NCBI GenBank assembly: GCA_009929265.1
Contig: SAAU01000001.1
Span: forward strand, 58,245 to 122,244
Length of the DNA: 64,000 nucleotides
Direction: 5' to 3'
Source: Alphaproteobacteria bacterium
GTDB lineage: Bacteria > Pseudomonadota > Alphaproteobacteria > CASFRQ01 > SAAU01
Shown: piece after piece, positions 1-64,000 of the stretch
How the letters are laid out: every line of letters begins with the position of its first letter
Position numbering within the stretch: position 1 is the first letter of the stretch
Notes under the pieces: model-generated
What the model was told of the DNA's origin: nothing
What the model saw: the letters and a program-made list of their open reading frames with translations, nothing else
Database searches by the model: none
Made by a program: the position numbers and the translations under genes

Positions 1-56
1 TGTATTCAAGTCTTTTAAAATTCTAAAATCAAATTTCATTTCTATTCTCCTTTATG

Positions 57-1529
57 TTATTTTTGACGTAATGTTGGAAAGGCAATCACATCGCGGATAG
101 ATAAATTTCCAGTTAAAATCATAACCAGTCTATCTATTCCGATTCCTAATCCCCCAGTTGGAGGAAGTCCATATTCCAAAGCGGTGACAAAATCTTCATC
201 TAAAATGCCATCTGCTTCTTCATTTCCTTCTTTTGCTTGACGAACTTGGTCTTCCAATCTTGCTCGTTGATCAATTGGATTTGTAAGTTCTGTATAAGCG
301 TTGCACATTTCCCACCCATTGATATAGGTTTCGAAACGTTCGACCAAACGATCATCTTCACGGTTGGTTTTTGTGAGAGGTGAATTGGAGATAGGATGAT
401 TCATAACGTGTGTTGGTTGAATCAAATATCCTTCACATTTTTCCTCAAAAACACTAACCAAAGCTTGACCCCAGTTTTGATCGCCTTCAACTTTGACGCC
501 CAAACGGTGAGCAGCTTCAACGGCGTCTTTATCCGTTTTAATGGCCAAGAAATCAACGCCTGTATGTTCTTTAACAAGAGAATCCATACTGCGTCTTTCA
601 AAAGGCTTTTCAAAGTCAATTTCATGCCCGTCAAATTCAATTTTTAAGGTTCCATGCGTGGCAAGACAAGCGTTTCTGACAACCTCTTCAAACAAGTCCA
701 TCATGTCGTAATAGTCTTTATATTTCCAGTAAACTTCCAAAATTGTAAATTCTGGATTATGACGAGTATCAATGCCTTCATTTCTGAACACACGGCCCAT
801 TTCAAAGACGCCTTCCATCCCGCCGACAATAAGGCGTTTTAGGTAAAGTTCTGGTGCAACACGCAAGAATAAATCTGCATCTAAGGCATTATGATGTGTG
901 ACGAAAGGCTTGGCTGTGGCGCCCCCTTTAATCGGGTGAAGGATAGGGGTTTCAACCTCTAAAAGACCTTTATCCAAAAACGTTTGGCGGACAGATGTCA
1001 TAATTTTGCTTCGATTGATAAGAGATTCAATCGTTTCTTTATTGACAATCATATCCACATAGCGTTGACGATATTTCATTTCAACGTCGGTCAAACCGTG
1101 ATACTTTTCAGGAAGGACTTGAAGAGATTTAGCCAAAACAGTAATTTTTTGACTGACAACACTTAATTCTCCCCGTTTAGTCCGTTTTATGGTGCCTTCA
1201 ATTCCGATAATATCCCCAATATCCAATAAAGACAGAACCTTAAGCTCTTCTTCTGGCAAATGTTGTAAAGAGGAAAAAATTTGGATTTTCCCGTCCTTAT
1301 CATAGATATCCATAAACATACCAGAGTTTCGAATAGCTCTGATTCGTCCAGCGACTTTAACCAATTCTTCCTTTTCTGTGTCGTTTGGAAGATCTTTGTT
1401 TTCTTCATTTAACAAAGAAGAAGTGTGTGTTGGACGATAAATATGAGGATAAGGATTTATCCCCATACGTTCTAATTCTTTTTCTTTTTCAATACGGATA
1501 TCCCGTTGTTCATTTGTAATTTCAACCAT
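57..1529 (-). CDS. lysS: lysyl-tRNA synthetase, class II
   Basis: 490-aa ORF. It has an N-terminal OB anticodon-binding region and class II aaRS core motifs, with a GLGIGIDRL-type C-terminus typical of LysS. The stop codon is TAA. Confidence 0.9.
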   Translation of the reverse strand: MVEITNEQRDIRIEKEKELERMGINPYPHIYRPTHTSSLLNEENKDLPNDTEKEELVKVAGRIRAIRNSGMFMDIYDKDGKIQIFSSLQHLPEEELKVLSLLDIGDIIGIEGTIKRTKRGELSVVSQKITVLAKSLQVLPEKYHGLTDVEMKYRQRYVDMIVNKETIESLINRSKIMTSVRQTFLDKGLLEVETPILHPIKGGATAKPFVTHHNALDADLFLRVAPELYLKRLIVGGMEGVFEMGRVFRNEGIDTRHNPEFTILEVYWKYKDYYDMMDLFEEVVRNACLATHGTLKIEFDGHEIDFEKPFERRSMDSLVKEHTGVDFLAIKTDKDAVEAAHRLGVKVEGDQNWGQALVSVFEEKCEGYLIQPTHVMNHPISNSPLTKTNREDDRLVERFETYINGWEMCNAYTELTNPIDQRARLEDQVRQAKEGNEEADGILDEDFVTALEYGLPPTGGLGIGIDRLVMILTGNLSIRDVIAFPTLRQK

Positions 1530-1675
1530 TTTGATAATTTAATATCCTTTCTTGTTTTTACTCCTTTACAGGATTATGGATTTTTCAAAAAAAATCAAGA
1601 CTTTTTGAACAAAAAAGCGTATTATTTCTTAAATGAATCAAAAATAGATGAAAACAAGCTGAAAAATATAGAAAA

Positions 1676-4417
1676 ATGGGCTTTTTAAATTTAGATACGC
1701 TTTATAAAGTAGGGGAAAAATATATTCTTTTATCAAAAGAAGGTGAAATTGGGGAAGCTTTAGAGATTCCTTTGACACCGGCTTTGTGTTTTTATAAAAA
1801 GAAAATGGGCTTTGACAGAGGGTTTGATATTTTAGAATTCTTTACCTTTTTATATCCGACAACGAAAATTATTCCCTCTTTAAACGAATTGGCTTGCTTT
1901 TTTCATCTAGAAAAGCCAGTTAATTCCTATGAAAAGACGGCGTTAATTTATACTTTGGCAGAAAAAATGTTTGAAACGCTCAAAACTTTTTCAAAAAATG
2001 AAAGAGATGAAATTGCGTTTTTAACCTCCAAAATGCGCGAATGGAATTGGGCCCCCTTAATCTTTGAATACTTAAAAGAATCAAGGGATATATCTACCCT
2101 TTCTAAATTTTCATTTTTAACCTTTTTATCGGAAAATGATGAGACTGCGCCAGAGGGGAAGGGGGACTTTCTGCCGCTTTCTCAAAAGGAAATCAAAAAA
2201 GGATTGAAAGAGGCGCTTTTAAGTCTTGGAAAAACAGAAGAACGCAAAGAGCAAGAACGTTATGCTTTGGAAGTGAGCTCTATTTTTAATTTTCCGTCGG
2301 TAGAAAAACCGATTTTAGCTGTTTTAGCACAAGCTGGAACAGGAATTGGGAAGACGTTAGGCTATGGCGTGCCGGCCTATCTTTGGACAAAGAAAAACAA
2401 GGCGCAACTTTATGTCAGCACGTATACAAAAGCCCTTCAGAATCAAATTTTTGAGGAGCTTTCCTGTCTTTTTGAAGAAAATGAATTGGCGATTGTAAAG
2501 GGGCGGGAAAATTACTTTTGCCTTTTAAATTACGAAGAGGAGCTGAAGAAAAGCCCAAATTTTTCAACCGTTTTAGGGTTTGTTTCAAGGTGGCTTTTAA
2601 AAACGAAAGATGGGGACATTAAAGGCGGTGACTTTCCAAGTTGGGCGATGGATATTTTGGGACGGAATGCCTTTTTAGCTTTGGCTGAAAAGCGGGGGGA
2701 ATGCCTCTATAAAGCCTGTCCGTTTTTCAAAAAATGCTTTATTGAAAAGCGATCATCAAGGGCCAAAAAAGCCCGTGTTATTATTTCAAATCATTCCCTT
2801 GTTATGGCGGAAATGAGCCATATTTTTGAGGAAGAAACTTTCCATATTTCCCACTTTATCTTTGATGAGGCACATCATTTATTTGAAGCGGCAGATAATG
2901 CTTTTGCCTCAGAGCTTTCGGGATGGGAAGGGGTGATGATGCATCGATTCCTTTTCGGCCATTCAAGAAGTGTAAAACGCTTAAAAGGGCTCTCAAGAAG
3001 GATTGATGAAATCTTAAAAGAAAAGAGCTTTGAGGTTCAAGAATCGGTGATTTCTTTAATAGAAAGTGCGCAATTCCTTCCCAAAGAAGGGTTTTTGAAA
3101 CGGATTTTTAATCATACCCCCTCTGGTGTGTATGAAGAATTTTTAGAGGCTCTTTTGGCGCAAGTTTTACTCCTAAACAAAGAATCTGAACACGAATATT
3201 CCTTAGAATGCGCGGTTTATCCTGCTTCGGATGAGTTAATGAGGCTTTCAAAAGAGCTTAAAAAAGCGCTGACTCTTTTCAAAGACAACATTAAAAAGTT
3301 AAGAGAGGCACTAAATAAAGTCAAAGAGGAGGAAGAAACCTCCTCAGAAGGGAAGGGAATTTCCTCTATTGAAGCTTTACAAAAATCGATTGTTTTTCGG
3401 CTAGAAGAGCCGGCTTTAACTTACATTGATATGCTTAATTCTTTAGGAAAAGAGCCGTCTTCAATTTATGCAGAATGGTTTTCTTTAGAACGTGTGGAGG
3501 GGCAAATCTTTGATGTGGCTTTTAATAGGCATTATGTGGATCCAATGAATCCGCTTTATGCGTTGATAAATCGAGAGGCCAAAGGGGTGTTATTGACCTC
3601 GGCAACCTTAAAAGAAAACGATACGATTAAAAATGCTTTCGTAAAAAAAGATAACGACAAGAAAAACAAGGATGAACAAGGCGTTCAAGGCGATATCTCT
3701 TTACAGGAGGAAAATCCGCTTTTAAAAACAAGTTGGCAAGTGGCGTTATCCGAAACTGGGGCTAGATACCTTCCAAGTCCGCCCAAGTGTGAGACATTTC
3801 TTTCCCCCTTTAACTATAGGGAAAAGGCAAAAGTTTTCCTTGTGACCGATGTGGATAAGAAAAGCCCTTCTGCCATGACAAATGCATTTTTAAGGCTGTT
3901 TAAGGCCTCAAACGGAGGAGCGTTAGGTCTTTTTACTGCAATCTCAAGGCTAAAGCATATTTATAAACGGATTATGCCTGAGCTTGAAAAAGAAGGAATT
4001 GAAACCTTTGCACAGCACTGTTCGGATTTATCTTCAAGATCTTTGGTGGAGCTTTTTCGAGCCGACGAAACGTCTTGCCTTTTAGGAACAGATACGATGA
4101 GAGACGGGATTGATGTGCCGGGAAATTCTTTGCGTTTGGTTGTTTTTGAACGTCTTCCCTGGCCGCGTCCTGATATTTTACACAAGAAAAGACGAGCGCT
4201 TTATCTTTCTGGATTTTATGATAAGATGAAGACAAGAGCCAAATTAACGCAAGGCTTTGGGCGCTTAATCAGAAGCAAAAAGGATAGGGGAATTTTTGTG
4301 ATTTTAGAATCAAGAATTCCATCCGAAATTTTAAAGGCATTTCCGCCAGAAGTTGAAATAGAAAAAATAACTTTAGATGAAACAATTGAAAGAATTAAAA
4401 ATGAATTTGAATCATAG
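1676..4417 (+). CDS. Rad3/XPD/DinG-family ATP-dependent DNA helicase, Fe-S type
   Basis: 913 aa. Walker A reads AGTGIGKTLGY and the DEAH box reads FDEAHHL. Four Cys between motifs I and II (YFC...ECLYKACPFFKKC) are typical of the DinG/XPD Fe-S domain. An N-terminal extension of about 220 aa has unknown function. Confidence 0.6.
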   Translation: MGFLNLDTLYKVGEKYILLSKEGEIGEALEIPLTPALCFYKKKMGFDRGFDILEFFTFLYPTTKIIPSLNELACFFHLEKPVNSYEKTALIYTLAEKMFETLKTFSKNERDEIAFLTSKMREWNWAPLIFEYLKESRDISTLSKFSFLTFLSENDETAPEGKGDFLPLSQKEIKKGLKEALLSLGKTEERKEQERYALEVSSIFNFPSVEKPILAVLAQAGTGIGKTLGYGVPAYLWTKKNKAQLYVSTYTKALQNQIFEELSCLFEENELAIVKGRENYFCLLNYEEELKKSPNFSTVLGFVSRWLLKTKDGDIKGGDFPSWAMDILGRNAFLALAEKRGECLYKACPFFKKCFIEKRSSRAKKARVIISNHSLVMAEMSHIFEEETFHISHFIFDEAHHLFEAADNAFASELSGWEGVMMHRFLFGHSRSVKRLKGLSRRIDEILKEKSFEVQESVISLIESAQFLPKEGFLKRIFNHTPSGVYEEFLEALLAQVLLLNKESEHEYSLECAVYPASDELMRLSKELKKALTLFKDNIKKLREALNKVKEEEETSSEGKGISSIEALQKSIVFRLEEPALTYIDMLNSLGKEPSSIYAEWFSLERVEGQIFDVAFNRHYVDPMNPLYALINREAKGVLLTSATLKENDTIKNAFVKKDNDKKNKDEQGVQGDISLQEENPLLKTSWQVALSETGARYLPSPPKCETFLSPFNYREKAKVFLVTDVDKKSPSAMTNAFLRLFKASNGGALGLFTAISRLKHIYKRIMPELEKEGIETFAQHCSDLSSRSLVELFRADETSCLLGTDTMRDGIDVPGNSLRLVVFERLPWPRPDILHKKRRALYLSGFYDKMKTRAKLTQGFGRLIRSKKDRGIFVILESRIPSEILKAFPPEVEIEKITLDETIERIKNEFES

Positions 4418-5417
4418 AATCTGCCCGTTTTTCAAAGAGTGTGGGGCTTGCTCTTTTCAAGATATCCCTTTTGAAGAATACCTTTCAAAGAAAAAGGAAA
4501 AGACGCTCTCCTTCTTAAAAGAGGCAGAAATCTGTCCTAAAGAGGTGGAGTTTATATCGATTCTACCAGAGACAAGACGGCGGGTTAATTTCGCTTTTTT
4601 TAAGTCTCATATGGGATACAATCAATTTCATTCGCATAAGATTGTGGATATAACGGAATGTCTTTTGCTTAAAAAAGAATTGCAAGAGCTGATTTGTCCG
4701 TTAAGAGAATTGTTATCTTTTTTTAATTCCAAAGGGGATGTGTATTTGCTTTTGTTAAAAGAGGGAATTGACATTCTTGTTAAGGAAAAAGGGAAAGAAA
4801 AGACAAAGCTTTTATTTGAACATTTGGAGAAAATAACGGCGTTTGCACAAAAATTTAAGCTTGCTCGTTTTCAATTTAATAATGATATTTTATATCAAAT
4901 AACGAACGAATCCTTAAGTTCTATCCAATTCTTGCAGCCTTCTAAAGAAGGGGAAGAGGCCCTTCAAAAAGCTGTTTTAGACGGGGTTTCCTCTCTTAAC
5001 AAAAAGGCAAAAGTTTTGGATTTGTTTTCAGGCTCTGGAACTTTTACAATTCCCTTGCAACAAGCGGGATTTAAGGTCAAAGGCGTTGATTCAAATGGGG
5101 AGGCCCTTAGACGATTAGAGGCCTTTCAAATTCCTTATGAAGAAAGAGATTTATTTAATTTTCCGTTAAATAGTGAGGAACTTTCCGCTTTTGATGCGCT
5201 TGTTTTGGATCCGCCAAGGGCCGGAGCCTTTAATCAGGTAAAAGAGATTTTGCAAAGCTCTGTTTCAAATGTGGTTATGGTTTCGTGTTCTCTAAAAACT
5301 TTTAAGAAAGACGCTAGAAAGTTTTTAGAAGAGTTTTCACTTGAAAGACTCGTGCTGGTGGATCAATTTGTTTACTCTTCTCATGTGGAGCTTGTTGCCT
5401 CTTTTAAGAGAAAATAG
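4401..5417 (+). CDS. SAM-dependent RNA (uracil-5)-methyltransferase, RumA/TrmA family, with N-terminal Fe-S Cys cluster
   Basis: A Cys cluster CPFFKECGACSF sits near the N-terminus. The SAM motif reads LDLFSGSGTF and the catalytic motif reads LDPPRAG. The true ATG is probably at 4401 (MNLNHRI), because the ORF-track start at 4377 overlaps the upstream gene. Confidence 0.6.
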   Translation: MNLNHRICPFFKECGACSFQDIPFEEYLSKKKEKTLSFLKEAEICPKEVEFISILPETRRRVNFAFFKSHMGYNQFHSHKIVDITECLLLKKELQELICPLRELLSFFNSKGDVYLLLLKEGIDILVKEKGKEKTKLLFEHLEKITAFAQKFKLARFQFNNDILYQITNESLSSIQFLQPSKEGEEALQKAVLDGVSSLNKKAKVLDLFSGSGTFTIPLQQAGFKVKGVDSNGEALRRLEAFQIPYEERDLFNFPLNSEELSAFDALVLDPPRAGAFNQVKEILQSSVSNVVMVSCSLKTFKKDARKFLEEFSLERLVLVDQFVYSSHVELVASFKRK

Positions 5418-5489
5418 ATTAAAAAATAATAGCTATAGTGAAAAAAGTGGAGAATTTTTTCTCTTTTTTATAAAAGTTGACAAAATTTG

Positions 5490-5520
5490 TTGACAAGTTG
5501 GCTTATATCCTTTTTACTAT
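5490..5520 (+). promoter_or_regulatory. putative sigma70-type promoter (TTGACA, 19 nt, TACTAT) upstream of 5547 CDS
   Basis: There are tandem TTGACA hexamers at 5477-5482 and 5490-5495. TACTAT lies at 5515-5520, then the RBS ACAGGAG, with ATG at 5547. The spacer is slightly long at 19 nt. Confidence 0.3.
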
Positions 5521-5546
5521 ATGAAAAAATAGCACAGGAGTTTGGG

Positions 5547-6674
5547 ATGAATGAAACTTTCTTAATTTCTTATTTAAAAAGAAGCCAAGAGCGGTATGAA
5601 AAAGGTGTTTATGGAAAACATAAAAAGACCCGAATTTTGGCCGAAAAACAACTGGATCACCTTTGCTCAAGGATTGAAAATTACTGGGCAAATCAGGCGA
5701 AATCTTCTGGCTCTTTAAATTATTTAATCAAAGAAATTAAAGAAATTAAAGAAAAAAGTCCCTTTCTTTTTGATAGAGTTTTTGAACGAGATATTAAGGA
5801 AAAAGGGCCCAAAAAATTTAATCTTTTAACCTTTGCTGTAGCCTGTGATATGCCTCAATATTTGATGGGACTTATTACACCTTCTTATGGAATGGAAGAC
5901 GTTTCAACAGCGCTCTTTTTAGGGGCTGCAGATAAGAAAACAATGACACAAATGTATTCCCTTTTTGTTCAAGGGGCCGATACCAACTTGATAAATCCTG
6001 AAACAGGCAATAATGCGGTTATGGAATTCTTTTCTAAGAAAGGAAAGTTTGTTTTTCCTAAAGAAGACGATATCTTAAATGATATAAAATTAAAGGAAGC
6101 CTTGAGGAATTTAATAAGTTCTGTTGATATTCAGAGGGTAAATAATGAAGGCAAAACCATTTTCAATATTTTAGCCGAAAATGGATATACAAAATCTTTT
6201 GATGTTTTGTGTCGCGTGTATACAAATGAGCTTTTAGACTTAAAGACCTCTAAAACAGGTTTTGCAAAAGAAAATGAAGAAGCCTTAAAAGAAGAGATTT
6301 TAAAGACGATTGAAAAATCCAATATTCAAGACTTTTTTGATAAAGAAAAATCTATTGAAGAACAAAGATCTCTGGCGTTAAGCTTATATACTTTGCAACA
6401 GGCAATGAGTGGCGTTTTTGAAAAGCTGTCTTTACGTAAAATGATAAAAGATCCCATAAAAAATTATCCAAATATGGAACAAGCCATCAATGGATCTTTG
6501 GAAGAATTGATAGAAAAACATCAAAAACCAATCTATCCAAAAGATTTATTGAAAACCGATGTGTTAATTAATTCTGTTTTAGATATGGAAAAATGGGGCG
6601 CGCGCTCTAAAACAGATAAATACGGCAATTTACTTCTAGATTTTGGAAGAGATTTTATTTCAAAAGCAAGATAA
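5547..6674 (+). CDS. hypothetical protein with ankyrin-repeat-like segments
   Basis: I recognised no catalytic motifs. Two stretches fit the ankyrin consensus, LFVQGADTNLINPETGNNAVMEF and DIQRVNNEGKTIFNILAENGYTKSFDVL. A good RBS (ACAGGAG) sits 6 nt before the ATG at 5547. Confidence 0.3.
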   Translation: MNETFLISYLKRSQERYEKGVYGKHKKTRILAEKQLDHLCSRIENYWANQAKSSGSLNYLIKEIKEIKEKSPFLFDRVFERDIKEKGPKKFNLLTFAVACDMPQYLMGLITPSYGMEDVSTALFLGAADKKTMTQMYSLFVQGADTNLINPETGNNAVMEFFSKKGKFVFPKEDDILNDIKLKEALRNLISSVDIQRVNNEGKTIFNILAENGYTKSFDVLCRVYTNELLDLKTSKTGFAKENEEALKEEILKTIEKSNIQDFFDKEKSIEEQRSLALSLYTLQQAMSGVFEKLSLRKMIKDPIKNYPNMEQAINGSLEELIEKHQKPIYPKDLLKTDVLINSVLDMEKWGARSKTDKYGNLLLDFGRDFISKAR

Positions 6675-6690
6675 GAAATGAGATAATCTA

Positions 6691-6728
6691 AAACTCTCTA
6701 TCTTTTTTTAAGGTAGAGAGTTTTTTTA
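6691..6728 (+). terminator. rho-independent terminator after 5547-6674 CDS
   Basis: The hairpin is ctctcta ... tagagag, followed by a T7 run. Confidence 0.5.
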
Positions 6729-6787
6729 TTCACAAAGGCCTTAACTAAAATTTCTTAACTTAAAAAAATCTTAGAAAATTTAAACAT

Positions 6788-6818
6788 AAAAAAACCCTTC
6801 CGAAAAGAAGGGCTTTTT
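6788..6818. terminator. bidirectional rho-independent terminator (serves rplU-rpmA on the minus strand)
   Basis: An A-run is followed by cccttc cgaaaa gaaggg and then a T-run. The sequence reads as a hairpin plus U-tract on both strands. It lies immediately 3' of rpmA. Confidence 0.55.
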
Positions 6819-6835
6819 AAATCTTAAACTAAAAC

Positions 6836-7105
6836 TTAGTTTTTGGCGTCTGATGCAATTTCAAGAACAGAAACAACGCGTCTATTATCTCTTGTTTTGA
6901 ATTCAACCATTCCGTCTTTTGTTGCAAAAAGAGTGTGATCTTTCCCCATACCGACATTGTCACCTGCATGGTATTGAGTTCCTCTTTGACGAATGATAAT
7001 GTTTCCAGAAATAACAGCTTGTCCACCTGATTTCTTTAGTCCTAAACGACGACCTTCAGAATCCCGTCCGTTTCTTGTGCTTCCGCCAGCTTTCTTATGT
7101 GCCAT
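6836..7105 (-). CDS. rpmA: 50S ribosomal protein L27
   Basis: The protein begins [22 protein letters not shown], the canonical L27 N-terminus. It is 89 aa. Confidence 0.92.
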
Positions 7106-7118
7106 GACTTAAATCTCC

Positions 7119-7421
7119 TTACCCTACAACAATGTCTTTAATCTTAACTAAGGTTAAATCTTGTTTATGACCTTTTTTACGACGATACCCTTGACGTCTT
7201 TTCTTTTTGAAGACGATAACTTTTTCGCCCCGTGTTTGACGAATGATTTCAGCTTCTACAGAAGCGCCTTCTACAACTGGAGTTCCGATTTTTCCATCGG
7301 CCATTAAAACTTCTTCAAATACAATTTTAGAAGAAGGTTCTCCTTCAAGTTTTTCAACTAAAATAACGTCGTCTTTTACAACTTTATATTGCTTTCCGCC
7401 TGTTTTGATGACTGCGAACAT
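7119..7421 (-). CDS. rplU: 50S ribosomal protein L21
   Basis: The protein begins [14 protein letters not shown], characteristic of L21. The conserved rplU-rpmA pair is intact. Confidence 0.92.
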
Positions 7422-7619
7422 TTTACTTCCCTATCAAAAATTCATAAATATCTTTCTATTAAGATTTTTGCCTTAACGAATAGAGCAGATTTATAAAGTC
7501 TTTTTTGCTTCTTGTCAATAAGAAAAATGTTTTTTCTTGGATTTTACAAAATAAAGTTGTTTTTTTGATAAATTCTTTCTATTCTTCTTTTCAAGTTAAG
7601 AGAGGTTCGAAAAGTTAAG

Positions 7620-10600
7620 ATGTTAACAGAAAATTCAAAAAAATTAAAACTTCCCCTAATATCAGGCGCTGTTAAAGGGGGAATTGCTTTTTATTTATAT
7701 CGTCTTTTAAAAAAAGGGGAGGAAAGCCTTTTAATTTGCGAAAATGATAAGGAAATATTGTATTTTCAAAAGCTGTTTTCGTTTATAGATGAGGATGCTT
7801 CTGTTTTGTCCTTTCCCTCTTGGGATACGGTGCCTTATGATAGAAACTCTCCTAAAAAAGAAATTGTGGCAGAGCGGATTGAAACCCTTTTAAAAATTAA
7901 AGAACTTCAAAAAGAGGGCAAAGGCTTTATTCTTTTAACCAATGTTTCGGCCCTTATCCAAAAATGTGTGCCTATTTCGTTTTTTGAAAAGGCCTCTTTC
8001 ATACTTCAAAAAGGAAAAGAGGTTGATTTAAAAGGCTTAAAGCTTTTTTTAGCCTCTTTTGGGTATGAGGCGGTTGATAAGGTTTTTTCGGAAGGAGAAT
8101 TTTCTTTTCGCGGGAATATTATTGATATTTTTCCAACAGGATTTAAAAGCCCTATTCGGATGGATTTGTTTGGAGACGAAATTGAAAGCTTAAAGACTTT
8201 TGATGCGTTAACGCAACGTTCGTTAGAGGAAACTCCTGAGGTTATGCTTTTTCCGGTCAGTGAAATCTTAATGAATAAAGAAACCTTAAAACACTTTCGA
8301 ATGAAGTATCGGGAACTTTTTGGCGTTCCAAAAGAACAAGATGAATTTTATGGCGCTCTTTCGGAAGGGGTTTCTATTGCAGGAGGCGAGCATTTTCTTC
8401 CGTTGTTTTTCCCAAGGATGGTTTCTTTCTTAGATTATCTTGAAAAGGGAAGAATCAAAGCTTACACGTCAACTTCTTTAGATGAAACGGTTGATTTTCA
8501 TTGGGATGAGATTAACGAATATTATGAACAAAGAAAGATTGCAAGAGAACATCCCTCTAAAATGGAGGGGGTGTATAATCCAATTCCTCCTAATCTTTTT
8601 TTCTTTTCAAAAGAAGAAGTTATTTCTCAATTAGAAGAAAGAGAAACGAAGGAGTTTTCCTCCTTTGAAGTGGAGAAAACGAAAAGTCTTAAAAGTAAGA
8701 TAGCTTCTGTCTTTGCAACGGGTCGTGTGTCGCAAAAAGAGGGAAATGTTTTTAAAGAAGTGGCGGACTTTATCTCAAAGGCTTCTCAAAAAGTGATTGT
8801 TTGTGCGTATTCTAAAGAGTCTCAAGAGCGAATTATTGGCGGGCTTTTTCCTTTTTTACCAGAAATTAAAAAAGCATTTACTTTTCATCAAGCCTTTCAA
8901 AAAGCACCAAGTGTTGTTGTGTTTCCGCTGGAAAATGGCTTTATCGAAGAAAAAGTCATCTTTATTTCAGAAGGCGATATTTTTGGAGAGAAAATTCAAA
9001 ACGCCTCCTTTACAAAAAAGCGCGGGAAAAAAGAATTTATTGGCGATATTTCAACGTTATCTCAAGGGGATTTGATTGTTCATCAATCTCACGGAATTGG
9101 GCAATATATTGGCCTTAAAAACATCAATATTGCAGGGGAAAGCCATGACTGTATTGCTCTTCTTTATGCAAAAGGAGACAAGCTTTTCATTCCGATTGAA
9201 AATATGGATGTTTTAAATAAATATGGTCAAGAACGTCAAGAAATAGCTTTAGATACCCTAGGAACACAGGGCTGGGAAGCTAGAAAAGGAAAGCTTAAAA
9301 AATATATTTTAGAAATTGCCCAAAAATTGATAGACCTTGAGGCGAAAAGAAAACTTAAAACCGTGTCGAAGATTTATCCAGAAACAGGATTTTACGATGA
9401 TTTTTGTGCAAGATTCCCTTATGTTGAAACACATGATCAAAAAACGGCTATTTACGATGTTTTGGAGGATTTATCCAAAGGCGTCCCCATGGATAGACTG
9501 GTTTGCGGAGATGTTGGCTTTGGAAAGACAGAGGTCGCATTAAGAGCTTCTTTCGTTGCCGCTATGGAAGGAGGGCAGGTCGCTTTGATTGTGCCTACGA
9601 CTTTATTAGCGCGCCAACACTATTTAGAATTCAAAAGAAGGTTTGAAGGATTTCCGCTTCGTGTTGAAATGCTTTCTCGTCTTGTCACACCAACAAAGGC
9701 TCGGCAAGTGAAAAAAGAGATTACAGCAGGGGTGACCAATATCGTCATTGGAACGCATGCGCTTTTATCAAAAGATGTTTCCTTTAAGAATTTAAACCTT
9801 CTTATTGTAGATGAAGAGCATAACTTTGGAGTTATCCATAAGGAAAAGCTAAAAGAACTCAAAGAAGGGGTGCATATTTTAACTTTGACGGCCACGCCTA
9901 TCCCACGGACGCTTCAAATGGCTTTAACGGGGGTAAGAGAATTGAGCTTGATTGCGACCCCTCCTGTCGACAGATTGGCTGTAAAGACGTTTATTATGCC
10001 TTTTGATAAAGTGATTATTAAGGAGGCTATTTTAAGAGAGCTTTCAAGAGAAGGACAAGCTTTTTATGTTTGTCCTAGGATTTCCGATATTGCAGGAATT
10101 TATAAAGAGCTTGAAGAACTTTTGCCAGATTTAAGGATTGCCGTTGCCCATGGTCAAATGAAAACGACCGATTTGGAACGGGTAATGAGTGACTTTTTCG
10201 ACAGAAAATATGATTTGCTTCTTTCGACGACGATTATTGAATCAGGTATTGATATGCCAAACGTAAATACCTTAATTATTCATCGGGCAGATAAGTTTGG
10301 GTTAGCCCAGCTTTATCAATTAAAAGGGCGCGTTGGCAGGTCAAAGGCAAGAGGCTACTGCTATCTGACAATTCCGCCCTATCGAAAAGTAGGCGTGCTT
10401 GCTGAACGGCGTCTATCGGTTATGCAAAGTTTAGATTCTTTAGGCGCTGGCTTTTCCTTAGCTAGTCACGATTTGGATATTAGAGGCGCGGGGAATCTTT
10501 TAGGGGAAGAGCAATCTGGACACATTCAAGAAGTTGGGATTGAGCTTTATCAAAAGATGTTGCAAGAGGCGATTTTCTCCTTAAGAGAAGGGAAAAAGGA

Positions 10601-11066
10601 AGAAGTGGAGGAGTTTTATTCCCCGCAAATTTCGCTGGATATTCCGGTTATGATTCCAGAGGATTATTTACCTGATTTATCCCTCCGAATGGAGCTTTAT
10701 CACAGGATTTCATCTTTAGAAACCAAGGAAGAGGCGCAAGACCTTAAAGAAGAAATGGTGGATCGGTTTGGTGCGCTTCCAGAATCGGCCTTAAACCTTT
10801 TTGAAATTGTAGAGCTTAAGATTTTAGCCAAGATTGCTCATGTTGAAAAGGTGGATGTGGGACCCAAAGGGGCGGTTATTTCCTTCTATCAAAAGGTTTT
10901 CCCAAAGCCCGCCCTTTTAATTGAATTTATTCAAAATCAACTGGGGACCGTTAAGCTCAATTCAAATTATAAGCTGACGATTTTACGTTCTTGGAACACT
11001 CCAAAGGAAAGATTGATAGGGATTCGTAAATTCCTTCAACGGCTTTCCGAAATGGCGCTTAGTTAA
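7620..11066 (+). CDS. mfd: transcription-repair coupling factor
   Basis: 1148 aa. Superfamily 2 helicase motifs are present: GDVGFGKTEVA, DEEH and QLYQLKGRVGRS. A UvrB-homology N-terminal region and a TRCF C-terminal domain are also present. Confidence 0.92.
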   Translation: MLTENSKKLKLPLISGAVKGGIAFYLYRLLKKGEESLLICENDKEILYFQKLFSFIDEDASVLSFPSWDTVPYDRNSPKKEIVAERIETLLKIKELQKEGKGFILLTNVSALIQKCVPISFFEKASFILQKGKEVDLKGLKLFLASFGYEAVDKVFSEGEFSFRGNIIDIFPTGFKSPIRMDLFGDEIESLKTFDALTQRSLEETPEVMLFPVSEILMNKETLKHFRMKYRELFGVPKEQDEFYGALSEGVSIAGGEHFLPLFFPRMVSFLDYLEKGRIKAYTSTSLDETVDFHWDEINEYYEQRKIAREHPSKMEGVYNPIPPNLFFFSKEEVISQLEERETKEFSSFEVEKTKSLKSKIASVFATGRVSQKEGNVFKEVADFISKASQKVIVCAYSKESQERIIGGLFPFLPEIKKAFTFHQAFQKAPSVVVFPLENGFIEEKVIFISEGDIFGEKIQNASFTKKRGKKEFIGDISTLSQGDLIVHQSHGIGQYIGLKNINIAGESHDCIALLYAKGDKLFIPIENMDVLNKYGQERQEIALDTLGTQGWEARKGKLKKYILEIAQKLIDLEAKRKLKTVSKIYPETGFYDDFCARFPYVETHDQKTAIYDVLEDLSKGVPMDRLVCGDVGFGKTEVALRASFVAAMEGGQVALIVPTTLLARQHYLEFKRRFEGFPLRVEMLSRLVTPTKARQVKKEITAGVTNIVIGTHALLSKDVSFKNLNLLIVDEEHNFGVIHKEKLKELKEGVHILTLTATPIPRTLQMALTGVRELSLIATPPVDRLAVKTFIMPFDKVIIKEAILRELSREGQAFYVCPRISDIAGIYKELEELLPDLRIAVAHGQMKTTDLERVMSDFFDRKYDLLLSTTIIESGIDMPNVNTLIIHRADKFGLAQLYQLKGRVGRSKARGYCYLTIPPYRKVGVLAERRLSVMQSLDSLGAGFSLASHDLDIRGAGNLLGEEQSGHIQEVGIELYQKMLQEAIFSLREGKKEEVEEFYSPQISLDIPVMIPEDYLPDLSLRMELYHRISSLETKEEAQDLKEEMVDRFGALPESALNLFEIVELKILAKIAHVEKVDVGPKGAVISFYQKVFPKPALLIEFIQNQLGTVKLNSNYKLTILRSWNTPKERLIGIRKFLQRLSEMALS

Positions 11067-11079
11067 TGATTTTTAGAAA

Positions 11080-12933
11080 TTAAGAACGGTTGAAAAGCTT
11101 TTCAATATCTTTAAGTTTAAGCTCAATATACGTTGGCCGGCCGTGGATACATTCACCTGCAAAATTGTTTTGTTCCATTTCACGGAGTAAGGCGTTCATA
11201 TCATTAAGGGAAAGTTCACGTCCTGCACGGATAGATCCATGACAAGACATACTGGCCAAAATATCCTTGATACGTTCTTTTAAGGCAAAAGCGGTTTTTG
11301 TCTCTTCCAAAATTTCGGCAATGTCTTTAGTTAGCGCTTTGATATCAGATTGCTTCAAAAGGGCGGGGATTTCACGAACCATAACGGCATTTTGCCCAAA
11401 CCGGTCATAGGAAAAGCCTAGTTTTTGCATTTCTTCTTTATGGTGACAAAGGGCCTCTACCTCACTTTCTGTAAGGTCGACAACCTCTGGAATAAGTAAA
11501 AGTTGAGTTTTGATTTGCTCGGTATAGGCTTTTTGAAGCTTTTCATAAGTAAGGCGTTCATGGCTGGCGTGTTGATCCACAAGGATAAAACCGTCTTGTG
11601 TTTGCGAAATGATATATGTTTTTTGGATTTGAGCCTTTGCAAAGCCCAAAGGGGGAAAGGCGTTCTCTTTTGAAGAAGGATAGTTCTCCTCGGGTATAAG
11701 AGGAAAAGGCGTTTTTACCGAAAATCCATTTTCAAGATCTAAAGGGGTTTGGCGAAACTCTGTATTTACAGAATCTTCAAATGTGTTTGTTCCTTGAGGG
11801 GGATTTTGCCCTTGAAAAGAGCTTGGATTAAAGGAATTTCTTGAAAAGGAAGAAGGGCCTCGACTGCTTGAATAGGATGGGTAAGAATTGTGTTCAATAT
11901 TCTTTGAAAGACTTTCAAGAGCGCCAATTCCAAGCGTGGTAGATGTTCGATGCCCTGCCGTTGCCAGCGCCTGTTTTAACGCACCGATAAGAAGGCCTCA
12001 GACGGAAGCTTCCTTTTGAAAGCGCACTTCTGTCTTTGCAGGGTGGACATTCATATCAATCTCTTGATGCGGAATATCTAAATAAAGAACGGCAATTGGG
12101 AAACGCCCTTGGAAAAGAAGGCCTTGATAGGCGGCCTTTAGAATGCCGTAGAGCATCTTATCCTTAATTGCGCGACCGTTGACAATGAAATACTGATCTT
12201 TTGACGTGGCACGCGTATAGGTCGGAATGGAGATAAAGCCTTTAAGGCTCATCCCGTCTCGTGTGGCTTTAATGTCTAAGGTGTTTTCCATGAAAGAGGC
12301 GTCAATAATATCCCGTGCTCGTTCTTTCAACGACGGGGCTTTAGGAAAGAAAAACAGCTTTTTCTTTTCGTTAAAAAGGGTAAAGCTGACCTCAGGATAG
12401 GCAAGAGCGATTTTATAGATAACCTCTTTTGAAGCCAAAAGCTCAGATATGTCGGATTTTAGGAACTTTAAGCGGGCAGGGAGGTTGTAAAACAAATCCC
12501 GCATTTGAATAAGGGTTCCTTTGGCGTGTGCCGTGGGGGTGATTTCGCTTTTCTTTCCCGCATTAACTTCCAAAGAAAGGCCTGTTTCCTCGGCCTCTGC
12601 CTTTGTTGTGATTTTAAGGTGGGAAACAGCGCCGATAGAGGCCAAAGCTTCTCCGCGGAACCCTAAAAAGTTAATATTAAACAAATCATCTGTTGGAAGT
12701 TTAGAGGTAGCGTGACGCTCCACAGAAAGAAAGAGCTCTTCTTTATTCATCCCTTTTCCATCGTCTGAAATAGATAACAGGCGTTTTCCCCCTTCAATAA
12801 GGGTGATTTCGATATTCTTAGCTTCCGCATCAATGGCGTTTTCAATCAATTCTTTAAGGGCGGAAGAAGGCCGTTCAATGACCTCTCCAGCTGAGATTTG
12901 ATTGATAAGATGTGGGGGAAGCAAGCGTATCAT
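11080..12933 (-). pseudogene. mutL: DNA mismatch repair protein MutL, interrupted by one in-frame TGA at 11998-12000
   Basis: The N-terminal ORF (12933-11998) is the GHKL ATPase domain, with motifs such as QISAGEVIERP and HPAKTEVRF. The C-terminal ORF (11649-11080) is the dimerisation domain, with VDQHASHERL. I translated the minus strand from 11649 up to 12000 by hand in the same frame. It stays open through a Ser/Pro/Asn-rich linker until the TGA, which is also the stop codon of the N-terminal ORF. That makes 618 codons in one frame with a single nonsense codon. Confidence 0.75.
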
Positions 12934-12992
12934 TTTATAAAATCCTTTTGCTTTTACAATAAGTTAAAATAAATACTTAATCTAAAAAACAA

Positions 12993-14603
12993 CTACCCTC
13001 TTCGCGTACGGACCCGTTCAATAAGGGCGTTTGTTGACGCATCATGGGCGAGGGGTTTTTCTTTATCTTCAATTTCAGGCAAGATGTTTTTGGCCAGTTG
13101 CTTTCCAAGTTCAACCCCCCATTGATCATAACTATCTACATTAAAAAGAACCCCTTCAACGAAGATTTTATGTTCATAAAGAGCAATCAAGCGCCCCAAA
13201 GCATGAGGTGTCATTTTATCAAAAAGAATGCTATTTGTTGGGCGATTTCCGTCAAAAACGCGATGTTGTAATTGATGAGCTGGAGTGCCTTCTTCTTGAA
13301 CCTCAGCAAGGGTTTTGCCTTTCATTAAAGCCTCTGTTTGCGCTAAGAAATTTGAAAGCAAGACATTTTGGTGATTTTCAAGCTCATTTTGTGAAAAGAT
13401 AGAAGCAATAAAATCACACGGAATAAGGTGTGTGCCTTGATGAATTAGCTGATAGAAAGAATGTTGCCCATTTGTTCCAGGTTCCCCAAATAAAATGGCG
13501 CCTGTGGGGGAAGTGACCTTCTTTCCCTCTTTTGTAATGCTTTTTCCATTACTTTCCATAGAAGCCTGTTGAAGATAGGCAGGCAAGCGTTCCAAATATT
13601 GATCATAAGGAAGGACAGCCGTTGTTTCAGCTTTATAAAAAGTGATATAGAAATAGCTTAAAAGGCCAAGGATAACAGGAATGTTTTTTTCAAACGGTGC
13701 GTTTTGGAAATGAATATCCATTTCATAGGCCCCTTTTAGGAAGTCCATAAAGTTTTCATATCCAATGGCAATCATAATAGAAAGCCCAATGGCGGACCAA
13801 AGGGAATAGCGTCCCCCTACAAAATCCCAAAATTCAAACATATTTTCAGCATCAATTCCAAACTTTACAACAGCTTCCTTGTTTGTTGAAAGGGCCACAA
13901 AATGAGAAGAAATTGCTTTTTCATCTCCGTTAAACGCCGCCAAAAGCCATTTTTTAGCAGAAGTTGCGTTCATCATGGTTTCTTGGGTTGTAAAGGTTTT
14001 AGAGGCCACCAAAAATAAGGTTGTTTCAGGACTTAAATCCTTAAGCGTTTCGACCATATCTGTTGAATCAACATTTGAAATAAAGTGGAAATTCAAATGA
14101 GCAGGTTTGTATTTCTTTAGCGCCTTCACCACCATAACGGGGCCCAAATCTGATCCCCCAATTCCGATATTCACAACATCGGTAAAAGGTTTTCCGGTAT
14201 AGCCCTTAAAGGTGCCATTGCGGACAGAATCAGAAAAGTGGTGCATTTTTTCCCGAACGCGGTTGATTTCAGGCATAACATCCACATCCTCAACAAAAAT
14301 AGGCTTTTTTGAAAGATTCCTTAAAGCGGTATGTAAAACGGCACGCTGTTCTGTTGTATTTATTTTTTCCCCAGAAAACATTGCTTTAATGGCTCTCTCT
14401 AGTTTTTTTTCTTTAGCCAATTCAATTAAACAAGAAAACGTTTCATCCGTTATTCTGTTTTTTGAAAAATCAACAAGCATATCATCAAGTTCAAGATGAA
14501 ATTTTTCAAAGCGATTCTTATCCTCTTGAAAAAGAGTTTTCATTTCTAGGTTTTTTGTTTGATTAAAATTTTTTTCTAGTTTTTCAAAAGCAGGATGTGT
14601 CAT
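12993..14603 (-). CDS. pgi: glucose-6-phosphate isomerase
   Basis: 536 aa. The PGI signatures [11 protein letters not shown] and the sugar-isomerase family core are present. Confidence 0.9.
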
Positions 14604-14631
14604 TTAAAAAAGTTCCTTTAACATTAAGTAG

Positions 14632-14775
14632 TTATTTTATAGTTGGTTTTAAGTCATAGTCTGGCGGAATGAGAAGTTGTTCATCGGTTGTCATTTTATC
14701 CCTTTCGACAAGAGGGGAAAGGGTGCAAGCTGTTGCCAAGAAAAGAAGAGCGAGCATTAAAAAGAGTTTTTTCAT
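14632..14775 (-). CDS. small putative lipoprotein (47 aa) directly downstream of lspA
   Basis: The ORF-track threshold missed it, so I translated it by hand as MKKLFLMLALLFLATAC|TLSPLVERDKMTTDEQLLIPPDYDLKPTIK. The signal peptide has a lipobox-like LATAC. The RBS AAGGAAA sits 7 nt upstream. The start is 13 nt after the lspA stop. Confidence 0.35.
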   Translation of the reverse strand: MKKLFLMLALLFLATACTLSPLVERDKMTTDEQLLIPPDYDLKPTIK

Positions 14776-14788
14776 AAGTAAATTTCCT

Positions 14789-15247
14789 TTATTTATTTTC
14801 GGCGTGTTCTTTTAGAAAAACGTGCAATAAAAACAAGCCCACCCCAAGAACGATAAAGCTATCTGCAAAGTTAAAAGCTGGCCAATGAAGGCTTCCTAAG
14901 TGAAAATCCAAAAAATCGACAACAGAGCCGATTCTTAATCTATCTATAATATTGCCAATGCCTCCTGCTAAAATGAAAATTAAGGAGATTTTGCCAGCTT
15001 TCGAATTCTCTTTCAAAAAGAAAATAAAAACAGAGATTAAAATTAAAGCGGAAAATAAAGAAAGTAGCAAAGAATGTCCTGGCTTATCTGAGGCAAAAAG
15101 GGAAAAGCTGACCCCTTTGTTTAAAGTGAAAACAAGGTTGAAATACTCATTGATTCTCATAGGAAGAGTGACTTGTTTCGCCAAAATCCAAAGCTTTGAG
15201 ACTTGGTCAAGGCCTAGGGTTAAAAGGAATAAAAACAAATAGCGCAT
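14789..15247 (-). CDS. lspA: lipoprotein signal peptidase II
   Basis: The ORF has four predicted TM segments plus the LspA motifs FNFADSFI and NLVFTLNKGVSF. The ATG at 15247 (MRYLFLFL) is preferred because AAGGAG sits 9 nt upstream. The ORF-track start at 15268 is a GTG. Confidence 0.85.
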   Translation of the reverse strand: MRYLFLFLLTLGLDQVSKLWILAKQVTLPMRINEYFNLVFTLNKGVSFSLFASDKPGHSLLLSLFSALILISVFIFFLKENSKAGKISLIFILAGGIGNIIDRLRIGSVVDFLDFHLGSLHWPAFNFADSFIVLGVGLFLLHVFLKEHAENK

Positions 15248-15422
15248 CTTAAATTTCTCCTTATACACACAAGATGAAAATATAAACTGGCCCTATTCTA
15301 TTTTAATATTTTAAATTCGTAAAGGGCTTTTTTCGCCTTTCTTTAAGATAAAAGAGCTTGATTTTTTTTCGAAATACCTTTATTTTTAAGAAAATTAAGA
15401 ACATAACTTGAATGGGATAAAA

Positions 15423-17174
15423 ATGAATATTTTTACTAAATTAAAAGAAGACATTGAAGATCTTCTAAAATCAGAAATTAAAAAGGGGACTTTTGAGGCA
15501 ATAGAAGAAGATTTATTGTCTCGTTTTTCTGTAGAGCCGCCTCGGGATGCCTCTTTTGGGGATATGTCTACAAACGTGTGTTTGGTGCTTGCTTCTCGTT
15601 TTCATAAAAAGCCTTTCGAAATGGCCGAAATTTTAATGGAAAAGTTAAAAGCCTTTCCTGATATTGAATCTGTTGAAAAAGCAGGGGCAGGATTTCTAAA
15701 TATGCGTATGAAACCCCAATTTTGGGCTAAGCAATTAGAGGAAATCTTAAAAGAAGGAAGCGCTTATGGGGAAAGCTTTATTGGAAATAATGAAAAAGTA
15801 AATATTGAGTTTACGTCCGCAAATCCAACAGGGCCGCTTCATGTAGGGCATGCACGGGGAGCCATTTTTGGGGATTGTTTATCCTCTTTGCTTCAAAAAG
15901 TAGGCTATGATGTGACGCGTGAATACTACATCAATGATGCAGGGGCTCAAGTTGCAAAGCTTGCTAAATCCACTTATCTGAGATATTTGGAAGCTTTAGG
16001 GGAAAAAATTGATGAAATTCCAGAAGGGCTTTATCCTGGGGAATACTTAAAAGATGTTGGGGCCCTTATTGTTCAAGAAGATGGCGAAAAATGGAAAAAT
16101 GCCTCTGAAGAGGAATATTTGCCTTATTTCAAAAAGAAGACTATTCATGAGATGATGCGCCTTATTAAGACAGATTTGGAGCTTGCAGGGATTAAATTTG
16201 ATGTTTTTTCTTCGGAAAAAAAGATAGCAGAATCAGGTCAAGTTGATAAGGTTATGAAAATCTTAACCGACAAAGGGTTGGTTTATGAAGGGGAATTGCC
16301 TCCTCCAAAAGGGTTGAAAAGTGACGAAGATTGGGAACCCCACAAAATGACGATTTTCAAATCTACTGAATTTGGAGATGAAGTGGATCGTCCCCTTAAA
16401 CGGGCAGATGGGTCCTATACCTATTTTACGCCAGATATTGGATACCAACTTAACAAATACGAACGTGGATTTAAAAAGCTCATTATGGTTTTAGGGGCCG
16501 ATCATGCCGGCTATGTTGCCAGAATGAAAGCGGCCGTTAAAGCTGTCACAGAAGGAAAAGCCTCTATCGATTTTGAATTGGGTCAAATGATTAACTTTTC
16601 AGAAAACGGTGTTCCAATGAAAATGTCAAAGCGGGCAGGGACCTTGGTTTGGTTTAGAGATTTGCTCAATGATGTTGGCAAAGATGTGACACGGTTTTAT
16701 ATGATGACTCGTAAAAATGATTCTCAGTTGGAGTTTGACTTGGTCAAGGTGAAAGAGCAATCCAAAGATAATCCTGTATTCTATGTTCAATATGCTCACG
16801 CGCGGGCCGCGTCTGTTAGAAAAAAAGCAGAAAATTTCTTTAACACAAAAGCAGATGAATTTATTAAAGACGCTGACTTATCTTTATTGGGCGAAGAAGA
16901 AATTGCCCTTGTTAAACGGTTGGCCACTTGGCCACGTCAGGTTGAAATGGCCGCAAGTGTTTATGAACCCCATCGGTTGTCTTATTTCTTATATGATGTG
17001 GCCTCTGATTTCCATTCGCTTTGGAACTTAGGCAGAACAGATGAAACAAAACGCTTTATTGATGAGGGAAATGTTGACCTTACAAAAGCAAGAATCGCCC
17101 TTGTTTTAGGGATGATGAATGTGATTGCATCTGGTCTTCAGATTTTTGGTGTGACCCCCGCAGAGGAGATGTAA
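15423..17174 (+). CDS. argS: arginyl-tRNA synthetase
   Basis: Class I HIGH-type motif reads PTGPLHVGHARG. The KMSKR-equivalent reads MKMSKRAG. A DALR anticodon-binding C-terminus is present. The ATG at 15423 is preferred because the track start at 15408 is a TTG. Confidence 0.9.
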   Translation: MNIFTKLKEDIEDLLKSEIKKGTFEAIEEDLLSRFSVEPPRDASFGDMSTNVCLVLASRFHKKPFEMAEILMEKLKAFPDIESVEKAGAGFLNMRMKPQFWAKQLEEILKEGSAYGESFIGNNEKVNIEFTSANPTGPLHVGHARGAIFGDCLSSLLQKVGYDVTREYYINDAGAQVAKLAKSTYLRYLEALGEKIDEIPEGLYPGEYLKDVGALIVQEDGEKWKNASEEEYLPYFKKKTIHEMMRLIKTDLELAGIKFDVFSSEKKIAESGQVDKVMKILTDKGLVYEGELPPPKGLKSDEDWEPHKMTIFKSTEFGDEVDRPLKRADGSYTYFTPDIGYQLNKYERGFKKLIMVLGADHAGYVARMKAAVKAVTEGKASIDFELGQMINFSENGVPMKMSKRAGTLVWFRDLLNDVGKDVTRFYMMTRKNDSQLEFDLVKVKEQSKDNPVFYVQYAHARAASVRKKAENFFNTKADEFIKDADLSLLGEEEIALVKRLATWPRQVEMAASVYEPHRLSYFLYDVASDFHSLWNLGRTDETKRFIDEGNVDLTKARIALVLGMMNVIASGLQIFGVTPAEEM

Positions 17175-17176
17175 AG

Positions 17177-18487
17177 ATGAAAGAGGATCTTGACGATTTA
17201 AGCTTTAAAGACGATGAATTTGATTCTTTTGAAACGTTTAAAAAAGAAGGAAATAAACCTCCTGAATTTGATTTTAAAACTGTAAAAGAAAATCATTCGG
17301 ACGAATTTTTTGAATTTTCTATTCCTAAAGAAGAAGAGGAAGAAGATGAAGACGAAGAAGAAGAGTTTGTCCAAAATCCTAAATTTAAAGAGTCTATTAA
17401 ATCGCCAAGTTTCTTAAATGAAAAGGAAAGAAATCTTAACGAAGAAGATTTTTCTGATTTTCAAAAAGAGTTTTTCTCTGATGAAGAGGAAGAAATTGCT
17501 CCTGAATTTTTAAAAGAAGAAAATGAAAGTGAAGTGTCTTCTTTAAGGGCTTCTTTGGAAGAAAAAATCGCTTCAAAGCCTTTGTTTAGCGAAGGGAAAA
17601 ACAAAACGGAAATGGGAATGGAAGATGAAATTGAAATTCCTGAGGGGCTCAGAATAACCGAATCAAAATCAACGGAAACAAAAACGGTTCGCAAAGTTAT
17701 CTTTATTCTTTTTGCGCTCTTTGTCCTTATAGCTGTTTTTTATCGATTAAATAGGAAAGTTGATGAAACAAAATATCCTGTTTTTATCAAAGCAGATGAA
17801 ATTCCATTTAAGGAAAGACCTGTTGATAAAGGGGGACTTTATATTCCAAATCAGGATAAAAAAGTCTATCAGCTTTTAGATAAGAAAAAAGAAGAGCTTC
17901 AAATTGAACATACCGCTCCAACAACAGAGGATCCAAAGGAACCTATCGCTTTGGAAGAAGTTAAAAATTCTGAAGATGTTGAAAAGTTGATTAAAGAAGA
18001 AACATATGGCCGTAAAGAGGAAGCGCCACAAATTGTGGTTTCCGATGAAATGCCTTTAGAGGTTCTTCCCTTAAAACCCGTTCAAAAGAAAGTTCAAAAA
18101 AAGGCTCCAACGCCTCCAAAAGTCAAAGAAATTCCAACAAAAAAAGGACTTCTTTTAGATTCAAAAAAGGCGACTGAAAAAGAGGCTTTGAAAAAAAACA
18201 ACTCTCAGGTAAAAAAACAAGCTTTGAAAAAGACTGGAAAAGCTTTTGCTGTGCAGCTTTTGTCAGCCCAAAATGAAAAGGCCGTTGAAAAAGCTTGGGA
18301 GAATATTCTTAAAAAGCAAAAGCAAATCCTTTCTAAATATTCCCACCGCGTTAAAAAAGTCAAAATTGGTAAAAATACCTTTTACCGCTTGCTTATCGGG
18401 AATTTTAGAGCAAGAACAGAAGCCCTTTCGTTATGTAAAAAGTTAAAGGCTCATAAGCAGTCTTGCGTTCTTTCTGTTTTAGAGTAG
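17177..18487 (+). CDS. SPOR-domain protein with acidic N-terminus and a single TM helix
   Basis: The C-terminal roughly 80 aa read KAFAVQLLSAQNEKAVEKAW...YRLLIGNFRARTEALSLCKKLK, which matches the SPOR (peptidoglycan-binding) domain. A TM segment reads VIFILFALFVLIAVF. The N-terminal region is E/D-rich. Confidence 0.65.
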   Translation: MKEDLDDLSFKDDEFDSFETFKKEGNKPPEFDFKTVKENHSDEFFEFSIPKEEEEEDEDEEEEFVQNPKFKESIKSPSFLNEKERNLNEEDFSDFQKEFFSDEEEEIAPEFLKEENESEVSSLRASLEEKIASKPLFSEGKNKTEMGMEDEIEIPEGLRITESKSTETKTVRKVIFILFALFVLIAVFYRLNRKVDETKYPVFIKADEIPFKERPVDKGGLYIPNQDKKVYQLLDKKKEELQIEHTAPTTEDPKEPIALEEVKNSEDVEKLIKEETYGRKEEAPQIVVSDEMPLEVLPLKPVQKKVQKKAPTPPKVKEIPTKKGLLLDSKKATEKEALKKNNSQVKKQALKKTGKAFAVQLLSAQNEKAVEKAWENILKKQKQILSKYSHRVKKVKIGKNTFYRLLIGNFRARTEALSLCKKLKAHKQSCVLSVLE

Positions 18488-18491
18488 AAAA

Positions 18492-19163
18492 ATGGAACAG
18501 ATTTTATTTAAAGCATCCACATGGATTTTGCCTGTTTTATTTTCAATTATTGGGCATGAGATTTCTCATGGGATGATGGCTTTTTGGTTGGGAGATAAAA
18601 CGGCTTACAATAGAGAGAGGCTTTCTATTAACCCCATAAAACATATTGATAAAGTGGGAACGATTATCTTGCCTTTGCTTTTATTTTTATCAAATGCGGG
18701 GGTTGTTTTTGGTTGGGCAAAACCTGTCCCTGTTAATTTTTCAAATTTAAAACACCCCAAACGAGACACCTTTTTGGTGGCTTTAGCAGGACCTTTATTT
18801 AATTTCTTATTGGCAATCCTATGTTTTTTAGGGATTTTTTTCCTAGGAAAACCATCAACTTTTTTGCCGTTATGGGTTTATTTTAATCTTTTAAATACGT
18901 CTATGCTTTCTTTGGGACTGATGGCCTTTAACCTGTTTCCTTTGCTTCCTTTGGATGGAGGACGGATGTTGGGGGCTGTTCTTCCCCAAAAAATGGAAAT
19001 TAAATATGCTAAAACAGAAAAATATGGTTTTTTACTGCTTCTTATTTTGCTTTTCGTGCTCCCTTATTTAGGGGTAAATTTAATTGGGCTTTTTGCTAAA
19101 TTTATTTTACAAAACGTCTTAAGTGGGATAAACTTCCTGTTATTGATATTTTTGAAAGGATAA
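18492..19163 (+). CDS. site-2 protease (peptidase M50) family membrane metalloprotease
   Basis: An HExxH motif (HEISHG) sits inside a TM helix. An LPLDGG motif and multiple further TM helices are present. The protein is 223 aa. Confidence 0.55.
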
Positions 19164-19167
19164 AAAA

Positions 19168-20433
19168 ATGTATGACATAAAATGGATTCGTGAAAATCCA
19201 GAACTTTTTGATAGAGCCTTAAAACGGCGTGGGTTAGAAGCCCTTTCGGCTCAAGTTCTTGAAATGGATAAGAAAAACAGAGCTTTTCAGACTTCCTATC
19301 AAGATTTACAATCAAAAAGAAATACACTTTCAAAACAAATTGGACTTTTAAAAAAAGAGGGTAAAGATGCTTCTCAAGTTTTGGCAGAAGTTGCAGATCT
19401 CAAATCCCAAATGGAAGAAATCCAAAAAACAGATGACGATTTAGCTTTAGAGCTAAAAACACTTTTAGGATCTCTTCCTAATGTGCCGTCTGATGAATCT
19501 CCTGATGGGGCAGAAGAAAATGCGATAGAACTTCGTAAAGTTGGAACGAAAAAAGAATTTTCATTTAAGCCTTTGGAGCATTTCGAATTAGGCGAAAAAC
19601 TTCAAATGATGGATTTTGAACAAGCGGCTGTTATTTCTGGAGCGCGTTTTGTATTGCTTAAAGGGGCCTTGGCTCGCCTAGAGAGAGCTTTAGGGCAATT
19701 TATGCTTGATATGCACACAGAAAAGCATGGTTATACAGAAATGGAAGTGCCTCTTTTAGTAAAAGATGCGGCTGCTTTTGGAACAGGAAATTTACCTAAA
19801 TTTTCGGAAGATTTATTTAAGACAACAACAGGGTTTTGGCTTATTCCAACGGCTGAAACATCTTTGACAAACGTGGTAAATAGTTGCGTTGTTGAGGAAG
19901 ATACTCTTCCTATCAGAATAACGGCTTTAACGCCTTGTTTCCGTTCGGAAGCAGGGTCTGCCGGACGAGATACGCGTGGAATTATTCGTCAACATCAATT
20001 TTATAAGGTTGAAATGGTCAGCATTGTAAAACCAGAAGATTCTTATACTGAGTTGGAACGGATGACCTCTTCAGCAGAAGATATATTAAAGGCGTTAGGG
20101 CTTTCTTATCGTGTGATTTCTTTGACAGCTCAAGATATGAGTTTCTGTTCTCATAGAACATACGATTTGGAGGTTTGGCTTCCAGGTCAAGGCAAATATC
20201 GTGAGATTTCAAGCTGTTCAAACTGTGGGGAATTTCAAGCAAGACGAATGAATGCGAGATTTAAACCTAAAGGGCAAAAAGGAACCGAATTTGTTCACAC
20301 ATTAAATGGGTCAGGTTTGGCTGTTGGACGGACTTTAGTTGCCGTGATGGAAAATTATCAACAAGAAGATGGATCTATTGTTGTGCCAGAAGTTTTGCGG
20401 CCGTATATGAATGGAATTGAGGTCATTAAATAA
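19168..20433 (+). CDS. serS: seryl-tRNA synthetase
   Basis: 421 aa with an N-terminal coiled-coil arm and class II aaRS motifs. The C-terminal end reads [18 protein letters not shown]. Confidence 0.9.
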
Positions 20434-20450
20434 TTTTTAAGTGAGGTGAA

Positions 20451-20849
20451 ATGAAGGGGGTAAAAGAACTTTTTTTTCCTGTTATTGGAGATTATCGAGG
20501 AAATTTAATTGCCCTTGAAGGGAATAAAGATATTCCTTTTGAAGTTAAGCGTGTTTATTATATTTTTGATAATAAACACGATCTTGTTCGTGGAAAACAT
20601 GCTCATTATAACTTAAAACAGGTTATTTTCTGCCCCTCTGGACAATGTGATTTTATGCTTGATAATGGGGAAGAAAAAAAGACAATTACGCTTTCTTCTC
20701 CAGATAAAGCTATCTATATTGAAGGAAATGTTTGGCGAGAATTTACAAACTTTTCAAAAGGGTGTGCCGTCGTAGTTTTGGCGTCCGAACACTATGATGA
20801 AAGTGATTATATTCGAAATTATGATGATTTTATAAAAGCAGTTAAATAG
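20451..20849 (+). CDS. FdtA/WxcM-like cupin; putative dTDP-6-deoxy-3,4-keto-hexulose isomerase
   Basis: 132 aa with a small cupin fold. An HAH dyad (GKHAHYNL) matches the FdtA catalytic histidines. It sits next to the glycan cluster. Confidence 0.55.
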   Translation: MKGVKELFFPVIGDYRGNLIALEGNKDIPFEVKRVYYIFDNKHDLVRGKHAHYNLKQVIFCPSGQCDFMLDNGEEKKTITLSSPDKAIYIEGNVWREFTNFSKGCAVVVLASEHYDESDYIRNYDDFIKAVK

Positions 20850-20865
20850 GTCATCATTTAATTTA

Positions 20866-21834
20866 TCATTTCCAAAAATGCTTTTTTGTTTTTGAAAATA
20901 TCTTTATGCTCGCTATTTTTAAAACAGTTTTCTTCAAAAAAGGAGTTCCATAAATTTCTTTTTTAAAAATTAGAAATTTTGTTTTTGTTTTTATTAAAAC
21001 CGGTGTTTTTAAAAATTCTTGAACGTTTTGGAGCGTTTTGCCTTCATCAAGTTTTTTTAAGAGAGTATATTCATACTCTTTTGTCTTTGTAATGTTTTTT
21101 CTTAGTAAGTCTTTGTTTTTTATTGTATTTTTCGAGTGCCATCTATAAGACAAGAAAATTTCATCAATATATTTAATTTTATAATATTTTGAAATTTGCA
21201 TCATGAGCCACCAATCTTCAAGAGGGGCATCAGGGGAATAATATCCAATTTTATTAAAAATTTCAGATCTTAAAACATATCCATTTGGAATATAATTTCC
21301 AAAAAATAAAGTTTGATAGGTGCCAAAAAGAGCAGGGGTATTAAAATAATTTTTCTTGTTTAGAAATTCAGCAAAAGTCTTATATTTAGCTGTTTTTAAG
21401 GGTGTTTCGTTTTTATCCTTATCCCATCCAATTCTTTTTGAATTTTCATCAATAAATTCGTCATTTCCAACAACTAGGCCATAATCTTGATGAGCTTCTA
21501 AAAAAGAAACCCCCTTTTCAACAAGAGTGGGTTTGGCAACATCGTCAGAGGCGGACATATAAATATACTTTCCGTTCGTTTTTTTCAATAATTCATTAAC
21601 AGTTTGGCATGCTCCTTTATTAGGCCTTGTTGAAAAATCAACACGAATAAAGCGTTTTTTACAGACTTCTTCCATCGATTTTATAATGGAAAAAGTTTTA
21701 TCTGAAGATCCATCATCGATAATAATCAATTCCGCATTTTGATAAGTTTGGGCTATTAAAGATAAAATTGTTTCTTTAATATATTTTTCATGATTATAAG
21801 CTGCAATAATTATTGAAACTAAAGGTTTTTGCAT
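20866..21834 (-). CDS. family-2 glycosyltransferase
   Basis: The N-terminus reads VSIIIAAYNHEKYIKETILSL...IIIDDGSSD, the GT-A / GT2 signature with DxD-type motifs. It is the last gene of a 10-gene minus-strand operon. Confidence 0.7.
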   Translation of the reverse strand: MQKPLVSIIIAAYNHEKYIKETILSLIAQTYQNAELIIIDDGSSDKTFSIIKSMEEVCKKRFIRVDFSTRPNKGACQTVNELLKKTNGKYIYMSASDDVAKPTLVEKGVSFLEAHQDYGLVVGNDEFIDENSKRIGWDKDKNETPLKTAKYKTFAEFLNKKNYFNTPALFGTYQTLFFGNYIPNGYVLRSEIFNKIGYYSPDAPLEDWWLMMQISKYYKIKYIDEIFLSYRWHSKNTIKNKDLLRKNITKTKEYEYTLLKKLDEGKTLQNVQEFLKTPVLIKTKTKFLIFKKEIYGTPFLKKTVLKIASIKIFSKTKKHFWK

Positions 21835-21850
21835 TATGTATATCCTAGTT

Positions 21851-23131
21851 TTAAGAAATAAATCCTTTTTTCTTTAGTTGTTTATTAAAATGTTTCCATA
21901 TTTTGTAGTAAATTTTGTATTTTATTTGTGTCCAAGAAATTTTTTTCTTTTTGTGCTTTTTGAAGGGCGTTAATTTATAAGAAGAATTTGAAGCTTTAGA
22001 GGACATCGTCTTATGAATAAGGTCAATTCCCATATATTTTTCAATTTTTTCCAAGGTGTGAATAGGGCGACAAAATTCATTGATGGCTTTTTGAGATCCT
22101 TCAACAAGTTCCTTTCGCCAAAGAGTGTCTTTTAAAAGCTTTTGACAGAGGTCTCGGCATTCTGAAGGTGTCTCATAGGTTGGAATGTCGATATAGGGCG
22201 AGAGCTTCTTTAAATCGTCTTTTGGAGGGGAAATTAAAGCCGCATTTGAGGCCATAACGTCAGAAACACGCCAAGAAAGTCCATTTGGAGCTTGGTAATT
22301 ATATAAATTAGGGGAAATTAAAGACGAATTAAGGATTTCTTCATTTTCTTTTGTTGTTAAAACTTGCTTAAAATTAAAACATTTCATAAGTTCCCAAGAA
22401 TACCCCCCGCAAGGAATGAAATTATTTGGAATTCCAAAGACCTCTAACCCCAAATCTTGGATAGCATCCAAAACTTTTATACGAATATTAGATGTTTTAA
22501 TCTGCGTATAGGCGATTGAATCAATTCCTTGTTTTTCCATCTCGTTTATCGTATGGATGAATTCTTCTTGTGTTTTTGAATGTATAAGCGTATTTACTGC
22601 AATTCCTGGCCAGCCAATAAACCCAATAAAGCCAATATTTCTTTTGATTATGGCATTTGGGTCAGCCTGAACATTTGTCGTGTGCCCAATGTAGAAATTT
22701 TGTTCCTCTTTTATATCATAAATCTCTTTCAAAATGGCAGGGAAAATATTATTCCACCCGCCATGCATAAAGAAATAACGATCTTTATTTTCCTTAATAT
22801 ATTTTTTGTTTCTAAAATAAGCAGGACTATCTGCCGTATAAACCAAAATTGGGCAAGATGTGTTTTCCAAAATATCCAAAGGAATTTCATGATTTGGGGT
22901 AATAATAAGCTCTGGAGAAAAGTGATTGACTTTATTGATTAAATCCTCTTTATCGTAAAAGTAATGGACGACATTGTCTTTTGAAGATTTTATAAAATCA
23001 TTTGAAAGAAAGAGGAAAACCTCGTTTCCATTTTGCGTCAATGAATCTATAAAATTTTGAAAAAAGGAATCGATTAAACCCTTTCTTCTTGATGCGACAT
23101 TCGAAAGAACAGAGAAAAGAATTTTAGTCAT
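21851..23131 (-). CDS. hypothetical protein; possible GT-B/CgeB-like glycosyltransferase
   Basis: 426 aa with no confident motif. The guess rests only on position in the glycan operon and weak resemblance to CgeB-type domains. Confidence 0.25.
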   Translation of the reverse strand: MTKILFSVLSNVASRRKGLIDSFFQNFIDSLTQNGNEVFLFLSNDFIKSSKDNVVHYFYDKEDLINKVNHFSPELIITPNHEIPLDILENTSCPILVYTADSPAYFRNKKYIKENKDRYFFMHGGWNNIFPAILKEIYDIKEEQNFYIGHTTNVQADPNAIIKRNIGFIGFIGWPGIAVNTLIHSKTQEEFIHTINEMEKQGIDSIAYTQIKTSNIRIKVLDAIQDLGLEVFGIPNNFIPCGGYSWELMKCFNFKQVLTTKENEEILNSSLISPNLYNYQAPNGLSWRVSDVMASNAALISPPKDDLKKLSPYIDIPTYETPSECRDLCQKLLKDTLWRKELVEGSQKAINEFCRPIHTLEKIEKYMGIDLIHKTMSSKASNSSYKLTPFKKHKKKKISWTQIKYKIYYKIWKHFNKQLKKKGFIS

Positions 23132-23133
23132 TT

Positions 23134-24168
23134 TTACCTCAAAGCATAAACCGTTACATTTTTATATTTTTCCTCAATATTCTTTAACTCCGGAAGGTAT
23201 TTTTCATAATCTTTGCGTGTTATCATAAGGTGTTGAGGACAATTTTCACACAAGGTAAGTTTTTTGTTTAGAAATTCTTTTCTTATCTTGTTCAAATTTT
23301 TATTACAATAAAAGTCTTTTTTAATATTTTTATACGATCCAAAGTTAATATCAATATTAAAATCAGAACAACAAAGCCCCATTTTTCCATCTGGCTTTAT
23401 AACCGTGATATTAAAAGGTTGTGTGCAAAATTTCACAGGGTTTTTTCCTAAAGGAAGGAGGATTTTTTCCATTTTTTCATTTGCTTTAGGTTCAATTTTC
23501 TTAGTCTTTTTATTGTAATTCATAACCGGACCGACAGGACCAATTCTTAAAAAATCAACAAAAGGATGCCAAAGTTCAATGAATTTTTTAATGCGGGATT
23601 CTTTCGTCACAATGAAATTGATGCTGGTGTTTGGGGTATGAAGCCCTTTTTTTCTTCGTTCTTCAACAAGTTCATGAAATTTCTTAATGTTTTCAAAAAC
23701 CTGTTCGAAATTGAGGTTAATTCGAGAGGATTCATAACTTTCTTTATCATCTCCTTCAATAGAATACATAATTTCATCACACTTCATCATGGCATCAAAA
23801 TGTTTATGCGCCAAAGCCATATTTGTGGGAAAAATGACAGTGTAATTTTTGCTTTTTAAATAATCCACAAACTCATCAAAATCAGGGTGCATAAGGGGTT
23901 CGCCCTCGGCCGCCAATGTAATAATTTTAACAGATTCCATTTGTTCAATTTGCTTCATACTGGTATAGAAGATTTCTTTACTCATAAATCCGCTAATTTT
24001 TGGAGAAAGCAGTTGCCGTGGGCAAAAAGGGCAAGAAGCATTACAATAATAGCTAATATCCAAGATAACATTTGTTAAAAGGACGCTGCCTTTGTTTTTG
24101 GCTTTTTTCTTTCCTTTTATGGCATGCCTTAAGGTCTTTTCAAGAGAAGCTAACACAGGGATTTTCAT
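23134..24168 (-). CDS. radical SAM enzyme with Cys-rich C-terminal (SPASM/twitch-like) region
   Basis: A CxxxCxxC motif reads YYCNASCPFCP. The C-terminus reads CTQPF...GLCCSDF...YCNKN...CENCPQH, with at least 6 additional Cys. The protein is 344 aa. Confidence 0.6.
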   Translation of the reverse strand: MKIPVLASLEKTLRHAIKGKKKAKNKGSVLLTNVILDISYYCNASCPFCPRQLLSPKISGFMSKEIFYTSMKQIEQMESVKIITLAAEGEPLMHPDFDEFVDYLKSKNYTVIFPTNMALAHKHFDAMMKCDEIMYSIEGDDKESYESSRINLNFEQVFENIKKFHELVEERRKKGLHTPNTSINFIVTKESRIKKFIELWHPFVDFLRIGPVGPVMNYNKKTKKIEPKANEKMEKILLPLGKNPVKFCTQPFNITVIKPDGKMGLCCSDFNIDINFGSYKNIKKDFYCNKNLNKIRKEFLNKKLTLCENCPQHLMITRKDYEKYLPELKNIEEKYKNVTVYALR

Positions 24169-25055
24169 AAAGAGTTCCTTTCGAGTTCTTTTAAGAATAA
24201 TTTTGAAAATTTAACAGCGCCTTTTGAATTTAAATGCTCCCAATCCCAAAAATCATCATTCTCAAATTCTTTTGCATTAAAATAGTCTAAAAATTTGATA
24301 TTTTCTTTATTCGTTATATCAAATAAGGGGGTAAATAATTTTGTGTAATCAACATTATATTGAGGGCAAAGTTCTTTGCATTTCTTATGATAATCAGGAG
24401 AGTGAGGAGGGATAACAACAAGAAGATTTAACCCATATTGGGCACAAAGTTTATGAATTTGACGGACGTATTCTTCTTGATGGGTGTTGCGTTTAGCGTG
24501 CTTAATGTGTCCTTTTACGTTTATAAGAGAGACTTCTTCATTAAAAACGCCCTCAATAGGGGAATATCCCATATAATCTTTATTCAAAGGAGGAAGGTTT
24601 GATTTCATAAAGTCAATGGCATCCTTATAATAAACACCATCCCATGGGTATTTAAAATCAATATCAAAAATATTTTTATAGTATTGGCATAAAGGAGCGT
24701 TTACTGTTTTTTGCATTTCGGCCCCTGATGAAAAGACAGAAAAAAACAAAATGACTGTTTTTAAGTGTGGCAAGGTTGGAATGTATTTTTCGCAAAGCTT
24801 AAAAGATTGATACATATCTTGAGACGCAATGGATAGATTGAACGTTTTTGGGATGATTCCTGTATCAACGGCTGCTTGCCCATGAGAAGATCCCAAAACA
24901 AGGCGTTCAATATTATCTTTATTAAATTCAATGCCTTGTCTTTTATACTCATAAAAATCAACAACAGGAGGAAGATTTGCCTGTTTAACACGTTCCAAAA
25001 TTTTTTTATTTTTGCGTTTTTTATATCGTTTCTTTAAAGCCCTAATAAACGTCAT
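24165..25055 (-). CDS. hypothetical protein
   Basis: 296 aa with no recognised motif. It overlaps the radical SAM gene by 4 nt, which suggests translational coupling. Confidence 0.3.
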   Translation of the reverse strand: MTFIRALKKRYKKRKNKKILERVKQANLPPVVDFYEYKRQGIEFNKDNIERLVLGSSHGQAAVDTGIIPKTFNLSIASQDMYQSFKLCEKYIPTLPHLKTVILFFSVFSSGAEMQKTVNAPLCQYYKNIFDIDFKYPWDGVYYKDAIDFMKSNLPPLNKDYMGYSPIEGVFNEEVSLINVKGHIKHAKRNTHQEEYVRQIHKLCAQYGLNLLVVIPPHSPDYHKKCKELCPQYNVDYTKLFTPLFDITNKENIKFLDYFNAKEFENDDFWDWEHLNSKGAVKFSKLFLKELERNSL

Positions 25056-25058
25056 GCG

Positions 25059-25982
25059 TTAATCCTTTTCTAAAACGGCATATCCAAAACCGGTTTTTCC
25101 GCATCCATTTCCGTTATAGAAAAGATAAGTTTTATCTTTATACACAAAGCGATAGGCATAGCTTAAATTTTCGCTATCCCATCCTGTTTTAGAAAGTCCA
25201 ATTCCAACTTCACCGTCTTTTCTGTCCCAATGAATTCCATCTTTTGATTCGGCATACCCCAAATAATACCCTCTAGAATAAGTCCGAATCGAATAAATCA
25301 TTTTATATAAATCGCCGTCTTTCCAAACGTGAGGTCGGCCAAAGCCATGCTCATCCTCATTGGCATATTCCATACATTGAATAGGGTCTTTATTCCAGTG
25401 AATTCCATCGTCAGATTCGGTATACATCATGGTATAAAGAGGTTTTAATTTACCTTGAGCCTCTGTCCAGCCCTCTTTACAAGAGCCGACATACCACATT
25501 TTGATTTTACCGTTATCATTTAAGACTTGAATGCCGCATCTGGCATAGATTTCATCGCCTTGTCTATCCAAAACGGGGGATTGGGAATATTTTTTGAAGC
25601 TATATCCGCCATCTTCACTTATCGAAAGGCCGCCAAACATATAGTAGGGGACGTTAATCCCCATTTGAAAGCCGATGTAATACATATAAAGTTTGTCTTC
25701 AACCTTAACAACATCAATTGCGCCACATCCGTGATCATCAAAGCTTCCTGGTCGTCCAATATCATAAAATGGTTTTTCGGAGATTTCTAAAACCTCAGAT
25801 GGGTTTTCAGGATTAACGTCAATGTAGCCTTCTCTTGAAATCATATTTTTATCGCAAAGACTGGTGTAAATACGAAGTCTATCCTTTTCAATTAAATAAG
25901 GAATAGGGCATATTGCAAATTGGTTTTTCCAACTATCCTCCCCAGTGGGTTGATAGATTTGCCCCATTTTTTTCCACTTCAT
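25059..25982 (-). CDS. beta-propeller glycosidase/phosphorylase-like protein (GH130/DUF377/GH43-like fold)
   Basis: 307 aa, rich in Trp, Gly and Asp blade-like repeats (WKDGDLYKMIY, HWDRKDGEVG, WDSENLSYAY). The fold-level assignment is tentative. Confidence 0.3.
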   Translation of the reverse strand: MKWKKMGQIYQPTGEDSWKNQFAICPIPYLIEKDRLRIYTSLCDKNMISREGYIDVNPENPSEVLEISEKPFYDIGRPGSFDDHGCGAIDVVKVEDKLYMYYIGFQMGINVPYYMFGGLSISEDGGYSFKKYSQSPVLDRQGDEIYARCGIQVLNDNGKIKMWYVGSCKEGWTEAQGKLKPLYTMMYTESDDGIHWNKDPIQCMEYANEDEHGFGRPHVWKDGDLYKMIYSIRTYSRGYYLGYAESKDGIHWDRKDGEVGIGLSKTGWDSENLSYAYRFVYKDKTYLFYNGNGCGKTGFGYAVLEKD

Positions 25983-25985
25983 AAA

Positions 25986-26678
25986 TTATTCTCCCTCTTT
26001 AACCTGGCAAAAATAAGTTGCCGAAAAATCTTTTACTTTTTTGGCAGGATTCCCCCTATAAATACTGTTATCTCTGGTGTTTTTAGAAAGAACAGTTCCC
26101 ATTGAAATATAGTTATCTTTGCCGATTTTTATATTCTCCCCAATAAGACAACTGCCTCCCAAAAAGCAATTCATTCCCACATGGCAAAATCCTGCAATGC
26201 CGGCGGAGGCAAAAAAACAATTATCCTCTACAACACTATGATGTCCAATGATTGATTTATACCATAAAAAAACATTATTGCCGATTTGGGAAAAAGGTTG
26301 AAGGATTGAGGCGCCCAAAACAAGGCAGTTTTCGCCTATTTCAACATTATGCCAAACAAGAGCATCAGAGCTGATATAACTGGCCAAATGATACCCTTTT
26401 ACTTTAGCTGCGTTATAAAGCCTAGTTCTATCTCTATTTAAATGAGAACTGCTGAGGGCGACAAAGGCCTCGTATTCTTTTGGAGGATAGAGGGTTTCCA
26501 ACTCCTCAAACGCAACAACAGGAAGATTTTGGAAAGTTGATTCTTTTAAATAAGCCCTATTAACGGAAAATCCAACAACTTCATATTCCGAATCATGTGT
26601 AAAAAATTCATATGCTAAAAGCCCCGTCTCACCCGTTCCGATGATAATAAGCTTTTTTGTCTTATTCATATTCTGCAT
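25986..26678 (-). CDS. PglD/NeuD-family sugar N-acyltransferase (left-handed beta-helix)
   Basis: The N-terminal Rossmann-like segment reads KKLIIIGTGETGLLAYEF. Hexapeptide repeats follow (IGENCLVLGASIL, IGENIKIGKDNYI). The protein is 230 aa. Confidence 0.65.
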   Translation of the reverse strand: MQNMNKTKKLIIIGTGETGLLAYEFFTHDSEYEVVGFSVNRAYLKESTFQNLPVVAFEELETLYPPKEYEAFVALSSSHLNRDRTRLYNAAKVKGYHLASYISSDALVWHNVEIGENCLVLGASILQPFSQIGNNVFLWYKSIIGHHSVVEDNCFFASAGIAGFCHVGMNCFLGGSCLIGENIKIGKDNYISMGTVLSKNTRDNSIYRGNPAKKVKDFSATYFCQVKEGE

Positions 26679-26886
26679 TTCCTAAATCCAGAAGTTCTTT
26701 GACGGTATTGCATTCTCTGATTTTGCTAACTTCTAAAAAGAGGTTAAGATTGCTACTAAAGGCCAAAAGAACGGCTGTTTCCGCCAAGGAATCCCATTCA
26801 TCCATATCTAAAAGAAAATCTGATTCGTTCAATTCGTCTGCTTGAATAGCTTCTTTAATTTCCTCTAAAAAGGCTTCTCTTTTCAT
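26662..26886 (-). CDS. acyl carrier protein (discrete, cluster-dedicated)
   Basis: 74 aa, acidic and four-helix in size. The phosphopantetheine attachment-like motif reads DMDEWDSLAETAVLLAF (DSL). Its position between the KAS III and the acyltransferase supports the call. Confidence 0.5.
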   Translation of the reverse strand: MKREAFLEEIKEAIQADELNESDFLLDMDEWDSLAETAVLLAFSSNLNLFLEVSKIRECNTVKELLDLGNAEYE

Positions 26887-26889
26887 TAT

Positions 26890-28038
26890 TTATTCTCCTA
26901 ATTTTTCTTTCCATTCTTTAATGAGTTGAGATCTAGTTTTGAAGTTTTTATCTTTTTCAAATATATATATATCAGAACAATATATTTTTTCAATCGTTAA
27001 AATACACGATCCCCAAGATAATCCAACACCAAAGCCAGAAAGGAGAAGCTTTTGTTTTTTAGATTCAACAGATTCTTTTAAAGTGTCACATATTGTGCAC
27101 GGGATAGAAGCAATTGTTTGATTTCCAAACTTTTCAACACTAGACGAGGGGACTTTTTCAAGGGGAAAGTTCAAGCTTTTCCCAATCATTTGAATGATTT
27201 GCCTATTTGCTTGATGAAGGACAAGAGCCTCTATATCTTCAGGTGTTTTCTTTGCAAAATCCATTAAAGATTTAAGATGAGCAGGAACAACGGTCATTGT
27301 AAAGTTAAATACAGCTGAAGCATCCATATGAATGTCTTTTAAGCTGGTTGTATTTGTTCCTTTTTTTAAGTCCTTTATTAAATCAGCATTCTCTTTTTCG
27401 TCTTTTTTGAAAGGAATTCTTGCCCCACCTGCGGGAACAATGACGGCTTTATATCCTTCGCCCTTTGTTCCAAGTTCAAAATAGGCAGGCGTTTCTTTAT
27501 CGGTATATTCCAAAAGCGTTGCTGTTCCTGCGTCCCCAAAAATAGGAGCCGTCACGCGGTTGCGTAGATCCACATTTTTAGAAGAGGTATCTCCTGCACA
27601 TAAAAGAACTTTCCTACATTGTCCGCCTTCAATTAAAGAATGCGCAAGCCAAAGGCCGTAGGTATATCCTGTGCACCCTTGATTCACATCAAAAGCAGGA
27701 CAAGACAAAGGCATTTTTAATCTTTTGTGCATAACGCATGCGGTCGCAGGGGAAGAATAATCAGGATTTTGAACGACAAAAATTAAGGCGTCAATTTCAT
27801 CTTTATTAACTTGCATTTCCGTTAAAAGACGCTCGGCTGCCGCAACGCTTAAATCAGAGGCTGTCACATCCTCATCTGCGACATGGCGTTTATAAAGCCC
27901 CACCATTTTACGTGTGCGTTCTATTTTCTTGATATTGTTATCATAATACTGAAGTTCATCTTCTAAGCATATTTCTTGAGGAGGAATAACAGATGAAATT
28001 CCAGTGATTTTTACGTGTTTAAAAAGAGATTGCGTCAT
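26890..28038 (-). CDS. 3-oxoacyl-ACP synthase III (FabH-like KAS III) homologue
   Basis: 382 aa. An active-site Cys sits in the context NQGCTGYTYGL. C-terminal His/Asn-containing motifs (HQANRQI, GNQTIASIP) and SGFGVGLSWGS are typical of FabH. Confidence 0.7.
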   Translation of the reverse strand: MTQSLFKHVKITGISSVIPPQEICLEDELQYYDNNIKKIERTRKMVGLYKRHVADEDVTASDLSVAAAERLLTEMQVNKDEIDALIFVVQNPDYSSPATACVMHKRLKMPLSCPAFDVNQGCTGYTYGLWLAHSLIEGGQCRKVLLCAGDTSSKNVDLRNRVTAPIFGDAGTATLLEYTDKETPAYFELGTKGEGYKAVIVPAGGARIPFKKDEKENADLIKDLKKGTNTTSLKDIHMDASAVFNFTMTVVPAHLKSLMDFAKKTPEDIEALVLHQANRQIIQMIGKSLNFPLEKVPSSSVEKFGNQTIASIPCTICDTLKESVESKKQKLLLSGFGVGLSWGSCILTIEKIYCSDIYIFEKDKNFKTRSQLIKEWKEKLGE

Positions 28039-28979
28039 TTTATTTCCAATTTATATGAATCATAAAGGAGCGCTCTGCCGCCAAATTCTTGCTTTTGTTC
28101 AATAAGGCCTTCGTTTAAAAAGCGTCCTTCTTCTTCGGTTGAAATACCAAAATCAAAATAGTCTTTATCAGTATAGACTTCATTAATGAGCTTATCAAAA
28201 ACAAAATCAAGGGCCCCGATAGTGCGGCCGTCAAACGAGTTCATAATATACTGGGCATGAGCGACCTTGGGAGTTGAAAACATTAAGACGCCTGCCATCA
28301 TTTGTCCTTCTTTAAACGACGCATAAAGCTTTATATTTTCTGGGAATCTTTCCTTTAGAAGGTGAAGCTCTTGTGCACTATGAACAGGGGAGGCGTTATG
28401 TTTTTCTTTCAAAATATCCGTTAAAAGAGAAATGTAGGTTTCAAAATCTGTTGATTCTTTGAATTCAAGGCCTGCTTTTTCGGCTTTTTTAAGATTTCGT
28501 TTGCGTCGTGTATTAAAAGGAATTCTCTCTTTTAAATCGACAACTGTTGAAATATCTCTGCGATACAAAATAGCGTTATTTCTAAAAAGGGCATAAATAT
28601 CTTCGTCAGACGGATAGGTGTAATACAAGCTAGGAACCCGTTTATAAAGAAGTTCGGAAATGTTATTTTCTTTAAAAAAAATCTTTAAATCATCAAAGAT
28701 TTCTAAAGCATCAACGGCTCTTAAATCCTTGTTTGAAATAAGGCCCCCATAGGTTAATCCGCCATGTGAACGCACCTCAGTTCCATGTAAGGACGCCGGT
28801 AAAAGAGCAATCAAAGTTTCTTTTTTATAGAACATAAGCGAAAAATCATGAAATCTATCGGCATGATAGTCCATAAAATCTCGATTAAGCATAAACGTCC
28901 CATTTTTGGAAGAGGAAATAAAATCATTCCAAATCTTTTTATCTTGAGACGTATATTTAACAATCCTAATCATTTTCAT
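28035..28979 (-). CDS. hypothetical protein; possible GNAT/FemAB-fold acyltransferase
   Basis: 314 aa with no confident motif. It is sandwiched between the two KAS III genes with 4-nt and 14-nt overlaps. Confidence 0.25.
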   Translation of the reverse strand: MKMIRIVKYTSQDKKIWNDFISSSKNGTFMLNRDFMDYHADRFHDFSLMFYKKETLIALLPASLHGTEVRSHGGLTYGGLISNKDLRAVDALEIFDDLKIFFKENNISELLYKRVPSLYYTYPSDEDIYALFRNNAILYRRDISTVVDLKERIPFNTRRKRNLKKAEKAGLEFKESTDFETYISLLTDILKEKHNASPVHSAQELHLLKERFPENIKLYASFKEGQMMAGVLMFSTPKVAHAQYIMNSFDGRTIGALDFVFDKLINEVYTDKDYFDFGISTEEEGRFLNEGLIEQKQEFGGRALLYDSYKLEIK

Positions 28980-30036
28980 AATCTCGAAGGGGAGAACAAT
29001 AAATTTTATCTGTTGTAAGTAAAACAGAGGCCCAGCTTAACCCCACGCCAAAGCCACAAAGAAGAATTTTGTTTTTCTTTTGAGAGACGCTTTCTTGAAT
29101 CCTGTCAGAAATTGTGCACGGAATTGAGGCCCCACAAGTATTTCCATATTGTGTCAAAGTTGTAATAGGCGTTTTTTCCATTGGAATTTCAAGTGTTTTT
29201 GCTACGTTTTCAACAATAAATTTATTGGCTTGATGAAAGATAAAATGATCTATTTCTTCTTTCTTTTGTCCGGAATACTTGAAAAGTTCTGCCACATTTG
29301 GAGCAATTTCCCTTAATGTGAATTGGAAGATTTTCCCTCCATCCATTTTGGAGCCATACTTAAATGTGCCATCTTCATAAAAGTCTTCGGGTTTAGGAGG
29401 ATTCCGAAATCCACCATTTTCACAAACTAAGGCGTCGTAGTAGTGCCCATTTGATTGGATGTTGAAATACATATCATCAGCTGTTTCATCTCGTTCCAAC
29501 AAAGTTGCAGAACCGCCATCCCCAAAAACAGGGGCAGAATTATTTTGAAACATATCGGTGAATTTATTAAATGTATCACCCACCAAAAGAAGGACGCGTT
29601 TACAGCCATTATTTAACAACATAGAGGCTTGATAAATTCCCAATACATATCCAGAACAAGCTTGCGGGATGTCCATAACGACACAATTATCAGACAAATC
29701 AAGCTTCTTATGCAAGACATATGACGTGGCTGGCATCAAGAAATCAGGGGTATAACTGATGAATAAAAGGGCATCAATGGAGGCTCTATCTATCTTTAAT
29801 TTTGAAAGTAAATCATTTGCCGCGTTTTCACATAAATCAGCCGTTGTGACGTTGTCTTCAGCCACCCTGCGCTTTAAAAACCCAGAAGAATTGACAACTC
29901 TATCAATACGACGCTTATCTCCAAAATAAAGATTTTTATTATCTAGTAAAGAGATCTCCTTTGGGGGAACGACGGATGAAATACCAGAAATTTTAACGTT
30001 TTTTATACAAGCTTTTACCATGTTTGTTTGAACCAT
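28966..30036 (-). CDS. 3-oxoacyl-ACP synthase III (FabH-like KAS III) homologue, second copy
   Basis: 356 aa. An active-site Cys sits in the context PQACSGYVLGI. It also has HQANKFI, GNTCGASIP and CGFGVGLSWAS. It is the first gene of the minus-strand operon. Confidence 0.7.
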   Translation of the reverse strand: MVQTNMVKACIKNVKISGISSVVPPKEISLLDNKNLYFGDKRRIDRVVNSSGFLKRRVAEDNVTTADLCENAANDLLSKLKIDRASIDALLFISYTPDFLMPATSYVLHKKLDLSDNCVVMDIPQACSGYVLGIYQASMLLNNGCKRVLLLVGDTFNKFTDMFQNNSAPVFGDGGSATLLERDETADDMYFNIQSNGHYYDALVCENGGFRNPPKPEDFYEDGTFKYGSKMDGGKIFQFTLREIAPNVAELFKYSGQKKEEIDHFIFHQANKFIVENVAKTLEIPMEKTPITTLTQYGNTCGASIPCTISDRIQESVSQKKNKILLCGFGVGLSWASVLLTTDKIYCSPLRDYEND

Positions 30037-30216
30037 TCTTATTGAAATTAAATTTAGTGTTCTTCAAAGAACTTATATAGAATACTCTATTTTTATAATT
30101 AAAATCAAGAAGTATCTCCCTTTTAAATCGTAAATTTTTATGACAAAATAAGACATTATTCCCTTGTGAGAGTTTTAATTTTTGCTATACTTTAATAAAA
30201 CATCAAGGAGATAGCG

Positions 30217-31305
30217 ATGATTAAATTTTTAGACTTGCATAAGATAAATGAGCGGTTTCGGGTTGAAATGGATGCCAAAATAAAAGAGGTTTTGGATTCT
30301 GGTTGGTATCTTCAAGGGAAACAAAATGAAGCTTTTTCAAAGCATTTTGCTGATTTTTGTGGAACAAAATATGCTTTAGGTGTTGGAAATGGACTAGAGG
30401 CTTTAAGTTTAATTATTCAAGCGTATGGATTTCAAAAAGGAGACGAAATTATTGTGCCTGCCAATACCTATATTGCCACAATCTTAGCTATTTCAAAAAA
30501 TGGATGCACCCCTATTTTAGTGGAGCCAGATGAAGAGACTTTCTGTTTGAATCCAGATTTAATTGAGGCGAAAATTACCTCAAAAACAAAGGCTATTATG
30601 CCTGTTCATTTATATGGACAAGCAGCGGATATGGATAAAATAGGAGAACTTGCCAAAAAATATAATCTAAAGGTGATTGAAGATGCCGCTCAAGCGCATG
30701 GGGCTTTGTATAAGGGAAAACGTGTGGGAAATTTAGGGGATGCGGCAGGATTTTCTTTCTATCCTGGTAAGAATTTAGGCGCCTTGGGAGATGCAGGGGC
30801 CATTACGACAAATGATGAGGCACTTTATATAAAAGCAAAAGCTTTGGCCAATTATGGATCTGATAGAAAATATCATCATATTTATAAAGGGGAAAATTCT
30901 AGATTGGATGAAATTCAAGCCGCTTTATTGGATGTGAAGTTGCCTTATTTGGATGAAGACAATCAAAAACGCAGAGAAATCTCCCTTTATTATAGAGAAC
31001 ATATTAAAAACCCTTTAATTACTCTTCCTACAACGAAAGACGAATTGTCTCACGTTTGGCATGTTTTTGTTGTTCGGACGCAAGAACGGGAACGTTTGCA
31101 AAAGTATTTGGAAGAAAACGAAATTCAAACGAATATTCATTATCCTACGGCGCCACATCATCAAGGGGCTTATGTGGAACTTAAGGACTTATCCCTTCCA
31201 ATTACAGAAAAAATCCATCGGGAAGTAATGTCCTTGCCTATCTCTCCTGTTATGACTGAGAAGGAAGTTCAAAGGGTTGTAGACGTGGTCAATGCCTTTA
31301 AATAA
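30217..31305 (+). CDS. DegT/DnrJ/EryC1/StrS-family PLP-dependent sugar aminotransferase (FdtB/WecE-like)
   Basis: 362 aa. The N-terminus ([14 protein letters not shown]...) is typical of the DegT family. Conserved Lys-bearing motifs match the AAT fold-I sugar aminotransferases. Confidence 0.85.
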
Positions 31306-31326
31306 GGTGAGTTTTAGGGGAAAGTT

Positions 31327-32022
31327 ATGTTTTTTATTAAACAACAAGTGAGGAAGTATGGGCATATTATTTCTTTAGGATATAATTGCGAAATTTCCTT
31401 TCAATTTTTTCTAAAATACCATTTTGTTGAAAGTAGTTTGTTTGCTTGGGTAAATTGTTTAAATGTTGATAATTTAATTTACGCTTTATCACATTTAGAC
31501 AAGGTTTGTTCCGGAGAAATTAAAAATATAAAACCAATGTGGAAATGTGAAAATACAGGAATCTGTTTCCATGGAAAAACATCTATGAAAATTATGATAA
31601 ACAATCTTTCTGCTCAAATTTTAAAAGAAGATAAAGAAGAATTGTTGAGCAGAGTTTCCTATTTAAAGAATAAATTTATTCAAACATCTTCCGATGGGAA
31701 AAAGAATCTTTACATATTTAAATATCCCTCAAAAGAAGAATCTGACATTACAGAGAAAATAAATCTTTTGTATGAAAAATTAGATAATCTTGTTGAAAAT
31801 GAATTTGATTTACTAATCATTTTGGAAAATGATTTTTGTTCTAAAATACAGGAAAATGTATTTAATCCTCATATTTTTATTCGGCGAGTTGATTTTTTTA
31901 CAAAAGAAGAAGATGTGACTTCTAAAGAAAATGATTTTAAACACTATAAAAAAATATTTAAAGAATTTCGTCCTGATTTTAAACAAAAAAAGAAGAAAAA
32001 ATTTAAGTTTGAGGAAATTTAG
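31327..32022 (+). CDS. hypothetical Lys-rich protein with conserved G-x-N/A-C-E...FxW motif (DUF1796-like?)
   Basis: 231 aa. The N-terminus reads SLGYNCEISFQF...SLFAWVN. It is paralogous to the next ORF. Confidence 0.3.
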   Translation: MFFIKQQVRKYGHIISLGYNCEISFQFFLKYHFVESSLFAWVNCLNVDNLIYALSHLDKVCSGEIKNIKPMWKCENTGICFHGKTSMKIMINNLSAQILKEDKEELLSRVSYLKNKFIQTSSDGKKNLYIFKYPSKEESDITEKINLLYEKLDNLVENEFDLLIILENDFCSKIQENVFNPHIFIRRVDFFTKEEDVTSKENDFKHYKKIFKEFRPDFKQKKKKKFKFEEI

Positions 32023-32023
32023 A

Positions 32024-32770
32024 GTGAAGAAAAAATATGATTTGATTTTTGGGATAGGGGAAGCGTGTTCTTGCACTCAAGCTTTAAGAGGGGCTGGGCT
32101 TCAGATTAAATCTTTTCCTTTCGATTGGCTTTATGGATCTGATTTTTTAGGTCGGATTGAAATTTTAAGCTCTTGTTTTAAGGATTTTTTTAAAAAAGAA
32201 GATTTGGTTGACACAAAAACAACAAATTTGGATAAGAAAAATTTATGTAAAATTTATAAAAATAAAAGAAATAAAATTGTTTTTAATCACGATTTTCTTG
32301 AAAAAATGCCTTTTGATGAAGCGTATCCTAGCATTTTTGAAAAATATCAAAGGCGGATAGGGCGGCTATTTTCTTTAATTAAACAGGCAAAAAGTTTTTT
32401 AGTTGTTTACATTGAAACCCCAAACGCTGAAGAAAAATTAACAGATAAAAAAGATTTAAAAAAAGCTTTTAATTTTTTGCAAAAGGCTTTCCCCCATAAA
32501 AAGATAGATTTAATTTACTTTTCTAATACGACAAAGGCCTTTGATAAACAGAGTTTTGAAGAGGTTTCCAAGCATATTCTTTTAGCACGTTTCAATTATA
32601 GTAGCATAAAGGAAAATGACCCTGATTATGCGATAAATGGAAAGCTTATTAAAAAGATATTAAGACAGAAATTTCGTCTAAAAATGTCTTTCAAAGAAAG
32701 GATTTATCAGATCTTAAGAAAAAGGGGAAAGAAACTCTTAAGACGACTCGAAAAAATTAAAAAAAGTTAG
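32024..32770 (+). CDS. hypothetical Lys-rich protein, paralogue of 31327-32022
   Basis: A GTG start at 32024 has GAGGAAA 8 nt upstream. The N-terminus reads GIGEACSCTQAL...FPFDWLYGSDF, parallel to the upstream paralogue. Confidence 0.3.
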   Translation: MKKKYDLIFGIGEACSCTQALRGAGLQIKSFPFDWLYGSDFLGRIEILSSCFKDFFKKEDLVDTKTTNLDKKNLCKIYKNKRNKIVFNHDFLEKMPFDEAYPSIFEKYQRRIGRLFSLIKQAKSFLVVYIETPNAEEKLTDKKDLKKAFNFLQKAFPHKKIDLIYFSNTTKAFDKQSFEEVSKHILLARFNYSSIKENDPDYAINGKLIKKILRQKFRLKMSFKERIYQILRKRGKKLLRRLEKIKKS

Positions 32771-33014
32771 GATTTTCCTTATTTTCCTTTTATTGTTTAT
32801 ATCTATTTGATTTTTAATAGAAAAATTATTTTTCTAAGGAAATATTTTCTTCTAAACTGAATAATTTTTTATTTTATTTGAAATAAACCTTTGAATTTTT
32901 ATCAGGTATAACCTATTGAATTTAAGAGGGAATTTTTTTGTTCCTTTTTTTGTCGATTTTACCTTGAAACTTCATTTCGGGGTGTTTATAGTTAAAGAAA
33001 AAAAAGGAGAAATC

Positions 33015-34733
33015 ATGAACACCCCCTCTGTTAAAGTTTCCTTTTTAGGAGGATGCAATCCTACGAAAATTGGAGCGAATTCTACTCTTTTTACTGTCAA
33101 AAAAAATAATAAAAATCTTAATGTATTGGTCGATTTAGGCTCTATGTTTGTTGACGATATTTCAACAGAATATAATAGGGTTATGCCAGATTTGATTCCT
33201 TATTTAGGCAAAATTGATGATCTGTTCATTACCCATGGGCATTTGGACCATATTGGAGCCATTTCGGATTATCTTTTCTTGATTAAAAAACTAAGAGAAG
33301 AAGCAACTTTTGGCGACAAAAATGACTTAAAACTTCCGGTTTTACACGTCAATAAATTCACCTATAAAGCTATTAGTGAAGGAATTGAACCAGCTGTTAG
33401 AGACCTTTTTGAAGAAATCCCTGTTAAGTTTTTTGATAAAGAATCCGTTATTGAAGTGAGTGAAGATTTTAAGGTTCATCCGATTGCTGTTTCTCATTCC
33501 ATTCCAGAAGCATCAGCTTTTTTAATCGAAACAGAGGCCGGAAATTTCCTTCATATGGGAGATTATAAGCTTTCCAAAATTCAGCTCGGGCATTCCTTTG
33601 ATTTCAATAGATTAAAGACGCTTTGTAAAGAAAAAGGGGTCGATTATTTAATTGATGACGCAACAAGGGCTGGATTAAGCGCTACAGGTGTTCCGGAAGA
33701 GGAAATTCGAAGTGGGATTTTACACCTTTTTGAAAAAAACAAATCCAAGCGTATTATTGGCTCTGTTATTTCTTCAAATATGGAGGCTTTATTTAACTTT
33801 GTAAACGCAGCAGAAAAATCAGGGAAAAAGGCGGTTATTCTTTCAGGAAAACGCCTTATTTCTTTTTATGAGATTCTTTTAGAATCAAAGCTTATTAAAG
33901 AAGACACGTTTTCTATTCCTATTTATTTATGCAATAAAAATATGACTGGAAAAGAAACAAAAGAAATCCAAAATTTGGAAAGAAATGAGCAGGCTTGGTT
34001 GGTCTCGGGATGTCAAAACGAGACGTTTTCAAGAATGAATTTGATGAGCTTAGGGCGGGATGATAAAATCAATTTATGCTCTGAAGATGTCGTCGCTTTA
34101 ATGCAGGCATGTATCCCTGGAAATGAATGCGAATATGAACGGTTAATCGAAGATTTATTGCATATTGCCTCCCCAAAAATCTATGCAACAAGAGATCAGT
34201 CTAATCGCTTTAAAGAAGTGACGTATTTGAATGATATTTATATTTCAGGTCATGCAAAAAAAGAAGATAAGCAAAAATTATTTGATTTCATCCTTAAAAA
34301 CAGTAAAGCAAAGACAAAGCTCATTCCTTTCCATGGAAGTTATTTCCAACTTAAGGCGCTTGAAAAAGTGGGAAGAGAATCGGGATTAGGAATTGTTAAA
34401 CGTAGAGTTAATGAGGATTTATACTTCTCGGAAGAGTCTTATTTTACCAAAAAAAGAGAAAGTTCCTCCTACATCGCTGTTAAATATGTCAAAGTTAATA
34501 AGAAAAACACGCCCTCCTATCACCTTGTTAATTTAACAAGAAAAGGCGAAATTGAGCCTGTTTCTTTGATTTACTCAGAAGATCAGGATATGTTTGATCT
34601 TTATAAAACAAAGGCTGTTTCTAATAATTACGAAGAGATTTATGGAAAACTGGAAGATGAAGAAGCCTTAAAGAAAAAGGAAAAAGACATTTTAATTTAC
34701 AGAGAATTAAAGCTATCTGCGAAAGGAATATAA
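33015..34733 (+). CDS. rnj: ribonuclease J (metallo-beta-lactamase/beta-CASP)
   Basis: The MBL motif reads THGHLDHIGA. RNase J-like blocks include HSIPEASAFLIETEAGNFLHMGDYK and RIIGSVISSNMEALFNFVNAAEKSGKKAV. The ATG at 33015 follows AAAGGAG. The ORF-track start at 32916 is a TTG. Confidence 0.6.
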   Translation: MNTPSVKVSFLGGCNPTKIGANSTLFTVKKNNKNLNVLVDLGSMFVDDISTEYNRVMPDLIPYLGKIDDLFITHGHLDHIGAISDYLFLIKKLREEATFGDKNDLKLPVLHVNKFTYKAISEGIEPAVRDLFEEIPVKFFDKESVIEVSEDFKVHPIAVSHSIPEASAFLIETEAGNFLHMGDYKLSKIQLGHSFDFNRLKTLCKEKGVDYLIDDATRAGLSATGVPEEEIRSGILHLFEKNKSKRIIGSVISSNMEALFNFVNAAEKSGKKAVILSGKRLISFYEILLESKLIKEDTFSIPIYLCNKNMTGKETKEIQNLERNEQAWLVSGCQNETFSRMNLMSLGRDDKINLCSEDVVALMQACIPGNECEYERLIEDLLHIASPKIYATRDQSNRFKEVTYLNDIYISGHAKKEDKQKLFDFILKNSKAKTKLIPFHGSYFQLKALEKVGRESGLGIVKRRVNEDLYFSEESYFTKKRESSSYIAVKYVKVNKKNTPSYHLVNLTRKGEIEPVSLIYSEDQDMFDLYKTKAVSNNYEEIYGKLEDEEALKKKEKDILIYRELKLSAKGI

Positions 34734-34748
34734 ATTTCTAAAATATGC

Positions 34749-34777
34749 TTGACAAGAATAAATGACTATGCTATTAT
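34749..34777 (+). promoter_or_regulatory. near-consensus sigma70 promoter (TTGACA, 17 nt, TATTAT) driving the phage-derived module
   Basis: TTGACA lies at 34749-34754 and TATTAT at 34772-34777, with an exact 17-nt spacer. It sits about 90 nt upstream of the terminase start. Confidence 0.5.
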
Positions 34778-34868
34778 TCTGTAAAATGTCGCAATAGGTG
34801 GGTTAGTTAAAGATTAACTTCAAAGAAAAATAAAAAAGGGAAGAATCGAAAGGTTCTTTCCTTTTTCT

Positions 34869-36203
34869 ATGTTTAAAGAAAGGAAGAACGTGTCAATTAA
34901 ATTAGAAATTCCTGTTCTGTTTTCTCCTCTTTTAAAAGAAAAAAAACGCTATAAGCTTTATTATGGAGGGCGGGCAGGGGGAAAAAGTTATGCTTTTGCC
35001 GAAAGCATCCTCCTTAAAGGGCGAATGGAAAAGCTTTTTATTGTCTGTGTACGTGAAATTCAAGAGAGTATTAAAGAATCTGTTTATAAGCTGCTTTCCG
35101 ATAGAATTGAAAAATTAGGCCTCTCAGATTACAAAATTTTTGAAAGAAAAATCGAAAATAAGCTAACAGGAACGAAAATTATCTTTAAGGGATTAAGAGA
35201 TCAGGATGCCTCAAAGATAAAGTCCTTAGAAGGGGCGGATATTTGCTGGATTGAAGAAGGGCAATCTATTACAAAGAAAAGCTGGAATATTTTAGATCCA
35301 ACCATTCGAAAGGAAGGCTCCGAAATCTGGATTTCTATGAATAGAGAAAATGAAAACGATGCTCTTTGGATGATTTTAGGCAAACATCCCGATAAAAGGA
35401 CGTTGGTTCAAAAAGTTAATTTTATGGATAATCCCTTCTGTCCCGAAGAAATTAAATTTCAGGCCAAAAAATGCCTCAAAGATAGACCAGAAGAATATCC
35501 ACATATTTGGCTGGGAGAGCCTAAATCTCAAGCCGATAAGACGTTAATTTCATCTGGATTGATCTTAAAAGCTTTTCAAACGAAAGGAATTCTTTCCAAA
35601 AGTCCACTTGTGATTGGAGTCGATATTGCCAGATTTGGATCAGATAAAAGTGCTTTTGTTTACAGAAAAGGCCGGTCGTGTTTTAAGTATGAGCTTTTGT
35701 CCTCTCAAGATACAGTGGATATTGCCAATCGATTAACAGCTTTAATCTATGAGGTGCATCCCCATAAGATTTTCTTAGATTTGGGAAATTCCGGGGCAGG
35801 GGTCTACGATATCCTAAATGATAGAGGGTTTTCCGAGATTGTTGTTGGGATAAATTTTGGTGCTAAAGCCATTCAAAAGGATAGATATGTCAATAAACGT
35901 GCCGAAATGTGGGACGGTATTCGATTATGGCTTTCGGGAAAATTGCCCGTTGAGCTTTTAGAACATGAAGGCGTGCTTTCTGATTTGATTTCGGTTCAAA
36001 AAAAGTATGATAGCTATGGGCGATTACAGCTTGAAAGCAAGGATGAACTTAAGAAGAGGTTAGGGCATTCTCCTGATATTGGGGATGCTTTAGCTTTGAC
36101 CTTTGCAGAGCCTGTTTTCGAAAAAACACCGCCAAAGCTTTACAAATCTGGTGTTTCTTTTGAAGATCTTTTTCAAGAAGAAAAGCTCGATTTATCCTGG
36201 TGA
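34869..36203 (+). CDS. phage terminase large subunit (PBSX-like family)
   Basis: 444 aa. The Walker A-like ATPase motif reads YYGGRAGGKSYAFAE. A C-terminal nuclease-like half contains acidic residues (VIGVDIARFGSDKSAF). Confidence 0.75.
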   Translation: MFKERKNVSIKLEIPVLFSPLLKEKKRYKLYYGGRAGGKSYAFAESILLKGRMEKLFIVCVREIQESIKESVYKLLSDRIEKLGLSDYKIFERKIENKLTGTKIIFKGLRDQDASKIKSLEGADICWIEEGQSITKKSWNILDPTIRKEGSEIWISMNRENENDALWMILGKHPDKRTLVQKVNFMDNPFCPEEIKFQAKKCLKDRPEEYPHIWLGEPKSQADKTLISSGLILKAFQTKGILSKSPLVIGVDIARFGSDKSAFVYRKGRSCFKYELLSSQDTVDIANRLTALIYEVHPHKIFLDLGNSGAGVYDILNDRGFSEIVVGINFGAKAIQKDRYVNKRAEMWDGIRLWLSGKLPVELLEHEGVLSDLISVQKKYDSYGRLQLESKDELKKRLGHSPDIGDALALTFAEPVFEKTPPKLYKSGVSFEDLFQEEKLDLSW

Positions 36204-36346
36204 GCGTCTAAAAAGAGTAATAAAAATTCTTATTTTAAATACTAGTTGTATTTGTTTTTTGAATAGATTACACTAAAAACGCGTAAGCTTGTTGTTGTCA
36301 AGACGTCTTAATTTTTTAAGGCGTCTTTTTTTATTGGGAGTTTTAA

Positions 36347-36598
36347 ATGTTAAATGCCGTTTCGGATCGGATTTTCGTTAGGTTAAAAGAGGCGCCTAAA
36401 AAAAGTTCTCTTATTCTAACTGATTCTCTAAAAGGGATTTCAAATCAAGGAATTGTAGAAAGTGTAGGGCCTCTTGTTTATTCTGTTAAAAAAGGACAAG
36501 AGGTTCTTTTTCATTGCTTTGATGAGCTGCCAACCCCTGAAAAAGGAGTGGTTGTTATTCGAGAATCAAGCATTTTAGGAATTTATGAAAATGAGTAA
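36347..36598 (+). CDS. GroES-like 10-kDa co-chaperonin-fold protein (phage-encoded?)
   Basis: 83 aa. The N-terminus reads DRIFVRLKEAPKKSSLIL and the C-terminus reads VVIRESSILGIYE. These run parallel to GroES DRVIVKR...GGIVL and MSESDILAIVE. The 3' end overlaps the next ORF. Confidence 0.35.
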   Translation: MLNAVSDRIFVRLKEAPKKSSLILTDSLKGISNQGIVESVGPLVYSVKKGQEVLFHCFDELPTPEKGVVVIRESSILGIYENE

Positions 36599-38444
36599 AT
36601 TATCAAAAAATACATCACTTTCTTTTTGGCAAAAACGAGTTTTGGATGCCGAAAAGAAATATTATGATTACCACAATCTTGTCGATAAAACGCGAAAATT
36701 TTATAAGGATAGTGAATCAACGTTAGGAAAATCAGGACATTACAATATTTTTTGGTCCTCTGTTGAAACATTAAAGCCCTTTCTTTACTTTAAGTGTCCC
36801 GAAATTCATATCAAACGCTTAAATAAAGAGGCTTCTAAAGGCGAAAAATATGCTTGTAAAATTCTTGAAAAAGCTTTGAAATGGAGTGTTTCTCAAGCCG
36901 ATTTCGATAGTGTTTTGAAATATGCAAGAAATGATTTTCTTATCTCTGGCATGGGGCTTCTTTGGGAAAGATATCAAGGTGAATTTACAAAAATTGACGG
37001 CGAAGATATTAAAGTTTCCGAAAATGTCTTGTCGCAATATGTGGATCCGTCTTGCTTTATTGCCGATTGTGATAATGTTGGAATTTGGGAGGATGTCACT
37101 TGGGTGGCTCGACGCGTTTATATGTCTTTAAGGGAGATTGAAAAAAGTTTTGGAAAAGAAAGTTTGGAAAGCTTACAAATCAATCTAAAAGAAGATGAAA
37201 AAGACTTTAAATCCTATGTCGTTTACGAAGTTTGGGATAAAGTTACCAAAAAAGTCTATTGGTTTGAAAAGAATGGCACAAAATTCTTCAAGGTTTTAGA
37301 GGATCCTTTGCATTTGAAGGACTTTTTCCCGTGTCCAAAGCCCTTGTTTGCGACCCTAACGAATGATAGCATTATTCCTATTCCTGATTATATTTTGATT
37401 AAAGAACTCTTAGATGAGTTAAATGGGGTTAATTACCGAATGAGGATGATTACGCAGGCGTTTAAAGTCTCTGGAGCCTACGATGGATCTTTCCCCGATT
37501 TACAAAATATTTTGGAAAAAGAAAATGTATTGGTGGCCTTAAAAGACTTTATAAAACTTAAGGAAAACGGCGGAATTAAAGGGGTTATCGACTTTATTCC
37601 TTTGGAACAATATGTCGCAGCCCTATCAGAGCTTGCTGAACGCAGGAAGGATATTATGATGCAAATTTATAATATCACAGGAATTTCTGATATTATGAGA
37701 GGGGCTTCTAACCCACAAGAAACTGCCACTGCCGTTGTTCGAAAAACAAACTTTGGGAACCTAAGAAACCAAGACCGGCAAAATGATATGCAACGCTTTA
37801 TTGCGGATCTTTACCGTCTAAAGGCCGAGATGATTGCAGAGCTTTTTTCAAAGGATTTATTGCTTTCATTTCTTTCTAAAGAAGAACGACAAGATGAGGA
37901 GGCCTCAAAAGAAGCTCTTCGTATTTTACGGGAAGAAAAAATCCGCCAAATGAGCTTTCTAATTGGAACAGATGGCTTGTTTAACCAGGAAGAAGAGCTT
38001 AAAAAGACATCAGATGTGCTTTCTTCGTTAAATGGAATCGTTCAAAATGCGCTTCAAAATGTATCTGTGCAGCCTCTCTTGTTGCTTTTTTATAAGGAAA
38101 TGGTGGATGTGGTTGCGCAATACTTGCCCAAAGCAAGATCCCTTGAGAGTGTGATTGAATCGACGTTTGATAAGATTTCAAAAGAGCTTTCCTCAAAAGA
38201 AAATCCAGGGCCTAATCTTGGATTTTTACTTGAGCAAGAAAAACTTAAAAACACCTTTATGATTGAAAAAGAAAAGCTTGAAATTAAAAGAAAAGAGCTT
38301 CTCTTAAAGGAAAATGAGTTTAAATCAAAGCGAGATCTCACTCAAAAAGAAATGGCCTTGCAAGCACACTTTAAAACAGAAGAGTTAAAAGAAGATAAGA
38401 AGGTTGATAGCAATATTTCAACAGGGTTTGTGAAAGATTTTTAA
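36585..38444 (+). CDS. putative phage portal protein with C-terminal coiled-coil
   Basis: 619 aa. It sits immediately after the terminase and has a long C-terminal helical, Lys/Glu-rich region. I recognised no diagnostic motif, so the call rests on position and size. Confidence 0.3.
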   Translation: MKMSKLSKNTSLSFWQKRVLDAEKKYYDYHNLVDKTRKFYKDSESTLGKSGHYNIFWSSVETLKPFLYFKCPEIHIKRLNKEASKGEKYACKILEKALKWSVSQADFDSVLKYARNDFLISGMGLLWERYQGEFTKIDGEDIKVSENVLSQYVDPSCFIADCDNVGIWEDVTWVARRVYMSLREIEKSFGKESLESLQINLKEDEKDFKSYVVYEVWDKVTKKVYWFEKNGTKFFKVLEDPLHLKDFFPCPKPLFATLTNDSIIPIPDYILIKELLDELNGVNYRMRMITQAFKVSGAYDGSFPDLQNILEKENVLVALKDFIKLKENGGIKGVIDFIPLEQYVAALSELAERRKDIMMQIYNITGISDIMRGASNPQETATAVVRKTNFGNLRNQDRQNDMQRFIADLYRLKAEMIAELFSKDLLLSFLSKEERQDEEASKEALRILREEKIRQMSFLIGTDGLFNQEEELKKTSDVLSSLNGIVQNALQNVSVQPLLLLFYKEMVDVVAQYLPKARSLESVIESTFDKISKELSSKENPGPNLGFLLEQEKLKNTFMIEKEKLEIKRKELLLKENEFKSKRDLTQKEMALQAHFKTEELKEDKKVDSNISTGFVKDF

Positions 38445-38470
38445 CCCTTAATACAAGAAAAAGGTGAGGT

Positions 38471-38689
38471 ATGGTAAAAAGAAAAACGCCTCCAAAAGAT
38501 ATGAAAAAAATCTGGTTAGAGGTTTTTGATAAAATGGGTGGAATTGAAGGATTGCTTTCTTGGGCAAATGAAAATCAAAATGAATTTTATAAAATTTGCA
38601 CAAAGCTTTTTTCAATTGAAATAAAAGATAAAGATGAAAAGCCAAATCAGGTTCTTGTTAAATTTTTGGAAGATAAGAAGTTAAATTAA
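38471..38689 (+). CDS. hypothetical phage-module protein (72 aa)
   Basis: The ORF is co-directional and tightly packed within the phage-derived block. Confidence 0.2.
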   Translation: MVKRKTPPKDMKKIWLEVFDKMGGIEGLLSWANENQNEFYKICTKLFSIEIKDKDEKPNQVLVKFLEDKKLN

Positions 38690-38757
38690 GTTATTTTATT
38701 AACAAGCTATAAAAGAAGGTTAAATTTATTTTAGCCTTCTTTTTTTATGGAGGAATT

Positions 38758-38985
38758 ATGGCCTTTATTAACAGCCTATTTCAGACAGATTTTGAGTTGC
38801 CCAATGGTGAAAAAGTCTCTTCTTTAAAAGAAGCAGAAGAAAAAATGAACCAGCTTGGGATAACTTTATCAAGCAATTATTCAGAGGATTATTACAAGAA
38901 AAAACGTCTGAGTAATACGAAAAAAGAGAAGGAAGATCTCTTCAATCTCTTTATTTTAAACTACAAAAGGAGTATTTGGTTATGA
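38758..38985 (+). CDS. hypothetical phage-module protein (75 aa)
   Basis: The ORF is co-directional within the phage block. Confidence 0.2.
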   Translation: MAFINSLFQTDFELPNGEKVSSLKEAEEKMNQLGITLSSNYSEDYYKKKRLSNTKKEKEDLFNLFILNYKRSIWL

Positions 38986-39084
38986 CAACTAAAACAAGAG
39001 AAGAATTAGAAAAACTTTTTTCTTCTTTGCCGAAAACTATAAAAGAAGAAAAACATAAAGAGGGGGAGAAATCCTCAAGTCATT

Positions 39085-39519
39085 TTGGAGAAATTAGCTT
39101 CCCTTTATCAGGTTTCATTTCCATCAAAGCCCCCTCTTCAAAAAGGGGAAAATAAGGATAAACCCCTTCTTCAGAAGGCTTTATCTTTACTAAAATCCTT
39201 TGATGACGCGGTTGATGAAGCGGGGACAAAAAAGCACCCCTTCTTTAATGACGTTTCTTTAGAAATGGCTTCCCTTTTGAAAAATAAGCTCGTCTCCTCT
39301 TTGGAAGAGGCTTATGAAAAAGCCGTTTGGCTTAACCCAAAAATTAGAAATTCTTTAATCGAAGAAAAAACGCTTCAAACAATAAAGAAAAAAGTCGAAG
39401 AATCCGAAAAGGCCAAGGAAGCCTCCTTTTCGGTTAAGGGAAAAATGACTGGACAATCAGATCTTTCAAAGCTTTCAACGAGAGATCTTTTGGAATTTCA
39501 ATTCCGGAATTTAGACTAA
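39085..39519 (+). CDS. hypothetical helical phage-module protein (possible scaffold)
   Basis: 144 aa, alpha-helical and Lys/Glu-rich. An overlapping ORF at 38983-39156 in another frame may mean a frameshifted single gene. Confidence 0.2.
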   Translation: MEKLASLYQVSFPSKPPLQKGENKDKPLLQKALSLLKSFDDAVDEAGTKKHPFFNDVSLEMASLLKNKLVSSLEEAYEKAVWLNPKIRNSLIEEKTLQTIKKKVEESEKAKEASFSVKGKMTGQSDLSKLSTRDLLEFQFRNLD

Positions 39520-39546
39520 ATTTTAACTTAAAAAAAGGAAAACAAA

Positions 39547-39795
39547 ATGAGTAATTCAAATTATAATGATATTTTTACGACAACATTAGAAAGCAGAACA
39601 GGAAAATTGGCTGATAATGTTTCCGATAGCAACGCTCTTCTTTCTAGATTGAGAGAAAAGAAGAATATGGAGAATATCCAGAAACTACCCTTCCAGAAGA
39701 TGGCACTTGGTCCAATTATGTTTCAACAGGTTCTTCTGGAAGTGGGACTGTTTTGGCGTTGCGCTTTAAAAAAAATAATCGAGAAACACGTATGA
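39547..39795 (+). CDS. hypothetical phage-module protein (82 aa)
   Basis: The ORF is co-directional within the phage block. Confidence 0.2.
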   Translation: MSNSNYNDIFTTTLESRTGKLADNVSDSNALLSRLREKKNMENIQKLPFQKMALGPIMFQQVLLEVGLFWRCALKKIIEKHV

Positions 39796-39840
39796 AAAAC
39801 ATTGCGTTAAACTACTTTATTAAAGTAAAGGAGGAAGAAA

Positions 39841-40191
39841 ATGTCGCATAAAATTACCCCTGATGGGATTTCTATTACGCAAGGAGATTCTCTATATCTT
39901 CCTATTACTTTTAATGGGATGGATATTACGAATGCCACCTTAAATATGCAGGTGAGCTCTCAGGATTTGAAGACCCTTTTCATTGATAAGAAAGTCTCAA
40001 CACATATCGATGCTGCAAACGGGAAAACGGCTCTTAACTTAATGCCGTCAGATATAAATATTCCCGTTGGCGACTATGTGACAGATATGGAACTTTGCCT
40101 TTTAGATGGTCAAATCTTGACCTTTTACCCTGAAAGAACAGAAAAACAAGCCTTTTTTAGAGTCCTTGCCCAAGTGACAAAGGAGGAATAA
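39841..40191 (+). CDS. hypothetical phage structural protein (beta-rich, 116 aa)
   Basis: AGGAGG-like RBS (AAGGAGGAAGAAA) sits before the ATG. Predicted beta-strand-rich composition. Confidence 0.25.
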   Translation: MSHKITPDGISITQGDSLYLPITFNGMDITNATLNMQVSSQDLKTLFIDKKVSTHIDAANGKTALNLMPSDINIPVGDYVTDMELCLLDGQILTFYPERTEKQAFFRVLAQVTKEE

Positions 40192-41112
40192 ATGTCTGAA
40201 ATGAATTTATTTTTTGATGAAACAACGGGATTAAGCTTGGACATCAAAGAAGAAGCCTTAGACGTCTCAATAAATGAGGCAGAATTAACTGTATATCCAG
40301 AAGGCCTTAGCTTTATTCATAATGGAGAAGATGAAATAAAGGCCTTTGTTGAAAAGGTTTCAAAACCCGAGCTCAATACTTTTGTTTTAGAAGAAAAAAA
40401 GCCTGAATTAACAGCGTTTACTCAAGAAAAATTAACTGCGTTAGGCACTCAATATCAAACCTATAACACTCAATTAAATCAGCAAATAGATGAGAATAAG
40501 TCCGAAATGGAAGCCCTTTATAGCGCAACAAATACGCTAAAAGAAGAGGCCGCTTTACAAAAAGAGAAAGCCTTTCTTTGGGCGACAAAAATGGATGGAG
40601 AGGTTGAGGAAGGCCAAGGGTATAGCTCAAAATACTATGCATCGCTTTCCGATGAAAAAGAAGACAAGTCAAACAAAATTGCCCTTTTTCATGAAACGCC
40701 AGATGATACGCATTATCCTTCCGAAAAGCTGGTTTATGACGCTTTAGCCAATAAAATAAATTTGGAGGCGTCAAATCTATCTGATTTAGGTAAGAAAAAT
40801 TTGTCAGAATGGTCTCTTCCTGGGGACAGTTTTATAAATGTGACGCCAATTGCCTCCGGAGGAACTTATACAGCACCAAAAAATGGCTATTTTTCTTTTT
40901 TAGCAACAGCTCTTGATTCAACGGCCAGTATGATTTGCTTTAATGATGAGAGGCGGTTTTATCAATCGGTTTTTTATTGCAATGGATCGTCCCTTTTCCT
41001 CGGGCTAACAATTCCAATTCGGCAAGGTCAAACCATAACCTTTAGTTTTAAGAGTATCGAAAATCTGAATGTTTCATTCATCTATACAAAGGGAGAAGAG
41101 CTATGTTTATAG
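40192..41112 (+). CDS. hypothetical phage structural protein (306 aa; capsid or receptor-binding candidate)
   Basis: An acidic N-terminal half is followed by a beta-rich C-terminal region. It is translationally coupled to the upstream ORF (stop-start TAAATG). Confidence 0.25.
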   Translation: MSEMNLFFDETTGLSLDIKEEALDVSINEAELTVYPEGLSFIHNGEDEIKAFVEKVSKPELNTFVLEEKKPELTAFTQEKLTALGTQYQTYNTQLNQQIDENKSEMEALYSATNTLKEEAALQKEKAFLWATKMDGEVEEGQGYSSKYYASLSDEKEDKSNKIALFHETPDDTHYPSEKLVYDALANKINLEASNLSDLGKKNLSEWSLPGDSFINVTPIASGGTYTAPKNGYFSFLATALDSTASMICFNDERRFYQSVFYCNGSSLFLGLTIPIRQGQTITFSFKSIENLNVSFIYTKGEELCL

Positions 41113-41465
41113 GCTATCAAAATGGGAAAATTGTAGCTCAAGCTTTAACACAAGAAATTCTTGAATCCAAGCTTTGCGTTTCATTTGATGAAATTGAAGA
41201 GACAAGTCAAAATGTGATTGAAAAAGAAGGAAAACTTTATCTTGAAAATGAAATACCTTTAACGACAAAAGAAGAAATTGAAGAAAAAAGAAAATATCTT
41301 TATCAAATAAAAGTCGACTGTTTAACAGCCGAAATTTCAAGATTAAGAGACGAAATTCAAACTTTAGAAATTCAAGAGAAAATAGCAGATTTAATTTCAA
41401 AAAGGAATGAAATTGTTGATGAAATAAAGCTTCAAAATCCTTACCCAGATGAAGGAGAAAGCTAA
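41103..41465 (+). CDS. hypothetical coiled-coil protein (120 aa)
   Basis: Heptad-like E/K/I-rich sequence. It overlaps its neighbours by a few nt. Confidence 0.2.
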   Translation: MFIGYQNGKIVAQALTQEILESKLCVSFDEIEETSQNVIEKEGKLYLENEIPLTTKEEIEEKRKYLYQIKVDCLTAEISRLRDEIQTLEIQEKIADLISKRNEIVDEIKLQNPYPDEGES

Positions 41466-41728
41466 TGGCCACAAAATCAGAAAATGCGCTTTTAGCTCGA
41501 ATTGATGAGCGAACTTTAGAAATTCAAAAAAAGCTAGATAAACATATCCTTTTGATGGATTCGCTTTCTATAAAGGTGAATGAGCACGAACTTATTTTAT
41601 TTGGAAAAAAAGGAAATGATGGGCTGATTTCAAAAGTTGAATATCATGACAAAATTTTACTTAAAGCCATTGCTATTGGAGGGTTTTTACTTGTTTCTTT
41701 TGAATTTTTGAAAGGGGTTTTATTATGA
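41465..41728 (+). CDS. holin-like small membrane protein (C-terminal TM)
   Basis: 87 aa with a single C-terminal TM segment (AIAIGGFLLVSFEFL). It overlaps the endolysin start by 4 nt, which is the classic position for a holin or antiholin. Confidence 0.3.
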   Translation: MATKSENALLARIDERTLEIQKKLDKHILLMDSLSIKVNEHELILFGKKGNDGLISKVEYHDKILLKAIAIGGFLLVSFEFLKGVLL

Positions 41729-42078
41729 ATTTTTTTACAAAAAAAGAGCTTTCTTGCCCTTGTTGTGATTCCTATTTTTTCAAAGAAGAAACTTTAGAAA
41801 TGCTAGATGAAGCCCGAAAAAGGGCAGGGATTGCCTTTATTATCTCAAGCGCTTGTCGGTGCGAAAAACATAATAAAGAGGTGGGCGGAAGCCCGTTATC
41901 GGCGCATAAAACAGGGGAGGCTGTGGATCTTATTTTTCAAAATTCAAACGAGGCTTTTCTCATTTTGGAAAGCCTTATTTTTGTTGGATTTAGGCGGATA
42001 GGAATCAATTTCAAAAAGGGATTTATTCACGTGGATTCTTCAAAAACACTTCCCCAAGAGGTGTTATTTCACTATTAA
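41725..42078 (+). CDS. endolysin, peptidase M15A-type (L-alanyl-D-glutamate / D-Ala-D-Ala peptidase fold)
   Basis: Zn-ligand pattern: SACRCEKHNKEVGGSPLSAHKTGEAVDL (H-x6-D) and a later FIHVDS His. The protein is 117 aa. Confidence 0.7.
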   Translation: MNFFTKKELSCPCCDSYFFKEETLEMLDEARKRAGIAFIISSACRCEKHNKEVGGSPLSAHKTGEAVDLIFQNSNEAFLILESLIFVGFRRIGINFKKGFIHVDSSKTLPQEVLFHY

Positions 42079-42246
42079 TGACATAGTTTAAGGAGTTATT
42101 ATGAAAGAAAATTTAATTAAATTTTTAAAAGAAAATAAAAAGAAAATCATTACCTTTATCCTTTCGGGGATAGTGGCTGTCTTTGGGATTACCCTTCAAG
42201 AGGGGGCGCTTGATTCCTTAACTTCCCTTTTAAATGGGTTGATTTA

Positions 42247-42450
42247 ATGCAAAATTTTCTAATCGGTTGTTTTTTAGGAGGGGGCTTAGGCTTCCTCCTC
42301 TTTTTTTATGCCTACAAAAAGGGACGAAAAGATGAAAAAATCTATCAAAAATCAAAAAATCTACACCTCATATTGGAGCAAGAAAAAATTGAAAGCAGGC
42401 CTTGTCTTTCTGATGATGAACTTTATGACTGGTTGCGCGGCAAAAAATGA
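42247..42450 (+). CDS. putative i-spanin (Rz-like; N-terminal TM)
   Basis: 67 aa. The N-terminal TM segment reads FLIGCFLGGGLGFLLFFYAY and is followed by a charged helical segment. It sits immediately after the endolysin. Confidence 0.3.
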   Translation: MQNFLIGCFLGGGLGFLLFFYAYKKGRKDEKIYQKSKNLHLILEQEKIESRPCLSDDELYDWLRGKK

Positions 42451-42586
42451 ATGCCTTTGCCCTTTTTTCCCAAAACCTTCCCCAAAAATTGTCCAAGAAA
42501 TAGATTGCTCCAAAATGAAAGAGACATGCCTATGGCTTCAAGAACTTTATAAACTTAATAAAAAATTGGATCTGTGCCAACCCTAA
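42308..42586 (+). CDS. putative o-spanin (Rz1-like lipoprotein) overlapping the i-spanin in the +1 frame
   Basis: A basic n-region and hydrophobic core precede a lipobox-like FMTGC. The mature part is Pro/Cys-rich (CLCPFFPKPSPK...C...C). It starts inside the 42247 ORF in a different frame and extends beyond it, matching the overlapped Rz/Rz1 architecture. Confidence 0.3.
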   Translation: MPTKRDEKMKKSIKNQKIYTSYWSKKKLKAGLVFLMMNFMTGCAAKNECLCPFFPKPSPKIVQEIDCSKMKETCLWLQELYKLNKKLDLCQP

Positions 42587-42779
42587 AGAAAAAAATGCTG
42601 TTTTAATAAGAGAAACCCTAAAGATATTTTTTTATCTTAATGTTTTTTAATAACTCTTTGAATTCATTTTCAAAAAAATGTTACACTTTTTTTAAAAAGA
42701 TGCCTTTTTTAAGTTGATTATTTCGAAAAAATATTTATCCTTCTTGTTATTGTATCTTAAAACTTTCAAAGGAGGCATT

Positions 42780-43259
42780 ATGACCGATGAAGCTGCGTTA
42801 GAACAAACAAGAAAGGCCATTCAAAAGTGGAAAAAGAAAAGAGGTTCCCTTATTATGGCTTTGCATGAAATTCAAGGAATTTATGGCTATGTTCCTTGGG
42901 ATCATGCAAAAGTTGTAGCCGAAGAAATGGGGGTGGCTTTGGCCCGTATTTACGAAGTTTTAACCTTTTATAATTTCTTTAAGCTTGAATCTCCGGGAAA
43001 ATATATCATTTCTGTTTGTGATGGAACAGCGTGTCATATTAAAGGGGGCGCTTCGGTTATTGATGCTTTTGCAAAACATTTAAATATCAATCCAGGGGAA
43101 ACAACGCCTGACCGCCTTTTTCACATGCAAATTGTGCGGTGTTTAGGCTGTTGTGGATTGGCCCCTGTTGTGGTTGTAAATGGGAAAACATATGGAAAGG
43201 TCTCTCCTGCAGACGTTCCAAGTATTATTGATGAATGGAAAAAGAAGGAGGCCCTCTAA
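42780..43259 (+). CDS. hydC: [FeFe]-hydrogenase NuoE-like subunit (thioredoxin-like [2Fe-2S]; HydC/HndA-type)
   Basis: The NuoE family Cys pattern reads CDGTACHIKG...CLGCCGLAPV. The ATG at 42780 follows AAAGGAGG. The TAA stop overlaps the next ATG as TAATG. Confidence 0.8.
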   Translation: MTDEAALEQTRKAIQKWKKKRGSLIMALHEIQGIYGYVPWDHAKVVAEEMGVALARIYEVLTFYNFFKLESPGKYIISVCDGTACHIKGGASVIDAFAKHLNINPGETTPDRLFHMQIVRCLGCCGLAPVVVVNGKTYGKVSPADVPSIIDEWKKKEAL

Positions 43260-45070
43260 TGGATGAACTTACTCCAGAAATGAAAGAAAAGTTAAAGAAA
43301 CTCTACGCCACACAACGAGAAAACCTTGTTAAGATGAAGGAAGAGTTTTTGGTAAAAAAAGACTCCTACATTGCCTCTATTTACACCTGTAATAGCACAG
43401 GATGTCACTCTGGCGGGGCAGAAAATGTAATTGATGCCTTTAAGGAATCTTTGGAAATTTACGGTCTTCAAGATAAAGTGCGGATGGTGTCAACGGGATG
43501 TATGGGGTTGTGTGCACACGGACCTTTGGCGCGTGTTGAAATTAAAGGGCAAAAGCCTTTTCTTTATAAAGCCGTTGATGGCATGCTTGCTAGATTGATT
43601 GTAGCCGAGCATCTTCTTCCTGCTTTGAAAGCTTTAAAAGAGGGGAAAGCTGAAAACTTTGAAGTTAATGCTTTCTTAAAACAAAGAGAGCTTTCATTAG
43701 ATTTACCTTTCTTTACAAAACAAAAGAAAGTTGTCTTGAAAAATTTAGGGCACTCTGATCCAGAAGATTTTGGCGAATACCTAGCAACGGGTGGGTATCA
43801 AGCCTTTATTAAAGCTCTTGATACCATGACTCCAAAAGAAGTGCGCGATGTTATCCGTGAAAGCGGCCTTCGTGGACGTGGGGGTGGGGGATTTCCTACC
43901 GCCAAAAAGTGGGATTTACTTGCTGCTGCAACAGGAGATGAGAAGTTTGTCATCTGTAATGGCGATGAAGGGGATCCTGGCGCCTATATGGATGCGTGTA
44001 TCTTAGGGGGCGGCGCACATAGCGTTTTAGAAGGCATGATGATTGAGGCCTATGCCACAGGGGCAACACATGGTTGGTTCTATGTTCGGGCGGAATATCC
44101 TTTGGCTATTGAACGGGTTGAACAAGCCTTAAAACAAGCCAAAAAATATGGCCTTTTAGGAAAAAATATTTTAGGAACAGATTTCAGCTTTATGGCCGAG
44201 CTTCGTTATGGCGCAGGAGCTTTTGTCTGCGGTGAAGAAACAGCTTTAATGGAATCTTTGGAAGGTAAACGAGGCACCCCTCATCCACGTCCACCATACC
44301 CTACAGAAAAAGGACTTTTCGGGAAACCTTCGGCTATCAACAATGTTGAAACTTTGGCCAATGTCCCTGTTATTATTAGGGAAGGGGCAAAATTCTTTAA
44401 CTCTGTTGGAACAGAAACCAGTAAAGGAACCAAGGTTTTTGCCTTAACGGGGAAAGTTAAACACAGTGGATTGGTTGAAGTTCCTATGGGGATGAGCGTC
44501 TCTGAGATTGTTAATGATATTGGAGGGGGCACAAGCTCTGGAAAACCGTTTAAGGCGGTTCAAACAGGGGGCCCTTCTGGAGGGGTTATTCCTGCCAATA
44601 AGCTTGATATGCCTATTTGCTATGAAGAGCTTAAGAAAATCGGCTCTATGATGGGATCTGGCGGAATGATTGTCATGGATCAAGATGACAGTATGGTTGA
44701 AATTGCCAAATTCTATTTATCCTTTACGGTTGATGAATCTTGCGGAAAGTGTGCGCCTTGTCGAATTGGCGGCTATCAAATGCTTGAGCTAATGAAGAAA
44801 ATTGCAAGAGGAGACGGGAAAGAAGATGATATTCAAGAGCTGATTGAAATCGGAAGTGTGATGAAGAAAGCTTCTCTTTGCGCTTTAGGTCAAACAGCAC
44901 CAAACCCTGTTTTATCGACTTTAAGATTTTTTAGAGAGGAATATGAAGCTCTCCTTAAAAAAGATGACGATGAAGAAGAGGGCTGTCAAGCTGCTCTTCC
45001 CAAAAAAACAGATAAAGAAGAAAGCAAAGAAAAGCCAGAATGTGCAACGTGTTCCGGATGTGGGAGATAG
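43259..45070 (+). CDS. hydB: [FeFe]-hydrogenase NuoF-like NAD(P)H/FMN subunit with N-terminal [2Fe-2S] domain (HydB/HndC-type)
   Basis: An N-terminal 4-Cys thioredoxin-like module is present. The FMN/NADH site reads GRGGGGFPTAKKW. The NuoF 4Fe-4S motif reads ESCGKCAPCRIGG and the C-terminal end reads CATCSGCGR. GAAGGAGG sits 7 nt before the ATG at 43259. Confidence 0.85.
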   Translation: MDELTPEMKEKLKKLYATQRENLVKMKEEFLVKKDSYIASIYTCNSTGCHSGGAENVIDAFKESLEIYGLQDKVRMVSTGCMGLCAHGPLARVEIKGQKPFLYKAVDGMLARLIVAEHLLPALKALKEGKAENFEVNAFLKQRELSLDLPFFTKQKKVVLKNLGHSDPEDFGEYLATGGYQAFIKALDTMTPKEVRDVIRESGLRGRGGGGFPTAKKWDLLAAATGDEKFVICNGDEGDPGAYMDACILGGGAHSVLEGMMIEAYATGATHGWFYVRAEYPLAIERVEQALKQAKKYGLLGKNILGTDFSFMAELRYGAGAFVCGEETALMESLEGKRGTPHPRPPYPTEKGLFGKPSAINNVETLANVPVIIREGAKFFNSVGTETSKGTKVFALTGKVKHSGLVEVPMGMSVSEIVNDIGGGTSSGKPFKAVQTGGPSGGVIPANKLDMPICYEELKKIGSMMGSGGMIVMDQDDSMVEIAKFYLSFTVDESCGKCAPCRIGGYQMLELMKKIARGDGKEDDIQELIEIGSVMKKASLCALGQTAPNPVLSTLRFFREEYEALLKKDDDEEEGCQAALPKKTDKEESKEKPECATCSGCGR

Positions 45071-45075
45071 GAAAT

Positions 45076-46836
45076 ATGACAAAAATGATTAAGCTAAAAA
45101 TTGACAATCTCGACGTTGAAGTCCCTGAAGGAACCTCCATTCTTGATGCGGCTAAAAAGGTCCAAGTTGAAATTCCAACTTTATGTTATCACCCCGATTT
45201 GGAGCCAACAGCAGCTTGTGGGCTTTGTATTGTAAAGGCCAATGGACGTATGCTTCGTTCTTGTTGCACCCCGGTAATGGAGGGAATGGAAGTCATTACG
45301 CGGGATCCTGAAATTGTAAATGAACGCAAAACTGTGCTGAAGCTTATTTTAAGTCGGCATCCCAATGAATGCTTGACCTGTCTTAAGAATGAAACATGTG
45401 AGTTGCGTCAAAAGGCGGCCGAATTTGGTTTCCGGCAAGATAATTTCAAGAAAATCTCTCTTTCGCACGAAGATGCACCTTTGGATTGTTCGACGCGCTC
45501 TATTGTCTTGGATCCAAGAAAGTGTATTTTATGTGGCCGATGTGTTCAAGTTTGCCAAAATGTTCAAAATGTTTGGGCTTTGTCCTTCTTGAATAGAGGG
45601 TTAAAAACAAGAATTGCTGTCGCAGGGAACTTAACTTTGGATGAATCTCCTTGTATTAAATGTGGTCAATGTGTGGCTCACTGTCCAACAGGGGCTTTGA
45701 CAGAGTATGATGATACAGGAATTGTCTGGCGGTCTTTAATGAATAAAGAAAAATATTGTGTGGCTCAAATTGCTCCAGCTGTTCGGGTTGCCATTGGGGA
45801 AGCCTTTGGGAAAGATCCAGGGGAAATCTCAACGAAAAAGCTTTATTCTGCCCTTCGTCGATTAGGCTTTGACGCCGTCTTCGACACCAACTTTGGCGCC
45901 GATGTGACAATTATGGAGGAAGGCTCCGAGTTCGTGGAACGTTTTGCTCATGGAAAAGGCTCTTTACCTTTGATTACGTCTTGCTGTCCAGCTTGGGTAG
46001 ATTATATGCAGAAATATTATCCTGATATGATTGAGCATTTTTCAACTTGCAAATCTCCGCATGAAATTGTGGGCGCTTTGACAAAGACCTATTATGCCGA
46101 AAAGAAAGGCCTAGATCCAAAGGATATTATGATGGTTTCTATTATGCCTTGCACGGCCAAAAAATATGAAATCAGACGCAATGAATCTATGTATGCAAGT
46201 GGATGTCAAGATGTTGACGTGTCTTTAACAACCAGAGAACTTGCCCGAATGTTAAAGCAAGCTGGAATCGTCTTTGATGAATTAAAAGATGAGGAAGCAG
46301 ATAGTCCTTTAGGGGAATACTCTGGCGCGGGAACAATCTTTGGATTTTCAGGCGGCGTGATGGAAGCAGCTTTAAGAACGGCCTATCGCTTGGTTGAGGG
46401 AAAAGAGCTTGATGACGTAGACATCACCCCATTAAGAGGCGTGGACGAAGGCATTAAAACAATGGAAATGCCTTTGGGCGGCAAAACTTTGAAAGTGGCC
46501 GTTGCTCAAGGAACTGGAAATGTTGGAAAGCTCCTTGACGAAGTGCGTGATGCCTTAAATAGAGGGGAAGAATCTCCTTACCAATTTATTGAAGTTATGG
46601 CTTGTCCTGGCGGATGTATTGGGGGCGGTGGACAACCCACTGGTGTCACGAATAAAGTTAGAAAAGAACGAACAAAAGGGCTTATTATGGACGATAAGAA
46701 GTCTTCTATTCGGAAATCTCACCTTAACCCTGACGTTCAAAAACTCTATGAGGAGTATTTAGATAAACCTTTAAGTGAAAAGGCGCATCACCTTCTTCAT
46801 ACGACATATAACGCGGTTCCTGTTTATAAAAAGTAA
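45076..46836 (+). CDS. hydA: [FeFe]-hydrogenase catalytic subunit
   Basis: The N-terminal plant-type [2Fe-2S] reads C..C.C...C. A His-ligated [4Fe-4S] reads HPNECLTCLKNETC. Two ferredoxin-type CxxCxxCxxxCP motifs follow. All three H-cluster signatures are present: L1 TSCCPAW, L2 MPCTAKKYE and L3 MACPGGCIGGGGQP. The ATG at 45076 follows GGAG. Confidence 0.9.
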   Translation: MTKMIKLKIDNLDVEVPEGTSILDAAKKVQVEIPTLCYHPDLEPTAACGLCIVKANGRMLRSCCTPVMEGMEVITRDPEIVNERKTVLKLILSRHPNECLTCLKNETCELRQKAAEFGFRQDNFKKISLSHEDAPLDCSTRSIVLDPRKCILCGRCVQVCQNVQNVWALSFLNRGLKTRIAVAGNLTLDESPCIKCGQCVAHCPTGALTEYDDTGIVWRSLMNKEKYCVAQIAPAVRVAIGEAFGKDPGEISTKKLYSALRRLGFDAVFDTNFGADVTIMEEGSEFVERFAHGKGSLPLITSCCPAWVDYMQKYYPDMIEHFSTCKSPHEIVGALTKTYYAEKKGLDPKDIMMVSIMPCTAKKYEIRRNESMYASGCQDVDVSLTTRELARMLKQAGIVFDELKDEEADSPLGEYSGAGTIFGFSGGVMEAALRTAYRLVEGKELDDVDITPLRGVDEGIKTMEMPLGGKTLKVAVAQGTGNVGKLLDEVRDALNRGEESPYQFIEVMACPGGCIGGGGQPTGVTNKVRKERTKGLIMDDKKSSIRKSHLNPDVQKLYEEYLDKPLSEKAHHLLHTTYNAVPVYKK

Positions 46837-46851
46837 ACAAACCGTAAAAAC

Positions 46852-46883
46852 AAAAGCCCTTCATTGATTTGAAGGGCTTTTTC
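46852..46883 (+). terminator. rho-independent terminator after hydA
   Basis: The hairpin is gcccttc attgatt tgaagggc, followed by a T5 run. Confidence 0.6.
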
Positions 46884-46890
46884 AATTTAA
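46852..46890. repeat. approximately 40-bp direct repeat, copy 1 (contains the terminator hairpin)
   Basis: Copy 1 reads aagcccttcattgatttgaagggctttttcaatttaag. It is nearly identical to copy 2 at 48641-48680 (aggcccttcattgatttgaagggcctttttaatttaag). Confidence 0.7.
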
Positions 46891-46954
46891 GAAAATACAT
46901 TGACAGGAAAACTAATAATTGATAAAAATCTATGAAATACACGAAAGGTTTTTT

Positions 46955-47719
46955 ATGAGATATTTTTTCTTAATTCTTTTTTTTCCTTCTCTTTTAATGG
47001 CAGCGGAGGATTCTGCGTGCGTTTTTCAACATATTGACAAATGTTATTCTTGTGATGAGTTAAAAGCAATTGGACTTTCTGTTTCTAAAGAAGAAAAAGA
47101 TTCAGATGCTTTAAAAAAATGCAAAAATAGAAATGTTTATATAAGTTGGATGATTCCCCATGTTTTCTCCGTTTTAAAAAAGTGTCCAAAAGAAATGCCT
47201 TTGTTAAATGGCATGGGCCTTTGTTTTTCCTGCGCTGAAAAAGAACCTGTTTATCAAAGTTTTAAAAAGGATTTCCCTTTTTCTGGAGAATATACCTGCC
47301 CAAATAGGGTTTTGATAAGAGAAAATTCTTTCTTTGCTTACTCATATATAAGCCAATGCCCAAAAGACAAACCTTTAGTGGGATATCACGGAGATTGCTA
47401 TAGCTGCGATACGCCTCTTTCCATTAACATTAGTGAAAATGAAGTTTTATGTCGCAGATTTTGCGATGGAAAGCGCTTTTTTAATGGAGGATACTGTATG
47501 TCTTGCTCCTTTGTTCCCCTTAACGAATATCCGAATAAAGATTTTTGTATTTCTTGCGGGGGATATTGGGATAAAACGCATTGCAGGGAAAGAAGGGAAG
47601 GGGATGACCTTCAATTCTGCCACAAAAATAGCGATTGCGCAAAAGATGAGATTTGTTTTTATAATAGATGCAAAGCCTTTACAGAAGAAGAAAAAAAATC
47701 CCTTTATGGAAAGTTTTAA
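46955..47719 (+). CDS. secreted Cys-rich repeat protein, paralogue A
   Basis: The signal peptide reads MRYFFLILFFPSLLMAA. At least 24 Cys lie in repeated CPK(D/E)xPL...CxSC units. A conserved C-terminal module runs CRRFCDGKRFFNGGYC...CISCGGYWDKTHC...CHKNSDCAKDEICFYNRCKAFTEEEKKSLYGKF. Confidence 0.5.
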   Translation: MRYFFLILFFPSLLMAAEDSACVFQHIDKCYSCDELKAIGLSVSKEEKDSDALKKCKNRNVYISWMIPHVFSVLKKCPKEMPLLNGMGLCFSCAEKEPVYQSFKKDFPFSGEYTCPNRVLIRENSFFAYSYISQCPKDKPLVGYHGDCYSCDTPLSINISENEVLCRRFCDGKRFFNGGYCMSCSFVPLNEYPNKDFCISCGGYWDKTHCRERREGDDLQFCHKNSDCAKDEICFYNRCKAFTEEEKKSLYGKF

Positions 47720-47722
47720 ATT

Positions 47723-48637
47723 ATGAAAAAAACACTTTTATTTGCTTGCGCTTTTTTAATCTTTTCTTCACCCCTTTTACAGGCCAAAGAAAAACCTAAA
47801 TGCGATTTTTATCGCTACGACGGGTGTCATTCATGTGAAGAATTACAATCTTTTATAATCACAAGAAATAATCCAGAAACAAATTTAGGAAAATGCAAAA
47901 ACAGATCTATTTCTTATACAGGGTATCGGGATTCTTTAGGGTATCTTTCAGAGTTAAAAACCTGTCCAAAAGGCTATATTAAAGATTTTTATAGAGATTG
48001 TGTAAAAAAAATAGACTTTATAAATAAGTATCCTGGGCCTAACACTATTGTAAATCAAGAAAAATGCCCAAAGGATAAACCTCTCTATTTAATCGAGGAA
48101 AAACGGTGTGAAAGCTGTGACTTTCCGGACCCTGTATTTCTTTCTTCAGAGGCTAATAACCATAAAGCAGGGGCTGAATATGTATGCAAAAATCGGGTAT
48201 TTTTTAGCTTTGGAGCAGCATGTCCTTATTCCTTTTTCAGTCAATGTCCAAAAGATAGCCCCCTTCTTGATGATAAATTAAATTGCTTTAGTTGTGAATA
48301 TGATGGCCCCATAGAAACACGTAATAACCCCTATTTTTGTCGTAAATTTTGCGATGGAAAGCGGTTCTTCAACGGCTTTAAGTGTTTAAAATGTTCAAAA
48401 GATATTAACTATATTCCAGATAAAGAAACTTGCGTTTCTTGCGGAGGATATTGGAACAAAACCTTTTGCCGGAAAAAAAAGGAAGGGGACGCCTCTCAAA
48501 TCTGTCATGAAGACAGCGATTGTGCAAAAGGAGAAGTTTGTCTTTACGATAGATGTATCCCCTTTACAGAAGAAGAAAAAAAGGGACTTTACGGCATTTT
48601 TCAATCAGACATAGATAAGTTAGAAGAAAATAGATAA
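47723..48637 (+). CDS. secreted Cys-rich repeat protein, paralogue B
   Basis: The signal peptide reads MKKTLLFACAFLIFSSPLLQA. It has the same CPKDxPL...CxSC repeats. The C-terminal module is almost colinear with paralogue A (CRKFCDGKRFFNGFKC...CVSCGGYWNKTFC...CHEDSDCAKGEVCLYDRCIPFTEEEKKGLYGIF). Confidence 0.5.
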   Translation: MKKTLLFACAFLIFSSPLLQAKEKPKCDFYRYDGCHSCEELQSFIITRNNPETNLGKCKNRSISYTGYRDSLGYLSELKTCPKGYIKDFYRDCVKKIDFINKYPGPNTIVNQEKCPKDKPLYLIEEKRCESCDFPDPVFLSSEANNHKAGAEYVCKNRVFFSFGAACPYSFFSQCPKDSPLLDDKLNCFSCEYDGPIETRNNPYFCRKFCDGKRFFNGFKCLKCSKDINYIPDKETCVSCGGYWNKTFCRKKKEGDASQICHEDSDCAKGEVCLYDRCIPFTEEEKKGLYGIFQSDIDKLEENR

Positions 48638-48640
48638 AAG

Positions 48641-48680
48641 AAAGGCCCTTCATTGATTTGAAGGGCCTTTTTAATTTAAG
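48641..48680. repeat. approximately 40-bp direct repeat, copy 2 (bidirectional terminator between the Cys-rich gene and secB)
   Basis: The hairpin ggcccttcattgatttgaagggcc is followed by a T5 run. It lies 3' of both the plus-strand Cys-rich gene and the minus-strand secB. Confidence 0.7.
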
Positions 48681-48687
48681 GTTTTTG

Positions 48688-49158
48688 TTAGTTTGCTTTT
48701 TCTGCCTTTTGCTTTTCGGCAATTCTTTGACGATAAATGGCCGAAAAATCAATCGGATTTATCATTAAAGGAGGAAATCCACCATCCCGCGTTGCATCTG
48801 AGATAATGTTGCGAACAGCTGGGAACATCAGGTGAGGAATTTCAACAAGCAAGAAAGGTTCGACTTGTTCGGCAGGCACTTTCAATGTGACCAAAGCCCC
48901 GTATTCCAACTCACAAAGAAAAATATCTTTCTTTGTTTCTTTGTCTTTAGCTTCCGCTTTTATGGAAAGGTTGACAGTGTAGAGGCTGTTTTCTTCATTG
49001 AATTTTTCCCCTTTTACATCCACGTTAATTGAAATTTCTGGAGGTTGCTTCATCGCAATCAAAGAATTTGGATTATTTGGCGCTTCAAAAGACAAATCCT
49101 TCACATATTGTGTGTTTATTTGAACAAAAGGAGCTTCCTTATTTTTTTCTTCTGTCAT
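48688..49158 (-). CDS. secB: protein-export chaperone SecB
   Basis: 156 aa. The N-terminus (FVQINTQYVKDLSFEAPNNP...) and overall pattern are typical of SecB. Confidence 0.85.
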   Translation of the reverse strand: MTEEKNKEAPFVQINTQYVKDLSFEAPNNPNSLIAMKQPPEISINVDVKGEKFNEENSLYTVNLSIKAEAKDKETKKDIFLCELEYGALVTLKVPAEQVEPFLLVEIPHLMFPAVRNIISDATRDGGFPPLMINPIDFSAIYRQRIAEKQKAEKAN

Positions 49159-49254
49159 TTTTCTCTCTTTCTATTGAAATTTTTCTTTTTTAGTCATATA
49201 TTATTTGAAAATGAGATATACTCTCTTGGAATAAGATAGGGATAGAAATAAAAA

Positions 49255-49851
49255 ATGTCAAATATTGAATTGCTTATTTTAACGATTATTGTCGTTTTGT
49301 TGGTTGCTCGGTTGAAATCCGTTTTGGGAAAGCCTCCTCATCCGCCAAAGATGCCAAAAACCATTCGTGTCATTTCGGATAAAGACGGAAAAATCCTTCA
49401 AATGCAGCTTTTAGACGCTTTAGCAGAAGAGGGGAAGAAAAAATCCCTTTCTTTAGAAGAGAAAATGAAGCCTCGCTTAACCTCCCTTTATCAAATGATT
49501 GTAAAGTCTTTTGCATCTGGCGATTTGGAAGAGTTAAAAAAGAAGGTTTCTCCAAAAGTTTTTGGCCTTTTTTCAAATGCTATTCAAAAAAGAGAAGAAA
49601 AAAAGCAAAAAATGGAGTTTTCCTTAATTTCCGAACCAAAGGCAAAGATTTTAACGCCTTTGTCTGAAAAAACAACATCCATCACAGTCGAATTTATAAC
49701 GGAACAAGTTAATATTCTAAAAAATAAAAAAGGAAAGGTTATAGAAGGCGATTCCCTTAAAATTGCGGAAATTCAAGACATCTGGACTTTTGTTAAGAAA
49801 GGATCAAATTGGATTTTACAAGAGACAAAAGGGAAAGAGCTTCATGCATAA
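49255..49851 (+). CDS. Tim44-like domain protein (alphaproteobacterial Tim44 homologue)
   Basis: An N-terminal TM helix is followed by a C-terminal NTF2-like region. The position adjacent to secB matches the synteny I recall as widespread in alphaproteobacteria. Confidence 0.6.
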   Translation: MSNIELLILTIIVVLLVARLKSVLGKPPHPPKMPKTIRVISDKDGKILQMQLLDALAEEGKKKSLSLEEKMKPRLTSLYQMIVKSFASGDLEELKKKVSPKVFGLFSNAIQKREEKKQKMEFSLISEPKAKILTPLSEKTTSITVEFITEQVNILKNKKGKVIEGDSLKIAEIQDIWTFVKKGSNWILQETKGKELHA

Positions 49852-50911
49852 AAAGTCCTTTGCCTTCTTTTTAGCTTGCCTTTTAGCCCTTTCTTCTTGC
49901 TCGGTAAAGGAGGAAAAGGATTTTCAAAGGGTTTCGTTTCGCTCTTTAACGGGATGGCAAGAGGAAGATTTTAAAAACCTTTATCCAACCCTAGCTTTAG
50001 CCTGCAAGAGCCCAACTGTTTTTTACGATAAATTCTGCAAAGGTCTTCTTAAGACCTCTCCCGCGTCATTAAAAGCCTATTTAGAGCATAACCTAATTGC
50101 TTATCGCGTTGGGAAGAAGGATGAGTTTGGAAAGTTTACGGGCTATTATGAACCTATTTTTGAAGGCTCCTTTGAAAAAACGCCTGAGTTTTCTGTGCCT
50201 TTAAGAGGAATTCCCAAAAATCTTGTGAAAGTGAACCTAAAAGATTTTGGAAAAGAAGGTTATTTGATTGGAAAAGTCAAAGACGGACATCTTATCCCTT
50301 ATGACGCAAGAGAGGAAATTGAGAACGAAAAGGAAGAAAATGTCCTGCTTTATATGAAGAATTTACCAGATAAATTTATTCTTCAGATTCAAGGATCAGG
50401 CCAGATTCAAACAAATAAAGGGCTTGTCAGAGTTGGATTTTCTGCCTCCAATGGGTTAGAATTCAAAGGAATTGGCACTATTATGCAAAAAGAAGGGGTT
50501 TTAGAAAAAGGAAAAGCCTCTATGCCAGAGATTAAAAAATGGCTGAAAAAACATCCGATAAAGGCTGAAAAGCTGATGAATCAAAATCCGCGCTATATTT
50601 TCTTTAGATTTCTTTCAAATGAAGGGGGCCCTTTGGGAACGCAAGGTATTCCTTTAACAGCAAAACGCTCTTTGGCGGTAGATACACGCTATATTCCGCT
50701 CGGCTCCCTTTTATGGTTGGAAACAAAAGATGGGTTTCATGGAAAATTTAACCATCTGATGATTGCGCAAGATACAGGATCTGCTATCAAAGGAAAAATA
50801 CGCGGAGATGTCTTTTGGGGAACGGGAAAAGAAGCCTTCGCCCAAGCCGGAAGAATGAATAATAAAGGACAATATTTTATTCTTCTTCCAAGAGGGGTTC
50901 GCCTAAAATGA
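49844..50911 (+). CDS. mltA: membrane-bound lytic murein transglycosylase A (lipoprotein)
   Basis: The lipoprotein signal reads MHKKSFAFFLACLLALSSC. The body resembles the MltA/3D-domain family. The ATG at 49844 is preferred over the upstream in-frame extension. Confidence 0.65.
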   Translation: MHKKSFAFFLACLLALSSCSVKEEKDFQRVSFRSLTGWQEEDFKNLYPTLALACKSPTVFYDKFCKGLLKTSPASLKAYLEHNLIAYRVGKKDEFGKFTGYYEPIFEGSFEKTPEFSVPLRGIPKNLVKVNLKDFGKEGYLIGKVKDGHLIPYDAREEIENEKEENVLLYMKNLPDKFILQIQGSGQIQTNKGLVRVGFSASNGLEFKGIGTIMQKEGVLEKGKASMPEIKKWLKKHPIKAEKLMNQNPRYIFFRFLSNEGGPLGTQGIPLTAKRSLAVDTRYIPLGSLLWLETKDGFHGKFNHLMIAQDTGSAIKGKIRGDVFWGTGKEAFAQAGRMNNKGQYFILLPRGVRLK

Positions 50912-51372
50912 TAGAAGATTTTGACTTGTGGGATAAGATTAAGAAATCAATACAACCTATTGATAAAAAAAGTTATATTAAAGAAGATGACTTCCAAAAC
51001 CCCCTTCAATCTTTTGCAAAAAAAATAGCTATCCATCGACATTTTCCAGAGGTTTTATCTTTTAAGCCCGAACGAAAAGAGCTTTCTTTTTCACTAGATC
51101 TTCATGGTAAAACATTGGATGAAGCCTTCTCTTTACTTTCCCATTTTATTGTGGAACATCGAAGACGGGGAACAGAGTTTGTCACAATTATCACTGGAAA
51201 AGGACTAAAGAATGAAGGACTTTTGAAAAAAAATGTTCCTTTATGGCTTGAAAATGAGAAAATAAAAAAGCATATTGTCTCTACGCGAAAAATATTGGAT
51301 TCAAGAGCACAATATGGCTCTTTTTTGGTTTATTTGAAACCGAAAGGTAAGAAAAAAGAATGTATGTATTAG
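50908..51372 (+). CDS. Smr-domain protein
   Basis: The Smr core reads [37 protein letters not shown]. The start overlaps the mltA stop (ATGA). Confidence 0.7.
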
Positions 51373-52706
51373 GGATAGAATCAAGCTGTGACGAAACTGC
51401 AGCAGCCATTGTTTCGGAAAAAAAGGACCTCCTTTCGCATGTCGTTTGGTCCCAGCAGGAACATTTGGCTTTTGGCGGCGTTGTTCCAGAGATTGCCGCA
51501 CGGGCTCATCTAGATAGAATCGATGAGATTGTTCAAGAAACTTTGGATAAGGCGCATCTTACTTTTGATGACTTATCCGCCATTTCTGTCGCCGCAGGCC
51601 CCGGTTTAATTGGGGGCGTCATTGTGGGGGTTATGACAGCAAAAAGCATTTGTGCTGCCAAAAATATCCCTTTTGTGGCCGTTAATCACTTAGAAGGACA
51701 TGCTTTAACGGCAAGGCTAACGAGTGACGTTGAATTTCCATACCTTCTCTTATTGGTTTCAGGAGGGCATTGTCAGCTTCTTGTCGTAGAGGACGTTGGA
51801 AAATACAAAATGCTCGGCACGACGATTGACGATTCGTCAGGAGAAGCGTTTGACAAAGTCTCAAAAATGCTTGGTTTGGGCTATCCTGGAGGACCTAAAA
51901 TCGAAAAAGAGGCCCAAAAAGGCAATCCCAAGCGATTCCGTTTTCCTTCTCCTATGAAGGGCAGGGAAGGGTTTGATTTTTCTTTTTCAGGCCTAAAAAC
52001 AGCCGTTCGTCACCAAATTGAGCTTTTAGGAGACGAAATGACAGAACAAGATATTGCCGATATTTCGGCCTCTTTTCAAAAAGCGGTTTTGGGAAGTTTA
52101 CTTGACAGAGTAAAAAAAGCCATAACGCTTTATAAAGAAAAATATAATGGAAAACACTTGGTTGTTGCAGGTGGGGTGGCCTCAAATCTTGCTTTAAGGG
52201 AAAGTTTAACCTTACTTGCAAAAGAAAACAATTTACAATTTAATGTAGCTCCTGTAAAATTATGCACGGATAACGGGGCTATGATTGCGTGGGCTGGTTT
52301 GGAACGTTTCCGTAAAGGCTATACCAATTCGCTTGACTTCAAAGCACGCCCGAGATGGCCTTTAGAATCACTGAAAAAAGGAGAATACCTTATGAAAATT
52401 ATTAAAGACTCTGAATTTAAAAATACTGTTTTGGAAAATTCAAAACCTGTTGTTGTTGACTTTTTCGCAGAATGGTGCGGACCTTGTCGTCAAATGCTAC
52501 CTATTTTGGAAGAAATTTCAAAGGAAATGGGCGATAAAATTGATATTGTGAAGATGAATATTGATGAAGCTCCAGAAACACCAAATACTTATCAAGTTCA
52601 AAATATTCCAACAATGATTCTTATTAAAGATGGAAAAGAAATTGATAGAAAAGTCGGATCTATGCCAAAACATGTTTTTGAAGAATGGGTTAATTCTCAT
52701 CTTTAG
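51360..52706 (+). CDS. tsaD: tRNA N6-threonylcarbamoyladenosine synthase TsaD fused in frame to thioredoxin
   Basis: Residues 1 to about 340 are Kae1/TsaD ([14 protein letters not shown] and the HLEGH family core, ending RPRWPLESL). No stop follows. The frame continues through AAAAAAGGAGAATACCTT-ATG into a complete thioredoxin with the WCGPC active site. Confidence 0.8.
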
Positions 52707-52794
52707 GATTTAAAAAGGGCAGGGAAATCCCCTCTCTTTTTAAGCTTTAGACATAAAAAAGCCCCCCAAAAATAGGAGGGCTTTATTTTTTAAT

Positions 52795-53208
52795 CTATTT
52801 TCGAATAAACATAGCGTAAAAAGGCTTACTTGCAAAAAGGACAAACAAAATTGCATGGTATTCCCAATGAATAGCAGCTAAGCTTGGATAAATCTTTACA
52901 AGTAAAAACGAAAAGAATGTCACAGAAATAAGGGTTAGAACCTGACATTCTGGCGTCCAAACCTTTAGAGTATTTTGTATTTTCTCAAAAACACTTTCGC
53001 CTTTTATTGAAAGAATTTTCATCCATATCGGTGAGGCGGCAAGAAGCGCTGTAATAAGGTAAACAGCCCAATTGAGGCTTAAAATCTCTGGATAAAATAT
53101 GGCAATTAAAAATCCCATAAAAACATAAGCCATTTCAATAAAGCTCATATTCAAAATGGTCATTTCACTTCTTAATTTATCTTGAAGAAAAGTATATGTT
53201 GTCATCAT
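52795..53208 (-). CDS. hypothetical small integral membrane protein
   Basis: About 138 aa with 4 predicted TM helices. I trimmed the start to the ATG at 53208, which has AAAGGGGGA 4 nt upstream. The ORF-track N-terminus (to 53385) runs through the tRNA gene and is an artefact. Confidence 0.4.
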   Translation of the reverse strand: MMTTYTFLQDKLRSEMTILNMSFIEMAYVFMGFLIAIFYPEILSLNWAVYLITALLAASPIWMKILSIKGESVFEKIQNTLKVWTPECQVLTLISVTFFSFLLVKIYPSLAAIHWEYHAILFVLFASKPFYAMFIRK

Positions 53209-53307
53209 AAATCCCCCTTTTATATGTGATTGACACATGAAGTTTACAGATAAAAAACTTATAAAATCAAGCTTTTTATCAAAAAAAATAAAAATAAAGG
53301 GAATACT

Positions 53308-53383
53308 TGGCGACCCTAGCGGGAATCGAACCCGCGTTGTTGCCGTGAGAGGGCAATGTCCTAGGCCTCTAGACGATAGGGTC
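53308..53383 (-). tRNA. tRNA-Glu (anticodon CUC), CCA encoded
   Basis: I folded it by hand. The acceptor stem is GACCCTA/TAGGGTC. The D-arm is typical of Glu (TCGTCTAGAGGCCTAGGACA). The anticodon stem TTGCC/GGCAA carries the loop CT-CTC-AC. The T-arm is GCGGG TTCGATT CCCGC, ending in the discriminator and CCA. Confidence 0.8.
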
Positions 53384-53520
53384 ATCTAAAACTTTTCCCT
53401 GTATAACAGCTATAACCTAAAAAAACAAGTTTTATTTTCATAAAAATTAAACTTTCTTTTTTGCTAAAAATATGTTTTTATCTTTTTTATAAAGATAAGC
53501 TAAAAATCAAAGGAAAAATC

Positions 53521-54777
53521 GTGTCTCTTCTCATTAAAAACGCCTTTTTAGACGGAAAAACTGTTGATATTTTTATCAAAAACGGTAAATTTGAAGAAAT
53601 TTTCCCTCATTTAGATATAAGTCAAACCGATGAAATCCTTGATGCTAAAGGGATGGGAATTTTTCCTGCTTTTTATAATACGCATTGCCATTCAGGGATG
53701 AGCGCGCTAAAAGGCCTTGGGGATGGCAAGGGGCTCTTTGATTGGTTGAACGAGGAAATCTTCCCAAGAGAGGCTAAACTAACTCCAGAGGACATTTATA
53801 ACGCCTCTAGGCTATCCATTTTAGAAATGATAAAGACAGGAACTGTTTTCTTTGCCGATATGTATTTTTCGCCAGAGGAAACAATAAAGGCTGTCGAAGA
53901 AATGGGTGTTCGGGCTTTTATTTCCTTTGTCCAGTTTGATTTATTTGATAAGGAAGAAACCAAACGCCGCAAAAAACAAGCGCTTGAGTTTATCTTAAAG
54001 GAAAATCCATGTCCGGATAGGATATTAAAGGGGGTTTCCTGCCATGCCGTTTACACGGTTTCCGAGGATCTTTTCAAATGGACGGCTGATTTTGCCAAAG
54101 AAAAAGGCTTCTACGTTCACATTCATGCCAATGAAACGCAAAAAGAGGTTAAAGATTGCCTTGAAAAATATGGAAAAAGACCTATTGAAATGCTTTATAA
54201 ATGGGGCATTTTAACGCCAAAAACGCTTTTGGCCCATTGTGTTCACCTTAATGATACAGAAATGGATATAATGGCAGAAACAGGCGCTTTTTCGGCAACT
54301 TGCCCGTGCTCAAACATGAAACTTGGGAGCGGATTTTATCCCTACTTAAAAATGAAAGAAAAGAATATCCTTCAAACAATTGGAACAGACGGCGTTTCCT
54401 CCAACAATAACCTCAATATGCTAGAGGAAATGAAATTCACCTCTTTAATGGCAAAGGGAAGGGCGTATGATGCCTCCGTTGCCACAGCTTCAGAAGTTTT
54501 CAAAATGGCAACCGAAAATGGGGCAAAATCTTTTGGTTTTAAGGCAGGAAAGATTAAAGAAGGTTATCTTGCAGATTTTATGCTTGTGGATTTGAACCAC
54601 TATTCAATGAAGCCAGGCTATGATCTTGTTTCCAATTTGGTTTATAGCGCTTCAAGCGAAGCAATTCAAACGGTCGCTTGTCAAGGAAAAATCTTAATGA
54701 AAGATCGCGTTGTAGACAGTGAAGATGAGATTTTAGCCAAAGCAGAATACCTATTTAATAAATTAAAAGATATTTAA
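53521..54777 (+). CDS. amidohydrolase-superfamily deaminase (MtaD/SsnA/chlorohydrolase-like)
   Basis: The HxH metal motif reads NTHCHSGM. Later His and Asp ligands (HIHANET, AHCVHL, GTDG) fit the TRZ/ATZ-type amidohydrolase fold. The GTG at 53521 is preferred because AAAGGAAAA sits just upstream. Confidence 0.55.
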   Translation: MSLLIKNAFLDGKTVDIFIKNGKFEEIFPHLDISQTDEILDAKGMGIFPAFYNTHCHSGMSALKGLGDGKGLFDWLNEEIFPREAKLTPEDIYNASRLSILEMIKTGTVFFADMYFSPEETIKAVEEMGVRAFISFVQFDLFDKEETKRRKKQALEFILKENPCPDRILKGVSCHAVYTVSEDLFKWTADFAKEKGFYVHIHANETQKEVKDCLEKYGKRPIEMLYKWGILTPKTLLAHCVHLNDTEMDIMAETGAFSATCPCSNMKLGSGFYPYLKMKEKNILQTIGTDGVSSNNNLNMLEEMKFTSLMAKGRAYDASVATASEVFKMATENGAKSFGFKAGKIKEGYLADFMLVDLNHYSMKPGYDLVSNLVYSASSEAIQTVACQGKILMKDRVVDSEDEILAKAEYLFNKLKDI

Positions 54778-54832
54778 TATCAGTAGGTTATTTAATTAAC
54801 TTAATTTACTTTATTAAGAATTATTTTAAAAG

Positions 54833-54860
54833 AAAGAGGGGTATTTCTCCTCTTTTTTTA
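54833..54860 (+). terminator. rho-independent terminator after the amidohydrolase gene
   Basis: The hairpin is agagg ggtatttct cctct, followed by a T7 run. Confidence 0.5.
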
Positions 54861-55743
54861 TATTTAAAAAAGGGATTTAATTCTTTTTTTCACCCTATTT
54901 AAGTTCTTTTTTAAGAGAAATATCGATAGAGATTTTAATTTCCTTTCGCCTTTTTTGATAGGATTCCCTTTATTTTTTTATCCAAAAGATATTTTTAAAA
55001 ATGTTTAAGGCCTTTTTTTAACCTCCTGACGCCGTTTTAATAATACTAGAAATATGTGATTAACACTTCTAACATCCCTCTAAAACGCAGTAAAATCGGC
55101 TTAAATACGTATCTTTAGAAGAAGGATGTTCTCAACCTACTTGGCTGATACTCGAAAGAATAGAACGTTAAAAGATCTATATGGGAAAGCCATCTAAACG
55201 TAATTCTTAACAAGATAAAGAAATCTCCTTTGAAAGGAGGCTTGGAAAGATTAAAAAGGGCATTCAAACAGATTCAAAATAAGCATTAAGTACAACCCCT
55301 AACCAAAAGAACTCCTAATGTTTTACGCTTTTTCAAAAAAGATAAGGAAAAAGATGCCCTTGGACATATTCAAAGGAATGGGAAATCATACCTTATTTCA
55401 ATCTTATTTCACTTTAAGTCAACTTTCTTCAAAAACAAAAGAATCTTTAGGGCTTTTGCTGCAAGGTCTTCCTTAGTTTTTCATCTATTAGTATACATAA
55501 TATAAATTATACGACAAATAGAGAGAGACGAAAAAGCCCTATTTAATAAAATAGTTGTTTATAATCATATACTTACTAATGAAAAAAAGGAGTTGTGGAT
55601 AACTCTGTGGGATAAATTCCATTTTTTTGAAATATTCACATCTTTATTTAAATAAAAACTTTATAGTCAATTTTGATAGAATCGATCTCATCGATATAAG
55701 GGACTGTTTTTTTATTTTGGACGACGAGAGCGCCCTGCTCTTT

Positions 55744-55830
55744 AGGATGTGATGAGTCGAACATCGAGGCGCCAACCACCCCCGTCGATGTGAACTCTTG
55801 GGGTATCTGCTTGTATCCCCGGCGTATTTA
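55744..55830 (-). pseudogene. relic fragment of 23S rRNA domain V (peptidyl-transferase region), about 87 nt
   Basis: The plus-strand text reads aggatgtgatgagtcgaacatcgaggcgccaaccacccccgtcgatgtgaactcttggggtatc...atccccgg. It is the reverse complement of the universally conserved 23S segment GGGGATAACAGGCTGAT...CCCAAGAGTTCACATCGACGG...GTTTGGCACCTCGATGTCGGCTCATCACATCCT. Flanking sequence is AT-rich and not rRNA-like. Confidence 0.55.
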
Positions 55831-56731
55831 TCTCCATTTCTCTTATTTTTTCTTTTTTTTCCTTAAAAAAGATATTTCTTCATCTTTTTTAAGCCTTTTA
55901 GAAAGGTTATAAAGAAACTCAAAAGGAAATATGAGTTATAAACTGACAGCTTATACACCTCTTTTAGAAAGCTTTTTGATATAAAATTTCAAGCTTAATT
56001 TTCCTTTATTCTTTAAATAATGCCCTCTTTTTTGAAAAAATAACACTTTAACTTCATTAAGTTAATATACTATTATCAAATAGATATAATAGTTTATTAA
56101 AGTAATATATAAAGATAAAAGAAAAATGCCTCTTTGCCTCAAGCGGCTTTTAAATTCGAAAAAATTTTTAAGTCACGTTGCCTTTTTACTTCTTTTCTTT
56201 TTAAGATGACATAAGGGAAAAATAAAGCAAAGCGAAATTTCTCTTAAAGCCTAATCTTTGAAAAACCAAAAAAGGATAGGAATTTAAAAAGCTATAAGAG
56301 AGGCATTAAAATCCGATTTCTTAGATATAAAAAAGCTATAGACATCCTTAATTTTGCTCATTATGGAAGCTCTTTCCGATTTTGTGCTAGAAATCAGAGG
56401 CAACCCTTTTTATAAAAGAAGGGAAACTTCATACCAGAAAGATAGAACAAGAGGAAAAGTGCCTTAGAAGGAAGTGAAATTCATTTCATTTTGGGGATGT
56501 TATTGGAGGGAAGCCATCTGTTTTGATTATTTGAAGGATTTTCTTTCTTTTTTAAGTAAACGCTTTCAAATTTCATAACACAAAGGAAAACCAATCGTTG
56601 ATACGTAAGCTTTTGAAAACAGAAACTTCCTAAATAAGGTAAAAAACTTAGATATAAAGAGTCGTTCCTAAGAAATATCGCCATAAAAAAAGAGGAGGTT
56701 TCCCTCCCCTTTTAAGCTTTAACAAAGAATT

Positions 56732-57292
56732 TTATTCTTCTGTAGTTGTCTCTTCTTTTACATCAGAAGCCACTTGCATCTTCACGATAATGTCAGGGTT
56801 TGAAACTATCCCATTCATATTTCTATCGCCTTTTTTAATCATATCAACATAGTCCATTCCGTCAACAACTTGACCAAAAACTGTGTATTGATGATCCAAG
56901 AAATGCGCATCAGCAAAACAGATGAAAAATTGACTATCTGCACTGTTAATATCTTGAGCTCTTGCCATAGAAACCGTGCCTCTAACATGTGGCTTATCGT
57001 TAAATTCGGCTTTTAACTTTTGTCCAGATCCGCCCATGCCGTTTCCTTCAGGATCCCCTGTTTGAGCCATAAATCCTTCAATTACACGGTGGAATTTTAG
57101 ACCGTTATAAAATCCTTGGCGTGTCAATTCCTTAATCCGAGCAACATGGTTTGGCGCAACATCTGGAAAAAGTTCGATAACAACCCGACCATAAGGCAAA
57201 TCCATATAAAGTGTATTCTCTAAATCCATTGCGTTTCCTTTCAAAGCAAATCCGATACAAAATAACGTAAGCAGTTTCATAAAGTTTTTCAT
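56732..57292 (-). CDS. ppiB: periplasmic cyclophilin-type peptidyl-prolyl cis-trans isomerase
   Basis: The signal peptide reads MKNFMKLLTLFCIGFALKGNA. The cyclophilin core reads GFYNGLKFHRVIEGFMAQTGDP...GTVSMARA. Confidence 0.8.
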   Translation of the reverse strand: MKNFMKLLTLFCIGFALKGNAMDLENTLYMDLPYGRVVIELFPDVAPNHVARIKELTRQGFYNGLKFHRVIEGFMAQTGDPEGNGMGGSGQKLKAEFNDKPHVRGTVSMARAQDINSADSQFFICFADAHFLDHQYTVFGQVVDGMDYVDMIKKGDRNMNGIVSNPDIIVKMQVASDVKEETTTEE

Positions 57293-57301
57293 TTAAGGTT
57301 C

Positions 57302-60121
57302 CTACTCTTCTACAGTTTCTGTTTCTGTTTCATTTTCAGAGGATTCTTGCGTTTCTAAAGAAGGTTCTTGCCCTTCTTCTATCGCTTGAGTTTCAACAGG
57401 TTGAGTTTCAACTTCAGTTGTTTGACCTTCTAAATCCTCATCCTCATCATATTCGTCTACACAAGTGACCGAAACGACCTTTTCATCTTTATCCAAACGG
57501 AACAAGATAACCCCTAATGTGTTTCTTCCTGCCTTTTTGATTTGACTGATAGGCATACGAATAAGCTTTCCACCATCTGTGACCATCATCAAATGTTCAT
57601 TGTCCAAAGCAGGCAAAGAAGCAACAACCTTCGCATCTCGTTTTGTCGTATCAATATTTGTGATACCCGAGCCGCCTCTTGAAGTAATCCTGTATTCGTA
57701 AGCAGAAGAGCGTTTTCCCATCCCTTTATCTGTGACAGTTAAAATAAACTCTTCATTTGCTTCCATTTCTTGGAATTCTTCTTCGGTTAGAGACATTGTT
57801 GAATCATCAAATTCAACCGTATCTTCTTCGTCGGCTTCATTCAAAGCGCGGCGTCTAGCATTGGCTTCTTTAAGGTAAGCTTTCTTCTTTTCCGTATCTT
57901 CATCCACATGATTTAGAATGGACATTCCAATAACTTTATCGTCAGCACCTAAACGCATTCCGCGAACACCTGTTGAAGATCGACTTTCAAAAATACGAAC
58001 ATCTGGCACAGGGAAACGAACACATTTTCCGCCTTCTGCAGCTAAAAGAATGTCTTGCTCTTCTGTGCAAATCCGAACGTTAATAAGATTATCATCGTCA
58101 TCCAACTTCATAGCAATTTTTCCGTTAGATTGAACATTTATAAAGTCAGATAATCTATTGCGACGTACAGAACCAGAAGCTGTAGCGAACATTACGCTCA
58201 ACCCTTCACATTCTTCAACATTTTCAGGAAGTTTTAAGATTGTCGTAATTATTTCGCCCTGTTCAACGGGAAGAAGATTGATAATCGCCTTTCCTAGAGA
58301 TTGTGGCGTTCCCTCTGGTAAACGGTAAGCCTTCATCTTATAGACTTTTCCTTTACTGGAGAAGAACAAAAGCGGCGTATGTGTGCAAGCAACAAACAAA
58401 TTGCTAACCACATCTTCTGACCGTGTTGACATCCCAGAACGCCCTTTTCCACCCCGATGTTGTGCGCGGTATGTAGAAAGAGGAACCCGTTTCACATATC
58501 CTGAGGCCGTCATCGTCACAACCATATCTTCGCGTGGGATAAGGTCTTCAATATCTTGCTCAAATTCAGAATCTTCAATCGTTGTTTTCCGAGGCGTTGC
58601 AAAATCATTTTTAACTTGTTCAAATTCGTCTTTCATTATGCCATAGAGTTTTTCTCTTGATGCCAAAATAGAAAGAAATTCTTTGATTTGACCGCCTAAA
58701 TCGGAAACATCGGCATGAATTTTATCTCTTTCCAAGCCTGTCAATCTTTGAAGTTTTAAATCCAAAATAGCTTTTGCCTGTATTTCGGAAAGAAAGTATC
58801 TTCCGCTTTCAACTTTTCTATCAGGTTCATCAATCAATTGAATTAACGGTTCAACGTCTTTTGCTTCCCAATTTTTTGCCATCAAGTTGGCCTTAGCAAC
58901 AACAGGATCCGGCGCTGTTCTAATCATTTCAATGACTTTATCAATATTGGCAACCGCAATCGCCAACCCGACCAAAACGTGAGCTTTGTCACGTGCTTTA
59001 CTTAATTCAAAAGCCGTTCTACGACGAATAACCTCTTCTCTAAAAGAAATAAAGGCCTTCAAAATGGCTTGTAAATTCATTGTTTCTGGACGACCAGAAT
59101 TCAATGCCAAAGAGTTAACCCCAAAACTTGATTGCAATGGCGTATTTTTATAAAGTAAATTTAAAACAACATCAGGATGTGCATCTCGTTTCAACTCAAT
59201 TACAACTCGAACGCCATGTCTGTCTGATTCATCCCGCAAATCAGAGATACCCTCAATTTCCTTATCTTTAACAAGCTTTGCAATTTTCATAATCATAGAA
59301 GCTTTATTAACTTGATACGGAATCTCCGTCACAATAATGGCCATTCTATCTTTTCTGACTTCTTCAAAATGAGTACGTCCCCGTAAAATTACGGAGCCAC
59401 GTCCCGTTAAGGAAGCCAAACGACACCCAGTGTGTCCCATGATAATTCCACCTGTCGGAAAATCAGGACCCGGAACAATTGCAAACAATTCTTCTGGCGT
59501 AATTTCAGGGTTTGCAATCATCTCGATACAGGCCGTCAAAACTTCCCCCAAATTGTGTGGAGGAATATTTGTGGCCATCCCAACGGCAATCCCGCCAGAT
59601 CCATTTACAAGAAGATTTGGAAATCTTGCAGGTAAAACAGAGGGTTCTCTTGTTGTTTCGTCATAGTTAAGTCGAAAATCAATCGTGTCTTTTGAAATGT
59701 CTTCAAGCAAATAAGATGAAGAAGGCGCAAGCTTGGCTTCCGTATAACGCATAGCAGCTGCTTTATCCCCATCCATAGATCCAAAGTTTCCTTGAGAAGC
59801 AATAAGGGGCAAGCGCATTGAGAAATCTTGAGCCAAACGAACCAAAGCTTCATAAATAGAGCTATCCCCATGAGGGTGATATTTTCCCATAACATCCCCG
59901 ACAATACGGGCACATTTCCGAAAAGGCTTGCTATAATCATAGCCATTTTCATGCATAGAATACAAAATCCGCCGATGAACAGGTTTTAACCCATCCCTTA
60001 CATCTGGCAACGCTCTTGAAACAATAACGCTCATCGCATAGTCTAAGTAGGAGCGCTTCATCTCATCTTCAATAAGAATTTCTGTAATTCCTTCTTGTTT
60101 TTCAATTACTTTATCAGTCAC
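57302..60121 (-). CDS. gyrA: DNA gyrase subunit A
   Basis: 939 aa. The active-site region has the Tyr context AMRYTEAKL. GyrA-box/beta-pinwheel CTD repeats are present, followed by an acidic C-terminal tail. Confidence 0.95.
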
Positions 60122-60181
60122 ACAATCACCTATTTTATCTCAATTCAACTAAAAACCTTACAAAAACTTAAAAGCAAAAGT

Positions 60182-60625
60182 TTAGAATGGAATATCATCA
60201 TCAAAAGATGAAGGCTCTTCAGCGGAAGGCGCATCCCATCCTGAGGAAGAATCAGAGCTTCCCATCCCATTTGAAGAACGAGAATCTAAAGAAATAAGTT
60301 CCCCTCTGTAATTTCCAATAATAATTTCTGTTGAATATTTATCTTGACCATTTTGATCTGTCCATTTGCGGGTTTGAAGAGCCCCTTCAATATAGACTTT
60401 AGATCCTTTTTTCATATATTTTTCAGCAAAATCTGCCAAAGCATTGTTAAAAATAACAACCCGATGCCATTCTGTTTTTTCCTGTTTTTGTCCTGATTTA
60501 TCTTTCCAAACATCACTCGTTGCAACAGAAAGTGTTGCAATTTTTTGTCCTGTTGATGTATTTCTAACTTCTGGTTCTTTTCCCAAGTTTCCAAGGAGAA
60601 TAACCTTATTTATACTTCCAGCCAT
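60182..60625 (-). CDS. ssb: single-stranded DNA-binding protein
   Basis: The N-terminus reads MAGSINKVILLGNLGKEPEVR. An OB fold and a Gly/Ser-rich linker are followed by the C-terminal DDDIPF tail. The ATG at 60625 is preferred over the upstream in-frame start. Confidence 0.9.
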   Translation of the reverse strand: MAGSINKVILLGNLGKEPEVRNTSTGQKIATLSVATSDVWKDKSGQKQEKTEWHRVVIFNNALADFAEKYMKKGSKVYIEGALQTRKWTDQNGQDKYSTEIIIGNYRGELISLDSRSSNGMGSSDSSSGWDAPSAEEPSSFDDDIPF

Positions 60626-60831
60626 TTTTACCTCTAAAATTATAGTTATCAAACAGACTTAACATACACTTTTTTCAAGCAGAATAAAAGCTTTTTTATG
60701 AATTTTTTGCATATTTTTTAATTTTTTTTCTTCCAAAGAGAATTCTTTAATGTTTTGAGAAAAAAAAGCCTTTCTCCCATATTTTTCTCTGAAATTTTGA
60801 AAGGGCTTTAGCTTAAGAAAAAGCCTTTATT

Positions 60832-62088
60832 TTAGCCTAAGAAAGACAGGAACACCCCTGCGGCAACAGCCGATCCAATCGCTCCTGCCACATTGGGCGC
60901 CATAGCGTGCATTAAAAGGAAATTTCCCTCGTCTTCTTTAAGAGCTAAGTTTTGCGAAACTCGAGCCGCCATAGGAACAGCCGAAACCCCTGCGGATCCA
61001 ATTAAAGGATTGATTTTATCTTTCAAAAACAAGTTCATAAATTTGGCCATTAAAACGCCCGATGCGGTCCCTAAAACAAAGGCAAACGCCCCTAAAAATA
61101 AAATGAGCAAAGTTTGGGGTTGTAAAAACTCTGTCGCCGTAAGTTTCACCCCAATAGAAAGCCCTAAAAGTAAGGTTGTGATATTCATTAGTTCGTTTTG
61201 AACGCTCTTTGATAAACGATCTGTCACGCCACATTCTTTAAGGATATTTCCAAACATAAGCATCCCAATTAAAGGGGCCGCAGAAGGCACAAAAAACACG
61301 CAAAGCAAAAAACACACAAAGGGGAAAAGAAGAAGCTCTTTTTTCGAAACCGCTCTTTGATTTTTCATCCGAATAAGGCGTTCTTTTTTGGTGGTCAATA
61401 AACGCATAACAGGCGGCTGTAAAACAGGCACCAAAGCCATATAGGAGTAAGCCGCAACGGAAATAGCCCCCAACAAATGAGGCGCCAGCTTTCCAGATAA
61501 AAAGATAGAAGTTGGCCCATCTGCCCCTCCGATAATGGAGATAGACGCTGCCTCTTTAAGCGAAAAGAGGGATCCGCCCGCCCCGCCTAAAGCCATAGCC
61601 CCTAGAAAGGTTCCAAAAATGGCAAATTGCGCCGCAGCTCCCAAAAGGATAAGCTTTGGATTAGAAAGCATCGGGGTAAAATCGGTCATCGCCCCAACGC
61701 CCATAAAAATCAACAAGGGGAAAAGGCCTGTTTTGATTCCAAATTCGTAAATAAAGTATAAAAAGCCCCCTTCCCTTGCAATTTCAAGAGTGGGGATATT
61801 TGCCAAAATTCCACCAAAAGCAATCGGCACCAATAAAAGCGGCTCAAATTTTTTACAAATGGCCAAATACATCAGCCCAAGCATTAAAACAATCATAAAC
61901 AGGCTTTGCATTCCCGCGCTATCTTTTAGAAAATGATACACCCCTGTTTGCGTTAAAAAGGAAGTTATCAATTCTTTTTGGGAAACAAAAAATGGCAAAC
62001 AAATCAAGAGGAAAAGAAAGGCAAAAAAAGCAACTTTTAGTCCCTTTATTTTTTTTAAATTTTCTTGAATAGAAAAGATATTTTTCAC
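60832..62088 (-). CDS. oadB: Na+-translocating decarboxylase beta subunit (OadB/GcdB/MmdB family)
   Basis: 418 aa with about 9 or more TM helices. Family-typical segments include [21 protein letters not shown] and [15 protein letters not shown]. Confidence 0.75.
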
Positions 62089-62112
62089 AATTTTCTCCCT
62101 TAATAAAACACT

Positions 62113-63906
62113 TTATCTTATTATTGCAAGTATTTGATTTTCTTCGACTTGTTCGCCTACTTCAGCTTTAATTTCTTGAACAATTCCTTTGTGTTTTGAC
62201 TTAATCAAAACTTCCATTTTCATCACTTCAATCACAAATAAGGGCGTCTCTAAGTCGACTTCTTCCCCTTTTGAAACAAGAACTTTTGATACCGTTCCAT
62301 TTAAGGGCGAGGCCACTTTGTTTTCTCTTTCGTTTTTTAAGGAAGATTCTACCTTATCCGATTTTTCCTTTTCTTTAGAAGACGCCACCTCTTTTTTTAG
62401 AAAATCAAACGCATATTCTTTCCCATTAACAAAGGCTTTATTTCCCGAAAGCTCCACGTCAAAAGGCTTTTTACCAATTAAAATTGTTTGTTTTTTCAAC
62501 GGTTTTTCCACCCAACGAATGGCCACATTTTTCTTTCCTTGAAGGAAGGCTATCCCCTTTTCCCCGCAAGCAGCAACAATAAAGATATTCTCATCTGTCA
62601 CAGGGATTTTATTGTTTTTCAAGTGCTCTATCGCTGCGTTAATACCTTTTTGAGTATCTTCCTCGTTAATATCCAAAGGCAACCTATCCGTCTTTGGCAG
62701 ATTCATTTGCTCTGAGGCAATTTCGACCACTTTTTCATCGGGCGGCATAGGGGTTTTTCCAAAATAGCCCAAAACCATTTTTCCATAGCCTTCTGCAATC
62801 TTTTTCCACGGGCCAAACATTACATTATTAAAAGCTTGTTGAAAATAAAACTGCGACACAGGCGTCACAGAGGTGCCAAAGCCCCCTTTCCTGACAACTT
62901 CTTCCATTGATTTAATCACTTGAGGAAACTTATCCATCAGGCCATTATCTCTTAGCATTTGGGTGTTTGCTGTCAAGGCTCCGCCTGGCATAGGGCTCCA
63001 AGGAATTTGTGGTTCCACTTTCAAGGCTTCTTTAGGAAGAAAATAGTCCTTCATCGCCTCTTTAAATCTGTCTTCTAACGTCATAATGGCTTGAACATCA
63101 ACATCTAGCTCATAGGCAGATCCCCTCAAAACATGCCAAAAGGTTGCAATATCCGGAGAACATGTTCCTCCAGAAACAGGCGCTAAAGAAAGATCCACCG
63201 TCTGAACCCCCGCTTCAATGGCGGAAATATAACATGCCACAGAAACTCCCGCCGTTTCGTGAGAGTGAAATTGCAATGGAAAATCATCCCCTAATAGGTT
63301 TTTGGCCCGCCGCACTGTTTCATAGACAACAGAGGGAACAGAGGTGCCTGAAGCATCCTTAAAACAAAGAGAATCAAAGGGAATCCCAGAATCCAAAAAG
63401 CGTTTCAAACAGGCCTCGTAAAAATCGGCATTATGAGCGCCTTCACATCCTGGTGGCAAAGACATCATCGTCAAAGTCAACTGGTGGGAAAGCCCTGCGT
63501 CTTTAATGCATTGTCCACTGTAAAGAAGGTTATTGGGATCATTTAACGCGTCAAAATTTCGAATAACGTCCACCCCATGCTTTTTGAAAAGCTTTGCATG
63601 GAGGTTAATCACGTCTCTGGGTTGCGAATCAAGACCGACAACGTTAATTCCCCGCGCCAAAGTTTGAAGTTTTACTTGAGGACCCACCGTTTTTCGAAAC
63701 GCATCCATGACATCAAACGCATTCTCTCCTGTGTATAAAAAAGGCGACTGAAACAAAGCCCCGCCCCCTGATTCAAAGTAGGAAATCCCCGCTTTTGTTG
63801 CCTCTTTCACAATAGGTAAATAGTCCTTTGAAAGCACTCTTGCCCCAAAGGCAGATTGGAACCCGTCTCGAAAGGCCGTGCACATAAAGTTTATTTTCTT
63901 TGTCAT
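62113..63906 (-). CDS. oadA: oxaloacetate decarboxylase alpha subunit-like (5S carboxyltransferase TIM barrel plus biotinyl domain)
   Basis: The N-terminal carboxyltransferase reads TAFRDGFQS...LQFHSHETAGVSVA (metal-binding HxH). The C-terminal biotinyl-lysine motif reads EVMKME within a lipoyl-like domain. Confidence 0.75.
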   Translation of the reverse strand: MTKKINFMCTAFRDGFQSAFGARVLSKDYLPIVKEATKAGISYFESGGGALFQSPFLYTGENAFDVMDAFRKTVGPQVKLQTLARGINVVGLDSQPRDVINLHAKLFKKHGVDVIRNFDALNDPNNLLYSGQCIKDAGLSHQLTLTMMSLPPGCEGAHNADFYEACLKRFLDSGIPFDSLCFKDASGTSVPSVVYETVRRAKNLLGDDFPLQFHSHETAGVSVACYISAIEAGVQTVDLSLAPVSGGTCSPDIATFWHVLRGSAYELDVDVQAIMTLEDRFKEAMKDYFLPKEALKVEPQIPWSPMPGGALTANTQMLRDNGLMDKFPQVIKSMEEVVRKGGFGTSVTPVSQFYFQQAFNNVMFGPWKKIAEGYGKMVLGYFGKTPMPPDEKVVEIASEQMNLPKTDRLPLDINEEDTQKGINAAIEHLKNNKIPVTDENIFIVAACGEKGIAFLQGKKNVAIRWVEKPLKKQTILIGKKPFDVELSGNKAFVNGKEYAFDFLKKEVASSKEKEKSDKVESSLKNERENKVASPLNGTVSKVLVSKGEEVDLETPLFVIEVMKMEVLIKSKHKGIVQEIKAEVGEQVEENQILAIIR

Positions 63907-64000
63907 TTACGCTCTCCCCGATTTTTAAGTTTCGAAAGGAAAATAGCCAAAGCCACCTCATCTAAATTTTCTTTAGACGTGGCAAAAGAGCCCATTATTT

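What the first reader, a model, noticed from the sequence alone, without database searches (positions are those of the whole stretch)
42780..46836. Three-gene NAD(P)H-linked [FeFe]-hydrogenase operon (NuoE-like, NuoF-like, HydA) in an AT-rich alphaproteobacterial chromosome
The catalytic-subunit homologue has all three H-cluster signatures. These are TSCCPAW, MPCTAKKYE and MACPGGCIGGGGQP. It also has the full accessory-cluster complement of one [2Fe-2S], one His-ligated [4Fe-4S] and two ferredoxin-type [4Fe-4S] clusters.

It is translationally coupled to the flavoprotein. Their TAATG and near-abutting gene boundaries show this. That flavoprotein is a 24-kDa/NuoE-like and 51-kDa/NuoF-like pair, which is the architecture of trimeric, potentially electron-bifurcating HydABC/Hnd enzymes.

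The surrounding synteny (secB, Tim44-like, mltA; rplU-rpmA; mfd) is alphaproteobacterial, and [FeFe]-hydrogenases are uncommon in that class. The NuoE/NuoF-type hydrogenase-associated subunits of hydrogenosomes of anaerobic eukaryotes have long been argued to have alphaproteobacterial affinity, so a host-associated alphaproteobacterium carrying this exact module is evolutionarily interesting. No hydE, hydF or hydG maturase is visible in the window.
Basis: partly seen in the sequence, partly recalled or inferred. Interest (0 to 1): 0.85.

Follow-up and report, generated by a model that had tools for sequence, protein, structure and literature searches.

The report
Gut alphaproteobacterial HydABC [FeFe]-hydrogenase operon
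This is a real, intact three-gene operon for an NAD(H)-linked hydrogen-producing/consuming enzyme in an uncultured gut-type alphaproteobacterium; that lineage was already reported to carry it, but its flavoprotein subunit has lost the parts that related enzymes use to talk to ferredoxin, so it probably does not "bifurcate" electrons.

Summary
hydC (42780-43259), hydB (43259-45070) and hydA (45076-46836) form one tightly packed + strand operon that ends in a hairpin terminator. HydA has all three H-cluster motifs and every accessory-cluster ligand, and it passes NCBIfam's cutoff for "NADH-dependent [FeFe] hydrogenase, group A6". The contig is an NCBI MAG labelled Alphaproteobacteria bacterium.

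The interpretation needs two corrections.

First, the operon is not rare in this lineage. About 40 gut and rumen alphaproteobacterial MAG species carry the same hydCBA, and their HydA sequences form one clade. Degli Esposti et al. (2016) already reported this NuoE/NuoF/HydA cluster, plus HydEFG, in gut metagenomic alphaproteobacteria.

Second, HydB lacks the ferredoxin branch here and in every alphaproteobacterial relative. The C-terminal 2x[4Fe-4S] domain is absent, and four of the five ligands of the adjacent Zn/[2Fe-2S] site are substituted. So the operon fails the definition of the bifurcating Bfu core. It most likely catalyses a direct, reversible NADH/H2 reaction.

HydB and HydC are of the HydBC/Bfu type, not the complex-I or hydrogenosomal NuoEF type. 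Strong purifying selection (dN/dS 0.02-0.09) argues that the genes are in use. Maturases in the source genome could not be checked.

The parts
42587..42779 (+). AT-rich intergenic region between the phage-like spanin ORFs and hydC. It presumably holds the hyd promoter, and the RBS AAGGAGG lies at about 42769-42775.
   Evidence: Sequence read. No strong sigma-70 consensus was found in it, so the promoter is inferred, not shown.
42780..43259 (+). hydC: a 159-aa NuoE/24-kDa-like thioredoxin-like [2Fe-2S] subunit. Ligands are C80-x4-C85 and C121-x3-C125.
   Evidence: PF01257 E 2.7e-48. Exact sequence equals NCB49156.1. Cys motifs located.
43259..45070 (+). hydB: a 603-aa NuoF/51-kDa-like flavoprotein. 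It has an N-terminal [2Fe-2S] domain, an FMN/NAD(H) core, SLBB and one [4Fe-4S], with no folded C-terminal domain. Its start overlaps the hydC stop (TAATG).
   Evidence: AlphaFold pLDDT is 90.1 for the body and below 50 for residues 572-603.
43388..43513 (+). HydB N-terminal [2Fe-2S] ligands: C44-x4-C49 ... C81-x3-C85. This is cluster 'B2' in the numbering of Katsyv et al.
   Evidence: The four Cys are conserved in all alphaproteobacterial homologues. T. kivui C82/C86 are the residues mutated in the deltaB2 variant (PMC10021017).
43865..43894 (+). HydB glycine-rich FMN/NAD(H) loop GLRGRGGGGF.
   Evidence: and the alignment to 7t2r_B and 7q4v_B.
44741..44893 (+). HydB [4Fe-4S] cluster B1 (N3-like) ligands: C495-x2-C498-x2-C501 ... 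C541.
   Evidence: PF10589 E 9.6e-32. Located. Conserved in all homologues.
44984..45067 (+). HydB C-terminal tail of 28 residues where bifurcating HydB has an 80-90-residue 2x[4Fe-4S] domain. It contains C576-x18-C595-x2-C598-x2-C601. Its role is unexplained.
   Evidence: Predicted disordered. The 4 Cys are conserved in conspecific contigs L084 and L086 and, with different spacing, in the sister species L001, L002 and L081.
45076..46836 (+). hydA: a 586-aa catalytic [FeFe]-hydrogenase subunit of M3 architecture. It has an N-terminal [2Fe-2S], a His-ligated [4Fe-4S], two ferredoxin-type [4Fe-4S], the H-domain and a small-subunit-like C-terminus.
   Evidence: It scores 573.8 bits to T. kivui HydA1 (8a6t_A) and 565.9 bits to A. 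woodii HydA1 (7q4v_A).
45976..46638 (+). H-cluster motifs: L1 TSCCPAW (45976-45996), L2 MPCTAKKYE (46144-46170) and L3 EVMACPGGCIGGGGQP (46591-46638). Proton-path-like MEEGSE (45913-45930) and KSPHEIVG (46051-46074) lie nearby.
   Evidence: Aligned residue by residue with the active enzymes.
46847..46891 (.). Hairpin (AAAAGCCCTTCA-loop-TGAAGGGCTTTT) flanked by A and T runs, probably a bidirectional intrinsic terminator that closes the operon. A 91%-identical copy lies at 48636-48680.

Best explanation
The locus is a chromosomal operon, hydC-hydB-hydA. It encodes a soluble heterotrimeric group A [FeFe]-hydrogenase of the HydABC type in an uncultured, AT-rich gut/rumen-type alphaproteobacterium.

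Proposed electron path. The cofactor sites are shown from sequence; the path is inferred by homology to solved HydABC structures.
- NAD(H) binds at the FMN of HydB.
- Electrons pass through the HydB [4Fe-4S] cluster B1 into the HydA chain: the His-ligated [4Fe-4S] and the two ferredoxin-type [4Fe-4S].
- They end at the H-cluster, where protons and H2 interconvert.
- The HydC [2Fe-2S] and the HydB N-terminal [2Fe-2S] sit beside the flavin.

In this whole alphaproteobacterial clade HydB has lost the Zn/[2Fe-2S] hinge site and the C-terminal 2x[4Fe-4S] ferredoxin-docking domain. I therefore infer that the enzyme does not couple to ferredoxin. It would be a reversible, non-bifurcating NADH:H+ oxidoreductase derived from a bifurcating ancestor.

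In a gut where H2 consumers keep H2 low, it would dispose of fermentative NADH as H2. At high H2 it could run in reverse and make NADH. The direction in vivo is not shown. Activity requires HydE, HydF and HydG encoded elsewhere in the genome, which is also not shown.
For: Identity and integrity:
- Domain hits and the NCBIfam score above cutoff.
- All H-cluster and Fe-S ligands are present.
- 47-51% identical alignment to the structurally solved T. kivui and A. woodii HydA and HydB.
- The HydB model has pLDDT 90 and superposes on BfuB subunits at TMq 0.82-0.85.

Operon structure: RBS, TAATG overlap, 5-nt gap and terminator. The order hydC-hydB-hydA is conserved in 72-82 of 82 loci.

In use: dN/dS is 0.02-0.09 against conspecific contigs L084 and L086.

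Loss of the ferredoxin branch:
- The tail after the core is 28 residues, against 80-90 residues with 8-10 Cys in Firmicutes, Spirochaetes, Elusimicrobia and Omnitrophica HydB.
- At the ligand positions of the A. mobile site (C438, C476, H525, C531, C536; PMC8880783) the window has S, A, L, D, C. All 37 alphaproteobacteria-labelled homologues have S-A/S-L or D-N-K there. Nearly all other phyla keep C-x-H-C-C; two PVC-group MAGs (L024, L048) do not.
- The tail is predicted to be unstructured.

Literature:
- The C-terminal domain is the proposed ferredoxin site, and deleting it gives low bifurcation activity (PMC10021017).
- The Bfu family is defined by five clusters in BfuB, and non-bifurcating homologues lack B2-B5 (PMC9304861).
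- NADH-only HydABC and Hyd-NuoEF enzymes exist and work at low H2 (PMC7311640, PMC13556243).

Lineage: HydG is encoded 6.5 kb from hydCBA in a rumen alphaproteobacterial MAG (TIGR03955, 898 bits). Maturases are reported in related gut MAGs (PMC4967309).
Against: - HydB carries the residue signatures that Losey et al. assign to bifurcating enzymes: A and M in GDPGAYMD, F in GAGAF and KFF, and GGPSG. My mapping of their numbering is by motif. These residues do not vary anywhere in my set, so they may simply record ancestry.
- The N-terminal [2Fe-2S] of HydB, which the S. wolfei-type enzyme lacks and which matters for bifurcation in T. kivui, is retained.
- A conserved 4-Cys tail in the window's sub-clade could bind a metal or cluster and serve as a minimal ferredoxin contact.
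- No biochemical data exist for any member of this clade.
- hydE, hydF and hydG, ferredoxin, PFOR and other hydrogenases of the source genome could not be examined.
Confidence: 0.6

Rival explanations
1. It is a canonical electron-bifurcating/confurcating HydABC (HydDB group A3). H2 would be made from NADH plus reduced ferredoxin together, with ferredoxin docking somewhere other than the lost domain, for example at the HydB N-terminal or HydC [2Fe-2S] modules or at the 4-Cys tail.
For: - The closest solved relatives of all three subunits are bifurcating enzymes.
- Losey's bifurcating-type residues and GGPSG are present.
- The N-terminal [2Fe-2S] of HydB and HydC are retained.
- The 4-Cys tail is conserved within the sub-clade.
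- Related gut MAGs encode PFOR and ferredoxin (PMC4967309).
Against: - Two separate elements of the ferredoxin branch are lost together across the whole clade.
- Most of the clade has only 0-1 Cys in the tail.
- Deleting the C-terminal domain in T. kivui leaves only low bifurcation activity (PMC10021017).
- It fails the Bfu definition (PMC9304861).
Confidence: 0.25
2. The operon is cargo (a 'moron') of the adjacent prophage and was brought in recently by the phage rather than being a chromosomal gene set.
For: - hydC starts 194 bp after a phage lysis cassette, on the same strand: M15 endolysin 41725-42078 and overlapping spanin-like ORFs 42247-42586.
- The junction is conserved at 95-97% nucleotide identity in independent assemblies L084 and L085.
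- Flanks differ in the sister species.
- Three 'UNVERIFIED Bacteriophage sp.' virome scaffolds carry hydCBA-like genes.
Against: - The HydA tree follows the host lineage, with one alphaproteobacterial clade across about 40 species that have varied flanks.
- GC3 and codon usage are host-like.
- No relative is present in IMG/VR.
- The virome scaffolds are unverified, of Firmicutes type (47-52% identity, GC 0.47-0.49), and show no phage genes shared with this window.
- The phage module here is a remnant lacking about 7 kb of structural genes.
- Housekeeping genes (secB, Tim44-like, mltA, tsaD) follow directly.
Confidence: 0.07
3. The operon is a non-catalytic, sensory or decaying relic that makes no active hydrogenase, for example because maturases are absent.
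For: No hydE, hydF or hydG lies in 64 kb. The genomes of this lineage are reduced (RF32 MAGs about 1.6 Mb; PMC8199421). mutL in the same window carries an in-frame stop.
Against: - Every cofactor ligand is intact, including the proton-relay Cys of TSCCP.
- There is no PAS or sensory domain.
- dN/dS is 0.02-0.09.
- HydG is present in relatives, and maturases in related MAGs are dispersed, not linked to hydA (PMC4967309).
Confidence: 0.04

Closest known systems
Electron-bifurcating HydABC of Thermoanaerobacter kivui, Acetobacterium woodii and Thermotoga maritima (PDB 8a6t, 7q4v, 7p5h)
   Same: Same three subunits and gene order. HydA has the same M3 cofactor set (574 and 566 bits). The HydB core, the N-terminal [2Fe-2S], B1, the FMN loop and GGPSG are conserved. 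The HydB model superposes at TMq 0.82-0.85.
   Different: HydB lacks the C-terminal 2x[4Fe-4S] ferredoxin-like domain (clusters B3/B4 of Katsyv et al.) and the Cys/His Zn-site ligands. HydA lacks the extra C-terminal [2Fe-2S] domain of the T. maritima enzyme.
[quoted passage not shown]
   Same: A NuoE-like plus NuoF-like plus HydA arrangement with no C-terminal ferredoxin domain on the beta subunit. The predicted chemistry is the same, NADH to or from H2 without ferredoxin at low H2.
   Different: The window HydB keeps the N-terminal [2Fe-2S] and has the 'bifurcating-type' residues (A/M, F, GGPSG) instead of T/S, K/S/A, Y and no GGPSG. This looks like an independent loss, not membership of that clade.
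hymABC-like NuoE/NuoF/M3-HydA cluster of gut metagenomic alphaproteobacteria: 'Acetobacter sp. [quoted passage not shown] 2016, PMC4967309)
   Same: Same kind of organism, same three-gene cluster, and the same evolutionary argument about hydrogenosomes. MAGs labelled 'uncultured Azospirillum sp.' (L049, L053) fall inside the same HydA clade as the window.
   Different: It is a different species: the closest species-representative HydA is 82% identical. That paper did not address the HydB cluster complement. I did not compare the CAG sequences themselves.
Hydrogenosomal [FeFe]-hydrogenase working with NuoE/NuoF (24/51-kDa) subunits: Trichomonas, and Caecomyces churrovis (PMC13556243)
   Same: A functional analogy: a flavoprotein pair feeding NADH electrons to an [FeFe]-hydrogenase. 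The fungal complex is experimentally non-bifurcating.
   Different: The hydrogenosomal subunits are of the complex-I type. Fungal NuoF groups with mitochondrial complex I and away from HydB (PMC13556243). The window HydB scores 255-278 bits to mitochondrial 51-kDa chains but 515-618 bits to HydB-type chains, and it has an extra N-terminal domain.
FdsB/FdsG diaphorase of NAD+-dependent formate dehydrogenases (PDB 6vw7, 6tg9)
   Same: The same overall HydB domain layout, an N-terminal thioredoxin-like domain plus a NuoF core with no C-terminal ferredoxin domain (TMt 0.93-0.94). These enzymes are non-bifurcating (PMC9304861).
   Different: Only 37-38% identical. The partner is a molybdopterin subunit, not an H-cluster protein.

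Membership tests
Group A catalytic [FeFe]-hydrogenase (HydA, M3 type) | H-cluster binding motifs L1 (TSCCPxW), L2 (MPCxxKxxE) and L3 (ExMACxxGCxxGGGQP) | tested here: met
   All three are present at 45976-45996, 46144-46170 and 46591-46638. They align with the active T. kivui and A. woodii enzymes.
Group A catalytic [FeFe]-hydrogenase (HydA, M3 type) | H-domain plus small-subunit-like C-terminus, and an N-terminal F-domain with [2Fe-2S], a His-ligated [4Fe-4S] and two ferredoxin-type [4Fe-4S] | tested here: met
   PF02906 3.1e-95, PF02256 2.7e-23, PF13510, PF10588 and Fer4 x2. Cys/His patterns. TIGR02512 scores 509.9 bits (cutoff 406) and NF040763 scores 791.6 bits (cutoff 765).
Group A catalytic [FeFe]-hydrogenase (HydA, M3 type) | Maturases HydE, HydF and HydG encoded in the same genome | not testable with these tools
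   None is in the 64-kb window. The rest of the 222-kb contig and of the MAG could not be fetched. HydG is present near hydCBA in the related MAG locus L027.
Trimeric HydABC (HydDB group A3, NCBIfam 'A6') by gene context | hydA adjacent to, and co-oriented with, NuoE-like and NuoF-like genes | tested here: met
   hydC-hydB-hydA have a 1-nt overlap and a 5-nt gap. The order is conserved in related loci.
Bfu family, electron-bifurcating BfuBC core (Schut et al. 2022) | BfuB FMN site plus [4Fe-4S] B1, and BfuC [2Fe-2S] | tested here: met
   GLRGRGGGGF loop; C495, C498, C501 and C541; HydC C80, C85, C121 and C125.
Bfu family, electron-bifurcating BfuBC core (Schut et al. 2022) | N-terminal [2Fe-2S] of BfuB | tested here: met
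   C44, C49, C81 and C85 are conserved.
Bfu family, electron-bifurcating BfuBC core (Schut et al. 2022) | Cys/His-ligated [2Fe-2S] or Zn site between the core and the C-terminal domain (A. mobile C438, C476, H525, C531, C536) | tested here: not met
   The window has S478, A516, L565, D571 and C576. All alphaproteobacterial homologues lack the site, while HydB of nearly all other phyla in the set keeps C-x-H-C-C; the exceptions are two PVC-group MAGs (L024, L048).
Bfu family, electron-bifurcating BfuBC core (Schut et al. 2022) | [quoted passage not shown] | tested here: not met
   There is no Fer4 hit in HydB. The 28-residue tail has 4 Cys, against 8-10 Cys in 80-90 residues elsewhere. The tail has pLDDT below 50.
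Bfu family, electron-bifurcating BfuBC core (Schut et al. 2022) | Ferredoxin- and NAD-coupled (bifurcating) activity | not testable with these tools
   This needs enzyme assays.
Non-bifurcating NADH-dependent HydAB(C), S. wolfei/S. aciditrophicus clade (Losey et al. 2020) | Beta-subunit residues T/S232, K/S/A234 and Y367, with no GGPSG (T. maritima numbering) | tested here: not met
   The window has A, M, F and GGPSG. Positions were mapped by motif and by the offsets, not by direct alignment to T. maritima HydB.
Non-bifurcating NADH-dependent HydAB(C), S. wolfei/S. aciditrophicus clade (Losey et al. 2020) | Beta subunit lacks the additional Fe-S domains of bifurcating enzymes | tested here: inconclusive
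   The C-terminal clusters and the Zn/[2Fe-2S] site are absent, but the N-terminal [2Fe-2S] is retained.
Complex I / hydrogenosomal NuoE-NuoF (24/51-kDa) pair | NuoF of about 420-470 aa without an N-terminal [2Fe-2S] domain, with closest similarity to complex-I subunits | tested here: not met
   HydB is 603 aa with an N-terminal [2Fe-2S] domain. It falls below the cutoffs of all NuoF equivalog models (447 bits against 559). It scores 515-618 bits to HydB-type chains and 255-368 bits to complex-I NuoF chains.
Sensory [FeFe]-hydrogenase (HydS, group C) | PAS or other signalling domain, and altered proton-relay residues | tested here: not met
   No such domain was found. TSCCP, MEEGSE and KSP are conserved.

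The most novel reading that the evidence does not exclude
The gut/rumen alphaproteobacterial HydABC clade may be a natural 'de-bifurcated' Bfu enzyme. It keeps the flavin-site residues and the N-terminal [2Fe-2S] that have been proposed as hallmarks of bifurcation. It has cleanly lost both the Zn/[2Fe-2S] hinge site and the ferredoxin-docking domain. A similar loss appears independently in two PVC-group MAGs (L024, L048). If the enzyme is NADH-only, the clade would show that the published residue criteria mark ancestry rather than mechanism, and it would offer a ready-made natural control for working out which elements bifurcation needs. A more exotic variant is that the conserved 4-Cys tail of the window's sub-clade binds a single cluster that replaces the lost domain.
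Probability: 0.4. Interest if true: 0.5.

Novelty: new member of a known kind. Interest (0 to 1): 0.3.

Why it matters
The mere presence of a HydABC-type operon in a gut alphaproteobacterium adds little. It was published in 2016 and is routine in MAG annotation.

Two points are useful.

1. Metagenomic surveys that count every hydA with NuoE/F neighbours as 'group A3, electron-bifurcating' would misassign this clade, which is common in ruminant and human guts. That would bias H2-budget models, because an NADH-only hydrogenase produces H2 only at low H2 partial pressure and can run in reverse.
2. The clade puts two published sets of bifurcation criteria in conflict: cluster content against signature residues. 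It is therefore a cheap test case for the mechanism.

For the origin of hydrogenosomes the locus offers no new support. Its flavoprotein subunits are of the HydBC type, with Spirochaetes, PVC-group bacteria, Elusimicrobia and Omnitrophica as nearest neighbours. They are not derived from alphaproteobacterial complex I.

Tried and rejected
1. Finding hydE, hydF and hydG of the source genome.
- The source contig (222 kb; proteins NCB49156-NCB49168) is not retrievable. The look-up of encoding contigs has no record for its GyrA and returned only a 1-kb Logan contig for HydC.
- I took a verified alphaproteobacterial HydG (L027) as a query. HydG is so conserved (78-80% identity even to Clostridia) that the source copy cannot be recognised in the list.
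- The listing of cluster members returned no accessions for ten NCBI candidates. This was a dead end.

2. Phage cargo hypothesis.
- No HydA relative, tail-fibre-like protein or portal of this element is in IMG/VR.
- The INPHARED hits to HydA are unverified virome scaffolds of Firmicutes type.
- No att-like direct repeats bracket the phage module.
- I rejected this as the main explanation.

3. Recent horizontal transfer judged from composition. The operon's GC of 0.41-0.43 looked high against 0.33-0.36 in the flanks. But GC3 (0.33-0.36) and codon usage are typical of the window, and gyrA, mfd and tsaD have similar GC. Rejected.

4. Rfam and tRNA scans for lineage markers found only tRNA-Glu, which is uninformative.

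5. Synteny with relatives. Only the three hyd genes are shared with the 82 fetched loci, so context gave no functional partners.

6. A sigma-70 promoter upstream of hydC. No convincing match was found.

7. Literature searches found no paper that describes the HydB truncation in these bacteria. That does not prove none exists.

Full report
**Observation**

Three + strand ORFs occupy 42.7-46.8 kb.

Pfam and NCBIfam identify them as follows:
- A NuoE-like thioredoxin-like [2Fe-2S] protein.
- A NuoF-like flavoprotein with Complex1_51K, SLBB, NADH_4Fe-4S and an extra N-terminal [2Fe-2S] segment.
- An M3-type [FeFe]-hydrogenase with Fer2_4, NADH-G_4Fe-4S_3, two Fer4, Fe_hyd_lg_C (E 3e-95) and Fe_hyd_SSU. 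It scores 791.6 bits on NF040763 'NADH-dependent [FeFe] hydrogenase, group A6', whose cutoff is 765.

The sequence gives these gene boundaries:
- hydC starts at ATG 42780, behind AAGGAGG.
- The hydC stop and the hydB start overlap as TAATG, so hydB is 43259-45070 (603 aa).
- hydA most likely starts at ATG 45076, five bases after the hydB TAG. That gives 586 aa, in line with the 583-586 aa of its homologues.
- A strong hairpin with flanking A and T runs at 46847-46891 closes the operon.

They are located.

**Source organism**

- GyrA of the window is 100% identical to NCB49168.1, HydA to NCB49158.1 and HydC to NCB49156.1. All three come from one 221,961-bp contig of an NCBI MAG called 'Alphaproteobacteria bacterium'.
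- In that record HydA is annotated only as '4Fe-4S dicluster domain-containing protein'. In a second, more than 90% identical MAG it is 'NADH-dependent [FeFe] hydrogenase, group A6' (MDD4519771.1).
- Every named GyrA homologue at 70-77% identity is also an alphaproteobacterial MAG.
- The secB / Tim44-like / mltA neighbourhood fits that class. This rests on established knowledge.
- The closest HydA in one genome per GTDB species is 81-82% identical. One is a contig in an 'uncultured Alphaproteobacteria' bin. The other sits in a bin labelled Holdemanella, evidently mis-binned.
- About 35 further species-level MAGs follow at 56-70% identity. They are labelled Alphaproteobacteria, Rhodospirillales or 'Azospirillum sp.' and come from sheep, yak, deer, reindeer and human gut samples.
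- The ruminant MAG paper that produced many of these bins places its reduced alphaproteobacterial genomes in order RF32 (PMC8199421). Assigning the window to RF32 is my inference and was not tested.

**How common is the operon in the lineage?**

- hydC-hydB-hydA is conserved in nearly all 82 fetched loci, whereas the flanks are not.
- In a neighbour-joining tree of HydA, every alphaproteobacteria-labelled sequence falls in one clade with two main branches. Its neighbours are Spirochaetes, Fibrobacter, PVC-group bacteria, Omnitrophica and Elusimicrobia, and Firmicutes are distant. The tree is coarse, with no support values.
- GC3 and codon usage of the three genes are ordinary for the window.
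- Conspecific contigs from other samples (L084, L086; 95-99% nucleotide identity) give dN/dS of 0.02-0.09.

The operon is therefore an old, selected trait of this gut lineage. It is not a recent oddity.

Degli Esposti et al. [quoted passage not shown] They also found HydE, HydF, HydG and PFOR in the human-gut metagenomic alphaproteobacteria Acetobacter sp. [quoted passage not shown] In their table the maturase genes are not adjacent to hydA. So the lack of maturases in a 64-kb window says little.

**The flavoprotein is not a standard bifurcating HydB**

HydB's best solved relatives are the B subunits of bifurcating enzymes: A. mobile NiFe-HydABCSL at 618 bits, A. woodii at 597, T. kivui at 541 and T. 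maritima at 515. But the alignment stops short of their C-termini.

Across the fetched loci the pattern is as follows:
- HydB of Firmicutes, Spirochaetes, Elusimicrobia, Omnitrophica and Fibrobacter ends in 80-90 residues with 8-10 Cys, the 2x[4Fe-4S] ferredoxin-like domain.
- The window and all alphaproteobacterial homologues end 28-50 residues after the core, with 0-4 Cys.
- The ligands of the neighbouring site are also gone. This site was modelled as a 4Cys+His [2Fe-2S] in A. mobile (C438, C476, H525, C531, C536; PMC8880783) and as Zn2+ in the FeFe enzymes (PMC10021017).
- At those positions the window has S, A, L, D, C. Its branch reads S-A/S-L and the other alphaproteobacterial branch reads D-N-K.
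- Nearly all non-alphaproteobacterial HydB keep C-x-H-C-C. Two PVC-group MAGs (L024, L048) show the same double loss on a different branch of the HydA tree, which suggests independent events.

An AlphaFold model is confident for residues 1-571 (mean pLDDT 90, pTM 0.89) and gives pLDDT below 50 for 572-603. It superposes on BfuB subunits at TMq 0.82-0.85. It has the same domain layout as the non-bifurcating FdsB of NAD-dependent formate dehydrogenases (TMt 0.93-0.94).

**What the literature says about these parts**

- Katsyv et al. place ferredoxin on the HydB C-terminal domain (clusters B3/B4). They report low bifurcation activity when it is deleted (PMC10021017).
- Schut et al. define the Bfu family by an invariant BfuBC core with five clusters in BfuB. 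They note that non-bifurcating homologues, including S. wolfei Hyd1ABC, lack B2-B5 (PMC9304861).

By that definition the window enzyme is not a Bfu member. It has B1 and the N-terminal [2Fe-2S] but lacks the other three clusters.

On the other hand, the residue-level criteria of Losey et al. (PMC7311640) come out 'bifurcating': A and M in GDPGAYMD, F rather than Y, and GGPSG. These residues are invariant across my whole set, with or without the C-terminal domain. I read them as marks of descent from a bifurcating ancestor.

So the enzyme is not a member of the S. wolfei-type clade either. It probably works like that enzyme but arrived there separately.

**Mechanism**

Shown by sequence:
- An NAD(H)/FMN site.
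- An unbroken set of cluster ligands from HydB B1 through the HydA F-domain to the H-cluster.
- An intact proton-relay Cys.

Inferred by homology to the solved complexes:
- Electrons run FMN to B1, then to the HydA clusters, then to the H-cluster.
- Without a ferredoxin exit, the reaction is NADH + H+ = NAD+ + H2.

That reaction is uphill in the H2-forming direction under standard conditions. It is feasible at the low H2 maintained by methanogens and other H2 consumers, as shown for S. wolfei, S. aciditrophicus and the Caecomyces hydrogenosome complex (PMC7311640, PMC13556243). At high H2 it would run towards NADH. I cannot tell which direction dominates in vivo.

I put 0.6 on this non-bifurcating reading and 0.25 on residual bifurcation through another contact. 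Reasons for the latter:
- The N-terminal [2Fe-2S] is retained.
- The window's sub-clade keeps a 4-Cys tail, C576-x18-C595-x2-C598-x2-C601. It is conserved in conspecific strains despite an indel in the linker.
- The sister species has C-x4-CxxCxxC.

That tail is unexplained.

**Hydrogenosome link**

HydB and HydC here belong to the HydBC/Bfu lineage:
- HydB is below the cutoffs of all NuoF equivalog models.
- Complex-I NuoF chains score 255-368 bits, with mitochondrial 51-kDa chains at the low end (255-278), against 515-618 bits for HydB-type chains.

The 2026 study of the fungal hydrogenosomal complex finds its NuoF with mitochondrial complex I and distant from HydB (PMC13556243). The resemblance to the hydrogenosomal Hyd+NuoEF system is thus functional, not a shared module. 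I did not build a tree with eukaryotic sequences.

**Surroundings**

- Directly upstream, on the same strand, lies a podovirus-like remnant: terminase large subunit 34869-36203, portal 36585-38444, tail-fibre-like genes, M15 endolysin 41725-42078 and overlapping spanin-like ORFs to 42586.
- Its junction with hydC is conserved in other assemblies. Upstream of 39666 the element is mosaic.
- Compared with a related faecal-virome scaffold, it lacks about 7 kb of structural genes.
- I found no att repeats and no relative in IMG/VR.
- The lineage-wide phylogeny and host-like codon usage argue against phage carriage of hydCBA.
- Downstream, two paralogous Cys-rich secreted proteins are bracketed by two copies of the terminator hairpin. 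Housekeeping genes follow.

**Verdict**

This is a real and almost certainly functional HydABC-type [FeFe]-hydrogenase operon. It is ordinary for its lineage and already described in kind.

The worthwhile residue is the clade-wide loss of the ferredoxin branch of HydB. That makes 'bifurcating' the less likely label, and it sets cluster-based and residue-based criteria for bifurcation against each other.

Noticed in passing
window 34869-42586 (+): A cryptic podovirus-like prophage remnant sits immediately upstream of hydC. It comprises terminase large subunit, a P22/Mx8/Brucella-phage-like portal, tail-fibre-like genes, a possible holin (41465-41728), M15 endolysin (41725-42078), and an overlapping pair of spanin-like ORFs (42247-42450 with an N-terminal TM segment; 42308-42586 with a lipobox-like MTGC). 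The right part from 39666 on is 95% identical in another assembly (L084), while the left part differs there (mosaic). About 7 kb of structural genes present in the related virome scaffold MT835830.1 are missing here.
   Followed up: partly
window 46919-48637 (+); repeats at 46847-46891 and 48636-48680: Two tandem paralogous genes (45% identical) encode signal-peptide-bearing, Cys-rich proteins with no Pfam match. They show repeated C-x-SC and CPK[DE]xPL motifs and a conserved C-terminal 'CHxxSDCAKxExC...FTEEEKKxLYG'. They are bracketed by two 91%-identical copies of a 45-nt hairpin. In contig L086 a further 258-aa gene is inserted right after the hydA terminator.
   Followed up: partly
window 11080-12933 (-), stop at 11998-12000: mutL is interrupted by one in-frame TGA after codon 311. 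The N-terminal ATPase half and the MutL_C dimerisation domain are otherwise in the same frame. This could be a real nonsense mutation (possible mutator), a read-through or recoding site, or an assembly error.
   Followed up: partly
window 44984-45067 (HydB residues 576-603): A conserved 4-Cys tail (C-x18-CxxCxxC-GR) replaces the lost ferredoxin-like domain. It is present only in the window's sub-clade. The spacing differs in the sister species, and it is absent from the rest of the alphaproteobacterial clade.
   Followed up: partly
window 60832-63906 (-): Genes for the beta (OAD_beta, E 5e-156) and alpha (carboxyltransferase plus biotinyl domain) subunits of a Na+-translocating oxaloacetate-decarboxylase-type pump. 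This is an anaerobic energy-conserving device and fits a fermentative lifestyle.
   Followed up: no
window 51360-52706 (+): tsaD (tRNA t6A synthesis) appears fused to a C-terminal thioredoxin domain in one 448-aa ORF.
   Followed up: no
window 20451-32770: A low-GC (0.28-0.37) surface-glycan-type cluster. It holds an FdtA-like isomerase, GT2 and GT1 glycosyltransferases, a SPASM/twitch-type radical-SAM protein, a hexapeptide acyltransferase, two FabH-like KAS III genes, a DegT aminotransferase and a DUF1796 papain-like protein.
   Followed up: no
L087 (MT835800.1) and L088 (MT835590.1): Two 'UNVERIFIED: Bacteriophage sp.' scaffolds from a human faecal virome carry complete hydC-hydB-hydA sets of Firmicutes type (42-53% identical to the window's; GC 0.47-0.49). 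No phage genes are shared with this window. They are probably bacterial DNA in a virus-like-particle preparation.
   Followed up: partly
L001 (CAVDQP010000018.1) and L008 (CAZXTR010000013.1): Contigs carrying alphaproteobacterial-clade hydCBA sit in bins labelled Holdemanella biformis and Lactobacillales. These are likely binning errors in public MAGs.
   Followed up: no
window 53308-53383 (-) and ORF 52795-53385 (-): tRNA-Glu(CTC) is the only RNA gene found in the window. The 196-aa ORF listed over it has no family match and is probably spurious.
   Followed up: no
L024 (Planctomycetota MAG) and L048 (Phycisphaeraceae MAG): HydB in these PVC-group MAGs also lacks both the Zn/[2Fe-2S]-site ligands and the C-terminal 2x[4Fe-4S] domain, although their HydA sequences are not in the alphaproteobacterial clade. 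This suggests independent loss of the ferredoxin branch.
   Followed up: partly

Follow-up and report, generated by a model that had tools for sequence, protein, structure and literature searches.

We propose, with a probability of roughly 0.55, that two adjacent genes located between hydA and secB, here called p1 and p2, form a small transcription unit for exported, disulfide-rich repeat proteins of an undescribed family, which would be independent of the neighbouring hydrogenase and flanked by a locally duplicated terminator. No additional paralogues of either gene were found in the window, by which we mean the whole stretch of alphaproteobacterial DNA that was analysed (64 kb).

Both open reading frames reported in the sequence-only reading of this DNA are present on the forward strand. 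p1 (46955..47719) encodes a protein of 254 amino acids with 22 cysteines, identical to the NCBI MAG hypothetical protein EOM53_00540, and p2 (47723..48637) encodes one of 304 amino acids with 26 cysteines, which bears out the earlier count of at least 20 in each. One of the 26 cysteines of p2 falls within its signal peptide, leaving an odd number (25) in the mature protein. Since p2 begins 3 nt past the stop codon of p1, the two genes are probably co-transcribed. Upstream on the same strand lies a promoter-like site (46900..46929; TTGACA-N17-TAAAAA, with a TG at 46920-46921 as in the extended -10 type), which is known here as a consensus match only (10 of 12 positions) and has the same sequence in a second strain (L001), and GAAAGG stands 7 nt upstream of the p1 ATG. 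With this site and a terminator of its own, the pair would make up one transcription unit. The composition of both genes (GC 0.345, GC3 0.26-0.28) lies inside the host range, and a recent foreign origin was rejected on this ground.

p1 and p2 are paralogues (46% identity), and aligning them reveals the reiterated CPK units and the shared C-terminal module that had been described before. There are two CPK units in p1 and three in p2, with five CxxC motifs per protein, and each unit is followed by CxSC and then by C(P/K)NR or CDGKR. The C-terminal modules share one stretch of 200 nt (74% identity) and another of 42 nt (83%), and lie on the forward strand at 47450..47719 in p1 (residues 166-254) and 48338..48604 in p2 (residues 206-294). 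That of p1 has the pattern CRRFCDGKRFF..CxSC..CxSCGGYW..C, ends in a four-cysteine mini-module (CHxxSDCAKxExCxYxRC) followed by the tail FTEEEKKxLYG, and is also found in three relatives (P0006, P0009 and P0038); in the AlphaFold model discussed below, that of p2 is predicted with the highest confidence (pLDDT about 90).

The pair is flanked by a 45-nt direct repeat. Copy A (46847..46891, forward strand) begins 11 nt past the hydA stop codon and has its hairpin at 46852-46881, preceded by an A-tract and followed by a T-tract and AATTTAAG. Copy B (48636..48680) has its hairpin at 48641-48670, where it occupies the 50-nt spacer between the converging genes p2 and secB, and looks like a terminator whichever strand is read. 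The copies agree at 41 of 45 positions, so the terminators after hydA and before secB are indeed copies of one another, as had been claimed. Folding energies range from -18 to -23 kcal/mol (z about -5), and the two copies are the strongest terminator-like sites of the region. Each comprises a 12-bp hairpin (5-6 GC pairs) with a loop of 6 and then a T-run; both thus have the GC-rich stem of at least 5 bp, the loop of 3-8 nt and the T-run within 2 nt by which intrinsic terminators are recognized, and both hairpins are predicted to function as terminators. The base of the stem is a G-C pair in copy B and an A-T pair in copy A, and G-T occupies that position in L001 and in a third strain (L009). 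Both copies are present in L001, and the secB-side copy in L009.

The repeat resembles two-way intrinsic terminators in its GC-rich 12-bp stem, its 6-nt loop, and its A-tract on one side and T-tract on the other. It differs from them in that the adjoining operon ends in a 91%-identical copy, the likeness including 8 nt past the T-tract. With up to 3 mismatches allowed, the window has exactly two copies of the 22-nt core, GCCCTTCATTGATTTGAAGGGC (0 expected), and no copy was found in 596 Gb of reference genomes or in viral contigs; its one match in JGI metagenomes comes from this locus in another strain. A dispersed repeat (REP, MITE or genome-wide terminator motif) was therefore rejected, and the absence of the core from all other loci searched argues for a local duplication. 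At two other loci of the family no comparable flanking repeat was found. Integron attC sites were likewise rejected, since the GTTRRRY/RYYYAAC boxes are absent from the repeat, and a length of 45 nt exceeds that usual for transposon target-site duplications. We therefore envisage that one terminator was duplicated locally, copy A now ending hydCBA and copy B ending both p1-p2 and secB.

The duplication may also have run in the reverse direction, which we regard as possible but doubtful. In this case, p1-p2 and the terminator stood beside secB first, copy A came from the arrival of hydCBA upstream, gene conversion or palindrome template switching, and the repeat would be uninformative on any insertion of the cysteine-rich pair. 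Copy A keeps the A-tract of a two-way terminator though no gene converges on it, which suggests that its source stood between converging genes; however, the hydA-secB site would itself lie between converging genes, and the A-tract is therefore not discriminating. The hyd genes, which follow a prophage remnant, have a higher GC content (0.40-0.43) than p1, p2 and the backbone genes, but this may reflect amino-acid conservation, and their GC3 (0.32-0.36) is ordinary. Further, no hydA lies near secB in the closest relatives found, although the same relatives also lack cysteine-rich genes there: the nearest SecB relatives (67% and 57% identity), which are distant, have truA-fmt-def or tsaE beside secB instead. 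A search for an empty site, via SecB relatives and the repeat core in reference genome contigs, yielded no relative with a hydA-secB junction lacking the pair, and no SecB relative was confirmed by tblastn in the contigs scanned. With the pair present in all three strains, the repeat may or may not be the insertion footprint that the sequence-only reading took it for. Whichever way it arose, the duplicated terminator is a minor curiosity that marks a rearrangement-prone boundary beside secB and is, alone, no proof of mobility.

Turning to the proteins, a profile search with p1, p2 and one strain variant among 1.84 billion cluster representatives recovered 124 at E<=1e-3 (43 at E<=1e-10), many of them with 5-13 matched stretches, which rules out that p1 and p2 are orphans. 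It was this exhaustive search alone that exposed the family; word-indexed homologue searches gave 2 matches for p2 and 9 for the family alignment. As defined operationally here by the CPxDKPL-CxSCD-CPNR repeat, the family has a module of about 50 amino acids with six cysteines (C1-PxDKPL-x5-C2xxC3-D-x8-10-C4xxxC5-PNR-x5-12-C6), and its architecture is common to the members in an alignment of 24 sequences. p1 and p2 combine a profile match with the repeated C-P-x-D/E-x-P-L / CxxC / C-x-N-R unit and an N-terminal export signal, and a reciprocal profile (A3) found homologues of p1 and p2 in loci L001-L011 at E<=1e-82. Judged by these profiles, p1 and p2 are members of an undescribed family of about 120 clusters, within which their own units are degenerate and mostly of the four-Cys kind, with C4 and C6 mostly absent. 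Members with a named source are all entered as "MAG: hypothetical protein [Alphaproteobacteria bacterium]", and a literature search found nothing relevant.

The statement of the sequence-only reading that the proteins belong to no named family stood up to every comparison. Pfam gave 0 matches for p1 and p2 at E<=1 and no family common to more than 2 of 46 members, and PDB sequences gave no match to either protein at E<=10. In NCBIfam, p1 had no match, and p2 matched TIGR04201 (Myxo_Cys_RPT), a 22-residue cysteine-rich repeat of Myxococcota proteins, at 17.7 bits (E 0.0028), below the curated cut-off of 25, and was rejected as a member. The match aligns to the last four-Cys mini-module of p2 (CHEDSDCAKGEVCLYDRC, residues 259-278), and P0094, which is built of TIGR04201-type repeats, is matched by the family profile at E 1.6e-5 in that segment alone. 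However, the match spans 20 of about 300 residues in a single copy rather than an array, and the main CPxDKPL..CxSCD..CPNR units are unrelated to Myxo_Cys_RPT.

Structure prediction, which had been suggested as a check for knottin, EGF or zinc-ribbon-like folds, produced an AlphaFold model of moderate confidence from a 46-sequence alignment (pLDDT 78, compared with 37 from 3 sequences), and Foldseek searches with this model returned no significant match. The top ranks, none of them significant, were EGF-like, R-spondin furin-like, TNF-receptor Cys-rich, LDL-receptor class A and Dickkopf N-terminal domains; EGF, furin-like, TNFR, LDLa and other Pfam Cys-rich domains were rejected because neither Pfam nor the fold searches gave a match of significance. 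The likeness to such eukaryote-type disulfide-rich repeats lies in modules arrayed in tandem, each 40-55 residues long and holding about six cysteines, in the short beta-hairpins, and, presumably on the p1/p2 side, in a position outside the cytoplasm and a function as rigid stalks for binding.

As noted earlier from the sequence, p1 and p2 look like signal-peptide proteins. The signal peptides, called from a hydrophobic N-terminus and an A-x-A-like end, comprise residues 1-16 of p1 (MRYFFLILFFPSLLMA, before AED) and residues 1-21 of p2 (MKKTLLFACAFLIFSSPLLQA, before KEK). Both proteins are thus predicted to be exported via the Sec pathway, and a surface or interaction role is plausible. In a diderm cell, a Sec signal peptide delivers its protein no further than the periplasm. 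Export signals are common in the family (at least 93 of 122 representatives, made up of 70 with hydrophobic N-termini and 23 with prepilin-like ones). In those 23, the same cysteine-rich modules follow a G|RSMVE-plus-hydrophobic N-terminus, although these leaders score 13.7 bits, below the threshold of 16.3 for the curated pilin model. One relative (P0005) has a Bundlin/PilS pilin gene immediately upstream of its own and also adjoins a TraG-like gene. The likeness to type IV pilins and minor pilins with large C-terminal adhesin domains, such as PilS/PilV of the R64 thin pilus, is confined to these relatives. By contrast, the signal peptides of p1 and p2 are of the ordinary Sec kind without a pilin N-terminus. 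The two proteins start with MRYFFLILFF and MKKTLLFACAF and lack a G-x4-E motif, whereas pilins have a G|(F/M)xxxE cleavage site ahead of a hydrophobic helix, and they were rejected as type IV pilins or pseudopilins; no pilus genes were found near p1-p2.

The pattern of cysteine conservation bears on what the cysteines do. Among 197 scored family units, 178 have six cysteines and 13 have four. Of C4 and C6, 165 units keep both, 13 lack both and 3 are discordant, a statistic that overstates independence because the units share descent. Since cysteines are gained or lost in pairs, disulfides fit better than metal sites, and the cysteines of p1 and p2 most likely form disulfides. Alternatively, CxxC and CxxxC might together make a zinc-ribbon-like Cys4 zinc (or iron) site, whose four ligands should be invariant and be kept or lost together. 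p1 and p2 would then be periplasmic proteins that are stabilised by metal or that buffer it, perhaps for the benefit of the neighbouring metalloenzyme operon. We consider this unlikely. The five CxxC motifs in each protein are in line with it, as are weak Zn_ribbon_TFIIB matches in two family members (E 0.005-0.06), the adjoining iron-sulfur-rich hydrogenase operon, and the apparently anaerobic nature of the organism, in which disulfide formation is less obvious. However, C6, which comes and goes jointly with C4, lies outside the putative CxxC/CxxxC site, the even cysteine count kept in nearly all units fits pairing over a four-ligand site, and no zinc-finger family scored above threshold.

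The earlier suggestion of a role in metal or redox processes, linked to the hydrogenase, fared no better, given that cysteines covary pairwise like disulfides. In its domains, HydCBA corresponds to a cytoplasmic NADH-linked enzyme, and HydA has no signal peptide, which would keep it apart from the compartment of p1 and p2. Further, the loci of four homologues (P0103, P0178, P0035 and P0005) have no hydrogenase and no metal-handling partner, save one cation-efflux gene 2 kb off (L002/L003), and their contexts are unrelated. The adjacency of p1-p2 to the hydrogenase appears to be positional only.

It is quite improbable that the 1.8-kb unit is a present or past mobile cassette that was inserted between hydA and secB, with its hairpins serving as IS200/IS605-type non-autonomous ends or as attL/attR. 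IS200/IS605-type elements have subterminal hairpins in direct orientation. Between the 45-nt direct repeats there is indeed just one complete unit of promoter, genes and terminator, synteny with relatives is lost precisely at the secB 3' end, and the neighbouring 14 kb, which holds the hyd operon and a prophage remnant, is accessory, but the core has no copy beyond this locus in the sequences searched, no recombinase gene was identified among those ORFs of the window that were annotated, the perfect hairpins followed by T-runs resemble ordinary terminators, the composition of p1 and p2 is that of the host, other family loci lack such flanks, and the pair occupies the same hydA-secB site in all three strains.

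The proteins vary between strains. Between the window strain and L001, p1 and p2 each have a dN/dS of 0.42, compared with 0.02-0.11 for six neighbouring genes (Fisher p = 4e-9 for faster protein evolution of p1-p2), values that stem from one strain pair and about 41 substitutions in p1 plus p2. In addition, a 105-bp (35-aa) CPKG...C unit of p1 that is present in L001 is absent here; the deletion junction lies at 47181..47193 on the forward strand and is bounded by a 10-bp direct repeat, TGTCCAAAAG.

Taken together, we suggest that disulfides would lend rigidity to a row of short beta-hairpins located beyond the cytoplasm, and that p1 and p2 would most likely serve there, in the periplasm or at the cell surface, as rigid elements for binding or structure. 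Such a role would parallel the relatives in which the modules stand behind a pilin-like N-terminus or beside a pilin gene, and by this analogy p1 and p2 may have an extracytoplasmic binding role. More tentatively, and with the odds rather against it, the CPxDKPL-CxSCD-CPNR module may be a new disulfide-rich extracellular fold specific to uncultured anaerobic Alphaproteobacteria, used either in free secreted form (p1, p2) or fused to a pilin-like anchor, and serving adhesion or recognition with a rapidly evolving surface that differs in its number of units between strains. If true, it would be an independently arisen bacterial counterpart of EGF or TNFR-type stalks.

What is new is a family absent from Pfam, NCBIfam and PDB, with about 120 clusters in poorly known uncultured Alphaproteobacteria, whose compact, presumably disulfide-rich scaffold is amenable to structure solution. 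Its export signals, pilin-like fusions, fast evolution and change in unit number make it a reasonable candidate for contact with surfaces, hosts, partners or phages.

Two adjacent paralogous genes, p1 and p2, lie between hydA and secB. The first (46955-47719), downstream of the hydA end at 46836, encodes a protein of 254 aa with 22 Cys that is identical to the NCBI MAG protein EOM53_00540 (P0002), and the second (47723-48637), which starts three bases after p1, encodes a protein of 304 aa with 26 Cys, one of them inside the signal peptide. The open reading frames, Cys counts and short hydrophobic N-termini, ending in LMA|A (p1) and LQA|K (p2), bear out the sequence-only reading of two neighboring Cys-rich genes with signal peptides. 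Upstream, Pfam matches identify HydC (2Fe-2S thioredoxin-like), HydB (Nuo51-type) and HydA ([FeFe] hydrogenase large-subunit and small-subunit domains); downstream, SecB (48688-49158, on the opposite strand and converging on p2) is followed by a Tim44-like gene. p1 and p2 are 46% identical, with the highest similarity in their C-terminal parts (74% DNA identity across 200 nt), and no other family member was found within the window. Their composition is ordinary for the genome (GC 0.345, GC3 0.26-0.28).

Consistent with the earlier failure to recognize a named family, p1 and p2 had no match in Pfam at E<=1 or among PDB sequences at E<=10, and in NCBIfam only a sub-threshold one, which pairs the final 20 residues of the p2 module with the Myxococcota Cys-rich repeat TIGR04201 (17.7 vs. 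25 bits). A word-indexed search of 5.8 billion proteins returned only a strain variant and the paralogue. When 1.84 billion cluster representatives were instead searched exhaustively with a HMMER profile, 124 proteins scored at E<=1e-3, 43 of which reached E<=1e-10, and alignment in 5-13 separate stretches was frequent among them. The canonical unit of this family is about 50 residues long (CPxDKPLxDxxGxCxSCD, 8-10 residues, CxxxCPNR, 5-12 residues, C) and occurs in up to about 15 copies in the longest members, while the whole p1/p2 architecture is common to the shorter proteins of 220-310 aa and the units of p1 and p2 themselves are mostly of a reduced four-Cys form. All members with a named source are hypothetical proteins from uncultured Alphaproteobacteria MAGs, and a Pfam scan of 46 members found no Pfam family common to more than two; the weak matches included Xlink (C-type-lectin-like) and LprI, in two proteins each. 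In one subfamily (P0006, P0009, P0038, P0041, P0087, P0103, and P0178), the module in common with p1 and p2 is followed by an additional C-terminal domain of about 100 aa.

We split units from 121 family proteins and scored 197, each bounded by the next CP motif. Six Cys were present in 178 units, four in 13, and an odd number in five only. The fourth and sixth Cys were both present in 165 units, both absent in 13 and discordant in three, and in 15 further units the sixth was swapped for an extra mid-unit Cys. Based on these counts, Cys in this family are gained, lost and relocated pairwise. One of the two covarying Cys falls outside the CxxC/CxxxC pair of a would-be Cys4 site, and the pairwise changes agree better with disulfide bonds than with metal sites, although the units are related by descent and the test is therefore non-independent. 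In structure prediction, AlphaFold gave a pLDDT of 37 with three sequences, and of 78 (pTM 0.62) for mature p2 with 46 family sequences. The p2 model is a chain of short beta-hairpins and short helices, of which the C-terminal module is best defined. Foldseek searches of this model retrieved nothing at E<1 from the PDB, so that the whole p2 chain, as modeled, has no known fold. The weak top PDB rows include small disulfide-rich modules (Jagged EGF, megalin, R-spondin, Dkk4, and GITR), and the best match in a viral library, at E 0.023, was an EGF-like pithovirus protein; likeness to such eukaryote-type cysteine-rich repeats is of a general kind only.

The N-termini of 122 family representatives are hydrophobic and signal-like in 70 and of a prepilin-leader-like G|RSMVEMLGVLAIIGVLS-type in a further 23, the rest being mostly truncated gene calls. 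A curated pilin model gave a sub-threshold match in relatives (13.7 vs. 16.3 bits), and the gene for one homologue, P0005, directly follows a Bundlin/PilS-type pilin gene (type IVb) and has a gene for a TraG/VirD4-like coupling protein nearby. This neighborhood (L011 6952-9464) may belong to a conjugative element.

The suggestion that p1 and p2 have a metal or redox role tied to the adjacent metalloenzyme operon was not supported. HydA has no export signal and the HydCBA domain set is of the cytoplasmic NADH-linked enzyme type, and therefore p1 and p2 would be in a different compartment. Homologues occur in contexts unrelated to the hydrogenase locus: in L002-L005 they follow tgt-dciA and precede a heptosyltransferase gene, in L010 the neighbors are rluD-like and ligT-def-fmt-truA genes, and in L011 the neighbor is the pilin gene. 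The pairwise behavior of the Cys also speaks against such a role.

Between the window and the same locus in a second strain (L001), dN/dS is 0.42 for both p1 and p2, compared with 0.02-0.11 for HydA (C-terminal part), SecB, Tim44, MltA, Smr, and TsaD (Fisher p = 4e-9). All Cys are kept between the two strains, save two in a 35-residue CPKG...C unit that is present in L001 p1, kept in p2 and absent from window p1, where the 105-bp deletion is edged by a 10-bp repeat, TGTCCAAAAG, coding for the CPK motif. By analogy, rapid protein change on a fixed Cys scaffold with a varying number of units is typical of exposed binding or recognition proteins. The dS of p1/p2 (46955-48637 vs. L001 444-2231) is 0.04-0.05, below the 0.10-0.27 of their neighbors, and their non-synonymous divergence equals or exceeds that of the neighboring genes; possible reasons for the low dS are recent recombination or a sweep at the locus, or constraint on repeat-encoding DNA. 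Elsewhere in the window, TAC stands in place of the TAA stop codon that ends TsaD in L001 (52383-52385), which joins TsaD in frame to the thioredoxin downstream of it as a single 448-aa ORF (51360-52706); L001 and the relative L006 have two separate genes. The fusion may be genuine or may reflect an error in sequencing or assembly. A neighboring 196-aa ORF (52795-53385, minus strand) without a Pfam match overlaps a tRNA-Glu(CTC) gene (53308-53383, minus strand), and its upstream start is therefore probably spurious.

The pair is flanked by a 45-nt direct repeat, 41/45 identical, at 46847-46891 (copy A, after hydA) and 48636-48680 (copy B, between p2 and secB), confirming the near-identical repeat with terminator hairpins noted previously. 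Both copies are predicted to fold as 12-bp hairpins with energies of -18 to -23 kcal/mol (z about -5), and the two are the top terminator-like sites in 10 kb, the remaining ones being unrelated in sequence. Of the four differences between the copies, two compensate each other at the stem base (A-T in copy A, G-C in copy B), where copy B of L001 and of the third strain (L009) has an intermediate G-T; this argues for selection on the hairpin as such. Across the 64-kb window, the 22-nt palindromic core is present at exactly two positions with <=3 mismatches tolerated (0 expected). It had no match in 596 Gb of reference genomes or in viral contigs, and one in JGI metagenomes, at the p2-secB junction of L009. 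Within these collections the core is thus confined to this locus, and the repeat is a local duplication rather than a common motif. Downstream of copy A, a promoter-like site matching the consensus (TTGACA-N17-(TG)-TAAAAA, 46900-46929) is kept in the second strain; L001 has about 20 additional bases between the two (361-385 vs. 46891-46899 in the window), so the spacer directly outside the repeat is also strain-variable.

How the arrangement arose is less clear-cut than the "duplication or insertion footprint" initially proposed, of which the local terminator duplication stands and insertion of the pair is one of three possible scenarios. The pair may have inserted beside the terminator of hydA, the terminator may have been copied when hydCBA arrived, or the palindrome may have been the site of template switching or of gene conversion that produced the copy. 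An empty hydA-secB site was not found among the three strains, all of which carry the pair. The nearest relatives found via SecB (67% and 57% identity) keep the tsaD-smr-mltA-tim44/secB backbone, but synteny is lost precisely at the secB 3' end, beyond which they have truA-fmt-def or tsaE, and neither hydA nor family members were found beside their secB. In the window this side begins with p1-p2, continues with hydCBA and then has a short prophage remnant directly upstream of hydCBA (34869-42078; Terminase_3 large subunit, P22-like portal, phrog_1084 protein, several orphan ORFs, and an M15 endolysin-like peptidase). The boundary is a variable one. The GC content of hydCBA (42714-46836) is 0.40-0.43, compared with a window average of 0.363, and this, together with its absence beside secB in the nearest relatives, suggests that hydCBA was itself acquired as accessory DNA at this boundary. 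A mobile p1-p2 cassette has no positive evidence, since comparable flanking repeats were absent from two other family loci and the searched collections held no further copy of the element.

Taken together, the best reading is that p1 and p2 are a co-transcribed pair of exported, disulfide-stabilized repeat proteins. What is new is not the kind of protein but the family, for which neither the sequence nor the whole-chain fold has a known relative; it is undescribed and named so far only in uncultured Alphaproteobacteria MAGs. p1 and p2 probably act outside the cytoplasm as binding or structural elements.

Follow-up and report, generated by a model that had tools for sequence, protein, structure and literature searches.

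The locus described here lies in a window of 64,000 nucleotides (i.e., the whole stretch of alphaproteobacterial DNA that was analysed, taken from contig SAAU01000001.1), whose ORF listing gives a single plus-strand ORF of 448 amino acids at 51360..52706. The encoded protein consists of TsaD (residues 1 to ~339), a six-residue bridge, and a thioredoxin (Trx; residues 345–448). The underlying elements are as follows:

51360..52385, plus strand: tsaD coding part (codons 1–342), with the same length as the 342-aa TsaD of conspecific strains and 99% identical to it over 342 aa
52379..52383, plus strand: Shine-Dalgarno sequence AGGAG of trx, inside the final codons of tsaD and unchanged across the seven sequences
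52386..52388, plus strand: codon 343, TAC (Tyr), replacing the ancestral tsaD TAA stop codon (class *343Y; alignments A1 and A2)
52389..52391, plus strand: CTT, formerly the intergenic 3-nt spacer and now codon 344 (Leu), whose length keeps tsaD and trx in one frame
52392..52706, plus strand: complete thioredoxin gene, 104 aa plus a TAG stop codon (52704–52706); the same 104-aa protein is a separate gene call in three other assemblies
52473..52487, plus strand: WCGPC thioredoxin active-site motif (fusion residues 372–376)

A first-pass annotation of this DNA had claimed that the ORF runs in frame from tsaD into a full thioredoxin with a WCGPC motif, and comparisons with Pfam, NCBIfam and the PDB agree with that description. 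Residues 24–311 match PF00814 (TsaD; E-value of 6.5e-91) and residues 347–445 match PF00085 (Thioredoxin; E-value of 2.5e-29). With 417.8 bits (cutoff 296.1; residues 3–317), the N-terminal part passes the TsaD equivalog TIGR03723 over its full-length, 314-position model and is thereby a member of the TsaD family. The thioredoxin equivalog TIGR01068 (cutoff 96.8) is likewise exceeded, with 121.5 bits within the fusion and 125.8 bits for the thioredoxin on its own, and both the CGPC active site and the cis-Pro loop of a thioredoxin are present, with P417 at the cis-Pro position being nearly invariant (alignment A3). The metal ligands of the Kae1/TsaD active site are a His-x3-His pair plus an Asp in the C-terminal domain (H111, H115 and D300 in E. 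coli, from the 4YDU work). All three are kept in the TsaD part of the fusion, in which H110 and H114 (in NHLEGH) and D304 (in CTDNGAM) are aligned to H111, H115 and D300 in chain 3zet_B of Salmonella TsaD.

Homology to TsaD stops at residue 338–339, corresponding to residue 334–335 of the 3zet and 4ydu chains (337–343 aa). Since this is the usual end of the family, the TsaD part is complete, and the PDB alignment thus confirms the earlier statement that the TsaD/Kae1 homology ends at the normal C-terminus. Homology to thioredoxin sets in at residues 345–348. Instead of the free C-terminus at position ~335–345 that is normal for TsaD, the chain runs on for 109 residues beyond the TsaD homology, which touches the architecture of the protein and not the family membership of its TsaD domain. 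An AlphaFold2 model of the fusion, based on an alignment that combined TsaD and Trx sequences, reached a mean pLDDT of 64 and a pTM of 0.41, and was confident in the thioredoxin domain only (residues 298–343 having a pLDDT below 50).

At the junction, the codons read ...CTG AAA AAA GGA GAA TAC CTT ATG AAA..., in which the trx ATG (52392–52394) has become codon 345 in frame with tsaD. This gives a TsaD-KKGEYL-Trx bridge, with ...SLKKGE-Y-L-M... as the linker context. The AGGAG sequence is separated from the trx ATG by an 8-nt spacer (52384–52391), so that thioredoxin has indeed retained its own ribosome-binding site and start codon, as had been noted at first pass. The missing stop codon of tsaD, also reported there, can now be placed more precisely at codon 343 (52386–52388), where conspecific strains carry TAA.

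These conspecific strains are represented by six assemblies, i.e., the MAG GCA_028706035.1 (L001) and five Logan/ENA contigs (L003–L007) that were retrieved through exact matches to the thioredoxin or its cluster mates. The MAG provided the best database match to the fusion (an alphaproteobacterial TsaD of 342 aa, 99% identical), and its DNA is 98.3–98.6% identical to the window over three long aligned blocks (~16.8 kb) with the same gene order. In L001, the 342-aa tsaD ends with GAA TAA, followed by CTT and then by the ATG of a separate 104-aa thioredoxin. The same GAA TAA CTT ATG is present in all six assemblies versus GAA TAC CTT ATG in the window (alignment A2), the differing base being 52388 (A in six of six, C in the window), and the k-mer pair for the two alleles at this position is GGAGAATACCTTATG vs. 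GGAGAATAACTTATG. Pairwise comparison reduced the six assemblies to four distinct haplotypes (L001 = L003, L004, L005 = L006, and L007), which are 95.4–99.8% identical to the window. Among these, the 618-nt ENA contig L004 shares the local haplotype of the window, as A vs. C at 52388 is its sole difference in 618 nt; the change thus postdates the divergence from the L004 sub-lineage. Two exact-pattern scans of JGI metagenomes with the junction sequence (N at variable sites) gave no matches.

Separate genes were also found in sister lineages whose TsaD is ~70% identical. There, the gene order secB-tim44-mltA-smr-tsaD-trx is conserved, and tsaD (with a TAA stop codon) and trx are separated by a spacer of 35–39 nt that harbours its own Shine-Dalgarno sequence. 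The spacer of the present species has a length of only 3 nt, with the trx Shine-Dalgarno sequence absorbed into the coding end of tsaD. The regions compared with 52386–52391 of the window were:

L088, 5021–5058: tsaD-trx spacer region of a sister lineage
L092, 5024–5065: tsaD-trx spacer region of a sister lineage

The first-pass annotation had proposed aligning relatives and looking for separate genes with a stop codon at this site, and that is the arrangement seen in the six assemblies and in the sister lineages. It had also named an old fusion, fixed throughout the clade, as the alternative that would overturn its reading. With separate genes and a stop codon in all conspecific assemblies and sister lineages, and with all 120 best homologues being TsaD-only proteins of 339–363 aa, such an ancient origin is excluded. 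The reverse polarity, in which TAC would be ancestral and TAA derived, was rejected as well, since it needs parallel stop gains in four haplotypes and contradicts the outgroups.

Because TAA is found in all conspecifics and the genes are separate in sister lineages, the fusion is, by parsimony, derived, single-step and private to the window sequence. The two components are separate, adjacent genes with an intervening stop codon in close relatives, which is the configuration expected of a gene fusion by stop-codon loss. In the proposed course of events, the species would first have contracted the tsaD-trx spacer from ~35–39 nt to 3 nt (CTT), leaving the frames aligned and no stop codon in between, after which an A-to-C change at 52388 would have converted the TAA of tsaD into TAC (Tyr) and yielded the 448-aa read-through ORF. 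With an in-frame spacer of 3 nt, one substitution is enough, as any sense mutation of the tsaD stop codon fuses both genes. Compaction of the spacer preceded the loss of the stop codon and made the fusion possible. Overall, we consider it fairly probable that the fusion arose only very recently, through a point mutation private to this strain (TAA to TAC, by A to C at 52388), and the earlier proposal of a recent stop-codon loss joining two adjacent genes is supported by the TAA in four haplotypes and by the single differing base in L004.

This reading has to be weighed against a base-call or consensus error (from sequencing, polishing or a strain-mixed consensus), in which case the organism would truly carry TAA at 52386–52388 and thus two genes. 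An artefact of this kind is a possibility that we deem less likely, although several observations speak for it. Every other assembly of the species has an A at 52388, and the closest contig, L004, is identical apart from this very base; as the remainder of its 618 nt matches the window, SNPs may have accumulated at a low density in this lineage since the split, which raises the weight of an error. In addition, the exact 448-aa protein is absent from a collection of 15 billion sequences, no partial fused ORF was found in a database of 5.8 billion clusters, and transversions are the minority class among the natural differences (A to C accounting for 7 of the 102 in the main block compared with L001). 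Odd-looking features that were chosen for their oddness are, moreover, enriched for errors.

Against an error stands the quality of the surrounding sequence. Approximately 17 kb could be compared with L001 without encountering frameshifting indels, the indels that do occur being confined to intergenic A/T runs or to in-frame pairs totalling 6 nt, and site 52388 itself is located outside any homopolymer. A frameshift or homopolymer artefact was rejected, given that the change is a substitution outside any homopolymer (context GAATA[A/C]CTT). Furthermore, at the 6,314 positions for which two or more other assemblies give data, the window carries 33 private SNPs (~5 per kb), so that one affecting a stop codon would not be out of scale. 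Two of the private SNPs are located at 51910 and 51977. Typical consensus error rates are far below this density. The private differences also bear the signature of real evolution, with 22 of the 33 being transitions and 18 of the 29 coding changes being synonymous (the remainder comprising 11 non-synonymous and 4 intergenic changes); within tsaD itself, five are synonymous and one is non-synonymous. These features point to a sound assembly of a strain that has diverged naturally, which is in line with the A-to-C change being a real, strain-private mutation.

A further search covered other proteins in which TsaD and thioredoxin might be joined. Among 393 retrieved proteins (best matches from a full-length query, a junction query and an exhaustive HMMER search), none combined both domains, and recurrence of the architecture in other genomes (i.e., the Rosetta-stone criterion) was accordingly not seen among these best matches. 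The best 150 matches to the junction-spanning HMMER query (residues 270–448) were mostly multi-thioredoxin (PDI-like) proteins, none of them with TsaD, in a listing that lower-ranked, distant TsaD-Trx fusions could escape. One candidate for a partial fusion, P0146 (a thioredoxin of 165 aa with an N-terminal extension), was rejected on finding that its extension is unrelated to TsaD. The mechanism (i.e., read-through fusion of operon neighbours after stop loss) is well known, and the TsaD-Trx pair is not. As in stop-loss gene fusions in general, same-strand operon neighbours that are separate in relatives have been joined and their spacer has turned into a linker; unlike those, the present case is at strain level, with one sequence vs. 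four haplotypes, is unfixed, and is known from assembled sequence alone. We know of no functional partnership between TsaD and thioredoxin.

Both domains nevertheless have counterparts in established fusions. Kae1 and Bud32 are fused in 25 and encoded by adjacent genes in 13 of 53 archaeal genomes (PMC4615747), and structures of such fusions have been solved (PDB entries 2vwb and 3en9). The archaeal Kae1-Bud32 proteins (PRPK/Tcs3-Tcs5) resemble the window ORF in having an N-terminal TsaD/Kae1 domain followed by a complete protein at the C-terminus, whereas the partner is the Bud32 kinase there and thioredoxin here, and whereas they are ancient and widespread instead of private to one strain. 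The ORF itself does not encode a bifunctional Kae1-Bud32 protein, as the NF007174 match (202.6 bits; cutoff 447) is confined to model positions 1–307 and the C-terminal domain is a thioredoxin. At the other end, the NTR-Trx fusions (M. leprae TR-Trx and the NTRC of plastids and cyanobacteria) are described in PMC4988983 (citing Wieles et al. 1995) as larger enzymes that have arisen from neighbouring genes and end in a complete thioredoxin as their C-terminal module. Here the likeness to the window ends at the N-terminal partner, which is thioredoxin's own reductase (i.e., its redox partner) in NTR-Trx and a tRNA-modification enzyme in the window. Identity with NTR-Trx was dismissed, since no Pyr_redox family (pyridine-nucleotide-disulfide oxidoreductase) is found among the Pfam matches and the N-terminal part is TsaD. 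Because C-terminal fusions to Kae1/TsaD occur and thioredoxin works as a C-terminal module elsewhere, a TsaD-Trx fusion would, by analogy, probably be tolerated.

Such precedents for fused, functionally linked neighbours also raise the question of whether the TAC allele, if real, has been selected and marks the birth of a new domain architecture, i.e., a functional bifunctional TsaD-thioredoxin. A tethered thioredoxin might, for example, keep the metal site or cysteines of TsaD reduced, or tie t6A synthesis to the redox state. Both domains being intact, with their catalytic motifs present, would suit this scenario, as would the adjacency of tsaD and trx, which is conserved in this lineage and in the sister lineages. 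However, the allele is private to one sequence, with four other haplotypes keeping the stop codon; no TsaD-Trx fusion occurs among the 393 retrieved proteins; the t6A review PMC4615747 mentions no link between TsaD and thioredoxin; and the linker counts only ~6 residues, as an accident of spacing. The adjacency does not extend to more distant relatives either, with no trx within 3 kb of tsaD in any of the 80 more distant alphaproteobacterial loci listed (at most 62% identity among the matches listed), so that it appears to be restricted to this lineage. What argues for a selected bifunctional enzyme is, in the end, the conserved gene adjacency, and we hold this scenario to be very improbable. 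Most likely, the fusion is a neutral or slightly deleterious transient polymorphism and not a selected bifunctional enzyme.

With respect to the predicted products, ribosomes starting at the tsaD ATG would make a TsaD-Trx fusion of ~49 kDa with a linker of ~6 residues, while de novo initiation at the unchanged AGGAG-N8-ATG would still give the free thioredoxin of 104 aa. A Shine-Dalgarno-like tetramer precedes 17 of the 31 ATG-start ORFs of the window, and the organism can be taken to use Shine-Dalgarno sequences. Folding of the trx initiation region (80 nt) gave –4.4 kcal/mol for the TAC allele vs. –2.6 kcal/mol for the TAA allele. Because the Shine-Dalgarno sequence and the ATG are intact and the initiation region is weakly structured, it is plausible that the locus yields both a fusion protein and, via internal initiation, free thioredoxin. 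The conspecific strains, with the trx Shine-Dalgarno sequence in the end of tsaD and the stop codon 3 nt before the trx ATG, have the classic geometry of translationally coupled pairs; any termination-reinitiation coupling at the old TAA would be lost in the window. With the trx Shine-Dalgarno sequence and ATG now inside the ORF, the locus also resembles genes in which internal in-frame starts give two isoforms, a likeness confined to sequence geometry.

The genes form part of a compact operon, with overlaps of 4 nt between mltA and smr and of 13 nt between smr (50908–51372) and the start of tsaD. Two putative transcription signals were noted around trx:

52232..52260, plus strand: best sigma-70-like match (TTTACA-17-TAAAAT, 10 of 12 positions), within tsaD towards its 3′ end, ~130 nt ahead of the trx ATG
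52758..52784, palindromic and assigned to neither strand: terminator-like hairpin, rich in G+C and flanked by T runs on either side, between the convergent trx and a minus-strand hypothetical gene

The former is a candidate internal promoter that might give extra trx transcripts, although the evidence is weak, with seven sigma-70-like matches in the region vs. 8.7 ± 2.7 in shuffled sequences and hence no excess. The latter is a terminator-like site that might close the operon.

If the TAC allele is real, the locus offers a small and clean natural example of a starting gene fusion, in which contraction of the spacer was followed by a point mutation of the stop codon, and in which a two-domain protein arises without loss of the ribosome-binding site of trx. 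If it is a base-call error, the feature is relevant to the curation of this assembly only. In the very improbable event of a selected fusion, with free thioredoxin still produced from the internal start, thiol-redox control and the t6A tRNA-modification machinery would be functionally connected, in a manner so far unrecognised, in this anaerobic alphaproteobacterial lineage, in which tsaD and trx were already adjacent when the sister lineages split off. The feature is ordinary in mechanism, constitutes no new system, has no bearing on an open question, and is not an established new protein. For annotation, it carries a warning, as automatic pipelines call a "TsaD" of 448 aa and lose the thioredoxin gene.

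Some neighbouring regions of the window deserve mention. The hypothetical gene convergent with trx (52795–53385, minus strand) was called as an ORF of 196 aa that crosses a tRNA-Glu(CTC) gene (53308–53383, minus strand; ARAGORN and Rfam). Its first ~59 residues are translated tRNA sequence and are spurious. Gene calls differ here, with 137 aa in the MAG annotation and 196 aa in one Logan assembly, and the gene holds a cluster of four window-private SNPs, all four of them non-synonymous.

Further upstream, the plus-strand region 42714–46836 encodes a NuoE-like 2Fe-2S protein (PF01257), a NuoF-like flavoprotein (PF01512 and PF10589) and an [FeFe]-hydrogenase whose large subunit includes a small-subunit domain (PF02906 and PF02256). 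The three genes are arranged as in trimeric hydrogenases of the bifurcating type, and the genome has 36% GC. Genes for a Na+-oxaloacetate decarboxylase are located at 60832–63906 (minus strand) and, together with the hydrogenase trio, suggest an anaerobic lifestyle. Just upstream of the hydrogenase genes, the region 34869–41112 (plus strand) encodes a phage terminase large subunit (PF04466, E-value of 2e-32), followed by a weak match to a P22-like portal protein and by ORFs without a Pfam match. This arrangement suggests a prophage remnant or a block akin to a gene transfer agent.

Finally, two regions were found to vary between the window and the MAG. Downstream of the hydrogenase gene, the MAG carries an extra segment of ~770 nt (L001 1902–3077 vs. 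window 46885–47192) with an additional gene of 258 aa that faintly matches phage lysozyme; at this place, the window has one ORF of 266 aa. The difference is a gene insertion, deletion or duplication that varies between strains. The intergenic region 55814–56574, downstream of an amidohydrolase gene, shows 14 small indels in ~500 nt relative to the MAG, followed by non-aligning segments, whereas the flanking genes are 98–99% identical between both; by this comparison, it is a hypervariable non-coding region.

Follow-up and report, generated by a model that had tools for sequence, protein, structure and literature searches.

The question raised by this locus is whether the genes at the end of the window (the whole stretch of DNA analysed, 64,000 nucleotides from an alphaproteobacterium) encode a sodium pump driven by decarboxylation, and whether such a pump, together with an [FeFe]-hydrogenase in the same window, indicates an anaerobic, fermentative host, as an earlier note on this DNA had proposed. 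At the window end we found a minus-strand gamma-alpha-beta operon of three genes, the gamma gene being cut by the edge. The product of this operon is probably a Na+-translocating decarboxylase that depends on biotin, is bound to the membrane and belongs to the oxaloacetate-decarboxylase type. The domain matches of its genes and of the hydrogenase genes are far beyond chance.

The beta gene (418 aa, GTG start, matching OAD_beta and TIGR01109) lies at 60832..62088 and the alpha gene (597 aa, ATG start, matching Pfam and NCBIfam models) at 62113..63906, both on the minus strand and both exactly where the earlier note had placed open reading frames. The 3' end of the gamma gene, comprising the last 31 codons and the stop (63903..64000, minus strand; translation IMGSFATSKENLDEVALAIFLSKLKNRGERK*), follows at the edge. 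In the window sequence, the TGA of gamma and the ATG of alpha overlap as ATGA, and gamma is translationally coupled to alpha. The alpha and beta genes are 24 nt apart, and the beta gene has a Shine-Dalgarno sequence, AGGGAG, 7 nt upstream of its GTG. Co-location of the alpha, beta and gamma genes, as expected for the pump of EC 7.2.4.2, was thus observed. Consensus scans of 60100-64000 gave 6 promoter matches (7.0 in shuffled sequences) and 5 terminator matches (4.7 in shuffled sequences); at the level of the shuffles, these counts are uninformative on the operon boundaries.

That a gamma subunit might lie just past the window end had been guessed correctly, since the gene straddles the edge and its remainder could be read from a metagenome contig (L001), which has a 99% identical alpha and DNA identical over the gamma tail. 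Family membership was judged on the open reading frame of L001, the window itself holding 31 codons only. The complete gamma, encoded directly upstream of alpha, has 58 aa, passes Pfam OAD_gamma (PF04277; 33.2 bits, cutoff 27) and contains a single N-terminal transmembrane helix at residues 4-35. The gamma subunit of Klebsiella has a Zn-binding tail. The present protein, shorter than the enterobacterial gamma of about 80 aa, has no histidines and thus lacks a tail of the Klebsiella type. An exact look-up of the alpha protein returned no entry; in its place, we used P0001, a near-identical contig found by homology search.

The linkage of these genes extends across species. In 78 of 80 species-representative genomes, a beta gene directly adjoins this type of alpha gene on the same strand; in the other two, the locus is interrupted by a contig end. 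In alphaproteobacterial relatives, the order gamma-alpha-beta followed by ssb-gyrA-ppiase is kept, with GyrA 73-77% identical. We considered a mobile or horizontally acquired operon, and this was ruled out because six alphaproteobacterial loci share the arrangement, with the operon upstream of ssb-gyrA-ppiase. In the loci of some relatives, one gene is inserted between the decarboxylase operon and ssb-gyrA-ppiase.

The beta subunit closely resembles its characterised counterparts. It matches Pfam OAD_beta (PF03977) with an E-value of 5.3e-156 (519.4 bits, cutoff 31.6), and TIGR01109 with 530.5 bits (cutoff 190.6) over model positions 3-354 of 354, whereas the malonate-type beta model gave 159 bits, below its cutoff of 597. 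The similarity to OadB of Salmonella (6iva) is 434 bits. In StOAD and KpOAD, mutation of E40, D203, R304, N311, S382 or N412 abolishes Na+ binding or activity (PMC7274780). Our alignment places E82, D190, R291, N298, S369 and N399 of beta at these StOAD positions, so that all six are conserved; the structural residues Y229, N373 and G377 of StOAD are likewise conserved as Y216, N360 and G364. With about 9-11 hydrophobic segments in addition, the description of beta as a polytopic Na+ pump was borne out, and by these scores and residues beta is a canonical beta subunit of Na+-translocating decarboxylases.

The alpha subunit has the expected architecture. Pfam matches were obtained for PYC_OADA (1.5e-30), Biotin_lipoyl (PF00364; 5.3e-14, 52.2 bits, cutoff 22.1) and HMGL-like (5.8e-08), and the oadA, PycB and 5S models of NCBIfam match over the full length. 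A carboxyltransferase TIM-barrel (about residues 1-470) is followed by a small beta-sheet domain (473-499) and, beyond a disordered linker (503-525), by a biotinyl carrier domain (529-596), for which the AF2 model (pLDDT 80.9) predicts a beta-sandwich. Both the metal site and the biotinyl-lysine motif named in the earlier note are present. The putative metal ligands are D14 (in FRDGFQS), K183 (in FKDASG) and H214 and H216 (in FHSHETAG); these and the 2-oxoacid-binding residues R13, Q17, R85 and T312 do not vary among 120 homologues. In the motif EVMKME (residues 560-565), which contains the (A/V)-M-K-M signature of biotinylation, E560, M562, K563, M564 and E565 are invariant in 120 of 120 homologues, the codon of the biotinyl-lysine K563 being at 62218..62220 on the minus strand. 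Among solved proteins, the closest in sequence are 5S (184 bits), PycB (163 bits) and VcOadA (159 bits). The model superimposes on the carboxyltransferase domains of 5S (1rqb) and VcOadA (2nx9) with TM 0.82-0.84 and rmsd 3.4-4.0 A. Thus, as predicted from sequence and model, alpha has a carboxyltransferase fold of the PC/OadA/5S type, its metal ligands and a biotinyl carrier domain.

However, alpha reaches none of the NCBIfam cutoffs. It scores 300.5 bits against the oadA equivalog model TIGR01108 (cutoff 756.5) and 294.9 bits against PycB (NF006761, cutoff 402). The catalytic domain is 27-30% identical to OadA, PycB and 5S (30% to the carboxyltransferase domain of VcOadA and 27% to PycB), while those three share 55-60% among themselves. 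Judged by these distances, alpha and characterised OadA are not orthologues, and alpha belongs to a deep clade equidistant from OadA, PycB and 5S. We compared the positions that are invariant in three aligned solved chains (5S, PycB and VcOadA) with the clade, as sampled by the 120 homologues, and found clade-wide replacements: H16F, W47G, D53Q, Q87V/I, Y92L, M185A, M310A and I353F/V354Y/G355F. The His of RDxHQS, the Trp of ECWGG, the Asp of ATFD, the Tyr of LLGY and the Met of KDM are thereby replaced with F16, G47, Q53, L92 and A185, which are themselves invariant across the 120 homologues. Such family-wide replacement of otherwise invariant residues suggests that the substrate and biotin pocket of alpha has been remodelled. 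Hence, the earlier designation oadA-oadB holds in that the genes form an operon for a membrane, biotin-dependent decarboxylase, but the name oadA overstates what the score of alpha allows.

This clade is found beside beta genes in Alphaproteobacteria, Planctomycetota, Lentisphaerota and Spirochaetota, and also in Kiritimatiellia, Verrucomicrobiota, Gastranaerophilales, Bacillota and others. NCBIfam has no model that gives the clade a name; its members are annotated by PGAP as 'biotin attachment protein' and, for some homologues, by JGI as 'pyruvate carboxylase subunit B'. Literature searches, which were not aimed at the clade by name, found no experimental work on any member, and a search for experimental work on the decarboxylase in Treponema, Planctomycetes, Kiritimatiellia or Victivallis found nothing specific.

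The JGI name raises the possibility that alpha is the PycB subunit of a two-subunit pyruvate carboxylase and that its adjacency to beta is incidental. The two NCBIfam scores are close to each other, and the best full-length structural match of alpha is PycB of M. flagellatus; PycB (5ks8) has the same order of carboxyltransferase, small beta and BCCP domains (TMq 0.71). However, the PycB score is under its cutoff, the alpha gene shares an operon with the genes for the membrane subunits and has translational coupling to that for gamma, and no PycA partner accompanies it: no biotin-carboxylase domain was found in any open reading frame of at least 120 aa in the 64-kb window, or beside alpha in three loci of relatives (L002, L003 and L089). 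Since the clade adjoins beta in nearly all species sampled, alpha is a decarboxylase subunit and not PycB. The idea is extremely improbable and effectively refuted, as is the combination of a PycB with an unrelated beta, which the earlier note had named as a ground for rejecting its proposal.

A second possibility is that the carboxyl donor of the divergent alpha is a different beta-carboxylated 2-oxo acid, such as oxalosuccinate or a substituted oxaloacetate, in which case the pump would be of a distinct class. Alpha lies far from all characterised carboxyltransferases and is left unnamed by NCBIfam; the invariant changes in its pocket run both from large to small (W47G, M185A, M310A and Y92L) and from small to large (I353F, V354Y and G355F). 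The replacements H16F, W47G, D53Q, Y92L, M185A and M310A could, with a low probability, give another substrate or another carboxyl-transfer chemistry. The replaced His and Tyr, however, may sit in the biotin pocket, where they would affect the docking of biotin and not the choice of substrate. Furthermore, all residues for the metal and for the C1-carboxylate and C2-carbonyl groups are invariant, and the overall fold in the predicted model is unchanged. Several of the changed residues, the His and Tyr among them, are on a published list of residues diagnostic for pyruvate carboxylase (PMC13147460). We therefore regard a different substrate as unlikely. Since alpha is below every NCBIfam cutoff and its deep clade has no characterised member, oxaloacetate is a substrate that we infer.

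In the preferred reading, that of an oxaloacetate decarboxylase pump, the soluble alpha subunit would bind its substrate, a 2-oxo-dicarboxylic acid that is most probably oxaloacetate, at a site for a divalent metal formed by D14, carbamylated K183, H214 and H216, together with R13, Q17, R85 and T312. Alpha would move the beta-carboxyl group onto biotin at K563 of its own carrier domain and release pyruvate. The carboxybiotin would then swing over to the membrane beta subunit, which would decarboxylate it and use the energy for Na+ export via the site of D190, S369 and N399, while gamma may act as a single-helix membrane anchor keeping alpha on beta. The resulting Na+ gradient could be used for ATP synthesis, for transport or for Na+/H+ exchange. 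Most likely, the pump is part of a fermentative metabolism, with pyruvate and NADH electrons leaving as H2 via the nearby HydABC-type hydrogenase. The 64-kb window contains no indication of the source of oxaloacetate.

The enzyme might alternatively run in reverse in vivo, the Na+ gradient driving the formation of oxaloacetate from pyruvate as ATP-free anaplerosis, as proposed for some autotrophs. The decarboxylase is reversible in vitro according to Dimroth and Hilpert (1984), as cited in PMC13147460, where reversal is discussed for Chlorobiota and Campylobacterota. Gut alphaproteobacterial MAGs have reduced metabolic repertoires (PMC8199421, PMC8992543), so that such a route might be useful to them. 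However, reversal requires another strong Na+ pump, and none was seen in the window; thermodynamics favour decarboxylation by about -30 kJ/mol; and the neighbouring H2-evolving hydrogenase fits catabolic formation of pyruvate. Operation in this direction thus appears quite unlikely.

Compared with known systems, the predicted pump shares its subunits and gamma-alpha-beta order with OadGAB of Klebsiella pneumoniae, Salmonella Typhimurium and Vibrio cholerae (EC 7.2.4.2; 6iva and 6iww for beta-gamma, 2nx9 for the alpha carboxyltransferase domain), as well as the essential residues of beta, the barrel, linker and biotinyl-domain layout and metal ligands of alpha, and a single-helix OAD_gamma protein. 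It differs in the divergence of alpha and its clade-invariant changes, in the short gamma, and at the N-terminus of beta, where about 40 additional aa include an extra hydrophobic segment. 5S of Propionibacterium freudenreichii subsp. shermanii, the top solved sequence (TM 0.83, rmsd 3.4 A), has the same metal site, but it lacks a fused biotinyl domain, and its partners are 12S and 1.3S, with no membrane pump. MmdABCDE, GcdABCD and MadB have a carboxybiotin decarboxylase/Na+ channel of the beta type (OAD_beta, TIGR01109) and a small OAD_gamma-like anchor. The carboxyltransferases of methylmalonyl-CoA, glutaconyl-CoA and malonate decarboxylases are crotonase-fold acyl-CoA enzymes, whereas the carboxyltransferase here is of the TIM-barrel 2-oxoacid type.

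The hydrogenase noted earlier at a distance of 16 kb was found 14-17 kb from the decarboxylase genes, as three plus-strand genes for a catalytic subunit linked to NuoE- and NuoF-like proteins. These are a NuoE-like [2Fe-2S] subunit of the HydC type (42714..43259; 2Fe-2S_thioredx, 4.1e-48), the true start of which is probably an ATG at about 42780; a NuoF-like FMN/NADH-binding subunit of the HydB type with 611 aa (43235..45070; Complex1_51K, 2e-41; NADH_4Fe-4S, 9.6e-32); and HydA, of the M3 type with a CpI-like domain order (45040..46836; Fe_hyd_lg_C, 3.1e-95, 318.9 bits; Fe_hyd_SSU, 2.7e-23). With L1 TSCCPxW, L2 MPCxxKxxE and L3 ExMxCxxGCxxG as criteria, the H-cluster motifs TSCCPAW (313), MPCTAKKYE (369) and EVMACPGGCIGG (518) are intact. 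As far as the sequence tells, the HydABC-type [FeFe]-hydrogenase at 42714-46836 is intact. Losey et al. (2020; PMC7311640) listed GGPSG, a Phe near the FMN site and extra Fe-S domains as criteria for a bifurcating HydB. The NuoF-like subunit has GGPSG and GAGAF, which are bifurcating-like, and its C-terminus has four Cys (584-609) with no 2x[4Fe-4S] domain. Relatives of HydA bear the name 'NADH-dependent [FeFe] hydrogenase, group A6', and in relatives the three hydrogenase genes stay together as a unit. The longest contig is given as 58,847 bp for both P0003 and P0122, and as 35,748 bp for both P0024 and P0137; a shared contig for decarboxylase and hydrogenase in relatives is suggestive only, because none of the retrieved loci spans both operons.

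The claim that pump and hydrogenase together form a signature of anaerobic life has to be divided. An anaerobic host is plausible on the basis of the hydrogenase and of the closest relatives of alpha and of HydA, which are MAGs obtained from samples of rumen, rectum and gut. The pump itself is no such signature, since the same alpha and beta pair occurs in Stieleria isolates; it was also found in MAGs of Rubripirellula and Rhodopirellula. All three are aerobic planctomycete genera. The host may accordingly not be an obligate anaerobe and may use both systems in a facultative or microaerophilic life, with a respiratory chain encoded elsewhere; the classical hosts of the decarboxylase, Vibrio, Klebsiella and Legionella, respire oxygen. 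The 64-kb window contains no respiratory genes. We consider such a facultative or microaerophilic host rather unlikely: [FeFe]-hydrogenases are oxygen-sensitive, and the rumen, rectum and gut origin of the nearest relatives speaks against it. So do the small genomes and reduced metabolism of RF32-type gut Alphaproteobacteria (PMC8199421). The window contains no sign of host association.

The earlier note had also regarded the trait as atypical for the mostly aerobic host-associated alphaproteobacteria. It is less so than claimed, since anaerobic gut and rumen Alphaproteobacteria of the orders RF32 and Rs-D84 are known from MAG surveys (PMC8199421, PMC8992543); a literature search on the metabolism of RF32 Alphaproteobacteria found nothing specific on the decarboxylase or a hydrogenase. 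In one relative (L089), an Fo operon lies next to the decarboxylase operon. Na+-type c subunits have Ser/Thr in the Na+-binding signature. The c subunit of L089 (...GMTEAIALY...) is without this Ser/Thr and looks like the H+ type; thus, a Na+-ATP synthase is not supported in this relative. In Melainabacteria, a trimeric [FeFe]-hydrogenase and a membrane oxaloacetate decarboxylase were interpreted as fermentation that yields H2 and in which oxaloacetate decarboxylation builds a Na+ gradient (PMC3787301). The pairing here is the same, and the Gastranaerophilales carry the same alpha clade, but the present host is an alphaproteobacterium.

The system is therefore of a known kind, and its sole unusual point is an alpha subunit from a widespread, never-characterised branch of its enzyme family. 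The locus marks an uncultured low-GC alphaproteobacterium as putatively able to build a sodium-motive force by decarboxylation and to shed electrons as H2, in agreement with its rumen and gut relatives and with the sparse knowledge of anaerobic Alphaproteobacteria of the RF32 and Rs-D84 type. Since conservation in related alphaproteobacterial MAGs applies to pump and hydrogenase alike, both are traits of the lineage and not one-off acquisitions, which is helpful for designing cultivation conditions. The alpha clade is very large and spans many phyla; thus, characterising a single member biochemically would correct how thousands of genes are annotated. If the chemistry of alpha is indeed altered, the clade would represent a new class of Na+-translocating decarboxylase, which current pipelines leave unnamed as a 'biotin attachment protein'.

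The alpha and beta genes that the earlier note assigned to a Na+-translocating decarboxylase are exactly where it placed them, tightly packed on the minus strand in the final 3.2 kb of the window: alpha at 62113-63906 (ATG start, 597 aa) and beta at 60832-62088 (GTG start, 418 aa), with a spacing of 24 nt and an AGGGAG ribosome-binding site before the GTG of beta. The guess of a gamma gene beyond the window end was also borne out, and part of this gene is within the window: its 3' end takes up the last 98 nt (63903-64000, minus strand), and its stop codon TGA overlaps with the ATG of alpha (ATGA). An exact sequence look-up of the alpha protein gave no match; by homology search we found a 99%-identical alpha on a 3.7-kb contig (L001) of JGI metagenome sample 3300014203, the DNA of this contig being that of the window throughout the overlap. 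In this contig the complete gamma has 58 aa with one transmembrane helix at its N-terminus, and the full ORF scores 33.2 bits with Pfam OAD_gamma, above its cutoff of 27. The gene unit is gamma-alpha-beta.

The beta subunit matches Pfam OAD_beta (5.3e-156) and, with the NCBIfam subfamily model of beta subunits from Na+-translocating decarboxylases, scores 530.5 bits, above the cutoff of 190.6. Against Salmonella OadB (PDB 6iva), the only solved beta subunit, it scores 434 bits. In Salmonella OadB, Na+ binding or activity depends on E40, D203, R304, N311, S382, and N412, and the structure requires Y229, N373, and G377 (PMC7274780). The window beta keeps all six essential residues, as E82, D190, R291, N298, S369, and N399, and also the structural ones, as Y216, N360, and G364. 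By sequence, both beta and gamma are canonical members of their families. The N-terminus of beta has about 40 extra residues with one additional hydrophobic stretch, which are common to at least one relative (L005).

The alpha subunit has three Pfam domains, namely an HMGL-like barrel (weak), PYC_OADA, and a biotinyl domain. In an AlphaFold model (pLDDT 80.9) derived from 33 homologues, a TIM barrel with a helical subdomain spans residues 1 to ~455 and is followed by a sheet of four strands (473-499), a disordered linker (503-525), and the beta-sandwich of the biotinyl domain (529-596). The model superposes on the carboxyltransferase domains of the transcarboxylase subunit 5S and Vibrio cholerae OadA with TM of 0.82-0.84 and rmsd of 3.4-4.0 Å, and on the whole chain of PycB, subunit B of two-subunit pyruvate carboxylase, with TM of 0.71. 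All of the 120 closest homologues share, without exception, the metal ligands (D14, K183, H214, H216), the 2-oxoacid-binding residues (R13, Q17, R85, T312), and the biotinylation motif E-V-M-K563-M-E. Alpha is thus a member of the broader PC/OadA/5S carboxyltransferase superfamily.

Within this superfamily, alpha is below every curated NCBIfam cutoff (oadA, 300.5 vs 756.5; PycB, 294.9 vs 402). The earlier label of oadA holds for the carboxyltransferase and biotin motifs, but alpha is not an orthologue of characterized OadA. As references we used the solved carboxyltransferase domains of V. cholerae OadA, Methylobacillus flagellatus PycB, and Propionibacterium shermanii 5S, which have three different physiological roles and share 55-60% mutual identity; with these references the identity of the window alpha is only 27-30%, and that of the 120 homologues 25-32%. 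At several positions invariant in all three references, the clade of divergent homologues that includes the window alpha carries replacements that are themselves invariant or nearly so among the 120. Reference RDxHQS is RDGFQS in the clade (H16F, numbered on the window alpha), ECWGGA is E(S/A)GGGA (W47G), ATFD is A(S/A/L/T)FQ (D53Q), LLRGQNLLGY is LARG(V/I)NVV(A/G)L (Q87V/I, Y92L), KDMA is KDAS (M185A), PGGM is PGGA (M310A), and QIVG is QFYF (I353F, V354Y, G355F). The replaced His and Tyr are included in the diagnostic residues for pyruvate carboxylase in a recent survey (PMC13147460). Since reference-invariant positions carry clade-invariant replacements, purifying selection on the clade is strong and its pocket is remodelled, and we regard it as a predicted functional enzyme on a separate deep branch of the family.

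The earlier note had raised the possibility that alpha is PycB, and the JGI name for some clade members is indeed 'pyruvate carboxylase subunit B', those of the NCBI pipeline being only 'biotin attachment protein' or 'biotin/lipoyl-binding protein'. Scanning a single genome for each GTDB species, we found 80 loci with a clade alpha at 53-67% identity, and in 78 of them beta adjoins alpha directly on the same strand (tblastn with the window beta); in the other two the contig stops at alpha. A biotin carboxylase domain is absent from all ORFs of at least 120 aa in the 64-kb window, and none lies beside alpha in the annotated relatives (L002, L003/L004, L089). Because of this adjacency and the lack of a nearby biotin carboxylase domain, identification as PycB was rejected. 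The hosts are Alphaproteobacteria (MAGs, including those from yak rumen and rectum), Planctomycetota (including Stieleria isolates), Victivallis and Lentisphaeria, Spirochaetota and Treponema, Kiritimatiellia, Verrucomicrobiota, Gastranaerophilales, Bacillota, and others. Two types of beta are paired with the clade alpha (for example, at L009, L011, L015, and L035, within L005-L084): one of 51-65% identity to the window beta, in Alphaproteobacteria, Planctomycetota, Gastranaerophilales, and others, and one of 29-39%, in Victivallis and Lentisphaeria, several Treponema and Spirochaetes, and several Bacillota. Gene order also varies, beta being upstream of alpha in Planctomycetota. In six alphaproteobacterial loci, the OAD operon lies upstream of ssb-gyrA-ppiase, in some of them with one inserted gene between, and GyrA is 73-77% identical to that of the window. 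The operon is therefore an inherited trait of the lineage rather than a recent import.

What is observed for the pump is its gene structure, its folds, the residues of its catalytic and ion sites, and the conservation of its linkage; the steps of its mechanism we infer from that established for OAD (Dimroth; PMC7274780). Alpha would move the beta-carboxyl of oxaloacetate onto its own biotin at K563 with release of pyruvate, beta would decarboxylate the carboxybiotin and export Na+, and gamma would tether alpha to the beta trimer. We are highly confident in predicting that the complex is a functional Na+-translocating biotin decarboxylase. Oxaloacetate is probably the substrate, and decarboxylation with Na+ export is likely to be the physiological direction. 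The system is organized like the OadGAB of enterobacteria and Vibrio and would work alike, but its alpha is divergent and falls outside the OadA equivalog. Another possibility, to which the remodelled pocket points, is that the alpha clade has another substrate or pocket chemistry and represents a new class of Na+-pumping decarboxylase; with the 2-oxoacid and metal residues invariant, we consider this improbable. We prefer to regard the system as a further case of a known kind of pump with a divergent alpha.

Overall, the window is ordinary chromosome, with aminoacyl-tRNA synthetases, mfd, mutL, pgi, an LPS and sugar-modification cluster, and SecB/Tim44-like/MltA, an arrangement typical of Alphaproteobacteria. 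A single in-frame TGA at 11998-12000 (…KEASV*GLLIG…) breaks the 618-codon reading frame of mutL (11080-12933, minus strand), which is intact apart from this stop. The TGA may be either a sequencing error or a nonsense mutation, the latter pointing to a mutator or a pseudogene; recoding of TGA is unlikely because the other genes have no in-frame TGA. A single ORF of 448 aa (51360-52706, plus strand) combines TsaD, for tRNA t6A synthesis, with a thioredoxin domain fused to its C-terminus. The surface-polysaccharide and sugar-modification cluster (20451-32770) contains an FdtA-like isomerase, a DegT aminotransferase, glycosyltransferases, a radical-SAM/SPASM enzyme, a hexapeptide acyltransferase, and two FabH-like ketosynthases; for several ORFs of the cluster Pfam gave no match.

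The [FeFe]-hydrogenase reported in the earlier note is real. It is a three-gene unit (42714-46836, plus strand) for a NuoE-like [2Fe-2S] protein (HydC), a NuoF-like FMN/NADH subunit (HydB), and a 598-aa HydA with N-terminal ferredoxin-like domains, an H-cluster domain (318.9 bits), and a small-subunit-like tail; all three H-cluster motifs are intact. Its relatives (64-82% identity), alphaproteobacterial MAGs among them, keep the three-gene unit, and NCBI calls some of them 'NADH-dependent [FeFe] hydrogenase, group A6'. Published criteria for bifurcating enzymes include the GGPSG and GAGAF motifs and a C-terminal 2x[4Fe-4S] domain of HydB (PMC7311640). The window HydB (43235-45070, plus strand) has both motifs, as in bifurcating enzymes, but only four C-terminal cysteines (C584, C603, C606, C609) without the 2x[4Fe-4S] ferredoxin domain; the sequence thus gives a mixed answer on bifurcation. 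No HydE/F/G maturase was found in the 64-kb window.

In two relatives, the HydC-HydB-HydA unit lies in differing, mobile-looking neighbourhoods, next to restriction-modification, PcfJ, and PLD genes in L085 (7632-11752) and a T4SS coupling protein in L087 (2791-6834). The GC content of the window unit is 0.43 vs about 0.35, and the hydrogenase operon may be laterally mobile within the lineage. A compact phage-like cluster (34869-42078, plus strand) ends ~640 nt before it, with genes for a Terminase_3 large subunit, a GroES-like protein, a P22-like portal, a major-head-protein fragment, and an endolysin/peptidase. It is not of the RcGTA type and may be a degraded prophage or other small particle-forming element. 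Right after hydA are two tandem paralogues (46919-47719 and 47723-48637, plus strand; 266 and 304 aa), which are cysteine-rich with signal-peptide-like N-termini and repeated CPKDKPL-like and C-x-x-C motifs, and neither gave a match in a Pfam search.

The earlier note took the pump and the hydrogenase together as a signature of anaerobic life. As for the pump, this was an over-reading: in the species scan, isolates of Stieleria and MAGs of Rubripirellula and Rhodopirellula, which are aerobic planctomycete genera, carried the same alpha and beta pair, and the classical OAD hosts respire oxygen, so the pump by itself does not indicate anaerobiosis. The 64-kb window has no respiratory genes to argue either way. 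In L089, a relative with an alpha 62% identical to that of the window, the Fo genes atpI-a-c-b-b' (1902-4220) are ~6 kb upstream of the OAD operon. The Na+-binding signature of the Fo c subunit includes Ser/Thr; the c subunit of L089 (…GAGMTEAIALYAL…) lacks it, and thus a Na+-ATP synthase is not supported in this relative.

The nearest relatives of alpha and HydA alike are MAGs from rumen, rectum, and gut. Gut Alphaproteobacteria of RF32 and Rs-D84 have been described as having small genomes and reduced fermentative repertoires (PMC8199421, PMC8992543). What makes an anaerobic lifestyle plausible is the intact [FeFe]-hydrogenase together with these relatives and these published descriptions. 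In such a context, the pump would add to substrate-level phosphorylation in a fermenter that vents its reducing power as H2, the same reading as that published for Melainabacteria with an OAD pump (PMC3787301), which in our species scan carry the same alpha clade.
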